Source of the DNA: an uncultured Alphaproteobacteria bacterium
Lineage (GTDB): Bacteria > Pseudomonadota > Alphaproteobacteria > 16-39-46 > JAJRRM01
Assembly (NCBI GenBank): GCA_964594205.1
Contig: CAZQLR010000004.1
Location: 1-26,644, forward strand
Direction: 5' to 3'
DNA: 26,644 nucleotides
This document shows, piece after piece, positions 1-26,644 of the stretch. The notes beneath the pieces are model-generated. The model was not told the origin of the DNA. It searched no databases and saw only the letters and a list, made by a program, of their open reading frames with translations. Positions within the stretch are counted from its first letter, which is position 1, and every line of letters begins with the position of its first letter. Both the position numbers and the translations under genes were made by a program.

Positions 1-1044
1 AAGAAGATGTCTAAGTTGCCTAACCCAGATCTAAGAAAGCTCTATCAAATCTTAAGTCTAGGTTCCTTAGAAGACTATGCGGCCTTTTTTCAGGGGACAG
101 AGGCGGCTGCCTTTACAAGTATTGATAATGACAAGACCACAGGGTCTATTAGAACGACCTTGTCGACACATATTGATTTTCTACGTCATTTGCATCCACG
201 AGACGCTCAAACGTTTATCTTTAGGAACTGGGTTCAAGACGATCAAGACAAACGTTGGGTCTTCATAACATGCAAGGCAGAGCAACGACCCACACTTTGC
301 CCATTGTTCACGGCGTGGTTGAATCTTGTCATTGTACGCATTCTGTCCTTAGAGCCCAATGAACAGCGTCGCATATGGTTAGCTATTGATGAGCTGCCGG
401 CTCTTCAGAAAGTGCCCTCCCTTGAGCCGGGTCTGGCTGAGGGGCGTAAATATGGTCTTTGTTTCTTGGGTGGCTTTCAGAACATGGCACAGCTGCAAAG
501 TATCTATGGTGTCCACGGCACAGAAAGCATTCTGGATCTCTTAAATACAAAGATATTCTTCAGAAACAATGATACGAAAACCCAACAATGGGTATCCAGA
601 GCTCTTGGCAGGGCTGAAGAAACGAAAGTCTCAGAAAATATCTCTTACGGCGCCCATGCAGTGCGTGATGGGGTATCTTTGAATGAATCCACCAGCACAA
701 AACCACTTGTGCTTCCAGAAGAGGTACAAGGGTTGCACGAACTGGAAGCCTATATTCAGCTACCAGGAAACTGGCCTGTGACAAAGTACAAACTGTCCTA
801 CAAAGAAGCCCCAGAAAACCCGGCTCCTCGCTTTGTGAAAGATCTACACAAACCTGACAATGATGACTTCCTAATTATGCCTATCAAGAAATGTATCAAA
901 AAGGGCAAGAAAGCTGCTCCTAAAAAAGGAGACCTCACCTCAAAAACAAAAGTCATTGAGAAAAAGACTAAAAACGCAGAATCTGTTAAAAGAGTCGTGT
1001 CAAAGAAAAGGAAATCTCTTGAAAAAGGCCCAGGTCTTGGTTAA
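1..1044 (+). CDS. traD: Type IV coupling protein, TraD(F)/TrwB family, C-terminal part (5' end outside window)
   Basis: Walker-B region WLAIDELPALQKVPSL..GLAEGRKYG, then GFQNMAQLQSIYG and TKIFFR..D..T..WVS..LG..E, typical of TraD/TrwB C-terminal domains. The frame is open to the window edge (aag aag atg), so ATG at 7 is probably internal. Confidence 0.88.
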   Translation, partial: KKMSKLPNPDLRKLYQILSLGSLEDYAAFFQGTEAAAFTSIDNDKTTGSIRTTLSTHIDFLRHLHPRDAQTFIFRNWVQDDQDKRWVFITCKAEQRPTLCPLFTAWLNLVIVRILSLEPNEQRRIWLAIDELPALQKVPSLEPGLAEGRKYGLCFLGGFQNMAQLQSIYGVHGTESILDLLNTKIFFRNNDTKTQQWVSRALGRAEETKVSENISYGAHAVRDGVSLNESTSTKPLVLPEEVQGLHELEAYIQLPGNWPVTKYKLSYKEAPENPAPRFVKDLHKPDNDDFLIMPIKKCIKKGKKAAPKKGDLTSKTKVIEKKTKNAESVKRVVSKKRKSLEKGPGLG

Positions 1045-1160
1045 TAAACCTTACAATCATTGTACATTATTTTAATATTAAGGTGACTATATAGGACACT
1101 TTAGCAACATGAAAAAGTATCACGAATATATTTTCGAACTAAGAGCAAAAGGATATAAAA

Positions 1161-2762
1161 ATGAAAAAAGTACTTAGATCGTCTGTTTTAACGCTTATAG
1201 CGCTTTGTTTATTTAGTAATTCACATGGGACCTTATCTAAGTTCGGAAGAAGCATTCCATATGACATTGAAGTAATATCTGGAGAGAGCGTCGCTCATAG
1301 CGTTAAAGTAAGCATTGAAAATCAATCGTTTGAGGCTGAATCTAAAGATACAGACTATTGTGTTATAAGCGACATAAGTTCTATTGAAGGAGAAAATGTT
1401 CTTGAATACTCAGCTTCCTCTCGGCGATTTAATATGCCTGGATTTTCTTTTTTATTAGATGAATCTGGACATGTTAAAATCCTTAGGGCAACGGATACTA
1501 TTTTGACCCTTAAAACCACCGGAAGAGTTAATCTTGAAGCTGAATCAGACAGGCTCCATTTTAGGAGCTTAACAATTCTATCTGACGTAGTAGAAGAAGT
1601 TGGAGATGTTCTGGTACAAGAGTCCTCAATTCGTGCTGGAAAATTCAGTACAATGGGAAAATTCTCCCATTATAGTATTCGTAGAATTCCTCTTGGAGAT
1701 TGTGACATTCAAGTCAAAAGGTTCGAAATTAAAGGAGAACTAGAGACATATGGAAATTGTACTTTTCAAGCAACAGAAGCATTGGTAAATGATGGGTCTA
1801 TAGCTATATTACAAAACATGGCTAAGACAAACAAAGGTTCAGTTAGGTTTGATTCACCATCATTTCAAAACAATGGTGAACTAAATGGAGATGGCACTGT
1901 TGATTTTACCGGATCTACAATCAATAGAGGAAGAATGGACTTTTCAGATCATGTCTCTGTTAGAGGATCTTTTGAAAACGAAGGCAGATTTGTTCAAACA
2001 AAATCAAACCTTGATGTTGATGCAGATTTCAAAACAAGAGATGGGAGCACAACGGAATTCCAAGAAGCAGAATTTGTACTATGTCTTCGTGCATTGTCAT
2101 TCGCCGTTCCGCCAACTGTAGGAAAATCTGTAACATTTAAAGATGGAACTGGAACAGTTGAAGAACTAGAAAGGGCTCATAAGCAATTATTTAGTCAAAT
2201 GGTTTTAAATGTATTTACGAGGGTTCCGAAAATACATTGTTTACTAAATGGTGATGTTTGCATTGCCTATAATACCAATCTCCCCAGGAGTTCCCTCTTT
2301 GTAAAACTCAGCCCATACCTCACCATGGATGGTGACCTCCTCTTATACAGAGGAAAACATATAGCTAATAAACTCCATTTTGAGACATCAGGTATACTTA
2401 CAATTGTAGGTTCAGAGTTTCATGCAAATGATGCTAGTTTTACTTCTCATAGCGAAGATAAGCCTATTTATGTAAAACCTTATGCATATGAAGAAAAGGA
2501 AGTGGGGAACAACTATGAAACGATAAGACTGAAACATCTTCGTTCCAATTTTGATATTGTTAATACTCTCAGATTTGAAGGATATTCCGTAATTGATTAT
2601 GCTTCGCGCACAAAAAGTAAAGAACACATAGTAAAGGTTAATGTTGCCCCTCAATACCTAGTAGTTTATGACAAAGAAAAAACCAGACATTTTGAGTGGG
2701 TTTCTGACGACGCCTCAGATTCAGAAGAGGAGGAAGAGTTAGCCTTTTCAGATGATGACTAG
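1161..2762 (+). CDS. Hypothetical secreted protein, 533 aa, with beta-rich N-x-G repeats and an acidic tail
   Basis: Long ORF. Signal-like N-terminus MKKVLRSSVLTLIALCLFSNSHG; recurring segments VNDG, QNNG, INRG, ENEG; C-terminus SDDASDSEEEEELAFSDDD. No family recognised. Confidence 0.75.
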   Translation: MKKVLRSSVLTLIALCLFSNSHGTLSKFGRSIPYDIEVISGESVAHSVKVSIENQSFEAESKDTDYCVISDISSIEGENVLEYSASSRRFNMPGFSFLLDESGHVKILRATDTILTLKTTGRVNLEAESDRLHFRSLTILSDVVEEVGDVLVQESSIRAGKFSTMGKFSHYSIRRIPLGDCDIQVKRFEIKGELETYGNCTFQATEALVNDGSIAILQNMAKTNKGSVRFDSPSFQNNGELNGDGTVDFTGSTINRGRMDFSDHVSVRGSFENEGRFVQTKSNLDVDADFKTRDGSTTEFQEAEFVLCLRALSFAVPPTVGKSVTFKDGTGTVEELERAHKQLFSQMVLNVFTRVPKIHCLLNGDVCIAYNTNLPRSSLFVKLSPYLTMDGDLLLYRGKHIANKLHFETSGILTIVGSEFHANDASFTSHSEDKPIYVKPYAYEEKEVGNNYETIRLKHLRSNFDIVNTLRFEGYSVIDYASRTKSKEHIVKVNVAPQYLVVYDKEKTRHFEWVSDDASDSEEEEELAFSDDD

Positions 2763-2797
2763 ATTTTTAGAGAAGTTTCCACTCTGTAGTTCTTTTG

Positions 2798-2830
2798 ATG
2801 CAGCCTTCTGTTTAGAGGGCTGCATTTTTA
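2798..2830. terminator. Probable bidirectional intrinsic terminator
   Basis: ATGCAGCCTTCT-gttt-AGAGGGCTGCAT (12-bp stem, one G-U) followed by a T-run, between convergent genes. Confidence 0.7.
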
Positions 2831-2876
2831 TTAGAGCCCATAAACCTTTTTGAGAGCTCTTCACATCTTGCTATAT

Positions 2877-2909
2877 AGCTTAGATCCTGTATTGAACCGG
2901 ATCTAAGCT
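2877..2909. repeat. Perfect 11-bp inverted repeat with 11-nt spacer
   Basis: AGCTTAGATCC (2877-2887) / GGATCTAAGCT (2899-2909). Confidence 0.85.
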
Positions 2910-2938
2910 CATGCATTGCCACTAGGGTCTCTGTAAGA

Positions 2939-3832
2939 TCATTTTGACAATAGTTTGAAAAAGAATACCCTTAAGTCTTTCAAAACTAGATCTACGTCAG
3001 GTAATTCTTTTACAAGAGGCTGTAGCCACTGCTGCCAGTCCTTTCTCACAAGAGTAAGTATTTTCTCGTCAAAGAAATCCTCACTGCTTTTGTAGCTAAC
3101 TGCCTTTAATTCACATTTTTCAGCTAGGGATTCTATTACCTTCTCTTTTTTTAGTTCATAGTCTGTCAACTGGAATATATTCCAAAGGTCATAGAAGTCT
3201 CTTGCCCTGGACCGCGTCCACCCTCTCTCATGAAGCTTGATGATATTTTGAAGGATGGCTCTCATCTTTTCTGCCGCCACTTCTTCAAGCGAATAAGACA
3301 AAAGCAAAGCCGAAGGTATGTTGTCGTAGTCGCTCAGTATTTCTGACTTTTTGGGATGGTCAACAAGCGCTTCATTCCGAGTAATTTCTATCATGACTCT
3401 TACAAATGGAGATCTGTGCCATGGAAGCTGTGCTTTGACTACAAAGGCCTCCTGATTTTCTGGATGTTCTTTTGATTCAGTATATCTCTTGAGTTCTAGG
3501 ACGGGATTTGGAATGGTTTTGCTCATCTCAGCCCTTGCTGAATCCAAAGCAAGCTGTAATAGAGTTCCTAGCTCTGATCCAGATGGCGCGTTGCTTAGGC
3601 ATGAAAAGTCCAGATCTTCAGAGAACCTATAGTCTCGAAAGTATACTTTTTTTAAACATGTCCCTCCCTTAAAAACTAACGAATTTGCAAGTTCAGGAAT
3701 TTGTGCAAGCCCCCAAAGAACCCAAGAGAGAACATAATCCTGTTCAATAGTATTCCAAGGCGCCTTGAGTTCTTCTCTTTTTCTTTCAAGAAGAGTCCTA
3801 AGTGGGGTTAAATGTTTTCTATGATTTGCCAC
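2939..3832 (-). CDS. abiEii: AbiEii/DUF1814-family nucleotidyltransferase toxin (type IV TA / abortive infection)
   Basis: EQDYVLSWVL, LVFKGGTCLKKVY, YRFSEDLDF, EKMRAIL, RARDFYDL motifs; start overlaps the upstream AbiEi gene by 25 nt. Confidence 0.9.
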   Translation of the reverse strand: MANHRKHLTPLRTLLERKREELKAPWNTIEQDYVLSWVLWGLAQIPELANSLVFKGGTCLKKVYFRDYRFSEDLDFSCLSNAPSGSELGTLLQLALDSARAEMSKTIPNPVLELKRYTESKEHPENQEAFVVKAQLPWHRSPFVRVMIEITRNEALVDHPKKSEILSDYDNIPSALLLSYSLEEVAAEKMRAILQNIIKLHERGWTRSRARDFYDLWNIFQLTDYELKKEKVIESLAEKCELKAVSYKSSEDFFDEKILTLVRKDWQQWLQPLVKELPDVDLVLKDLRVFFFKLLSK

Positions 3833-4584
3833 TTTTTATTATGCCTTCCTCTTTGTTCACCAGATGGGTCAAGCTTGATGTATCCCTTATAAGAGACTTC
3901 CTCTAATTTTATAAGGTTCTTCTCTGGGACACCTATCTCACTTAAAACCCATCCAAGCTTCTTAGAATTTGAAGCATCCATTCTAAGACTATACGCAATA
4001 AGCTTGTTTATATCTATGTTTCCTATGGCGCTCTTATAAGCACTAAAAACTTCCATAAAACCACCACAGTCTTTTGGTCTAGACAACCCATCAAGCAAGG
4101 TCTTTTCCTTGTCTGTAATTGTAATTTGGGCATCACCTATCCAAACAGTCTCTTGCCCAAAAAATGAAGTATCCTTAAACCAAATAAGTCTATATTCAAT
4201 ATTGTTGATATACCTGTTTTCTTTAGAAAGAAAGCCAGCTTCTGTTTTGGTACCAACATAGACAACATTTGGTATTTGATCTGTTAATTCATGAAAGTGA
4301 AAAGCTGAATAACAGCATATGGTTGCATGAGAAAATAGAGCCATAGCAATTTCATATTCGTGGAGAGGATGCCCATTTAAAAACAAAGGCGCTAATGAGT
4401 ACAAGCCCTTCCTAATGGGAGTAATGAGCCCCTTCTTTATCATATGACTTAAAAAGTTATTAACATTTCGTATTTCTATTGTGTTTTCTTCTAAAAGTTG
4501 ACGCACGTCATTTGTAGAGAAAATTCGGTATCCATTTTCTGCAATCAATCTAGTTAATGTTGTATGGTCAATATTTCTACTCAT
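3808..4584 (-). CDS. abiEi: AbiEi-family antitoxin / transcriptional regulator
   Basis: N-terminal wHTH (LSHMIKKGLITPIRKGLY), YSAFHFHELTDQIP, ITDKEKTLLD..SRP..CGG; directly upstream of AbiEii. The ORF-track start is 4611; ATG at 4584 (MSRNIDH) is my preferred start. Confidence 0.85.
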   Translation of the reverse strand: MSRNIDHTTLTRLIAENGYRIFSTNDVRQLLEENTIEIRNVNNFLSHMIKKGLITPIRKGLYSLAPLFLNGHPLHEYEIAMALFSHATICCYSAFHFHELTDQIPNVVYVGTKTEAGFLSKENRYINNIEYRLIWFKDTSFFGQETVWIGDAQITITDKEKTLLDGLSRPKDCGGFMEVFSAYKSAIGNIDINKLIAYSLRMDASNSKKLGWVLSEIGVPEKNLIKLEEVSYKGYIKLDPSGEQRGRHNKKWQIIENI

Positions 4585-4691
4585 AATATTATTATTGGAT
4601 ATAATACACAATATGTCAACTAACTCCTAGAAATATATTATAACACCTTTGTTGGCAGATGAAGCTATGGATTTTCTGCTCTTTATATAAC

Positions 4692-4720
4692 TTTGTAAAA
4701 ATAAACCGAAAGTTTACAAA
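4692..4720. promoter_or_regulatory. Inverted repeat upstream of abiEi, candidate autoregulatory operator
   Basis: TTTGTAAA-N13-TTTACAAA. Characterised AbiEi proteins repress their promoter through inverted repeats; assigning this site to AbiEi is inference. Confidence 0.4.
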
Positions 4721-4852
4721 AAGAGAAATATTTAAAGATTCCTCTTTAACAACAGAGTTACGTATATACTTTTAGTTTCTAAGGCTCAGTCCTTTCATAT
4801 CAGGATATTCTGATCTCAAGTCTCTTTTCTAGAGAAAGTGTGAGATTAACAT

Positions 4853-7800
4853 CTAAATCTCCCTGGACCTTTCAACTACAAGCTCTTTCGTAACTACTGG
4901 AGCATGTTTCCTATATATCTCTTGCTGTGTTTGTTTCACTTCACGAAGTTCTCTCTTAAACGTGTCATCAACAAGTATGTTGGATTCATCCGATTGTATT
5001 CTCATCATTTCTCTTGATACGAGTGCCCGGCGATAATGTTTCTGCGGCTTTGTCAGATTCCTGTTTTCTGAGTAACCCTCACTTTCTACTACTTTCTGAG
5101 CCATATTACATAAATGTGCTTCTCTCTCATCACTTAGGTAAGCGCCCTGACGTTCAGAGGTCACAAGGTACATATAGGCAGCTAACTTACTAGTTGTAGC
5201 GTTCAATCCATACATGTCTTGCAAACGCTCTCGCATAGGCTCGTACTGCTTATTATTACTCTCCATACTTTTGAGGGCTTGGGTATGGTAGTCAGTTTGA
5301 GGCGGGTTATCATTATAGAGATCTGCTTCGAAATGCCGGCCTTCTACTTCTGCTTGTCTTTTGGAAGCTAAGAGGACCTCTGACACATAATCTTTTGCCT
5401 TGCACTCCCCAGCTTTGACATCCTTAATGAACTGCTTTTCTTTGGCTTGCTTGATTTCTTCGTGTCTGGTGTGCTCGAAGGCAGCGCGTTTGAGAGCGAT
5501 CTTCATATCACCATAGGTTGGATCTTGGCCCGTTGCATCGTGACGCTCTAAGAGACACTCTGTAGCCCTATCTGCAATGGCCTTGAGGGTTTTGGGATCT
5601 ATATCTGTGTCCGGGTTTCGATCCACAATGAAGCCTTCCAGCGTCCTAGACAGTGTTTTAAAGGGCTGCTCCTTAATGGAGAGGCTTTCTGTCTTGTATT
5701 TCTCACTGTCTTTAAGCTTCTGTATGTCTATAGGCTGATAGATATGCTGCTCTTTTAAGTCTTCTGGCAGTTGGTTGAGAATCACCTGCCCTGCTCTCGC
5801 CTGCCCTTTCTCTTGCAGCAGGTCATTGAAGTCCTTCTTCTCTTTGCCGTGTTTGGTAGGCCATATGATGTGAACATCATGGCCTTTTTCTCTTAAGAGA
5901 TTAGCATCTTCCTTAATCAGGTCATGGGTCTTCGCCCCTTTGCCATCATAGTCCGCACACAGCACAATTGTTGTCTCTTTTGGTACATCGATGTTGCGGA
6001 AGTTGTATCTACCAAGGCCCGCTTGGATGGCAACCGCCCCATTGCCCTGTGGTAAGGACTTCTCTACAGAAAGTCCTGTCTCAACACCCTCCGTTAAGAA
6101 CAGAACCTTCGGTTCTTTAGTATGAGTCGACCCTCTTAAGGTGACAAAACTCCCTTTACACGTGCCTCTGGACTTTTTAGCAACCTCCACCTCTTTGGCC
6201 TTGGCACCCGTCTTCTGATCTAAATAGATCTCCTGGAACCCCGTGATCTTTCCTTCTTGATCTCGCGCAAAACTCACCATAGCTGGGCAGGTTTTCCCCG
6301 TCTTGTAGTCTGTCCGTGCAGGCACATACCGAATGTCTTGTGGTATATCCCCTTCTAAACCGCGATGATTAACAAGATATGTCTCAACAAGAGTCCCCTT
6401 AGCTGGCTTTGAAGCCTTGTAAAGCTTGGTGGCCATCTCCGTATCTTTGGCCTTCTTTGCGGCAGTGGCAGCGGCCTCAGCCGCCTCTCTTTCTTGCCGT
6501 TCTTTCTCAATCTCTTGCGCGCGATACCCCACTTCAGCTTTTACACCGCGATTTTCTGCAATCTCCGTAATTACATCACCATAAGATCTATTGGTCGACT
6601 TAGAGGCGAGCATAAAGATGTCACCCCCCTCACCTGACTCAAAGTCCTTCCATAACCCGAACTTATTGCCTGATATGGTTAAAACGACACTCCCATGTCG
6701 ACCATATCGTACTTCTGTCTTTGTACGTCTCTTGTACTTCGTGTCAAAGTACTTATCAGCCGTATCCTCTAGATCGGAAGCCGTCATCGTCTTTAATACC
6801 TGATCTCTGTCATAGTAAGGCCGCCTTTCCTGCTTAACAAGCTCTTGTAGCCCCTTCTCTTTCTGATTCGTTCTCACCTTATCCATCTTCTGTTCTCCTT
6901 TCTTAGATGGTTGGCGACCCTCCTTTATAACAAATGGACTTTCTCCCAATCGTCCATAGATTTCTCGTATCTCTGACCTTGTCGCAATACGTGGCGCAAA
7001 GGTAGTAGATTTCTCTGGAATTATCTCTGTCACCTCGTCTCCCCGAATCCCTTGATGCCAGAGTATCTTCCCTATATCACGCACAGCATCAAACTCATCC
7101 TTCAAACGCTGCTTAGCCCTGTCTTTAAAGCTGATAGGCTCCCTGTCTTTGCAGATTTGATTTTCTATATCTGTACGCTTGTCTATCGTGCTGTATTTAT
7201 GACTAGACGTAGAAAGGTATTTTAAGTAAGACGCCTCATCCACAAACTCTGTTGATGGTGCATAGACCTTCACATCATCCCTATGACGAGTCATAGCGAC
7301 ATACACCTCGTCTTTGCTCATGGTTGACGAGGCTAATACAAAGCTTCGGTCAACCGTCTTACTTTGGGCCCCAAACACCGTGGAGACCCATCCATAGTCT
7401 AGTGCCTTGTACAGATTGGTTGAAAACGACACTGTCTTTTTGTCTTTCCCCTGCCCTATAAGCACTTCCATCTTGTCCTTCTCAAGGGCTGTGATCGTCC
7501 CAACATCGCCTTTATTAATCTCTCGTCCCTTGTCCTGCTGGCAGAATCTTACCTGGTCCCCTATTTGGACAGCAATCTTCTTTGTATCATGGCGGAGACG
7601 CCCTTGGTCATCTTGGTAGGGGAGATTCACCATTAGTTCAGTATCTGTACCATTCAAGATGCCCTGCGACTTTAAGGCAGCGCGCATCTTTTCCGTGAGC
7701 TCTCGGACATCCTTATTAGTCTTGGCCATAACCAAGAAACGCTGACCTAGATCCTTGCTTATATTTTCTTTGTAAAACTGCACCCAGTCTTTTACTAAAA

Positions 7801-10033
7801 CCTGTTGTGTCTGACGGTTCAAGTCATGCTGCGGCGGCAGTGCTGGCGCCTTAGCCGATATGCCATTGTTTTCTAAATACACTAAACCAGCTCTTATATT
7901 TCGCCGTTCCTCCCCTTTAACTGGGGAGTCTACGCCTCCACAACCTTGTAGTTTTCCATTAACAAGCTTCAAGGGATCGAGACCAAGCGGCCTAAAAAGA
8001 TGATGACACTTTTCTATATGGTTAAAAAGAATGTCCCCACACAGCTCCTTGCGCGCTTTGTAATCTTTGTACAAAGCATAATTCTTATGAAAGGGCACCC
8101 CCCTTTCTGGGTACCAAGTGTTTGGATAAAAGGCTTTGGCATCACTCAACATCGTCGTATACAGCACACCCGCCGCCCGATTGTTCAAGTTATACTGCTT
8201 GATGATCTCCACGTATTGGCTTTGGCTATACGTCTTATCATAGAAGTTTTTATCCATATCAGGCAGCTTCTCTTTGACAATCTGCACACACCCTCGATCT
8301 AGATAAGCCTTCAACGCCCGCACCGTGTTGCCACTGGCAAAGTCAGACGTCGCTTTGCGCTGCCAGCCTTCCTTCTGCCGCATGATCGTCTCAAGCTGGG
8401 CAGCCTCTTTACCAACAGCATGCAACACACTCTCAAAAGCCCTGCCGGCCCCAACAGACTGCATCTGCGCTGTATCACCAATGAAAACACCCTTAACAGC
8501 CTGAGCATCCATATACCGCAGCACCTTCTGGAAAGCCCGCACATCCAACATACCGGCTTCATCCACCATAAGAACCGTCTTGTAGTCATACAAACACCGC
8601 CCTTTGCTCACTTCCCCCAAGAACCGATGGACCGTCATGGTCTCTATACCATCTTTACGCAGGTTCTCTTTAGCCATATTAGTGGGTGCCAACCCAATCA
8701 CCCGATATCCACTTTCCTCCCATATTGCCTTTGTGGCTTGCAAAATAGTGCTCTTACCAGAGCCTGCCGGCCCCACAAGACAAGACAGCTGCCTTCTCTC
8801 CACCAGCTGCTCAATAGCGGCTTTCTGATCTGAAACCAGCCCGCCTGTCTCTTTGTATTGGTCATTAAACTGCTGGAGAACCCGCTCGACCGTATCAGCT
8901 TGTACCCTATGAGAGACCGTAGACCCCATTATCTGGGCCCGCTCTTGTACGTCTTTCTCAAGAGCCAACATACTCCTTGTGGTATACAGCCCCTTCTCTA
9001 ACTCAGCCGCATTTTTGTTAATAATACGGTCTTGTCCTTCCAAATGGGTCCCAACAGTACCAAGAGACACGAGCTCCTTGGCGCCTAAAAGCCGCGTTAG
9101 CGTCTTTTTATACAAAGTCTCATCATAGATATACGTTTTTAACGCAGCCTTCATGTCCTCCTCACCAAAGACCGCCTTCTTTTCAGTAATGAGATCCAAT
9201 ATCGTCTCAGGTCGTCGGGCAACCTTATATTGATTAATGACCTTCGTTTCTAAAAACTCTTTGATGGCCGCTGTGTGATACGTCAATTTACTCCGCATCC
9301 CAAACTGACTAAGATCTCGACTCTCTAACAACTCTAAGGCACGCTCAGGGGTCTTCCCCTCCTTCAGCAACTCTTGATACACCCGATTGCTATGCCCAAG
9401 CTTGATACCAGGTTCTAGCTTAATGCCTCTATCCGCAAAAGACTTCTCACTCACCGGCTCAAACCCTGCCGGTACCAATGCCTCATTAATATGGACGGCG
9501 GCTCTTTCTCGAACTTCCTTCAAGAAAGCCCGCTCATTCATCTCAACAACCTTTTGAGCCGATAACCCTTTAGCCTCTAAGCGCCGCATGGATATCATCA
9601 TATGAACATGGGGATTCTCTACTTCATCATGGTGGTTCGCCAATACCATCACACCATAAGATTCCGCTATTTCCTCTGAAAACGCTTTTACAATACCAAC
9701 ACGATCGTCAAAACTCACCTCTTTAGGCAATGCCAATTCTATCTCACGATAGACCTGGGCATCTCTTCTTTTCTCAGACGCCTCATGCAAATCACTTAGG
9801 AACTGAACGCCTTCTTCCCGATTGTGCAAAATGGCTTTTTGAAGTTTTACACCCCAGTCAGGGGATTTTTTTGGCAAATACAAGGCCACATGTTCAACAG
9901 TCTTCTCGCGATAGTCGAACCGCTCGCCCGTCTTTTGATCCTTCAACGAAACACCCGCACGATACGCCGCCGCCGCAACTGTATTACGACTTGTTCGTCC
10001 TAGTATTTTCATTGAACAGTGATAGATCGCCAT
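4853..10033 (-). CDS. traA: Ti-type conjugative relaxase TraA: MobA/MobL (MOBQ) relaxase + SF1/RecD-like helicase + Toprim primase-like domain
   Basis: MAIYHCS..., AAAAAYRAG (catalytic Tyr), HHDEVENPHVH (HUH motif); GPAGSGKST, VDEAGM, GDTAQMQSVGAG helicase motifs; GLWKDFESGEGGD, LTEGVETGLS, LCADYD, DFNDLL primase/Toprim motifs. Confidence 0.93.
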   Translation of the reverse strand: MAIYHCSMKILGRTSRNTVAAAAYRAGVSLKDQKTGERFDYREKTVEHVALYLPKKSPDWGVKLQKAILHNREEGVQFLSDLHEASEKRRDAQVYREIELALPKEVSFDDRVGIVKAFSEEIAESYGVMVLANHHDEVENPHVHMMISMRRLEAKGLSAQKVVEMNERAFLKEVRERAAVHINEALVPAGFEPVSEKSFADRGIKLEPGIKLGHSNRVYQELLKEGKTPERALELLESRDLSQFGMRSKLTYHTAAIKEFLETKVINQYKVARRPETILDLITEKKAVFGEEDMKAALKTYIYDETLYKKTLTRLLGAKELVSLGTVGTHLEGQDRIINKNAAELEKGLYTTRSMLALEKDVQERAQIMGSTVSHRVQADTVERVLQQFNDQYKETGGLVSDQKAAIEQLVERRQLSCLVGPAGSGKSTILQATKAIWEESGYRVIGLAPTNMAKENLRKDGIETMTVHRFLGEVSKGRCLYDYKTVLMVDEAGMLDVRAFQKVLRYMDAQAVKGVFIGDTAQMQSVGAGRAFESVLHAVGKEAAQLETIMRQKEGWQRKATSDFASGNTVRALKAYLDRGCVQIVKEKLPDMDKNFYDKTYSQSQYVEIIKQYNLNNRAAGVLYTTMLSDAKAFYPNTWYPERGVPFHKNYALYKDYKARKELCGDILFNHIEKCHHLFRPLGLDPLKLVNGKLQGCGGVDSPVKGEERRNIRAGLVYLENNGISAKAPALPPQHDLNRQTQQVLVKDWVQFYKENISKDLGQRFLVMAKTNKDVRELTEKMRAALKSQGILNGTDTELMVNLPYQDDQGRLRHDTKKIAVQIGDQVRFCQQDKGREINKGDVGTITALEKDKMEVLIGQGKDKKTVSFSTNLYKALDYGWVSTVFGAQSKTVDRSFVLASSTMSKDEVYVAMTRHRDDVKVYAPSTEFVDEASYLKYLSTSSHKYSTIDKRTDIENQICKDREPISFKDRAKQRLKDEFDAVRDIGKILWHQGIRGDEVTEIIPEKSTTFAPRIATRSEIREIYGRLGESPFVIKEGRQPSKKGEQKMDKVRTNQKEKGLQELVKQERRPYYDRDQVLKTMTASDLEDTADKYFDTKYKRRTKTEVRYGRHGSVVLTISGNKFGLWKDFESGEGGDIFMLASKSTNRSYGDVITEIAENRGVKAEVGYRAQEIEKERQEREAAEAAATAAKKAKDTEMATKLYKASKPAKGTLVETYLVNHRGLEGDIPQDIRYVPARTDYKTGKTCPAMVSFARDQEGKITGFQEIYLDQKTGAKAKEVEVAKKSRGTCKGSFVTLRGSTHTKEPKVLFLTEGVETGLSVEKSLPQGNGAVAIQAGLGRYNFRNIDVPKETTIVLCADYDGKGAKTHDLIKEDANLLREKGHDVHIIWPTKHGKEKKDFNDLLQEKGQARAGQVILNQLPEDLKEQHIYQPIDIQKLKDSEKYKTESLSIKEQPFKTLSRTLEGFIVDRNPDTDIDPKTLKAIADRATECLLERHDATGQDPTYGDMKIALKRAAFEHTRHEEIKQAKEKQFIKDVKAGECKAKDYVSEVLLASKRQAEVEGRHFEADLYNDNPPQTDYHTQALKSMESNNKQYEPMRERLQDMYGLNATTSKLAAYMYLVTSERQGAYLSDEREAHLCNMAQKVVESEGYSENRNLTKPQKHYRRALVSREMMRIQSDESNILVDDTFKRELREVKQTQQEIYRKHAPVVTKELVVERSREI

Positions 10034-10108
10034 ATAGTTTCTAAAAGCCGCCTATTTGTATTTTTAAATAAATACTTTTTGTTTTACGCAACCCATTATA
10101 TCAGCATC

Positions 10109-10167
10109 TTGCCGCTTGCGGCGAAGCACATTGATACAGATTTATTTGTAACATATAAGTGCGCCTT
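10109..10167 (+). other. oriT: MOBQ-type origin of transfer (oriT)
   Basis: TAAGTGCGCCTT (10156-10167) matches the RSF1010/pTi nic core TAAGTGCGCCCT. It is preceded by an imperfect IR (TGATACAGA..TTTGTAACA) and a GCCGC-tt-GCGGC hairpin (10111-10122), and lies between divergent traA and traC/D-like genes. Confidence 0.8.
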
Positions 10168-10256
10168 GCACAAGTTGCTCGGACAAGTGGATTTCATTTA
10201 TTTAACAATATAAACTCATAAAAAGGAAATATTTCTCCCCATATAAGCCAATTGTC

Positions 10257-10285
10257 TTGGCGTTTGAATGACTTTTTGATATACT
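10257..10285 (+). promoter_or_regulatory. Sigma70-type promoter for the 10313-11471 gene run
   Basis: TTGGCG-17 nt-TATACT, then AGGAG SD (10304-10308) and ATG at 10313. Confidence 0.55.
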
Positions 10286-10312
10286 CTCCTTGTAAGATCA
10301 GCGAGGAGATAA

Positions 10313-10678
10313 ATGGAAGAAAAACCTAACTCTGATGGACATCCAATACCTTCAGAACTAGTAGAAAGCATAGATGTAATTGCCACAAAAAAAGATGGAA
10401 GTGTGTTGCTGACAATAGTCTCTTCTGGTTACCTAGACGACTCAGATTACACCACCCAAAGAATTGTTGAAAAATTAAATAACTACTTGGGTTTTATTAA
10501 TGATGATGAATACAAAAACGAGTTTGGATCTCCCTCTCCTGAGAAGACTTTAATTGTTCTTACATGCTCCCAAAAGCCTGCAGCTTCCGTCATAGAATTT
10601 ATCGCATCAATACAAGAAAATGTTAATCACTACAATGCCTCCCTATTTATTGATTATGAGCAAGAGAAACAAGAATGA
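10313..10678 (+). CDS. DUF6572-like hypothetical protein (acidic, 121 aa)
   Basis: Pattern SIDVIA....G.VLLTI.......D.......EKLNNYLGFI recalls DUF6572. Strong SD; ATGA overlap with the next gene. Confidence 0.55.
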   Translation: MEEKPNSDGHPIPSELVESIDVIATKKDGSVLLTIVSSGYLDDSDYTTQRIVEKLNNYLGFINDDEYKNEFGSPSPEKTLIVLTCSQKPAASVIEFIASIQENVNHYNASLFIDYEQEKQE

Positions 10679-10938
10679 ACAAAATAACTGAACTTGATGA
10701 AAAAATTGCAAAACTCCAAAAGCAAAAAGAAACGCTTCAAAAGAAAGTCTCTATGAACTTGTTGAAGGATCTTTCCTCCATCTTAGGAGAGGAGTTCTCA
10801 CCGGAGCTTGTCTTGTCTATCGTGAAAGATTCCTGGAGCTCTGCCAACGATAAAACAAAGGAGGCTTGGCAAGATAAAGCCAGCACCTTTCGCAAAAAAA
10901 AGCAAACTGCCAGGAACAAAAAAACTAAAGCAGCTTGA
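10675..10938 (+). CDS. Small coiled-coil TraC/TraD(Ti)-like relaxosome accessory protein
   Basis: ELDEKIAKLQKQKE coiled coil and C-terminal W..KA..F; position next to oriT and traD(Ti). Confidence 0.5.
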   Translation: MNKITELDEKIAKLQKQKETLQKKVSMNLLKDLSSILGEEFSPELVLSIVKDSWSSANDKTKEAWQDKASTFRKKKQTARNKKTKAA

Positions 10939-10978
10939 TCTGAAACTCGCTTTACTTGAGACAAAAAGGTATAGACTC

Positions 10979-11239
10979 ATGAAACGTGAATCAGCTGGAA
11001 GTTCAGACTTTAGAAAAGCCAGAACACGAACCCTCATTCAACTTGGGGGGCTCGTAGAAAAATCAGGCCTCCTCCCTTACCTCAACATATCAATGGGAGA
11101 TGATCTCCAAGTAGATGAACACATCAAGGATGAGGTAGAGACCTTACTTGGACTGCTGGTCGATGCTAAACAATCCATGATTAACGATCCTGAATTTAAA
11201 CAGCTAGCTCAATTGAAGGGGAAACAGAGTTGGAATTAA
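10979..11239 (+). CDS. traD: Conjugal transfer protein TraD (Ti-type, small)
   Basis: RKARTRTLIQLGGLVEKSGL matches the Ti-TraD signature R(K)ARTR.LI.LGGLV.KAGL, with C-terminal L..KGK..W. Confidence 0.85.
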   Translation: MKRESAGSSDFRKARTRTLIQLGGLVEKSGLLPYLNISMGDDLQVDEHIKDEVETLLGLLVDAKQSMINDPEFKQLAQLKGKQSWN

Positions 11240-11240
11240 A

Positions 11241-11471
11241 GTGAAAACGAAACAAGTTGGCAGAACAGTCTTAGCTTTTGACGTTGAAACAAGTGGCGGC
11301 TCACTTACACAAAGTGGATTATTAAGCATTGGTGCCAGCCTTTTTGATGGGGTGGCTATAGAGTCAAAAGCTTTTCAAGTTAATATACAACTACCTGAAG
11401 AAAGGTCATTTGAGCTAGATAAGTATGGCATTTCCCATATAAAAAACCATTATATTCCATTTTTCTCCTAA
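11241..11471 (+). pseudogene. Truncated DEDDh/DnaQ-like 3'-5' exonuclease (ExoI motif only)
   Basis: VLAFDVETSG...LLSIGA matches ExoI. ExoII and ExoIII are absent, and the ORF runs into AT-rich intergenic sequence after about 11416. Confidence 0.7.
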
Positions 11472-11490
11472 AACTTTTATCATTCTATAC

Positions 11491-11522
11491 TTGACTCTAG
11501 ACTATAGTCCAGGAAGTATATT
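11491..11522 (+). promoter_or_regulatory. MerR-family promoter/operator (20-bp spacer) for merR-merT-merP
   Basis: TTGACT-CTAGACTATAGTCCAGGAAG-TATATT, with dyad CTAGACTA/TAGTCCAG (7 of 8 pairs). Confidence 0.85.
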
Positions 11523-11544
11523 AATTGTGAGGGAGTAAACATTC

Positions 11545-11958
11545 GTGGCTTTATTAACAATAGGTGGGATTGCAGCAGCGTGCTCAGTCAAGATTGACAC
11601 AGTTAGGTATTATGAAAAGCGAGGATTATTAGAGCCTATATCACGTACTAGTGTTGGATACCGTCTCTATAATGATAAGAGTGTATCTACATTAAAGTTT
11701 ATAAAACATGCTCAATATGTAGGCTTCTCACTCGAAGAAATAAAGAGCCTTATCATTATCAGTTTTTCAAGAAAAAATATATGTAACGAAGTTAAACAGA
11801 AAGTTCAAGAAAAGATAACCATCCTAGAAAGGAAAGAACGAGAGTTGATGAAAATGAAAAAGGCCTTAGAAGGAATTAAACGTGATTGTAGCAAAGTAAA
11901 AAATGAAGGGCAGCATTGTCCATTTCTGGAGCAGTACAGGTTGCAGGAGCGAGTTTAA
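11545..11958 (+). CDS. merR: MerR-family metal-responsive regulator
   Basis: HTH TIG.IA..CSV..DTVRYYEKRGLL, GYRLY; Cys80, Cys115, Cys125; GTG start with GAGGGAG SD; TAATG coupling to merT. Confidence 0.88.
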   Translation: MALLTIGGIAAACSVKIDTVRYYEKRGLLEPISRTSVGYRLYNDKSVSTLKFIKHAQYVGFSLEEIKSLIIISFSRKNICNEVKQKVQEKITILERKERELMKMKKALEGIKRDCSKVKNEGQHCPFLEQYRLQERV

Positions 11959-12335
11959 TGCAAAAAAACGGAAAAGAACCTTTAAACGCTAGGTGGGCGC
12001 TCGGCGCCGGCATAATAGCTGCTATTGCCTCAGCAGCTTGTTGTATTCTCCCTCTAATTTTATTTCTATTTGGTATCAGTGGCGCTTGGATTGGAAATTT
12101 GACGGCCATGGAGCCCTATCGTCCTTACTTTCTTACAGTTGCTGCAATAACAGTTCTGTTTGGGTATTGGAAAATATATCTCAAGAAAAAAGTCAACTCT
12201 TGTGAACGCGATAGTTATTGTTCTATGCCTAAATCTGATCTTATTAACAAGATTATGTTGTGGATTTCCTCAGTAATCATTATCCTAGTACTGTTATATC
12301 CTTATATAGCCCCCGTCGTTTTGAACTACCTATAA
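11958..12335 (+). CDS. merT: Mercuric ion transporter MerT (125 aa)
   Basis: ASAACCILPL, GISGAWIGNLT, EPYRP and loop Cys pair C-x5-C. ATG at 11958 overlaps the merR stop and has a CAGGAG SD; the ORF-track start at 11916 is too long. Confidence 0.92.
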   Translation: MQKNGKEPLNARWALGAGIIAAIASAACCILPLILFLFGISGAWIGNLTAMEPYRPYFLTVAAITVLFGYWKIYLKKKVNSCERDSYCSMPKSDLINKIMLWISSVIIILVLLYPYIAPVVLNYL

Positions 12336-12357
12336 GATAAGGAACATACACATAAAG

Positions 12358-12675
12358 TTGCATACATTTATACTTGTAATACTTTCAACCTGCTGCCTAG
12401 GGGTGAATGTTAACGCTCATGCACAACCCCCCTCTATCACAACAAAAACCAATAAAAAAATAGTCACACTGGAAATACCGGGTATGCATTGCCCAACTTG
12501 CCCATTTACTGTTCGGAAAAGCTTAAAAGAGGTGGATGGTGTTTTAGACATAAAAGTCTCGAGTCAAGATAGAACAGCTAGCGTAACTTATGATCCAACA
12601 AAAACTAGTGTAAAAAAGTTAATAGAAACCACAACTAAAGTAGGGTATCCCTCTACTGTAAGACATGAGAACTAA
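12358..12675 (+). CDS. merP: Periplasmic mercury-binding protein MerP
   Basis: Signal peptide, GMHCPTCPFTVRKSL HMA motif and TTKVGYPS, directly after merT. Start codon uncertain (TTG 12358 or ATA 12352). Confidence 0.88.
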   Translation: MHTFILVILSTCCLGVNVNAHAQPPSITTKTNKKIVTLEIPGMHCPTCPFTVRKSLKEVDGVLDIKVSSQDRTASVTYDPTKTSVKKLIETTTKVGYPSTVRHEN

Positions 12676-12788
12676 CCAACATCTGGTTACGGTCATATAT
12701 TGTTGCTGTCTGTCATTAATAGCGTTAGATGAATGCTCTTTAAAAGTTAAAGAACTTGTTTGATTGGGGTCTTTTCCATCAGTAATAA

Positions 12789-12816
12789 AGAGCGAATGAA
12801 TTAGTTCATTCGCTCT
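12789..12816. terminator. Bidirectional terminator-like hairpin between convergent merP and merA
   Basis: Perfect 12-bp IR AGAGCGAATGAA-ttag-TTCATTCGCTCT. Confidence 0.7.
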
Positions 12817-12848
12817 CACTCAACTAAATGTTATATTAATCGTTCAAT

Positions 12849-14477
12849 TTACAATTTAGAAAAAGGATCTTCATCAGAAGATTCATCTCTAAATCTACTC
12901 CCACGACTTCTTGGTCTTTCTTCTTGCTTAGCACAACAATCATGTTGTGCTGCCGCAGCTATAGGCAGATGTTTCATTTCCTCTTGTTCATCCCCTTCTG
13001 TATAGGTTGCGCTGTCAGAACAACAAGATAAGTTTTTGACATCTGTAAAGAATGTTTGTGCACAGAGCTTAATTCCCTCAACCATAGTTAGATAAGGATA
13101 AAGAGGTGCTGCAAGTTCAGAAATTGTCATCCTACCTCGAAGAGCAAAAACGGCGGTCTCAATAACATCCCCTGCATTTGATGCAACAATTTGAGCACCT
13201 AGTAAACGCCGCGTGCCTTTCTCGGCAACAAGCTTGATGAAGCCGTCCGTTTCAAAGTTAGCCAAGGCCCTTGGAACATTATCTAAAGTGAGAAGCCTAA
13301 CTTCAGCGTCTAAATTCATAGAATCAGCCATAGCCTTTGTTAACCCTACTGTTGCCACCTGTGGATCGGTAAAAACAACCTCAGGAACAATAGATAGGTC
13401 TAGATTTATCTGTTTTCCCGTCATATTCATAGCAGCACGTGTGCCAGCTGCAGCAGCAACATAAACATATTGAGGTTGATCTGTACAATCCCCAACAGCA
13501 AAGACATTTTCCACGCGCGTTCTCATGAATTTATCAACAGGAATACTTCCATTTGATGTTGTTTCCAAACCCACAGCTCCTAAATTCAGAGCGGTAGTAT
13601 TTGCATGACGACCTAAAGCAACTAACAACCGATCACCCGTGATCGTTTCATGGTCCGTAATGATGTTAAATATACCATCTCCATAAGAAACGTTCGTTGG
13701 TACAGTATGTGTCTTCACATTTATACTTGCCTGACGGAAAATTTTCTCCAATTGTGTTCCAATATCAGGATCCATTTTAGATAATAGAGTACTGCGAGCG
13801 AGAAGCGTAACATTTGACCCCAATCGAGAAAAGGCTTGGGCTATCTCTAAGGCTATAACAGACCCCCCAAGAACAATAAGATGTTTCGGAATTTCATCAC
13901 TGTACAAGGCTTCTTTAGATGTCCAATAAGGCGTTGAGGAAAGACCTTCTATATTAGGTATGTAAGGAGAGCTTCCTGTTGCTATTAATACGTTATCTGA
14001 TTTAAATTCCTCATGAGACCCTTCGCCTTTATCAACTAAAACTGTATTTTTATCTAAAAATTGAGCTGTTCCTTTTATAAGTCTAATAAGGGGGTGTTGA
14101 GATAGGACATGTTCATATTTCGCTCCTCTTAACTCCATAACACGGCCCGCACGTTGTTCTAATAAAGCTCTTGGATCAACCCTTGGTTCAAGACCCTCTA
14201 TCCCACGAAAAGGACTGTGGGCCTGAGAGTGAGCTATTTTCCCTGATTGAATAAGAATCTTAGAGGGAACACACCCATAATTAACGCATGTCCCTCCAAT
14301 GACGCCATCCCTTTCAATCATTGTTACTTCCTCTCCATGAGATGCCAAGTAAGTTGCCGCCGCAAAAGCTCCAGACCCACTTCCTATAATCGTGTGTTTT
14401 CCAGCCATACTCATTTGTACTCCTACAGTTGCACTGAAAACTATAGCAGAAAATATTACTACTTTTGTCTTTTTCAT
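12849..14477 (-). CDS. merA: Mercuric reductase MerA without NmerA, with signal-like N-terminus and 56-aa C-terminal extension
   Basis: IIGSGSGAFAAA, GGTCVNYGCVPSK, PQYVYVAAAAG, PRALANFETDGFIKLV, PYLTMVEGIKLCAQTF, NLSCC (C485-C486). Alternative start at ATG 14414. Confidence 0.95.
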   Translation of the reverse strand: MKKTKVVIFSAIVFSATVGVQMSMAGKHTIIGSGSGAFAAATYLASHGEEVTMIERDGVIGGTCVNYGCVPSKILIQSGKIAHSQAHSPFRGIEGLEPRVDPRALLEQRAGRVMELRGAKYEHVLSQHPLIRLIKGTAQFLDKNTVLVDKGEGSHEEFKSDNVLIATGSSPYIPNIEGLSSTPYWTSKEALYSDEIPKHLIVLGGSVIALEIAQAFSRLGSNVTLLARSTLLSKMDPDIGTQLEKIFRQASINVKTHTVPTNVSYGDGIFNIITDHETITGDRLLVALGRHANTTALNLGAVGLETTSNGSIPVDKFMRTRVENVFAVGDCTDQPQYVYVAAAAGTRAAMNMTGKQINLDLSIVPEVVFTDPQVATVGLTKAMADSMNLDAEVRLLTLDNVPRALANFETDGFIKLVAEKGTRRLLGAQIVASNAGDVIETAVFALRGRMTISELAAPLYPYLTMVEGIKLCAQTFFTDVKNLSCCSDSATYTEGDEQEEMKHLPIAAAAQHDCCAKQEERPRSRGSRFRDESSDEDPFSKL

Positions 14478-14522
14478 CGAAAATCTCTCAAGTTAATTTA
14501 TCAAAAAATTAGTCTCTTCTGA

Positions 14523-14554
14523 AGCGTACAACCTAGACTTAGGTCTATGGTCAA
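14523..14554 (-). promoter_or_regulatory. Second MerR-family promoter/operator (20-bp spacer) driving merA
   Basis: Minus strand TTGACC-ATAGACCTAAGTCTAGGTTG-TACGCT; core TAGAC-N4-GTCTA at the same offset as in the 11491 promoter. Confidence 0.85.
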
Positions 14555-14706
14555 GAAATTTTTTCTTTTTATAGGGATTCACACAACATGTCGTAGTTTA
14601 AATCAACACAAGCTGTGTATTTAAGAAATAAAACACAACCCCACCTTTGGTTTATTTCTACTACAATATAGGATACACTTGAGGTGATAAAACAGAGACT
14701 TTAAAT

Positions 14707-15216
14707 ATGATAGAGATTATCCCTAATTTTCACCCTTTGCTGGTACATTTTCCCATTGCACTTATCGCCGTTTCCGCAGGAACCCTGTTCCTTGGGTTAC
14801 TTATCGGTACGAAAAACAAATTTGGGAAAGAGTTTTTAATTGTATCTAGATGGTCATTGTGGTTCGCCGCTTTTATGTCAATATTTACCATCATAGCTGG
14901 ATTTGATGCTTATTATTCCGTTGCTCATGATAAACCCTCCCACGATATGATGACTATTCATAGAAACTGGGGACTTTCTACCTTTGTACTTCTCATACTG
15001 TTAACTTTCTGGAGTGTTTTTACATTCCTTACGAGAAGAACACCTTCAAAGACCTTTTGTTTTAGTATGATTCTTTTGTTTCTTCTTGTTATGACCACAG
15101 GTTGGTATGGCGGGGAAGTTGTTTATCGTTATGGACTTGGTGTTATGAGCCTCCCCAAGGTTGAGGGTCCAGGACATGATCATAGCCATGAAGATAGCTC
15201 GGCCCATGATCATTAA
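14707..15216 (+). CDS. DUF2231-family membrane protein with His-rich tail
   Basis: HPLLVHFPIAL, G..A...H....HR, GWYGGEVVYRYGLGV; tail HDHSHEDSSAHDH. Confidence 0.8.
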   Translation: MIEIIPNFHPLLVHFPIALIAVSAGTLFLGLLIGTKNKFGKEFLIVSRWSLWFAAFMSIFTIIAGFDAYYSVAHDKPSHDMMTIHRNWGLSTFVLLILLTFWSVFTFLTRRTPSKTFCFSMILLFLLVMTTGWYGGEVVYRYGLGVMSLPKVEGPGHDHSHEDSSAHDH

Positions 15217-15244
15217 TTCATGAGCCTTTAGTAGGGAGTAATAA

Positions 15245-17581
15245 ATGCATTCTTGTTGTCATAACAAAAACGAACTTAAAAGCAACACGACCGACACGGA
15301 TCCAGTATGCGGTATGAGTGTCGATCCGGATAAAACACCCTACAAGACCTCTTATAAAGACCATACCTATTATTTTTGTAGCCAGAAGTGCCAGCAAAAG
15401 TTTGAAAAGTCCCCTGCACACTTTCTTGCTAAAGAAAAGCCTGAAGATCCGCAAACCCTACCCCAAGACATAATTTATACATGCCCAATGCATCCCGAAG
15501 TGGAGCAAATTGGGCCTGGTAGCTGTCCCATATGCGGCATGGCATTGGAACCAAAAGATGGCGTTGTTAATGAGGATCAAAGTGAACTCATAGATATGAC
15601 TCGACGATTTTGGGTGTGTGCGCTTTTATCCTTCCCAGTTCTATTGCTCGTCATGCTGGACCATATTCCTGGCCTATTTCTTGAGTTTTATATCCCTGCA
15701 AAAGCCATACTCTGGATTGAGTTTGTTTTGGCAACGCCTGTTATGGTATGGGGTGCAGCCCCTTTTTTTCAAAGAGCTTGGCAGTCTATCGTAACCTGGA
15801 ACTTAAATATGTTTACACTTGTGGCCCTGGGAACGGGTGTGGCATATGTCTACAGCATTATTGCCACCCTCTGGCCAGAAATATTTCCCAAGGAAATGCA
15901 TATGCCAAATGGCCTAGTGGACGTATATTTTGAGGCAGCTGCAGTTATTGTCACTTTAGTGTTATTAGGTCAGGTAATGGAGCTTCGGGCACGCGCCAAA
16001 ACGAATAAAGCCATTCGCGACTTGCTTGACCTCGCCCCTAAAACAGCCCGCATCATATATAACAATGGAGAGGAAGCCGACATTCCCCTTGATGAAGTCC
16101 AGGTCGGAGATAAACTGCGTGTGCGACCTGGAGAATCAATTCCTGTTGATGGTATTATTATAGAGGGGACAAGTACAATTGATGAGTCCATGATTACAGG
16201 GGAGTCTATGCCTGTATCTAAAAAAGAAGGGGACTCTATTACAGGTGGTACATTCAATCAAACAGGCAGCTTTATTATGGAGGCAAAAAAAGTAGGTGCC
16301 GAAACTGTCTTGTCACAAATTGTTCACATGGTAGCCGAAGCCCAACGCAGCCGGGCCCCCGTGCAAAAGCTTGCAGATAATGTGGCGGGGTATTTCGTGC
16401 CAATCGTTGTTCTAGCATCAGGCATCACAGCTGTTGTGTGGGCAATATGGGGGCCAACACCGGCGCTTTCCTACGCTATTATCAATGCTGTTGGGGTGTT
16501 AATTATTGCGTGCCCTTGCGCCATTGGTTTAGCAACTCCTATGTCTATTATGGTTGGTACAGGTAGAGGGGCCCAAAGTGGTATTTTAATCAAGAATGCC
16601 GAAAGCCTAGAGTTAATGAAAAAAGTAGACATTCTAATCGTTGATAAAACGGGTACCCTTACGGCAGGGAAACCAGAGCTAACATCGGTTCTACCAGTGG
16701 GAGAATATGACAAAACAGAGCTTTTGGGATTGGCGGCGGCCCTTGAAATGGGAAGCGAACACCCTCTTGCCAAAGCAATTGTGGAAGGCGCCAAGAAGAA
16801 TGGTATCAAGCTCAAAAAAGTTAAAAACTTTGATGCTGTCACGGGGAAAGGCGTTATGGGTGAGGTTGGAAAGCATAAAGTGGCCTTAGGCAACGATCAA
16901 CTACTCGCCACCCTCAACATCAAAGGAGAAGATCTGAATAAAAAAGCTGACACTCTACGCGACCAAGGGGAAACCGTTATGTTTCTGGTAGTTGATGATA
17001 CACTAGCAGGCCTTATCAGTGTGTCTGATCCAATTAAGTCCACAACACCGGCGGCTCTTCAGGCGCTAAAGAAAGCAGGGATGCGTGTTATCATGCTCAC
17101 TGGGGATAACGAAAAGACAGCCAGAGCTGTAGCAAATCAACTAGAGATTACTGAAATTGAAGCTGGGGTTCTGCCTGATCGGAAAAGTAACGTTGTAAAA
17201 CGTTTCCAAAAGGAAGGCTATACAGTGGCCATGGCGGGAGATGGTGTGAACGATGCCCCCGCTTTAGCACAAGCCGATGTAGGCATTGCCATGGGAACAG
17301 GCGCAGATATTGCGATGGAAAGCGCTGAAGTAACCCTTATCAAGGGCGATTTGACTGGAATAGTACGGGCACGCAAACTAAGCCAAGCAACGATGACGAA
17401 TATACAACAAAATCTTTTCTTTGCCTTTGCGTATAATGTAACAGGTATTCCTATTGCTGCCGGGGTGCTTTATCCTTTTCTAGGACTGCTGCTGAATCCC
17501 ATTATTGCCAGTATGGCCATGGTGTTTAGTTCTATCTCGGTAATTCTTAATGCGGCAAGGTTAAACAAAGTGAGGCTATAA
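15245..17581 (+). CDS. copA: Cu(I)/Ag(I)-transporting P1B-type ATPase with YHS and CPMHP metal-binding domains
   Basis: DPVCGM..YYFCS..C (YHS), [64 protein letters not shown]. Confidence 0.95.
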
Positions 17582-17591
17582 AAACAAGAAA

Positions 17592-19670
17592 ATGACTAAA
17601 TATTTCTCTCAAACAACAGTTGCTTTATCCCTACTCTTCCTGGCCATTCTCTCAACAAGTTGGGCCAAAACAGTGTCCTACAATTTAGTCGTCACACCCA
17701 AAACACTTATCGTTAAAGATGAGAAAGTAAAAGCACTTTCTTATAACAATAAAATACCAGGCCCCACACTCTATGCCACCGTTGGTGATATGTTGGAAGT
17801 TTCTGTAACCAACAATCTAGAAGAAGAAACATCCGTTCATTGGCATGGCGTTCTCTTACCAAATGATCAAGATGGTGTTCCCTATTTAACGACGCCGCCA
17901 ATAAAACCTGGGGGGACATTCACCTATAAATATGAAGTCACCCACCCCGGCACCTATTGGTATCATTCACATTCAGGTCTTCAGGAGCAGTTAGGGCTTT
18001 ATGGCTCGCTCGTATTTCTCCCCAAAGAAACATCTCATCGCGCCGACCATGACTACGTCGTTGTTCTATCTGACTGGATTAATGAACCGCCTGGAACGGT
18101 GACATCAAATATTAAACGCCAAGATAACTACTATGCCTTGAAAAAAAATGCCGTTCAATCTTGGCTGGGCGTTATAGAAAATGGATGGCCGGCCATAAAA
18201 TCACGACTAGAAGGTGCCTGGGACCGCATGGGGCCCATGGATATCTCTGATGTTGGGTATGATGCCTTCTGGGCAAATGGCAAACCCATAACCCACCTAG
18301 ATGCCAAACCTGGTGATACTGTCCGCATAAGACTCATTAATGCAGGCGCCTCAACTTATTTTTATCTACAGTATGCGGGCGGCCCCATGACAATTGTTGC
18401 CGCAGACGGTGTGGATGTAGAACCAGTGGACGTTAATAGCTTGAAGATTTCCGTAGCAGAAACCTATGATGTTCTTGTTAAAGTCCCTCTTCAACATACC
18501 TACGAGCTAAGAGCTACAGCGGAAGATGGAACAGGATACAGTTCTATACAGATTGGTGAGGGGTCCCTTATTACTGCTCCAGATATGCCCAAACCTAATA
18601 TCTATTTAAGTCATAGCGATCATGGAATGAACCATGCCGGCAATGAACGAGATAATCAACAGATGTCTTCTCATGGATCAGAGCAGCATGGACATATCAT
18701 GTCACATAACACAGACAAACACGCTGAATCCATGGACATGAACGAGTATGATATCTTACGTGCCACCTCAGAAACAGCTTTGCCGGCCCATCAACCTTGG
18801 CAAACTATTACACTCAAGCTCACTGGGAATATGGAACGCTACGTATGGACGTTTAATAATGAGACGCTGTCTGAAGCAGATAAAATTCTTATTAAAAAAG
18901 GGGAAAACGTCCGCTTTATTTTAAAGAATGAAACAATGATGCATCACCCTATTCATTTACATGGTCACTTCTTCCGTGTGGTAAATAAACATGGCGACTA
19001 TAGCCCTTTAAAACATACCGTTAACGTGCCACCGATGAGCACTGTCGAAATTGAATTTGATGCCAATGAAGAAAAAGACTGGTTTTTCCACTGCCATAAT
19101 CTATATCACGTGAAAACGGGCATGGCTCGCATCGTTTCGTATGAAGGGTCAACAACAGCAACAGACAAAACTATTGCCAAGCTTGCTCATGACACTGACT
19201 GGTTTCAAGCCTACGACTTAAGTGCTCTATCGAATATGACTTATGGTCATGGTAAAATCGGTAACACGCGCAATGCTTTCATGGTTGACTACGAAGCAAA
19301 CTACGAAAAAGAGTATGATGTTGACTTAACTTATGACCGTAATATTTCTAGGTATTTAGATATATATGGAGGGGTTAATTTTGAACGGGCAGATGCCAAG
19401 AAAAAAGGCGAAGCAAAGGGTATTGTGGGTCTGAAATATGTCCTACCTTTACTCATTGAAAGTGATCTTCGTTTAGATGACGATGGCCATGTGCGCTTGC
19501 GACTTGGTTCGGAGCTTCAATTAACAGACCGCAGCAGCCTAAGCTGGCAATGGGATACAGATCATGCATATCGCATATCAACCTCTTATGAGCTCCAAAA
19601 AGACTTTTACCTCTCCGGCGTCTATGATTCAGAAAACAAACTAGGTATTGGGATAAGAGTAAAATTCTAA
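17592..19670 (+). CDS. Multicopper oxidase (CopA/PcoA-like) with C-terminal beta-barrel-like extension
   Basis: VHWHG, WYHSH, HPIHLHGH, HCHNLYHVKTGM copper motifs; His/Met linker; about 175 extra C-terminal residues ending IGIRVKF. Confidence 0.9.
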   Translation: MTKYFSQTTVALSLLFLAILSTSWAKTVSYNLVVTPKTLIVKDEKVKALSYNNKIPGPTLYATVGDMLEVSVTNNLEEETSVHWHGVLLPNDQDGVPYLTTPPIKPGGTFTYKYEVTHPGTYWYHSHSGLQEQLGLYGSLVFLPKETSHRADHDYVVVLSDWINEPPGTVTSNIKRQDNYYALKKNAVQSWLGVIENGWPAIKSRLEGAWDRMGPMDISDVGYDAFWANGKPITHLDAKPGDTVRIRLINAGASTYFYLQYAGGPMTIVAADGVDVEPVDVNSLKISVAETYDVLVKVPLQHTYELRATAEDGTGYSSIQIGEGSLITAPDMPKPNIYLSHSDHGMNHAGNERDNQQMSSHGSEQHGHIMSHNTDKHAESMDMNEYDILRATSETALPAHQPWQTITLKLTGNMERYVWTFNNETLSEADKILIKKGENVRFILKNETMMHHPIHLHGHFFRVVNKHGDYSPLKHTVNVPPMSTVEIEFDANEEKDWFFHCHNLYHVKTGMARIVSYEGSTTATDKTIAKLAHDTDWFQAYDLSALSNMTYGHGKIGNTRNAFMVDYEANYEKEYDVDLTYDRNISRYLDIYGGVNFERADAKKKGEAKGIVGLKYVLPLLIESDLRLDDDGHVRLRLGSELQLTDRSSLSWQWDTDHAYRISTSYELQKDFYLSGVYDSENKLGIGIRVKF

Positions 19671-19679
19671 GAAGGTAAA

Positions 19680-20624
19680 TTGCTTATTGAGAACAATTCC
19701 ATGTGGCAACGCAAACCAATCCAAATTCTTCTAATCTTGAGCGTTATGATGTTATGGGCAAGTTGCTATCCTTTGATTTCTCTAGGCCTCCCACACGCGC
19801 CTCATTTAACTTTTGCGGCCTTAAGGGCTTCTTTAGCTGGAGGATCATTACTTATACTTTCTTTCATCCTACAAAAACCTCAGCCTACAGGTTGGCGGCA
19901 CTGGACCAAAATAACCATCATAGGTTTTTGTGCTACAACGCTTGGCTTTTTTGGTATGTTTCACGCGTCTGAATTTATTTCTCCGGGTATTGCTACTGTG
20001 CTCACCAACACACAGCCCCTTATTGCTGCTGTCCTCGCGAGCTACTTTCTCAAAGAGAATTTAGGGTACGGTGAAAAAGCCGGTTTAGTTGTTGGCTTTC
20101 TCGGAGTTATCTTAATTGCTGTGCCTACAGCAAGTACAATAGCACATGAAACTTATAATCTTGGCTTGTCCTATATTACCATAGCTGCCATTGGGGTGGC
20201 TATTAGCAACGTTATACTTAGAAACCTCAGTAAACAAACGAATGCGCTTACAACAATGGGATGGCAACTCATCATTGGCAGCTTATTTCTTTGGATATTG
20301 GCTCTTTTATTTGAAGATACATTTCAGATTAATTGGCACCCAGATTTTATTATTAGTTTGCTTGGTCTTGCTATTCCAGGTACCGCAATGGTTTACTGGT
20401 TATGGTGCAAAATATTACAACACGTAGAACTGACTTATGCCAATAGTTACAGCTTTCTGGTGCCTATTCTCGGTCTTCTTTTTGGTTACTTCTTCTTCCA
20501 GGAGAACTTAAGCGTACAACCCATCATTGGTGTTATATTAACTTTATTGGGCATAGTTCTCGTTAATATAAACGAGAAAAAATCCCAAAAAGTAGAACCA
20601 ACTAAAATTAAAGGGAATCTTTAA
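19680..20624 (+). CDS. EamA/DMT-family transporter
   Basis: Ten hydrophobic segments in two repeats (ALRASLAG, ISPGIATVLTNTQPL, LLFGYFFFQE). Start is TTG 19680 or ATG 19701. Confidence 0.88.
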   Translation: MLIENNSMWQRKPIQILLILSVMMLWASCYPLISLGLPHAPHLTFAALRASLAGGSLLILSFILQKPQPTGWRHWTKITIIGFCATTLGFFGMFHASEFISPGIATVLTNTQPLIAAVLASYFLKENLGYGEKAGLVVGFLGVILIAVPTASTIAHETYNLGLSYITIAAIGVAISNVILRNLSKQTNALTTMGWQLIIGSLFLWILALLFEDTFQINWHPDFIISLLGLAIPGTAMVYWLWCKILQHVELTYANSYSFLVPILGLLFGYFFFQENLSVQPIIGVILTLLGIVLVNINEKKSQKVEPTKIKGNL

Positions 20625-21950
20625 ATGGAACCATCTCACATGCATCAGCATAACACTTCTTATAGAAAAAATAGTCTGTCGCTAGTTGGCGCTGTCTCCC
20701 TTGGAACGGGGGTTATGATTGGTGCTGGTATTTTAGCTTTAACTGGGCAAATTGCCGAACTAGCCGGCAGTTTATTTCCTTTCGTTTTTCTTGCCGCCGC
20801 CCTTGTGACAGCTTTTAGCGCCTATTCATACGTAAAGTTGTCCAATGCTTTTCCCTCCGCCGGGGGCATTGGCATGTTCTTAGAAAAAGCGTATGGAAAA
20901 AGCACAATGACCGCAGCCTGTGCCCTACTTATGTATTTTTCTATGGTCATTAATGAAAGTCTTGTTGCCCGTACTTTTGGAACTTACACCCTTCAACTTT
21001 TCGACTTTCCTCAGACGAGTTGGCTTATTCCATCCCTTGGAGTTGGGTTATTGATTTTTGCCTTCTTCATCAATATGTTAAGCAACAAACTTATCAGTAC
21101 TTTTTCCCTACTTATGGCTTTCCTTAAAATAGGCGGCATAACCCTTTTCGCCCTTGGTGGCCTGTGGATTTCAGATTTCTCTTGGGAACATCATACACTT
21201 AAGGCAACACCTACTTCTATAGAAGGTTTTTTTGCGGCCATGGCATTAGCTATATTGGCATACAAGGGATTTACAACTATTACAAACAGCGGTTCAGAAA
21301 TAACCAACCCGCATCGTAATGTTGGAAGAGCCATCATTATATCAATCATTATTTGTGTGTCCCTCTATTTACTTGTGGCCCTTGCAGTGGCTGGCAATTT
21401 ATCAATATCAGAAATCATAGCCGCCAAAGATTATGCCCTTGCTCAAGCTGCTAAACCAGCTTTCGGCAGCTATGGACTTTGGTTTACAGTGGCCATAGCA
21501 ATCATTGCCACCGTTTCAGGTGTCATTGCCAGTGTTTTTGCTGTCTCACGTATGCTGGCCATGCTCACAGAAATGAAGCTTGTGCCGCATAGTCATTTTG
21601 GTATGAAAGGGTCCTTACAAAGGCATACACTAGTTTATACTATCGTCCTTGCAATTCTTTTGACAATCTTCTTTGATTTAAGCAGAATTGCTGCCCTTGG
21701 GGCTATTTTTTACATAACAATGGACATTGCTGTACATTGGGGGGTGTTAAAACATCTCAAAAAATCGATAAAGGCTCATGCTGGCATTCTTATCATGGCT
21801 ATTGTTTTTGATCTTATGGTATTGCTCGCGTTAATTCTGGTCAAAATAAATACAGATGTGACTGTTGTCTACTTAGCCGCAAGTCTCATGATTATTATCT
21901 TTGTAGGAGAACGCTTTTTTCTAAGAAAACAACATGACCATATCGATTAA
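20625..21950 (+). CDS. APC-superfamily amino-acid permease
   Basis: GTGVMIGAGIL (TM1), PSAGG, LAYKGFTTITNSGSEITNP.RN, SRML; abuts the EamA stop codon. Confidence 0.9.
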   Translation: MEPSHMHQHNTSYRKNSLSLVGAVSLGTGVMIGAGILALTGQIAELAGSLFPFVFLAAALVTAFSAYSYVKLSNAFPSAGGIGMFLEKAYGKSTMTAACALLMYFSMVINESLVARTFGTYTLQLFDFPQTSWLIPSLGVGLLIFAFFINMLSNKLISTFSLLMAFLKIGGITLFALGGLWISDFSWEHHTLKATPTSIEGFFAAMALAILAYKGFTTITNSGSEITNPHRNVGRAIIISIIICVSLYLLVALAVAGNLSISEIIAAKDYALAQAAKPAFGSYGLWFTVAIAIIATVSGVIASVFAVSRMLAMLTEMKLVPHSHFGMKGSLQRHTLVYTIVLAILLTIFFDLSRIAALGAIFYITMDIAVHWGVLKHLKKSIKAHAGILIMAIVFDLMVLLALILVKINTDVTVVYLAASLMIIIFVGERFFLRKQHDHID

Positions 21951-21959
21951 GGTGTTTTT

Positions 21960-21982
21960 TTACTCTTGCGGAGTAACTTTTT
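21960..21982 (+). terminator. Possible weak terminator ending the copper operon
   Basis: TTACTC-ttgcg-GAGTAA followed by CTTTTT; short stem. Confidence 0.35.
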
Positions 21983-22059
21983 CTGGATTACGTTACCAAT
22001 AGAATAAAAGTTTTTAATATTTTAAATCTATGAAACGCATAAATTAATTTATTCAATGG

Positions 22060-22965
22060 ATGATTACGGGGGTTATTATGCCTATAGCAAAGCAAAAGTT
22101 ATATAGTACGTTTTTTATATTAGCCTATCTTTTTGTTGCGCCTTTTTGTTTAGCTGGCCTCCACGATGATCAAGACATACAGCCGTACGAAGCAGCTCCC
22201 TCCCGTGTTCCAGTGCACCCTGTTGCTAGCGCCTCTTACACAAGTAATGATCAATATAACGAAACCGGATGTTGCGGAAAGTGTTCCAGAAAGTCCCAAG
22301 ATTGCTGTTACCAATGTCTTGTACCTTGTTGGGGGCCCATTGTTGCTGGGTTTGAGCCTGGCCGGAGAGAAGCTTTTCGACTTCTTGATATTCAGGATAC
22401 AGACATGGTATTGCTCGACGGCGAAGGAGATGGGCTTGACTTTGCCCAGTTCCCTTCCAGTTTCAACTTAAACAACCTTCATGCCCTAGATTTTTCTTCT
22501 AAAATGGTTAAAAAAGCCAAAGAAAGAGGTCGAATCTTGGGTATCCCTGACCAGAATATAGTTCAAGGTGATGCCCAAGAAATTCCCTATACAACAGAAA
22601 GATTTGACAAAATATTTTTCCCCCTTTCGTTAGCATCTATCCCAAACCCCTCTCTAGCCTTACAAGAAGCAGAAAGAGTTCTAGCGCCTCAAGGTAAAAT
22701 AATCATTATGGAAAAGCTAGTAGATGAGGGACAAAAAGTAACGTGCGGCAGACGATTTTTAAACTTCTTCACCAAGCGCATCTTTGCTGATATAATACGG
22801 GACCTACCAACTATGATGTATGGGCAACCGTTGAAACTGACCCATTATACCTCATTAAATGGCCTGCTTAAGGGGTGTTGGAGTTGTATAGGGAAACATT
22901 ACAAACTTGCTGTACTTGTCAGGGATGCAGATTACCCCTCTGTTCCTGCCGTCCCAGCAAACTAA
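22060..22965 (+). CDS. Class I SAM-dependent methyltransferase (PmtA-like core) with signal-like N-terminus and Cys cluster
   Basis: VLLDGEGDGLD (divergent motif I), ALDFSSKMV, QGDAQEIPY...FDKI, SIPNP..ALQEAERVLAPQGKIIIMEK. Likely start ATG 22078. Confidence 0.8.
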   Translation: MITGVIMPIAKQKLYSTFFILAYLFVAPFCLAGLHDDQDIQPYEAAPSRVPVHPVASASYTSNDQYNETGCCGKCSRKSQDCCYQCLVPCWGPIVAGFEPGRREAFRLLDIQDTDMVLLDGEGDGLDFAQFPSSFNLNNLHALDFSSKMVKKAKERGRILGIPDQNIVQGDAQEIPYTTERFDKIFFPLSLASIPNPSLALQEAERVLAPQGKIIIMEKLVDEGQKVTCGRRFLNFFTKRIFADIIRDLPTMMYGQPLKLTHYTSLNGLLKGCWSCIGKHYKLAVLVRDADYPSVPAVPAN

Positions 22966-23017
22966 AAGATGTAAGCTAATTAGATTTTTAACCTAAGTTG
23001 ATGGGAGGCGTAAGAGC

Positions 23018-23662
23018 ATGTACATCAGCCTTCAAAGAATACTATTAGTGATATCAGTGTTATTCTTAGCAGATAGCGCAGTAGGTATAAAAAATGACGA
23101 ATGCAGCGATGATCTTAGCGTATCCCACGTCTCTTCAACAAGAAGTCAACCAGAAGGTCAGCTTGTCAATGCCCTGAAAATTGAAGAATTAGTGGCATCT
23201 TGTGGGGTCTCTACGTGTTTGAGGGTTTCCATTCCCATTGAAGCACCTGCTGAACTTGTCTTCTCTTTAGTTTCTGATATCCGAGGTAACTCTCTGTTTT
23301 TTCCAACTACAGAATTTCGATTTGATGGTACGTGCCCTATTAAAACGGGTGATCAGTATTTTGCACGCGAAGCTGGCAAACAAGAATGGATAAAGTACCA
23401 ATTTATTGATGTAGAAGAAAATCGTTTGATGAGCGGTGAGCTCAGTGAAAAAAATGGGATGATCAAACGAATGCGATATAACCACGAAATTCTGCCCATT
23501 TCTGATGGCAGATGTCTTTCTCAGGAAACAGTGGAGTATCAGTTGGCCTGTGGATGTCTTGGGAATCTCATTAATCTCGTTGCCTAACCAAAAGTTAAAC
23601 AGATGCTCACCAGAGCCCATATCAAATTAAAAACTGTTGCGGAAACTAACCATAGAAGTTAA
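23018..23662 (+). pseudogene. SRPBCC/START-fold protein with signal peptide, interrupted by an in-frame TAA at 23585-23587
   Basis: SIPIEAPAELVFSLVSD..G...F and G...L.QETVEY fit SRPBCC. The frame continues past the stop as PKVKQMLTRAHIKLKTVAETNHRS*, which looks like the terminal helix. GGAGG SD. Confidence 0.65.
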
Positions 23663-23673
23663 TTGGTGTTTCA

Positions 23674-23910
23674 TTATTTATCCCTCTCTTCTCTATCATC
23701 ATCACGTTTAGCGTGTTTATGATGCATAAAAATGTGCATTAGGGGACACAATAACAAAATTATCAACAGCAAAGCTTGAAGTACGTGCGCTTTATGTTCT
23801 GTTGATATATAAAACGCAGTCAGTAGCAATAAAATAATAATAAATGTTAGACCCTTGCTCATCCACTTATTTCTGGGTTCTCCTGGCTTATGATAACGTT
23901 CATCATCCAT
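23674..23910 (-). CDS. DUF2933-family small membrane protein
   Basis: EHKAHV...LLLCPLMHIFMHHKH signature; family commonly found beside copper ATPases. Confidence 0.85.
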   Translation of the reverse strand: MDDERYHKPGEPRNKWMSKGLTFIIILLLLTAFYISTEHKAHVLQALLLIILLLCPLMHIFMHHKHAKRDDDREERDK

Positions 23911-24012
23911 TGTATTTAACTTGGTTATTAAGTTTATACTTGCTATAAAGCATATTTTATTATTTTAACAAATATCTTCATCTATTTATAATAGCAAAAT
24001 AAAGAGTATTGT

Positions 24013-24176
24013 TTAGGGCTTTACTTTCAGATCTAGTAACCTTTGCCCAGGTTGATCATCAAACCGTCCAGAAATATGCGATATTCCAAAACACCGGCAT
24101 TTATCAAGGCATCCTTCTGTGAGTCTAAAACCTGACTGCCGTCTGCTTTTGAGACACGTGCATATCCAATGAGCAT
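24013..24176 (-). pseudogene. Frameshifted, truncated serine resolvase (Tn5053 TniR/Tn3-family-like); absent from the ORF track
   Basis: Minus strand from ATG 24176 reads MLIGYARVSKADGSQVLDSQKDALINAGV; after a frameshift SGRFDDQPG matches the SG..DDRPGL motif. Stops at 24033 and 24013; AAGGA SD. Confidence 0.85.
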
Positions 24177-24180
24177 TTTC

Positions 24181-25437
24181 TTATCCTTTATATCCTTCAA
24201 ACACATAGGGATTCATAAATTGTCGTTTCCAGAATAGATTACGGTCAACACCTGAAATTTCTGCTTCATCGCAAACTGTGGCCCAGTTGGTCTCTATTAT
24301 TTTGACCTGGTTGTCAATTATATCTCTTGCTTGTGAAATATTAAGGAGAAAGTTATGTGCCGCAGTCTGGCATAGCTGAAGCTGGCTTTCTCTTCTATTT
24401 CCTAAAATTGACATTGCCTGGTTGGAGATATTTCCCGTTCTATTTTGAGGACAGATATCATAGGCAGGTGTGAGTGACAAGCTTTCACCATCCCAATATG
24501 CCGCATGATTCCGCGCATGGTCATCCGTATTACCTACAAGAATATTAAAGACAAGGCGTCCAAACAACTCTTTGAGCATTTTAGGCGCTTCTTTAAAACG
24601 ATGTCTGATAATTTCCGACAAATCTTCATAACTCGCATAGCGTGCCACCATTTCATCTAACCCAAGCAAGGTAAGCGCTGAAACTATGCCTCGCCTTGAC
24701 CATCCTTTCTCTGTTCGTTCGCGATCAAACCGCTCAATAAGTAATACGTCCTTCTTGAGTGATTTTGTTAATGAAACATTCGCTACATCAAGGCCACAGA
24801 GTACCGCTAGACGCATCGCCACATATTCAAGCTTCACGACATTATATATATCTGCCGAGGATGAAAACTTCGCTATATACTTCCTGTTTTTTTCTTCTAT
24901 TAACGCTTTAGGTCGAGCCCCACCTATAGACGTCCCATGGTTCAGAACCTGACTCAGTTCGCCAGAAACTGGCTTCCCCTCTTCAACAAGTTTAGCGGCT
25001 GTTAAGAGTTCTTCCAAGCTAGCTGTGCTCTTTTTCCGTGGTGTGTAGTTTGTTGGTGATACTTGAAAGTCCAACGCGCCTATACGATCTGAACCCGACT
25101 CAAGTAGGTATGTGAGCTCACCTAACTGGGTTGTATCACCATCGCACTTGCCCTGGATCTTATTAATGATAACCCGCCTTCCCCAAGCATCAGGCGACGC
25201 ATCCCGAATACAATTTGGCATTTTGAGACCTGGGATCAACGGCAATTTCCCCTGCTTCAGCGGCAACTCCTTATCATAGATCGCGATGGCGTCGTCTCTA
25301 TTTAGATAGCTTTGACCATAGTTGAAACTAAGAAGTCCGTTGTCTTCTTCTAACTTTCCAGCCACAACGGGGTCTATGGCTCCAGGGAGCCATATCCATA
25401 CATATACTTCCTTGTATTGCTCTGCTTTAGAAATCAT
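24181..25437 (-). CDS. hipA: HipA-family Ser/Thr kinase toxin with N-terminal coupled domain
   Basis: VVAGKL..F.YG.SYL, DASPDAWGRRVI, SIGGARPKA, LLIERFDR, GNTDDHARNH, LTPAYDICP. Confidence 0.92.
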   Translation of the reverse strand: MISKAEQYKEVYVWIWLPGAIDPVVAGKLEEDNGLLSFNYGQSYLNRDDAIAIYDKELPLKQGKLPLIPGLKMPNCIRDASPDAWGRRVIINKIQGKCDGDTTQLGELTYLLESGSDRIGALDFQVSPTNYTPRKKSTASLEELLTAAKLVEEGKPVSGELSQVLNHGTSIGGARPKALIEEKNRKYIAKFSSSADIYNVVKLEYVAMRLAVLCGLDVANVSLTKSLKKDVLLIERFDRERTEKGWSRRGIVSALTLLGLDEMVARYASYEDLSEIIRHRFKEAPKMLKELFGRLVFNILVGNTDDHARNHAAYWDGESLSLTPAYDICPQNRTGNISNQAMSILGNRRESQLQLCQTAAHNFLLNISQARDIIDNQVKIIETNWATVCDEAEISGVDRNLFWKRQFMNPYVFEGYKG

Positions 25438-25765
25438 CTTCCAGTGGCTTTTCTTTCTTTCTTACATATTTAGGCAAAATAGCTATTTTATCTTGAAGTC
25501 TCTCAGTTAAAGTTTCATATTCTTGTGTTTCCTCTCCCAACAGCTTAATCCCAACAATTGCGGCTACTTCAAAAACAAGCCCTATCTCACAGTACATATC
25601 CCCCTTCTCAATCTTATTGAGTGTTGTCCGGCTCATTTTAGCGCGCGCCGCCAAGTCAGACATTGTCATCTTTAGCTCTTTCCTTTTAAGCTTAATAAGG
25701 GCCCCTAAGGCTTCCACAGCCATCTGACCATTCTTTGAATAAGGGCGCTTTCTCTTCATTTGCAT
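25427..25765 (-). CDS. XRE-family HTH antitoxin (HipB-like)
   Basis: LG..IKLKRKELKMTMSDLAARAKMSRTTLNKIEKG; 11-nt overlap with hipA. ATG 25759 has better SD spacing. Confidence 0.88.
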   Translation of the reverse strand: MQMKRKRPYSKNGQMAVEALGALIKLKRKELKMTMSDLAARAKMSRTTLNKIEKGDMYCEIGLVFEVAAIVGIKLLGEETQEYETLTERLQDKIAILPKYVRKKEKPLEDDF

Positions 25766-25790
25766 ATCCTAATGAACCAACAAACTCATG

Positions 25791-25808
25791 TGTCCATTAT
25801 ATAGAACA
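25791..25808. promoter_or_regulatory. Candidate HipB-type operator
   Basis: TGTCC-ATTATATA-GAACA: a 5-8-5 imperfect palindrome like E. coli HipB TATCC-N8-GGATA, just upstream of the HTH gene. Confidence 0.5.
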
Positions 25809-26114
25809 TTTTTTGTATCTTCAAGCTTAAATATCTAACGTTTATACTATCATATTGACAGACGGGGCATGGTCCTAAGACCGGAAAAAACAATCACGGG
25901 CCGGTATCAGAACTTAAAAGAGGGAGGTGACTTCTTAGAGTATACCCTAACCCAACATCCCCCCCCTCCCCTGCCTAAACATGTCAGTTTTAAATTTAAT
26001 GTTTAATAACTTGACACTTTCAAGCTTAGCTCACAGAGTATTTACTGACATATAAATACCTGCCCCAAGCAAACGCTAGGGAAATGGTTAGAAAGAAAGA
26101 TAGAGAACTTTCTC

Positions 26115-26644
26115 ATGAATTTACCCCATTTTAAATACCACCCAGACCCTATAAAAACGGGGGTTGTAGAAAAGAAAGAATTTAAATGCGTATGCTGTGA
26201 AAAATTAAAAAGCTTCTTATATACTGGACCAGTGGGTTCTTTACAGGAAGGTATAGAAGGGAAAATTTGCATTTGGTGTTTGGCAGACGGGTCAGCCGCT
26301 ATAAAATTTGACGCAGAATTTGCATGGGAACTTGATAATGTTAATAACATTAACCCTCTTGCCATAAAGGAATTAACAAGGAAAACTCCAGGATATATAA
26401 GTTGGCAAGATCCAGTTTGGTTGACTCACTGTGATGAGATTTGTGAGTTTCATGGGGATTTCTCAAAAATAGAACTCTTAGAGCATTTTGAAGAACTAAA
26501 AAAATATGCCATGGAAACCCTTAGGTGCAACGAGGACGAAGCAAGGGAAATAGTTTCATACTATGATCCCGAAGAAAATATGAACCCTGCTTTTTATAAA
26601 TTTGTATGCCGTAAGTGTAACAAAATATTACTTCACTCTGATTT
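26115..26644 (+). CDS. CbrC/UPF0167-family protein (3' end outside window; absent from the ORF track)
   Basis: My translation: MNLPHFKYHPDPIKTG...CVCC...ICIWCLADGSAA.KFDAEF...TPGYISWQDPVWLTHCDEICEFHG...YKFVCRKC..ILLHSDF, with no stop before the window edge. Confidence 0.88.
   Translation, partial: MNLPHFKYHPDPIKTGVVEKKEFKCVCCEKLKSFLYTGPVGSLQEGIEGKICIWCLADGSAAIKFDAEFAWELDNVNNINPLAIKELTRKTPGYISWQDPVWLTHCDEICEFHGDFSKIELLEHFEELKKYAMETLRCNEDEAREIVSYYDPEENMNPAFYKFVCRKCNKILLHSD

Follow-up and report, generated by a model that had tools for sequence, protein, structure and literature searches.

The window, a stretch of 26,644 nucleotides, encodes a mercuric reductase (MerA) whose chain runs well past its catalytic vicinal cysteine pair (CC1) and carries a second such pair (CC2) in a C-terminal tail. 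Judged from sequence, this protein and its relatives appear to be a MerA variant, with an acidic, disordered tail and a second CC, of which we found no description in the papers searched. The anatomy of the tail, its conservation, its predicted disorder and its distribution complementary to other modules are the established part of this story. There is about an even chance, in our judgment, that the tail serves as an extra arm which captures Hg(II), feeds it to CC1 and stands in for the N-terminal NmerA domain, a reading for which we infer Hg binding and every transfer step.

The window MerA and its C-terminal tail

The merA open reading frame (12849..14477 on the minus strand, 542 amino acids, including the TAA stop codon at 12849-12851) is matched by NCBIfam and Pfam models. 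Two MerA family profiles score above their curated cut-offs (NF010311, 673.6 bits versus 600; TIGR02053, 505.5 versus 454.45), and the next-best family, lipoamide dehydrogenase, stays under its own. Pfam recovers Pyr_redox_2 (2.8e-66) and Pyr_redox_dim (9.4e-27), so that the protein has the class I pyridine-nucleotide disulfide oxidoreductase fold and its dimerisation domain, with a confident AlphaFold2 core. The redox-active C64-x4-C69 (CVNYGC; 14271..14288, minus strand) aligns to CVNVGC of the Tn501 core, and the catalytic pair C485-C486 (TGTTGT at 13020..13025, minus strand) matches the Cys-Cys that stands two residues before the chain end in Tn501; both are invariant in our alignment A1. 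A vicinal pair that ends the dimerisation domain (C558/C559 in Tn501, C628/C629 in RC607) serves as a MerA criterion in earlier studies (PMC8261052, PMC3466566). The active-site tyrosines, whose roles in MerA have been described (PMC4500099), are represented by Y121 (AKYE) and Y462 (PYLTM), aligned to Y100 and Y441' of 1ZK7. With this full set of catalytic residues the window protein is by sequence a genuine MerA, and reduction of Hg(II) to Hg(0) is its predicted activity. A Pfam search of the protein returned no HMA/NmerA domain (PF00403), in agreement with the first-pass annotation of this DNA; at the place usually taken by NmerA there is a hydrophobic, signal-peptide-like leader (residues 1-25; 14403..14477, minus strand; Kyte-Doolittle 1.89 for residues 6-24), and similar leaders are found in most of the 18-row tailed clade described below.

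That annotation had also counted 56 amino acids beyond C485-C486 and placed a second pair, C514-C515, at 12933-12938, both of which are exact to the base; the residues that it quoted are 487-542 (12852-13019, minus strand). Alignment of the protein to MerA models and to 1ZK7 ends at residue 487, the equivalent of residue 466 of 467 in 1ZK7. The tail that follows opens with an acidic linker (residues 487-511; 12945..13019, minus strand) in which secondary structure is absent from the model, continues with H512-D513-C514-C515 (12933..12944, minus strand; QHDCC), in which a conserved His-Asp prefix stands before the TGTTGT-encoded CC2, and closes with residues 516-542 (12852..12932, minus strand), which in translation run from a basic stretch through an acidic, Ser-rich stretch to a final -SKL. 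The whole tail has a net charge of -6, with Asp and Glu making up 25% of its residues, and is predicted to be intrinsically disordered, with AlphaFold2 pLDDT values of ~30-35 for the linker and for the tail at large. It falls outside the NmerA definition (HMA fold, GMxCxxC), being disordered and having CC instead of CxxC. CC2 is followed by 27 residues in the window MerA versus only 5-11 in its relatives, and these last 27 residues with their -SKL end are a feature apart, outside the reach of the relay mechanism considered below. Origin of CC2 by duplication or slippage was rejected, as no tandem repeat occurs in 12700-13200 and the two pairs share only their TGTTGT codons. Reading the tail cysteines as part of a lipobox or a CaaX box is ruled out by their position.

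The surrounding locus contains, on the plus strand, a gene for a MerR-family regulator (11545..11958; Pfam MerR_1 and MerR-DNA-bind), for which every metal-specific NCBIfam equivalog (ZntR and MerR among them) scored under its cut-off. It is followed on the same strand by merT (11916..12335; Pfam MerT, 109 bits), with a CC pair in its first transmembrane helix, and by merP (12358..12675), with a leader and an HMA domain recognized by Pfam, although its TIGR02052 score of 88.1 is below the cut-off of 92.55. Between the convergent merP and merA stops the sequence can be read as a perfect 11-bp stem with a 4-nt loop (12790..12815, no strand assigned); a consensus terminator scan flagged nothing, this hairpin included, because there is no T-run after the stem.

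Tailed MerAs and the distribution of auxiliary cysteine pairs

We analyzed the best 120 matches from a homologue search with the window MerA. In 96 of these 120 the chain ends exactly 2 amino acids past CC, as the first-pass annotation had expected of canonical MerA, and all 22-24 nearest relatives (53-62% identity) are tailed. A recent stop-loss, which the annotation had itself raised against its reading, is ruled out because all near relatives carry tails; the second CC, moreover, recurs in deep branches of the clade. We define the tailed MerA clade by a core that groups with tailed sequences in trees and by a tail of at least 4 amino acids past CC1, and the window MerA has both. A single split in a quick tree (SH-aLRT 99%, starred) sets 24 tailed against 45 canonical sequences, a careful tree contains an 18-row tailed clade (support 99/98), and a tree constrained to keep all 22 tailed rows together was not rejected (p-AU 0.58), being 2.9 lnL units better and having the best likelihood found.

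Within this clade the tail is conserved as a motif and not as a sequence. The linkers (13-83 amino acids) are acidic and unalignable. Of 11 tails with lengths of 18-92 amino acids, 10 contain a CC dipeptide ([H/D][D/S]CC), versus 0.12 expected by chance; this count, and the open frame of 56 codons in the window MerA (P = 0.036), put the feature above chance. HDCC itself occurs in six CC2-bearing sequences, and HDCC or a near variant in 10 relatives; a vicinal cysteine pair, usually preceded by His-Asp, is the sole conserved element of the clade's tails. An opening SD directly past CC1 is common to the window MerA, P0002, P0005, P0013 and P0053, and a large subclade of 12 rows has kept a short tail and lost CC2. 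Coupling of the tail to the signal peptide was considered and ruled out, as CC2 tails occur in five leaderless members. Genes for tailed MerAs often lie in merR-merA units that lack a transporter, a setting where Hg(II) scavenging would matter.

Searches outside this set were less productive. A word-based search of 5.8 billion proteins with the tail alone (residues 483-542) returned only the query, and in an exhaustive search the clustering at 50% left P0015 as the one representative of the entire clade, with only P0203 and P0135 newly added. A clade member, L002, is among the matches listed from named genomes. In PLSDB plasmids we found no tailed MerA, the best matches there being canonical with a core ~56% identical, and in the literature searched we found no paper on a C-terminal tail of MerA.

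The distribution of Hg-handling modules was surveyed in 199 MerAs that have CC1, 93 with NmerA and 106 without. A tail CC occurs in none of the 93 NmerA-bearing proteins. Of the 106 NmerA-less ones, 22 carry an N-terminal CC arm and 10 a tail CC, with no overlap between the two; these counts are phylogenetically non-independent because the tailed sequences form one clade. The remaining 74 of the 106 have no auxiliary pair, so the arm is dispensable for catalysis. A CC arm is not unique to the window MerA, since the N-terminal version is common, a point that the first-pass annotation missed. In P0013, which lies inside the tailed clade, both CC2 and the leader have been lost and a CC stands near the N terminus, a swap of the tail pair for an N-terminal arm. 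P0203 has HGCC within the linker that joins its MerA to a fused MerB, and MerB is a source of Hg(II).

A possible mercury relay and its rivals

We propose that the exposed C514-C515 would bind Hg(II) as a bis-thiolate, taking it from complexes with small thiols or proteins or from MerT's cytoplasmic Cys pair, and that the flexible 27-residue linker would then carry CC2 to C485-C486, which belongs to the same chain and sits where the active site of the partner subunit opens, so that Hg(II) could pass from CC2 to CC1 by ligand exchange. From there C485-C486 would hand it to C64/C69 and FADH- for reduction to Hg(0), as in canonical MerA. The tail would thereby fill the job that NmerA has in Tn501-type enzymes, and the short N-terminal CC arm apparently does likewise in many NmerA-less MerAs. 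This proposal builds on the delivery of Hg by the C-terminal CC of MerA to the opposite monomer and its recruitment by NmerA (PMC4500099), and on the disordered tail of HgcB, which has its own CC and is a proposed Hg carrier (PMC7305189). A CC arm in place of NmerA, the mechanism put forward by the first-pass annotation, fits the predicted disorder, the conserved pair on a variable linker, the exclusivity with NmerA and N-terminal arms, the swap in P0013 and the linker pair in P0203, and it leaves unexplained the last 27 residues with -SKL, a separate feature that the annotation missed. Several points weigh against a relay: 74 of the 106 NmerA-less MerAs do without any auxiliary pair, the 12-row subclade has lost CC2, the exclusivity counts come from a single tailed clade, and CC2 of the window MerA stands 27 amino acids from the C terminus and not near its tip; the -SKL end hints that the tail does something further or something else; and vicinal thiols may behave differently if the export-type leader takes the enzyme into an oxidising compartment.

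Several other explanations have to be weighed against this relay, and the one that would make the tail a functionless read-through (neutral C-terminal drift) or an assembly artefact is the least probable of all. The absence of relatives in the word-based search and an only moderately low chance (P = 0.036) of 56 codons staying open at this base composition would be compatible with it, but every clade member has a tail, whichever independent sample or assembly it comes from, the CC motif recurs ~80-fold more often than chance predicts and the opening SD is shared, so that the clade data have largely refuted it already. A less trivial history would be that of an ancestor with a C-terminal partner domain, MerB or another, since lost, whose inter-domain linker was left over as a tail now of little function. 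The MerA-MerB fusions P0011 and P0203, within or adjoining the clade, would fit such a history, as would the 327 extra residues of P0015 and the free tail of P0018, which is clearly homologous to the P0203 linker, CC position included. Most clade members, basal ones included, are nevertheless unfused, and CC2 is kept in at least 8 separate unfused lineages although the linker sequences have fully diverged, which argues for selection on the pair itself; we find this history quite unlikely, and since a CC in a fusion linker would still act as a relay, it overlaps with the relay explanation. The pair may, alternatively, be regulatory or protective: it could park on CC1 or cap it, bridged by Hg or disulfide-bonded, or it could buffer excess Hg(II), and so shield the catalytic thiols, above all should the enzyme be exported into an oxidising compartment. 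In length the linker would allow CC2 to fold back onto CC1, an export-type leader is found in many members, and a His beside the thiols (HDCC; CC-A/S-H in short tails) suggests a tuned thiol chemistry. The longest CC2 tails, however, belong to leaderless and presumably cytoplasmic members, a distribution complementary to those of N-terminal CC arms and NmerA is easier to reconcile with acquisition than with capping, and the papers searched contained no MerA precedent. We consider such a role rather unlikely.

The -SKL end invites a further reading, in which the tail is mainly a signal for targeting, secretion or processing: a PTS1 receptor in the host or a PDZ-type protease in bacteria would recognise -SKL, translocation would be signalled by the acidic Ser-rich end, and the CC would be incidental or serve lipidation, anchoring or the like. 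PTS1 is defined as a C-terminal [S/A/C][K/R/H][L/M] that is exposed to the eukaryotic cytosol and bound by Pex5, and such ends occur in only 3 of the 702 long open reading frames of the genome, the SKL of the window MerA among them. A C-terminal [S/P][K/N/S][L/M] recurs in several lineages of the clade, with SKL, SNL, PKL, SSL or SKM ends in at least five, though the tails are otherwise unalignable. The conserved signal-peptide-like leader, the small alphaproteobacterial genome (~1 Mb), a relative whose MerA comes from an amoeba symbiont and a leader-bearing protein of 533 aa, encoded nearby, that itself finishes in an extremely acidic S/D/E tail point the same way. Against this, CC2 tails are present in the leaderless P0012, P0014, P0015, P0072 and P0114, and several of these five lack an SKL-like end; across long tails the CC motif is conserved and the extreme C terminus is not; and the tail CC never stands at a CaaX position. 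Targeting accounts for the last three residues and not for the conserved vicinal pair, and as the main function of the tail we consider it unlikely. Combining both elements, one may speculate that this MerA was re-engineered for work outside the bacterial cytoplasm, with a Sec-type leader for export out of an alphaproteobacterium that lives inside cells, the CC2 arm replacing NmerA as a self-contained Hg(II) collector where hand-off by MerT is absent, and -SKL routing the enzyme into its eukaryotic host or retaining it there, peroxisomes being one example. Peroxisomal catalase re-oxidises Hg(0). We regard this scenario as highly improbable; if true, the symbiont would detoxify mercury for its host with host NADPH.

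MerA is the textbook example of a metal ion handed along a series of cysteine pairs, starting at NmerA and reaching the buried CxxxxC by way of the C-terminal CC. To our knowledge, the termini are trimmed off or disregarded when MerA diversity is surveyed, and none of the papers searched mentions extra terminal cysteine pairs in MerA. Should both the tail pair and the N-terminal CC arms collect Hg(II), NmerA would be only one of three answers to one problem, a third of the sampled "core-only" MerAs would not really be core-only, and the classification of MerA in environmental surveys of mercury cycling would change. An acidic linker plus HDCC would then also be a minimal peptide module for engineered bioremediation enzymes, and C514/C515, or the tail as a whole, offers a simple mutational handle on Hg(II) access to MerA in cells without NmerA or even MerT.

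Comparison with known mercury-handling and relay systems

The window MerA is ~55% identical over residues 29-487 to Tn501/Tn21 MerA (1ZK7, 4K7Z). Both have the FAD/NADPH fold, the CxxxxC, the pair of active-site tyrosines and the vicinal CC from which Hg(II) reaches the partner subunit (PMC4500099). In contrast to the window MerA, with its leader and 56 further residues that hold a second CC, Tn501 MerA begins with NmerA (HMA) and ends 2 amino acids past CC. The function proposed for NmerA, two-thiol capture of Hg(II) on a flexible tether followed by hand-off to the C-terminal CC, is the one that we propose for the tail, as far as the NmerA study (Ledwidge et al. 2005) is reported in PMC4500099 and PMC10587081. 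The two are structurally different and non-homologous (the HMA search was empty), NmerA being a folded N-terminal beta-alpha-beta-beta-alpha-beta domain with GMTCxxC and the tail a disordered C-terminal element with a vicinal CC. Closer in kind are the core-only MerAs with an N-terminal CC arm (P0023, P0141, P0196), which likewise lack NmerA and have an auxiliary vicinal CC on a short unstructured terminus (THDCCAG in P0023), although it is the opposite terminus and the arm is only 4-25 amino acids long; no paper on such an arm was found in the literature searched.

Beyond MerA, HgcB of the HgcAB mercury methylation system has a disordered C-terminal tail of variable length that ends in a vicinal Cys pair and is proposed to shuttle Hg to the catalytic centre (PMC7305189), in an unrelated ferredoxin that serves methylation and not reduction and whose tail has a role that is likewise modelled only. 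The MerBA fusions of soil Alphaproteobacteria (Xanthobacter autotrophicus Py2, Rhizobium) resemble the present case in that another Hg-handling module with a flexible linker replaces NmerA (PMC10114901, PMC11227200). The published fusions have an N-terminal MerB, in contrast to the C-terminal MerB of P0011 and P0203 in the tailed clade and to the window MerA, from which MerB is absent. High-Mr thioredoxin reductase uses a C-terminal Cys pair as a shuttle to its buried active-site pair. A mobile C-terminal Cys pair also relays between the outside and a buried active-site pair in the large subunit of ribonucleotide reductase (PMC4078304). Both of these enzymes relay electrons and disulfides and not a metal ion, and since CC1 of MerA already plays the part of the C-terminal shuttle, the tail would add a second stage to the relay.

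Identity and anatomy of the C-terminal tail

The merA gene of the window (12849..14477, minus strand) encodes a 542-residue protein, P0001, for which Pfam returns the three domains of the pyridine-nucleotide disulfide oxidoreductases and no HMA match, and which scores above the cut-offs of two NCBIfam MerA models (673.6 against 600 for NF010311 and 505.5 against 454.45 for TIGR02053). Both models stop matching at residue 487, one position short of the model end. In a comparison with solved structures, residues 29-487 align with the Tn501 core 1ZK7 (467 residues) from position 8 to 466, and C64/C69, Y121, Y462 and C485-C486 all coincide with known catalytic residues, whose roles are described elsewhere (PMC4500099). 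Solved MerAs all end one or two residues after the catalytic pair, CC1. The coordinates and residues that the first-pass annotation gave for the tail of P0001 (residues 487-542) and for its two cysteine pairs are exact, as the raw sequence holds TGTTGT on the minus strand at 13020-13025 (CC1) and at 12933-12938 (C514-C515, the tail pair or CC2) and the stop codon at 12849-12851, minus strand. The chance of 56 codons staying open is about 0.036 at the local base composition, and no tandem repeat was found around the tail region.

Among the 120 best homologues, 96 stop exactly two residues past CC1, usually with AG, and the other 24, including P0001 and all of its nearest matches (53-62% identical, every one tailed), carry tails that measure 4 to 327 residues. 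A quick tree of 69 MerA cores has a single starred split (99% SH-aLRT) that sets all 24 tailed sequences apart from the 45 canonical ones. A more careful tree with outgroups and 22 tailed rows places P0001 inside an 18-row clade (support 99/98) and four leaderless tailed sequences in a basal polytomy; a tree constrained to unite all 22 tailed rows lies 2.9 log-likelihood units above the free tree and is not rejected by the AU test (p-AU 0.58). The tail is a clade character, and it is old, since the end branches of the tailed clade reach 0.7-0.8 changes per site. A recent stop-loss, named in the first-pass annotation as an outcome that would overturn its reading, is thereby ruled out.

Aligned on CC2, the tails consist of CC1, A/S-D, an acidic linker of 13-83 residues that is unalignable across lineages, [H/D][D/S]-CC, and then usually 5-11 further residues. 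Conservation of the second pair, which the same annotation had proposed to check in extended MerAs, is borne out: CC2 is kept in 10 of 11 tails of 18-92 residues, against a chance expectation of 0.12. HDCC occurs in six of the ten CC2-bearing sequences, and P0014 has three CC pairs. CC2 needs at least five changes on the tree; every deep branch has it and a short-tail subclade (CC-A/S-H-x-E...S-K/N-L) has lost it, so that it is probably ancestral in the tailed clade. AlphaFold2 with the clade alignment models the core confidently and assigns residues 487-542 no secondary structure, at a pLDDT of about 30-35; a variable linker predicted to be disordered and joined to a single conserved thiol motif is how a swinging arm is built.

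Leader and distal tail

The 27 residues after CC2 in P0001 run from a basic stretch through an acidic, Ser-rich stretch to an -SKL end (codons at 12852-12860, minus strand). At least five lineages within the tailed clade, whose tails are otherwise unalignable, have members that end in SKL, SNL, PKL, SSL or SKM, and SKL-like ends are found in leader-bearing and leaderless members alike (P0010, P0016, P0021, P0072, P0003, P0004, P0014 and P0005). As a sequence, this recurrent end resembles PTS1, and only 3 of the 702 long ORFs of the source genome have a PTS1-type C-terminal tripeptide. Most of the 18-row clade, including P0001 (window 14403-14477) and its relatives P0002-P0011, P0016, P0018, P0021 and P0053, also has a signal-peptide-like N-terminus, K-rich, then hydrophobic, then ...LSA/M, an odd feature for an NADPH- and FAD-dependent enzyme. 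The longest CC2 tails belong to five leaderless members, and CC2 is therefore not tied to export. We regard the distal tail as a targeting-like feature in its own right, for which the relay idea does not account, and assign a host-targeted reading of P0001 a low probability.

Genomic setting of tailed merA genes

The window represents a conjugative or integrative element, with genes for a coupling protein, a MobA/MobL-helicase-primase relaxase and TraD, and with AbiE and HipAB toxin-antitoxin pairs. Its metal-resistance cargo comprises a MerR-family regulator gene, merT and merP, which converge on merA, together with a copper P-type ATPase (N-terminal YHS and HMBD domains) that precedes a multicopper oxidase. 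At its C-terminus the oxidase (17592-19670, plus strand) weakly resembles CopB (PF05275, 3.8e-05), and it may represent a fusion of CopA and CopB. A hairpin (12790-12815; perfect 11-bp stem, 4-nt loop) lies between the stop codons of the convergent merP and merA, with no T-run after it and no flag in a consensus terminator scan. The same element encodes a 533-aa protein (1161-2762, plus strand) with a signal peptide and no Pfam match, whose C-terminus is the most acidic among the genome's long ORFs (last 20 aa S/D/E-rich, net charge -11). The source genome (975 kb, 123 contigs, 81% complete, 41% GC) is of the same class as the one encoding the MerA relative named Candidatus Paracaedimonas acanthamoebae, and is therefore that of an alphaproteobacterium. 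Its order comprises just eight species genomes (1-1.9 Mb), and no MerA was found in the others; together this fits a host-associated bacterium that gained merA horizontally.

Elsewhere, tailed merA genes are often found in merR-merA units that lack a transporter or have merT only, on integrative, Tn3-type or conjugative elements; none was found on PLSDB plasmids. A carboxymuconolactone-decarboxylase-family (CMD/AhpD-like) gene adjoins merR near several of them (L088:6829-7628, L085:6765-7553 and L086:6765-7553). Divergent from the merR-merA of P0015, whose 327-aa C-terminal extension has one hydrophobic segment and no Pfam match, L084:974-7836 holds a bufferin-like set (two BufA1 genes, MbnB/TglH/ChrH, HvfC_N and DoxX), a patatin gene, merT and another flavoprotein disulfide reductase, which lacks the CC pair. 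At L087:533-5778, two paralogous MerAs are encoded on a single contig: the first has a leader, a tail and a merR of its own; the second, of canonical length, bears an N-terminal SCC arm and lies in a merT-merP-merA-merT operon accompanied by a second merR.

A putative auxiliary Hg(II) arm

The first-pass annotation had proposed that a flexible C-terminal CC arm may stand in for the N-terminal metal-binding domain NmerA as a Hg relay. Among 199 MerAs possessing CC1, NmerA is present in 93, none with a tail pair, and the 106 without it comprise 22 with an N-terminal CC arm, 10 with a tail pair, none with both and 74 with neither; the counts behind this mutual exclusivity stem largely from one clade and so are not independent events. 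The N-terminal arm is very short, a vicinal pair just ahead of the Rossmann fold (MSDCC..., MRDCCADK, MSDTHDCCAGG; THDCCAG in P0023); its bearers include P0023, P0070, P0088, P0090, P0104, P0109, P0126, P0137, P0141, P0147, P0166 and P0196. By its sequence it looks like an N-terminal counterpart of the tail pair, and we found no description of it in the papers searched. P0013, nested in the tailed clade, has lost leader and CC2 and has the N-terminal CC arm instead. In P0203 and P0011, a C-terminal MerB is fused to MerA; the P0203 linker, homologous to the free tail of P0018, holds HGCC between the Hg(II)-producing MerB and the Hg(II)-receiving CC1. P0135 is a further fusion of this order, and P0011 also bears a signal-peptide-like leader.

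In units with no transporter or merT only, MerA has to obtain its Hg(II) by scavenging from cellular thiols, and the tail pair would collect Hg(II) and hand it to CC1. Distribution, the P0013 swap, the fusion linker, the merR-merA setting and precedents in known systems together support such an auxiliary arm, a plausible relay to which we give about an even chance. A pure targeting or processing signal, a leftover fusion linker, or a cap that protects or regulates CC1 would each explain part of the anatomy, but each fits the conserved vicinal pair and the complementary distribution less well than the relay does. The conservation data leave little room for neutral read-through; the tail architecture is real, old and under selection.

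Surveys of MerA diversity trim NmerA off before analysis, and those searched mention neither C-terminal extensions nor extra pairs (PMC8261052, PMC3466566); our full-text search for MerA C-terminal extensions, tails and NmerA-less variants returned nothing relevant. We regard P0001 as a genuine MerA whose putative auxiliary Hg-binding site represents a third architecture, at the C-terminus. A mobile terminal CC pair carrying Hg has a precedent in MerA's own CC1, and MerF, too, has terminal vicinal pairs. The disordered tail of HgcB, proposed to carry Hg, offers another such precedent (PMC7305189). Direct transfer from MerB to MerA and N-terminal MerBA fusions are documented (PMC10114901, PMC11227200), but the published fusions, from soil Alphaproteobacteria, have the order opposite to that of P0011, P0203 and P0135.

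Follow-up and report, generated by a model that had tools for sequence, protein, structure and literature searches.

Mercuric reductase MerA requires NADPH, and this requirement has made it the classic example of a metal-resistance enzyme confined to the cytoplasm. The reaction depends on NADPH and FAD, the enzyme is normally strictly cytoplasmic, and the rest of the mer operon brings Hg(II) in, MerT and MerP being the cytoplasm-directed uptake proteins. Here we consider a merA gene at positions 12849..14477 (minus strand) of an alphaproteobacterial DNA stretch of 26,644 nucleotides (the window). It encodes a protein of 542 amino acids without the NmerA domain, consisting of a candidate leader (residues 1-25), a core (approximately 26-487) and a C-terminal tail of about 55 amino acids.

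Among the described systems, MerA of Tn501 and Tn21 can be aligned with the window MerA from residue 29, and residues 29-487 match the core structure 1ZK7 end to end (E 5e-152). The two share the fold and the predicted chemistry, with the CxxxxC active site, the C-terminal cysteine pair and the NADPH-domain region conserved, and both genes have a MerR-controlled promoter with a long spacer. However, the window MerA lacks NmerA and carries a predicted Sec-type leader in its place; the transposon enzymes end in CCAG, whereas in the window the CC pair is followed by the tail with a second cysteine pair; and merA of the transposons belongs to the mer operon, whereas in the window it is convergent with merRTP.

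The leaderless "tail" MerAs of the same clade (P0012, P0014, P0072, P0114), found in Tn3-type or integrase-linked elements, are 54-57% identical to the window MerA. They also lack NmerA, have a tail with a second pair of the HDCC type, and occur in a CMD-MerR-MerT neighbourhood. However, they have no leader: the start codon follows a strong Shine-Dalgarno (SD) box and lies two residues ahead of the Rossmann strand. Where the context is known, their merA follows merT in one operon instead of being convergent. Many other MerAs with short N-termini have an N-terminal cysteine pair instead of a leader. Core MerAs of archaea and early-branching bacteria, such as that of Metallosphaera sedula (4YWO), likewise consist of the catalytic core without NmerA (PMC4500099), but they are cytoplasmic and have no hydrophobic leader.

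Two further systems are comparable with regard to export. Like the leader-bearing MerA, MerP of the window is a mer product with a Sec leader, in this case a classical one. It is a homologue of NmerA and could pass Hg(II) to an exported MerA; unlike MerA, it is small, binds metal without any cofactor and is normally exported. The flavocytochrome fumarate reductase of Shewanella is a Sec-exported periplasmic flavoprotein loaded with exported FAD, and thus a precedent for Sec export of an enzyme with non-covalent FAD, followed by folding and activity in the periplasm. However, it receives its electrons through haem and quinol chains, whereas MerA uses NADPH, and we know of no NADPH-dependent disulfide reductase that is periplasmic.

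The mercuric reductase gene and its neighbours

The product of the 12849-14477 ORF passes both NCBIfam cut-offs (NF010311, 673.6 bits with cut-off 600; TIGR02053, 505.5 bits with cut-off 454.45), which identifies it firmly as a true MerA. Residues 26-487 match profile positions 98-559; thus the leader stands in place of NmerA and the linker. The domains Pyr_redox_2 and Pyr_redox_dim were detected, as was the NADPH-domain region, represented by Pyr_redox at residues 199-267, which the clade alignment shows to be conserved. The redox-active cysteines Cys64 and Cys69 (CVNYGC, 14271..14288, minus strand), forming the flavin disulfide reductase active site, occupy invariant columns of the clade alignment A1 and align with 1ZK7. 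The Hg-handling vicinal pair Cys485-Cys486 (13020..13025, minus strand), which ends a canonical MerA, aligns with the profile end (559/560) and the C-terminus of 1ZK7. The position of this pair is unusual, as about 55 further residues come after it. These form the tail (residues 487-542, 12852..13019, minus strand), which contains the second pair in the motif HDCC (514-515) and ends with SKL; a second CC pair in the tail is common among MerAs of the clade. Given the scores and the conservation of the catalytic cysteines and the NADPH-domain region, the enzyme is predicted to be intact. It is the sole MerA above the cut-off in its genome.

The merR-merT-merP genes (11545..12675, plus strand; domains MerR_1, MerT and HMA) are convergent with merA. 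The last of them, merP (12358-12675, plus strand), encodes the periplasmic HMA protein with the classical Sec leader mentioned above.

Candidate leader peptide

Codons 1-25 of merA (14403..14477, minus strand) encode a candidate signal peptide with an n-region MKKTK, a hydrophobic core of 15 residues and a c-region ending in SMA, with a signal peptidase I site predicted at A25/G26. The translation confirms the n-, h- and c-regions described in the original prediction and agrees with the cleavage position predicted there. The net charge of the n-region is +3, and in the homologues it varies from +1 to +4 with two to four lysines at the front. The best eight-residue hydropathy of the core, 3.17, is the highest of the set; the cores of the homologues have 11-15 residues and hydropathy 1.9-2.8. 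The c-region S-M-A/G has small residues at -3 and -1. The c-regions of the homologues (L-S-A/M, L-L-A/S, S-T-A/M or similar) are polar with Pro or Asn, often with Pro at -4, and also have small residues at -1 and -3. The early mature region is acidic in the homologues (EDED, net charge -3 to -4) and basic in the window copy (G-K-H, net +1). The scoring heuristic used here is crude and is positive for 16% of ORFs in the window genome. Random 24-codon leaders of the genome composition were both open and signal-like in 0.05% of 300,000 trials, so that the observed leader is hardly explained by chance. Signal peptidase I is encoded in the window genome.

Other types of signals were considered and rejected. 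A Tat signal would require a twin arginine, and no leader has RR, though TatC is encoded; several leaders read K-T-K-S-F-L-K, where F-L-K of the Tat motif is kept and the arginines are absent. The window leader has no cysteine and no lipobox, and thus it is not a lipoprotein signal. Two homologues contain S-A-M-C, which is not a lipobox, and the cysteine is not conserved. A search for other genes with the same leader in three genomes (G000-G002) found merA itself alone, and a protein-atlas search with residues 1-60 produced only generic Rossmann fragments below the lead threshold.

Conservation of the leader

The closest homologues of the window MerA are 55-62% identical to it and form one supported clade; no closer relative was found. 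The leader is present in 15 of the 20 members of a subclade with support 97/91, nested in the "tail" clade (100/100), and all 15 leader-bearing homologues fall within this subclade. A search at the level of 50%-identity representatives collapsed the whole clade into one representative (P0015) and thus served as a negative survey of other MerAs: a hydrophobic leader was found in none of the 149 other cluster representatives. This type of leader occurs in only three of 185,579 GTDB species genomes. The scan of genome contigs with the window MerA (P0001) and the exact look-up of P0001 found no relative, and we found no description of a signal-bearing MerA in the searchable literature. A search of sequencing runs had a single match, an aquatic metagenome holding 15% of the query words.

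The original prediction had suggested checking whether the upstream codons are conserved as coding in homologues. They are. AAGGAG, AGGAG or GGAG precedes the leader ATG by 7-10 nucleotides in homologue loci, and in six homologue loci this ATG, with its strong SD box, follows directly after a conserved MerR-type promoter. In P0017 the NCBI start is an internal Met and the leader lies in frame upstream of it. The NCBI records of two clade members start at an internal Met in this way and hide the leader, which calls for caution on the part of annotators. Moreover, in locus L004, where MerA matches a protein of 'Ca. Paracaedimonas acanthamoebae', the promoter, SD box, leader and 13 mature codons are duplicated onto merB, and the two modules are approximately 90% identical at the nucleotide level. 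P0011 is a fusion of the leader, MerA and MerB.

One could suppose that the leader has no biological meaning and is an artefact of annotation or a hydrophobic in-frame extension that arose by chance. Over-extended ORF calls are indeed frequent, and P0006, P0010, P0018, P0022 and P0053 are called too long, albeit upstream of the leader; there is no other point in favour. The clade-wide conservation, the placement of the SD box and promoter, the duplication onto merB and the simulation effectively refute this explanation, whose probability we consider negligible. By these comparisons, the first 25 codons are truly coding and conserved and specify a predicted Sec-type leader, by which a small clade of MerAs without NmerA can be defined.

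Promoter and candidate translation starts

A candidate MerR-type promoter/operator was found upstream of merA at 14523..14554 (minus strand). It consists of the -35 box TTGACC (14549-14554), the -10 box TACGCT (14523-14528) and a spacer of 20 nucleotides containing the dyad TAGAC-N4-GTCTA (14534-14547). The architecture is the same as that upstream of the leader ATG in the six homologue loci. Since this promoter lies upstream of the leader start ATG1 (14475..14477, minus strand), ATG1 falls within the predicted transcript and is its first AUG. It corresponds to the SD-bearing start of the homologues and is preceded, at a distance of seven nucleotides, by the weak SD-like motif GAGAG (14485..14489, minus strand). 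A second motif, AGGAG (14420..14424, minus strand), lies inside the leader coding region, 5 nucleotides before Met22 (14412-14414) and 11 before Met24 (14406-14408), the candidate internal starts in Met22-Ser23-Met24 (14406..14414, minus strand). Both motifs were named in the original prediction, with the same two distances for AGGAG. In the window genome AGGAG is approximately 10-fold enriched at starts compared to internal ATGs, and occurs at -15 to -4 of 0.41% of internal in-frame ATGs. Folding of the 5' region of the mRNA revealed no structure beyond that of shuffled sequences (z = 0.31).

The second start exists in the window as AGGAG-N5-Met22, but it did not hold as a general feature: in the six homologue loci there is no SD box before the junction Met, and three of the six have Ile, Val (GTA) or Gly at the junction. 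On the other hand, leaderless relatives, including the sister P0015, begin at the equivalent point behind GAGGAG or CAGGAG, and thus the internal AGGAG-Met22 looks like a retained ancestral start, Met22-Ser23-Met24 probably being a vestige of the leaderless state. An internal start is plausible for the window copy alone, where this MerA is the only one and merT and merP are linked: the retained AGGAG-Met22 may possibly add a cytosolic isoform, which would make sense of the linked uptake genes. We put this forward tentatively.

In a stronger version, only Met22 or Met24 serves as the start in the window copy, the leader being a relic that decays or is not translated, and the product is an ordinary cytoplasmic core MerA served by MerT and MerP. 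The contrast between AGGAG before Met22 and mere GAGAG before ATG1, the starts of the leaderless relatives, the basic G-K-H after the predicted cleavage site, and merT/merP linked in the absence of a second MerA would all fit such a scheme. However, the leader has survived along a branch as long as 0.91 substitutions per site and still shows an open frame, a lysine-rich n-region, the most hydrophobic core of the set and a valid c-region, a combination rarely reached by random sequence in the simulation above. The promoter makes ATG1 the first AUG. GAGAG itself is approximately 8-fold enriched upstream of first ATGs compared to internal ones in the window genome, and 71% of starts there have no SD box at all. 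Thus exclusive use of the internal start is rather improbable for the window copy, and for the family this simpler alternative, also named in the original prediction, is refuted by the conserved coding leader.

Genomes encoding leader-bearing MerA

The window genome is alphaproteobacterial, 975 kb in size, and encodes an ATP/ADP (TLC) translocase. The translocase scores above 600 bits in all four tested genomes with leader-bearing MerA (1-2.1 Mb), whereas five genomes with other MerAs have none or merely a weak 27-bit partial match, and it is absent from all 14 control genomes. Thus the guess of a symbiont with access to host NADPH fits both the window genome and the three other leader-MerA genomes. 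Among the genomes tested, the leader-MerA clade is thus confined to small translocase-bearing genomes, probably those of nucleotide-parasitic, obligately intracellular alphaproteobacteria. Leader-bearing MerA is present in 'Ca. Paracaedimonas acanthamoebae', which inhabits the cytoplasm of Acanthamoeba (PMC11909080). A metaproteomics paper cited in the same Holosporales review does not mention mercury.

Candidate export of MerA

The observations above suggest that in this group of symbionts the reduction of mercury takes place outside the bacterial cytoplasm, probably with host NADPH. Specifically, MerA may be exported by a cleavable Sec-type signal peptide to the periplasm of a cytosol-dwelling symbiont and run there on NADPH of the host; the probability of this reading is about 0.5. 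Hg(II)-MerR would open the promoter at 14523-14554, and translation would begin at ATG1. The leader would take the unfolded precursor through SecYEG, signal peptidase I would cleave it after S-M-A, and the core would then fold with FAD in the periplasm. The bacteria would live free in the host cytoplasm and import host nucleotides across the inner membrane, so that the periplasm should be open to host NADPH, FAD and thiols, and Hg(II) would become Hg(0) before entering the bacterial cytoplasm. The delivery of Hg by the missing NmerA may be taken over by the cysteine-rich C-terminal tail and, where present, by MerP. Export, cleavage, the periplasmic supply of cofactors and the benefit to the host are inferred here.

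Several considerations argue against export. MerA needs both NADPH and FAD, to our knowledge neither has been found in a periplasm, and flavoproteins are usually exported by Tat, whereas these leaders lack the twin arginine although TatC is encoded. MerT adjoins leader-bearing MerA in three genomes (G000, G001, G003) and in loci L013 and L015, and in each of the genomes G000-G003 this is the only MerA. This counts against export, as uptake of mercury without a cytoplasmic reductase should be harmful. Finally, three features in which the window copy differs from the clade all point to weaker export: the basic G-K-H, only GAGAG at ATG1, and AGGAG before Met22.

One possibility is that the leader is translated but holds or directs MerA beside MerT on the cytoplasmic side of the inner membrane, where it replaces NmerA in the receipt of Hg(II), the catalytic domain staying cytoplasmic. 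This would agree with the adjacency of MerT, in most loci, to a sole MerA and with the missing NmerA, and would avoid the problem of NADPH and FAD. The uncharged run of the window copy, 21 residues, is sufficient to span the bilayer. However, in the homologues two to four lysines before the core and three or four Asp/Glu after it predict the N-in/C-out orientation, which would leave the enzyme outside. A core of 11-12 residues with N-x-N-P and small -1 and -3 residues after it is typical of a cleaved signal, not of an anchor. Tethering also gives no reason why the leader should be confined to intracellular bacteria with the translocase, or why the same leader should be present on MerB. We consider it unlikely.

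C-terminal tripeptides

The C-terminal SKL of the window MerA fits the PTS1 consensus [SAC]-[KRH]-[LM], and five other clusters of the clade end with SKL or SKM. Specifically, SKL is found in P0001, P0010, P0016, P0021/22 and P0072, SKM in P0005, SNL in P0003 and P0008/9, and PKL in P0004. Endings of these types occur in three of 702 ORFs of the window genome.

Thus one might think of delivery of the exported MerA past the outer membrane into the host cell, where the FAD-loaded dimer could be sent to peroxisomes by SKL or stay in the cytosol, the symbiont detoxifying mercury for its host. The recurrence of SKL, SKM, SNL and PKL on tails of different length, the secretin-family genes in all four leader-MerA genomes and the intracellular lifestyle are compatible with such delivery. 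However, about half of the clade has other ends (HME, NRK, LHA, NKE and others), the leader-bearing MerB and the methyltransferase have no PTS1 end, and the secretin may be that of a pilus. In this group no route is known by which a protein with a Sec leader would reach the host; the main candidate system named in the Holosporales review is T6SS (PMC11909080). Thus delivery into the host is improbable, and the prediction is very weak.

Implications

A MerA leader of the secretion type that is conserved, lies next to the promoter and has been reused on MerB contradicts the rule that mercuric reductase is bound to the cytoplasm, and MerA of this type is found only in bacteria surrounded by eukaryotic cytosol. 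In the broadest reading, which taken as a whole is doubtful, protist-dwelling alphaproteobacteria would keep the entire Hg pathway (MerA, joined in some genomes by MerB and a linked methyltransferase) outside the cytoplasm. Working in the periplasm or farther out, it would be supplied by the host with NADPH, FAD and thiols and would clear mercury from the host cytosol. PTS1 might possibly direct MerA to host peroxisomes, and the window copy would also make a cytosolic isoform. If export is true, MerA would exemplify an NADPH-dependent disulfide reductase that is active outside the cell membrane on host cofactors, and would provide a concrete testable case of the symbiont periplasm as an extension of the host cytosol. 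It would also suggest that endosymbionts of amoebae and other protists can shield their hosts from mercury.

The leader of the window mercuric reductase

The 26.6-kb contig encodes a coupling protein, a 1726-aa MobA/TraA-type relaxase, toxin-antitoxin pairs, copper genes and mer genes, and thus is a conjugative-element-like island. The merR, merT and merP genes (11545-12675) are convergent with merA (12849-14477, minus strand), an open reading frame encoding a 542-aa protein, P0001. Under the curated family models it qualifies as a mercuric reductase (NF010311, 673.6 bits, cut-off 600; TIGR02053, 505.5 bits, cut-off 454). Residues 26-487 cover positions 98-559 of the 560 in the profile, and the alignment with the Tn501 catalytic-core structure, 1ZK7, spans residues 29 to 487. 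As both matches begin this far in, P0001 lacks the N-terminal NmerA (HMA) domain. Its place is taken by 25 residues (14403-14477, minus strand): MKKTK, then a hydrophobic core of 15 residues, then a c-region whose last residues are S-M-A. The canonical C-terminal Cys pair, 485-486, is followed by 55 further residues (tail at 12852-13019, minus strand), which include another Cys pair and end in SKL. Thus, unlike canonical NmerA/CCAG enzymes, P0001 has a leader instead of NmerA and a tail past the Cys pair. The original observation of a leader at exactly these coordinates is confirmed.

The leader start ATG1 (14475-14477, minus strand) is preceded by GAGAG at 7 nt. A second candidate Shine-Dalgarno box, AGGAG (14420-14424, minus strand), lies within the leader coding region, with spacings of 5 nt to Met22 and 11 nt to Met24. 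Upstream of ATG1 there is a MerR-type promoter (14523-14554, minus strand): TTGACC, a 20-nt spacer with the dyad TAGAC-N4-GTCTA, and TACGCT. All these details had been predicted correctly. Shine-Dalgarno use is weak in this genome, any such 4-mer being found at 29% of first ATGs. AGGAG is enriched 10-fold and GAGAG 8-fold at starts over internal ATGs, so ATG1 and Met22 are about equally marked as starts. Folding of the 5' region of the merA mRNA yielded no significant structure.

Conservation of the leader

The closest homologues of P0001 are just 55-62% identical to it, yet many have the same architecture. Their leaders contain 25-30 residues with 2-4 lysines, a moderately hydrophobic core and a polar c-region, typically N-I-N-P-L-S-A, followed by an acidic E-D-E-D stretch immediately before the Rossmann strand. 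In the maximum-likelihood tree, P0001 and its homologues fall into a clade with C-terminal tails (support 100/100), apart from the canonical enzymes. All 15 leader-bearing sequences belong to a subclade of 20 (support 97/91), in which P0001 itself forms a long branch next to the leaderless P0015.

In the homologues, AAGGAG or AGGAG stands 7-10 nt ahead of the leader ATG in five loci, and GGAG precedes it in a sixth. The MerR operator-promoter (TTGACC, dyad, -10 box) is conserved directly upstream, so this ATG supplies the first AUG of a transcript with a short 5' leader. P0017, annotated by NCBI from an internal Met, has a complete leader in frame upstream, and P0008 is P0009 without the leader, otherwise the same protein. 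The Shine-Dalgarno boxes, the promoter placement and these upstream leaders refute the simpler suggestion that only the internal Met is used, if applied to the whole family. In the public records JAIEPE010000046.1 and JAFECQ010000003.1 (L024:3947-5521, L014:4001-5416), P0008 and P0017 begin at the internal Met and the leader is omitted. In the gene calls for P0006, P0010, P0018, P0022 and P0053, by contrast, the start is set too far upstream of the leader.

A hydrophobic leader is missing from all 149 other MerA cluster representatives; their short N-terminal extensions contain Cys pairs in its place. The leader type occurs in only 3 of 185,579 GTDB species genomes. Random 24-codon extensions of the same genome composition were leader-like in 0.05% of trials, and an artefact is extremely improbable. 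Conserved and placed next to the start, the leader is a genuine feature, and it defines a small MerA clade among intracellular alphaproteobacteria. No signal-bearing MerA was described in the literature searched, although coverage was incomplete and an earlier description may exist.

The internal start

The proposed second start is less well supported than the leader. AGGAG precedes Met22 in the window, but in the homologues the stretch of 25 nt ahead of the junction codon is rich in pyrimidines and contains no Shine-Dalgarno box. The junction residue is Met in many of them and Ile, Val (GTA) or Gly in loci L004, L013 and L015. In leaderless clade members, P0015 among them, the start codon lies two residues ahead of the Rossmann strand and follows GAGGAG or CAGGAG. 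Since this point is equivalent, the junction Met and the AGGAG-Met22 pair are best read as vestiges of an ancestral start onto which the leader was grafted.

Compared to its relatives, the window copy has a weaker Shine-Dalgarno box at ATG1, a retained one at Met22, and a basic G-K-H instead of the acidic early mature region. All three deviations lean towards less efficient export or an additional cytosolic form. Use of Met22/24 in this copy is possible, if doubtful; their exclusive use is unlikely.

Type of signal

Lysines precede the hydrophobic core and, in homologues, acidic residues follow it; this predicts an N-in/C-out orientation. The cores are 11-15 residues long, with helix-breaking Pro or Asn and small residues at -1 and -3, features more in keeping with a substrate cleaved by signal peptidase I than with an anchor in the membrane. 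The leaders contain no lipobox and no twin arginine, several reading K-T-K-S-F-L-K, like a Tat motif minus the arginines. Signal-peptide scoring was a crude heuristic, positive for 16% of the window-genome ORFs.

MerT delivers Hg(II) into the cytoplasm, and a purely periplasmic MerA would leave it unreduced. However, merT adjoins leader-merA in the window, L013, L014, L015 and L024, and in all four leader-MerA genomes no other MerA scores above cut-off. One possibility is that some MerA remains in the cytoplasm, either because the flavoprotein folds fast and is exported inefficiently or because the internal start is used. MerT might instead mainly feed the cytoplasmic sensor MerR, with a CxxC protein buffering the imported metal. 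Finally, the leader may not export the enzyme and may tether it at the cytoplasmic face, which we consider rather unlikely. In leaderless relatives CMD, MerR, MerT and MerA form a single operon on Tn3-type elements, so MerT may simply be inherited.

The usual arrangement beside leader-merA is a divergent CMD(AhpD-like CxxC)-MerR-MerT operon. Where a CMD-MerR-MerT operon adjoins tail-clade merA (L002:5056-5855; L014:2626-3768; L015:2728-3879; L024:2696-3851; L122:3765-4867), it consistently opens with the gene for a small CMD/AhpD-like protein that has a C-E-P-C motif. The window lacks this gene. Its product is a candidate for a new accessory protein of the mer system, which might buffer Hg(II) in the cytoplasm or act as a thiol reductase.

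The tails following the catalytic CC (window, P0002, P0005, P0012, P0014, P0015, P0018, P0053, P0072, P0114) vary from 4 to 90 residues, many with a second (H)DCC pair, and SKL, SKM, SNL or PKL endings recur on non-homologous tails. Such PTS1-like tripeptides terminate only 3 of 702 ORFs in the window genome, and onward delivery to the host, the endings acting as PTS1, is improbable. Only two other ORFs of at least 150 aa there end in SKL: G000:C6:1659-6443 (plus strand, 1594 aa) and G000:C52:4001-5608 (plus strand, 535 aa).

Leaders on other mer genes

Over the length that they share, the L004 MerA is identical to a protein assigned by NCBI to 'Ca. Paracaedimonas acanthamoebae'. In this locus a module of about 170 bp is duplicated before merB (L004:4930-5180 and L004:6010-6260, about 90% nucleotide identity). 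It comprises the MerR operator, promoter, Shine-Dalgarno box, leader and the 13 codons that begin mature MerA. The copy runs in frame into an intact organomercurial lyase gene, giving MerB the same leader as MerA. P0011 (761 aa) is a natural leader-MerA-MerB fusion. The duplication, the fusion, the rarity and the genome distribution are further signs of a functional leader.

A SAM-methyltransferase near the mer genes of the window (22060-22965, plus strand) has a homologue adjoining the mer genes in L004 (3259-4107, minus strand); both have signal-like hydrophobic N-termini, and the window copy an additional Cys-rich insert. The leaderless P0015 (789 aa; L006:6001-8370) is extended at its C-terminus by about 300 aa that match no Pfam family. 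One metagenomic contig (L012:315-5560) contains a canonical merT-merP-merA operon (479-aa MerA, N-terminal Cys pair) and, next to it, a leader-type merA accompanied by a separate merR; thus cytosolic and leader-bearing reductases may coexist. Bufferin-type RiPP clusters (BufA1, MbnB/TglH-like, HvfC, DoxX), systems of metal-binding peptides in the periplasm, adjoin mer genes in two relatives (L006:2488-5300, L014:1-1461).

Intracellular lifestyle

The window genome (975 kb, 81% complete, 41% GC) is placed by GyrB among Alphaproteobacteria, the nearest relatives being 72-74% identical. Its gyrB (G000:C26:8183-10237; L010, L011) is a single 718-aa open frame, but the family model gives two separate matches (positions 1-118 and 258-638) and just 76% of the frame is covered by homologues. 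This suggests that a segment of the ATPase/transducer region is divergent or has been replaced.

The genome encodes signal peptidase I, TatC and an ATP/ADP translocase (604 bits); the same search found no translocase in 14 control genomes. TLC/NTT transporters mark obligately intracellular energy parasites, e.g. Rickettsiales, Holosporales and Chlamydiae. Strong TLC translocases occur in all four searchable leader-MerA genomes (1-2.1 Mb), and in none of five genomes with other MerAs, save one weak 27-bit partial match. 'Ca. Paracaedimonas acanthamoebae' lives in Acanthamoeba cytoplasm (PMC11909080).

According to the original argument, export of MerA is meaningful only if NADPH is available outside the bacterial cell, and the distribution of the clade is as this argument predicts. 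The same distribution could also be produced by shared ancestry and gene exchange among co-resident symbionts. The favoured reading, at a probability of about 0.5, is that P0001 is exported to the periplasm, where host NADPH and FAD, crossing the outer membrane, would serve it.

Follow-up and report, generated by a model that had tools for sequence, protein, structure and literature searches.

The mercuric reductase (MerA) encoded in the 26,644-nucleotide stretch of DNA analysed here (the window) belongs to a clade with support 97/98 in which 15 of 20 rows carry a signal-like N-terminus. We consider it an evenly balanced question whether the window should be read as a mobile Hg/Cu island in which this MerA lineage, with a signal in place of the NmerA domain, is exported, a PmtA-like methyltransferase is a second exported enzyme and an SRPBCC-like gene is a bystander. 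Judged from the sequences, the signals of MerA and the methyltransferase exceed chance, since they are conserved across clades, and export of both across the inner membrane is likely. The signals further suggest that Hg is detoxified outside the bacterial cytoplasm, perhaps in the host cell.

A signal-bearing MerA in a mercury/copper island

As a mercury/copper island of conjugative or mobilisable type, the window holds TraD, a Ti-type relaxase-primase, merRTP, merA, a DUF2231-copA-multicopper oxidase (MCO) segment, transporters and the methyltransferase. On the plus strand, merR (11545..11958; Pfam MerR_1 and MerR-DNA-bind) is followed by merT (11916..12335 as listed, the true start probably lying near 11958; Pfam MerT, 109 bits) and merP (12358..12675), whose product, a signal-bearing Hg-binding protein of the periplasm, scored 88.1 bits against TIGR02052, slightly under the cut-off of 92.55. 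Further downstream on the same strand are genes for a membrane protein whose C-terminus is His-rich (14707..15216; Pfam DUF2231), a copper-type P1B ATPase (15245..17581; TIGR01511, 595 bits), a multicopper oxidase of the CopA type whose C-terminal part is CopB-like (17592..19670; Pfam Cu-oxidase_3/2/1 and weak CopB; TIGR01480), an EamA/DMT transporter (19680..20624; Pfam EamA, with only generic NCBIfam matches) and an amino-acid permease family transporter (20625..21950; Pfam AA_permease_2). In tetranucleotide composition, C4 correlates with the remainder of the genome at 0.92 compared to a median of 0.97, which, given the uncertain binning of mobile contigs, calls for caution about the host assignment of the island.

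The merA gene (12849..14477, minus strand) encodes a core mercuric reductase with a signal and a 56-aa C-terminal tail. It scored above the curated NCBIfam cut-offs for mercury(II) reductase (NF010311, 673.6 vs 600; TIGR02053, 505.5 vs 454.45), with a profile match that begins at residue 26, NmerA being absent. The redox-active CxxxxC (C64/C69) and the C-terminal vicinal Cys pair (C485/C486) all fall in invariant alignment columns, and the conserved Tyr residues are present. To our knowledge, all characterised MerA members are cytoplasmic and carry no export signal; the window MerA departs from this rule by its signal-like, clade-conserved N-terminus, and we found no description of a signal-bearing MerA in the literature.

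The putative signal peptide spans residues 1-26 (14400..14477, minus strand), namely MKKTK (n-region charge +3) and 21 uncharged residues ending in S-M-A, and an equivalent segment is kept in 15 relatives. We scored 20 signal-bearing N-termini manually, in addition to the alignments, for a positive n-region, an h-region of 7-15 residues, small residues at -3/-1 and a neutral or acidic early mature region, and on these metrics the N-termini are predicted to be cleavable Sec-type signals. A positive n-region followed by an uncharged segment of 13-25 residues was present in all 20, and no twin-arginine motif was seen in the window MerA signal.

Upstream of the signal, merA has its own MerR-type promoter (14523..14554, minus strand; TTGACC, a 20-nt spacer with a dyad, TACGCT), from which it is transcribed convergently to merRTP and which aligns with the merA promoters of L001, L004 and L111. 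At these three loci the promoter and a strong ribosome-binding site (AAGGAG/TAAGGAG) lie immediately 5' of the ATG of the signal, which indicates that the signal is translated; the L004 merA has no in-frame internal ATG. The clade alignment and tree, together with these ribosome-binding sites, thus bear out the conservation of the signals among homologues on which the initial annotation had depended. In L004, Candidatus Paracaedimonas acanthamoebae, the promoter, ribosome-binding site and signal have also been duplicated onto an intact merB, and P0011 is a fusion of signal-MerA to MerB.

The C-terminus differs as well. Canonical MerAs, with or without NmerA, end in ...CCAG/AA/AS and are placed across the tree from the signal clade, whereas all clade members have a longer tail in place of the ...CCAG end. 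In the window this tail (12852..13019, minus strand) extends 56 aa beyond C485-C486 and holds a second CC (HDCC; C514-C515), an acidic stretch and a terminal -SKL (12852-12860); other clade members also show HDCC and -SKL-type ends, and the tails of the clade often combine a second Cys-Cys with a final -SKL. Of the extra Cys motifs noted earlier, the second CC thus recurs in MerA relatives; in the methyltransferase family the number of Cys residues ranges from 0 to 7. An acidic S/D/E tail had also been thought common to MerA and a 533-aa signal-bearing protein (1161..2762, plus strand; no family match and no link to merA or the methyltransferase found). Both C-termini are acidic, yet they do not align, and such tails occur in 6 of the 785 ORFs of the genome, mostly in housekeeping proteins, so the motif is not meaningful.

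The methyltransferase, the SRPBCC-like gene and their linkage to merA

The PmtA-like class I SAM methyltransferase (22078..22965, plus strand, within an ORF of 22060-22965; the likely start at 22078 is preceded by GGGGG) comprises a Sec-type signal (22078-22158), a disordered linker, a cluster of seven Cys (22270-22329) and a class I SAM fold. The top structural match of its model was 8YS9 (TM-score 0.85 by target, rmsd 2.6 Å), including the helix ahead of the Rossmann fold, and it nevertheless lies outside the PmtA sequence family (NF045882, 21.8 bits vs a cut-off of 390). An assignment as ArsM was rejected (NF008823, 31.2 bits vs a cut-off of 263). Its substrate may be the head group of a membrane lipid or a metal-thiol species.

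This small family recurs in mer/cop/cus islands. The window protein is 50% identical to a signal-bearing, merT-adjacent copy in Paracaedimonas (L004), another member lies in the mer/cop region of a Simkania plasmid (L102), and elsewhere members are found beside MCO/DUF2231 genes, DUF2231 being a recurrent neighbour of the family, or beside CusBA. Co-occurrence of the signal-bearing versions, which the initial annotation had anticipated, was observed for MerA and the methyltransferase in 3/3 signal-MerA genomes (G000, G041 and G042), a small and non-independent set, and the methyltransferase was found in none of the four order relatives searched.

The SRPBCC-like gene (23018..23662, plus strand) has a signal-like N-terminus and is probably a pseudogene or truncated form. 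Its ORF (23018-23587) scored below the Pfam gathering threshold (25.8 vs 27.4; SRPBCC / Polyketide_cyc2), and homology to the nearest relative runs past an in-frame TAA (23585-23587) to the natural stop (23660-23662), so that the last 24 codons are lost and the C-terminal helix is not intact. It is a near-orphan whose relatives mostly lack signals, and among the loci and neighbourhoods of relatives examined it was never found alongside signal-MerA or the methyltransferase. The earlier suggestion that three cytosolic-type cores had each gained a signal-like N-terminus consequently stands for MerA and the methyltransferase, with their clade-conserved signals, but not for the SRPBCC protein.

These observations bear on a somewhat doubtful alternative, namely that there is no system and that the three proteins are independent envelope-protein cargo, brought together by mobile elements common to protist symbionts rather than by a joint function. 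Such cargo would agree with three separate transcription units about 7.5 kb apart, with the truncated, almost orphan SRPBCC gene, with the many methyltransferase loci that have cus/cop but no mer genes, and with the G041 methyltransferases, which are on different contigs from merA. It fits less well with the 3/3 co-occurrence, or with methyltransferase genes that directly adjoin merT/merR in Paracaedimonas (L004) as well as on the Simkania plasmid (L102), which represent two phyla.

Proposed export, cofactors and the host cell

In the mechanism that we propose, MerR would sense Hg(II) and drive the promoter immediately 5' of the signal-coding start. A cleavable Sec-type signal would have replaced NmerA in this MerA lineage, and a longer tail the ...CCAG end. 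The pre-protein would cross the inner membrane, and the exported enzyme would reduce Hg(II) to Hg(0) in the periplasm or, once released, in the host cytosol, using NADPH and FAD of the host cytosol around the symbionts, with the extra Cys-Cys of the tail assuming the Hg-fishing role of NmerA. The PmtA-like methyltransferase would join MerA as a second signal-bearing enzyme, its signal being of the same kind, and the SRPBCC gene would be a decaying bystander.

Some observations count against export of MerA. The enzyme needs FAD, and flavoproteins are usually exported folded via Tat, yet the twin-arginine motif is missing. Its three Cys pairs are hard to reconcile with an oxidising periplasm, and NADPH (~745 Da) may fail to pass ordinary porins. 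In addition, merT has been kept next to signal-MerA at L003, L004 and L110 as well as in the window, which is unfavourable because a cell that imports Hg(II) but has no reductase in its cytoplasm should be harmed.

An unlikely explanation is that an uncleaved N-terminal anchor keeps MerA, MerB and a lipid-type methyltransferase facing the cytoplasm at the inner membrane, where proximity to MerT would substitute for NmerA and the cofactor problem would be gone, all cofactors being cytoplasmic. The conserved merT beside signal-MerA, the 20-25-residue uncharged stretch of the MerAs and the membrane activity of PmtA, the nearest fold of the methyltransferase, are consistent with such a tether. However, the charge pattern is the reverse of that expected for a cytoplasm-facing domain: the n-region is positive and the early mature region net-negative in 19/20 N-termini (the exception being the window MerA), which points to an inside-to-outside orientation. 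The hydrophobic cores, at ~11-15 residues, are also short, and behind them come N-x-N-P and small -3/-1 residues as in cleavable signals, and L111 has, besides a signal-MerA under a separate promoter, a canonical cytoplasmic merA within a merT-merP-merA operon, which argues for two compartments.

Start sites raise a related issue, since the initial annotation would have been undermined by true starts downstream of the hydrophobic segment. In relatives the ribosome-binding sites precede the ATG of the signal, but in the window an internal in-frame ATG (Met22; 14412..14414, minus strand) lies 5 nt behind a strong AGGAG, compared to a weak GAGAG before Met1. Together with the retained merT and merP, this argues that a cytoplasmic isoform, which would probably handle Hg imported by MerT/MerP, also exists in the window. 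That only this isoform matters, with a start at Met22 or Met24, an inherited and poorly used 21-codon leader and an ordinary mer/cop self-protection cassette, is quite improbable: a Met22 start would yield a normal core MerA, and P0008 and P0017 are annotated from a Met just past the signal, but no stop interrupts the upstream codons, which retain the full n/h/c pattern along a long branch within a clade with a clearly translated signal, the MerR-type promoter lies upstream of Met1, and the P0008 core is identical to that of the signal-bearing P0009, so the short annotations reflect differences in start calling.

Export of MerA and the methyltransferase also has to be viewed in the light of host lifestyle. 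The genome binned with the window is that of a reduced alphaproteobacterium from an aquatic metagenome (G000; 0.98 Mb, 81% completeness) with a full-length ATP/ADP translocase; the translocase was present in 8/8 genomes of its order and in G041 and G042, with genome sizes of 1-2 Mb. This supports the host-dependent intracellular lifestyle that had been supposed. Ca. Paracaedimonas inhabits the cytoplasm of Acanthamoeba (PMC11909080). The assumption that NADPH and SAM are confined to the cytoplasm fails for cytosol-dwelling symbionts, which take up host ATP, NAD and SAM across the envelope (PMC5381601, PMC3104491). These molecules hence reach the periplasm, making periplasmic action possible without delivery into the host. 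Secretins were present; searches for VirB4-type T4SS and GspG-type T2SS markers found none, and no outer-membrane route was identified.

The -SKL end raises a further, very unlikely reading, in which signal-MerA, the Paracaedimonas MerB and the methyltransferase are released into the host cytosol and -SKL would route MerA to host peroxisomes, the mobile element giving the host organelle-targeted Hg detoxification. PTS1-type ends, defined as an extreme C-terminal [SAC][KRH][LM], were found as -SKL in P0001, P0010, P0016, P0021 and P0072 and as -SKM in P0005; they occur in just 3/785 ORFs of G000, and in MerA no fewer than four separate lineages have them, on tails of 10 to 56 residues. A signal-less MerA homologue ending in -KPSKL is encoded next to an intron-containing G-alpha gene on a contig of eukaryotic origin, indicating that the lineage has entered at least one eukaryote, and methyltransferase-neighbouring genes in related symbionts encode a similar N-terminal signal and C-terminal CaaX-like boxes. 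We regard these three features as hints.

Comparison with known systems

Titles cited in PMC11909080 refer to Holospora periplasmic proteins released into the host and to symbiont or pathogen proteins with eukaryotic sorting motifs. The island resembles these in pairing an export signal with a C-terminal motif of eukaryotic type, here -SKL in MerA and CaaX-like ends in neighbours. We know of no detoxification enzyme among such proteins, and the island, if our reading is right, may exemplify metal protection provided to protists by a symbiont.

PmtA is a cytoplasmic peripheral membrane enzyme, a phosphatidylethanolamine N-methyltransferase. The methyltransferase model shares its fold and the long helix ahead of the Rossmann fold (PDB 8YS9), but differs in its ~21% identity, signal peptide, disordered linker, Cys cluster and metal-island setting.

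Like canonical Tn501/Tn21-type MerA, the window MerA has the FAD/NADPH disulfide-oxidoreductase core, CxxxxC, vicinal Cys pair and Tyr residues, and a MerR-controlled promoter with merT and merP in the island is likewise shared with Tn501/Tn21-type operons. It differs in lacking NmerA and in having a Sec-type signal and a 56-aa tail with a second CC and -SKL rather than ...CCAG, and its gene is convergent to merRTP under a separate MerR-type promoter. The NmerA-less "core" MerAs of bacteria and archaea also miss the N-terminal HMA domain. However, their first residues belong either to the Rossmann fold itself or to a hydrophilic leader that is short and often has CC (P0023, P0070, P0088, P0207), and they end in ...CCAG, whereas the window leader is a predicted signal peptide and its extra CC lies in the C-terminal tail. 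Surveys of merA are affected, because start-site calling masks the signal in some database entries; MerB has also received a copied signal, and the linked methyltransferase has one.

The island further resembles periplasmic first-line defence (CueO/CopA, MerP), in which metal is detoxified before it reaches the cytoplasm and signal-bearing exported proteins are part of the island. Those proteins use O2 or bind metal, whereas MerA and a SAM methyltransferase need nucleotide cofactors. In textbook Hg resistance the poison is imported and then reduced in the cytoplasm, and MerA is deemed strictly cytoplasmic given its need for NADPH and FAD. If the proposed export is correct, the signal-MerA clade of intracellular bacteria would invert this import-then-reduce logic, the "outside" being a cofactor-rich host cytosol, and would offer a testable case of a symbiont exploiting host metabolites in its own envelope.

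Composition of the island and of its genome bin

The window, an entire contig (G000:C4) of 26.6 kb with a GC content of about 41%, carries a traD-like gene (7-1044, + strand), the gene of a 533-aa signal-bearing protein (1161-2762, +) and a relaxase/primase gene of 1726 aa (4853-10033, −), followed by merR-merT-merP (11545-12675, +) and merA (12849-14477, −). Genes for a DUF2231 protein, a copper ATPase and a multicopper oxidase with a CopB-like part (14707-19670, +) come next, then an EamA transporter and an amino-acid permease (19680-21950, +), a class I methyltransferase (22060-22965, +), an SRPBCC-like ORF (23018-23587, +) and a hipBA-like pair (24181-25765, −). No match to positions 10000-24000 was obtained by megablast against a plasmid collection. 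A mobile acquisition would fit this island, because its MerA was missing from relatives in the window's own order and its tetranucleotide profile ranked second in deviation among the 42 contigs in bin G000 that reach 8 kb or more (r = 0.92 versus a median of 0.97). The assignment of the island to genome G000 is uncertain, as is the binning of such contigs.

The G000 assembly (0.98 Mb, completeness 81%, uncontaminated), in which no 16S rRNA was found, derives from sequencing runs of an aquatic metagenome. It was placed by DnaK, which shows 75-83% identity to everything, Paracaedimonas included, and resolves the genome no further than Alphaproteobacteria. A full-length ATP/ADP translocase was found in G000, in 8/8 genomes of the window's order (1.0-1.9 Mb) and in G041 and the Paracaedimonas genome G042, both of which carry a signal-bearing MerA. 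Such NTT transporters are regarded as a hallmark of intracellular life, yet are not exclusive to it (PMC5381601); the habitat of Ca. Paracaedimonas is the cytoplasm of Acanthamoeba (PMC11909080).

A MerA clade with N-terminal signals

The window MerA scored above the curated mercury(II) reductase cut-offs and matched the profile from residue 26 only, so NmerA is absent. Residues 1-26 comprise an n-region of +3, 21 uncharged residues and an S-M-A end, while the 56 residues beyond the catalytic C485-C486 include another Cys-Cys pair and end in -SKL; the signal-like N-terminus and extra cysteines reported in the initial annotation were thus confirmed. Its nearest relatives share only 55-62% identity, and 13 of the first 20 have an equivalent N-terminus of the MKTK-SFLKSIMAAATALFININPLSA type, followed by an acidic stretch and the Rossmann fold. 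In maximum-likelihood trees the signal-bearing MerAs formed one clade (97/98 support) of 20 rows, 15 with a signal, in which the window MerA occupies a long branch, so the conservation of the signals among homologues also stood. Canonical MerAs, with or without NmerA, all fell outside this clade; their C-termini read ...CCAG or a close variation on it. The signal-less rows within the clade reflect, in part, differences in start calling, since the core of P0008 is identical to that of P0009, which bears the signal. One of the clade's members, P0015 (789 aa), lacks a signal and has an apparently membrane-like C-terminal extension of 327 aa after the second CC.

Three compared loci (L001, L111 and L004, the last from the Ca. 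Paracaedimonas acanthamoebae MAG) have a MerR-type promoter with a dyad and AAGGAG/TAAGGAG directly upstream of the signal's ATG, and the L004 merA lacks any internal ATG in frame. L004 also carries a second copy of the promoter, ribosome-binding site, signal and first mature residues, placed before an intact merB; amino-acid changes between the two copies are all conservative. P0011 is a fusion of signal-bearing MerA and MerB. L111 holds a complete merT-merP-merA-merT operon whose MerA is of the cytoplasmic type, with a CC motif at the N-terminus and ...LSCCAS at the C-terminus, and, under its own promoter, a second merA whose product has the signal. Judged on the sequences, the clade tree, the placement of promoter and ribosome-binding site, the merB duplication and the two MerAs of L111 exclude chance and mis-annotation as the origin of the signal in this clade and point to a role separate from that of the cytoplasmic form. 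A 467-aa flavoprotein in L001 was considered as a second MerA and ruled out, as its C-terminal CC is missing. Several relatives have a CMD/AhpD-like gene (126-128 aa, CxxC and C-terminal CxC; L001:7242-7628, L110:8388-8768, L003) that heads a merR-merT unit divergent from the signal-bearing merA; this gene is not in the window. When 400 genomes sampled across the class, too sparse a set for mapping the distribution, were searched with the MerA of Paracaedimonas, only one further MerA was recovered, and it was canonical. The literature searched contained no paper describing a signal-bearing MerA and none tying MerA to peroxisomal targeting, and a Holosporales review leaves mercury unmentioned.

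In all 20 signal-bearing N-termini compared (MerA, MerB and methyltransferases) a positive n-region precedes a stretch of 13-25 uncharged residues, and the hydrophobic cores are short and often followed by N-x-N-P and small residues at -3/-1; the early mature region is net-negative in all of them except the window MerA. A Tat signal was ruled out, as a twin-arginine is not consistently present. Because of the charge pattern, short cores and small -3/-1 residues, the N-termini would fit cleavable Sec signals that direct the domain outward rather than anchors facing the cytoplasm. On this reading, MerA would cross the inner membrane and use host-derived cofactors to reduce Hg(II) outside the bacterial cytoplasm. 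The initial annotation had considered NADPH and SAM to be unavailable there, which fails for symbionts living in the cytosol: they take up ATP, NAD and SAM from the host (PMC5381601, PMC3104491), and the molecules must therefore reach the periplasm.

Export as the sole fate of MerA is opposed by the retention of merT beside signal-bearing MerA in four loci, by the strong internal start in the window merA, by the need to acquire FAD after Sec export, by the oxidising periplasm and by the failure to find an outer-membrane route in G000, G041 or G042. Searches of these three genomes detected neither VirB4 nor GspG, though secretins are present, and the sole secretin of G000 sits next to glyQS where its contig ends. 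For the window, these points favour export of MerA together with a parallel cytoplasmic isoform, to which we give an even chance. An alternative explanation is that the N-terminal segment tethers MerA to the membrane, which is unlikely given the Sec-type features of the compared N-termini. A purely cytoplasmic window MerA is rather improbable: a true start downstream of the signal is compatible with the window gene, where the first ATG follows a weak GAGAG and the in-frame Met22 has AGGAG 5 nt upstream, but in L001, L004 and L111 the ribosome-binding site precedes the signal's ATG.

The methyltransferase and the SRPBCC-like ORF

The most likely start of the methyltransferase is 22078, with GGGGG upstream, and the proposed combination of a signal-like N-terminus and a Cys motif (here a 7-Cys cluster) is present. 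A search of 5.8 billion clusters yielded just 49 relatives. The AlphaFold model (pLDDT 84) consists of a signal helix, a disordered linker, a long helix and a Rossmann fold, and its best solved match was the bacterial PmtA 8YS9 (TM-score 0.85); membership of PmtA, UbiE or ArsM was ruled out by sequence. Signal-bearing forms group together in the family tree. A signal-less clade of 22 rows (alignment A2; P0133-P0175), including the Simkania negevensis plasmid copy, has a hydrophilic N-terminal extension of 35-75 aa in which the motif (S/N)EL(R/H)(Q/R)R recurs close to the start, and across the family the Cys count of the cluster ranges from 0 to 7.

The family recurs in metal islands, where it adjoins merT-merR (Paracaedimonas), lies between the mer operon and DUF2231/MCO (Simkania plasmid), is downstream of MCO-DUF2231-ArsP (L106/L115), follows CusB-CusA and a His-rich 286-aa protein (L116-L119, L125) or adjoins DUF2231 (L120-L122, L130). 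G041 has two signal-bearing copies, and none was found in the four order relatives without MerA. The signal-bearing protein of 284-290 aa whose gene has CusBA-type efflux genes on one side and the methyltransferase on the other (L116-L119, L117, L125, L103:4103-4963) has a His-rich N-terminal part and ends in ...(F/I)(V/I)PFG(V/I)(N/Q/G)V(K/NP); it is probably periplasmic and represents an unnamed metal-handling family. The Simkania plasmid (L102; FR872581.1) encodes a signal-less MerA::MerB fusion with an N-terminal MMSSCC (4874-6994) and, beside it and upstream of merR, a 136-aa Cys-rich membrane protein (7427-7837), with the methyltransferase divergently adjacent.

The SRPBCC-like protein, also counted among the exported proteins, does have a signal-like start, but it scored under the Pfam gathering score, most of its relatives lack a signal, and its gene contains an in-frame TAA (23585-23587), 24 codons short of the natural stop (23660-23662). 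The gene is apparently truncated or decaying, because homology to the closest relative persists past this TAA until the natural stop. Word-based search found no relatives; exhaustive search gave 27 among 1.8 billion representatives, four with lipoprotein-like N-termini and none from a locus with MerA or the methyltransferase. In many of them C-x-P-x-x-G-[FYW]-x-x-C is conserved as a motif ahead of the first strand.

C-terminal tails and extra cysteine pairs

All members of the signal-bearing clade have a tail of 4-56 residues in place of ...CCAG, with a second Cys-Cys in P0001 (the window MerA), P0002, P0005, P0012, P0014, P0018, P0053 and P0072. The acidic tail that had been thought to link MerA to the 533-aa protein was rejected as a lineage motif, because acidic C-termini, rare in this genome, belong mainly to housekeeping proteins; the 533-aa protein showed no similarity to the 532-aa methyltransferase neighbour in L103. 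PTS1-type ends occur in P0001, the P0010/P0016/P0021 group, P0005 (-SKM) and P0072, other members having -PKL or -SNL, and in only 3/785 ORFs of the window's genome. P0072, a MerA of the extended-tail lineage without a signal, has a second CC, a -KPSKL end and no ribosome-binding site, and it adjoins a G-alpha gene on JGI contigs (L112:249-1742 and L112:2347-3461; also L113). Removal of a canonical 74-nt GT...AG intron restores the P-loop region of this G-alpha. The P0072 contig is evidently eukaryotic because of this intron-containing neighbour and the missing ribosome-binding site, and P0072 looks like a merA with a PTS1-like end transferred from a bacterium to a eukaryote.

A signal-bearing family of 550-590 aa, probably polytopic, often flanks the methyltransferase in related symbionts and has exact CaaX-like ends (-CELL, -CGIM, -CILI, -CTIL; L103:5011-6672 and 10854-12626, L118/L119, L123/L124, L142:2433-3746, L143:1585-2805); it is missing from the window's genome. 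The -SKL-type ends, P0072 on its eukaryotic contig and the CaaX-like boxes hint that, in this lineage, some of the proteins with a signal may meet a eukaryotic cytosol. Cytoplasmic MerAs without NmerA (P0023, P0070, P0088, P0090, P0104, P0109, P0207) often begin with a short leader that contains a CC motif, whereas the extra CC of the signal-bearing clade lies in the C-terminal tail.
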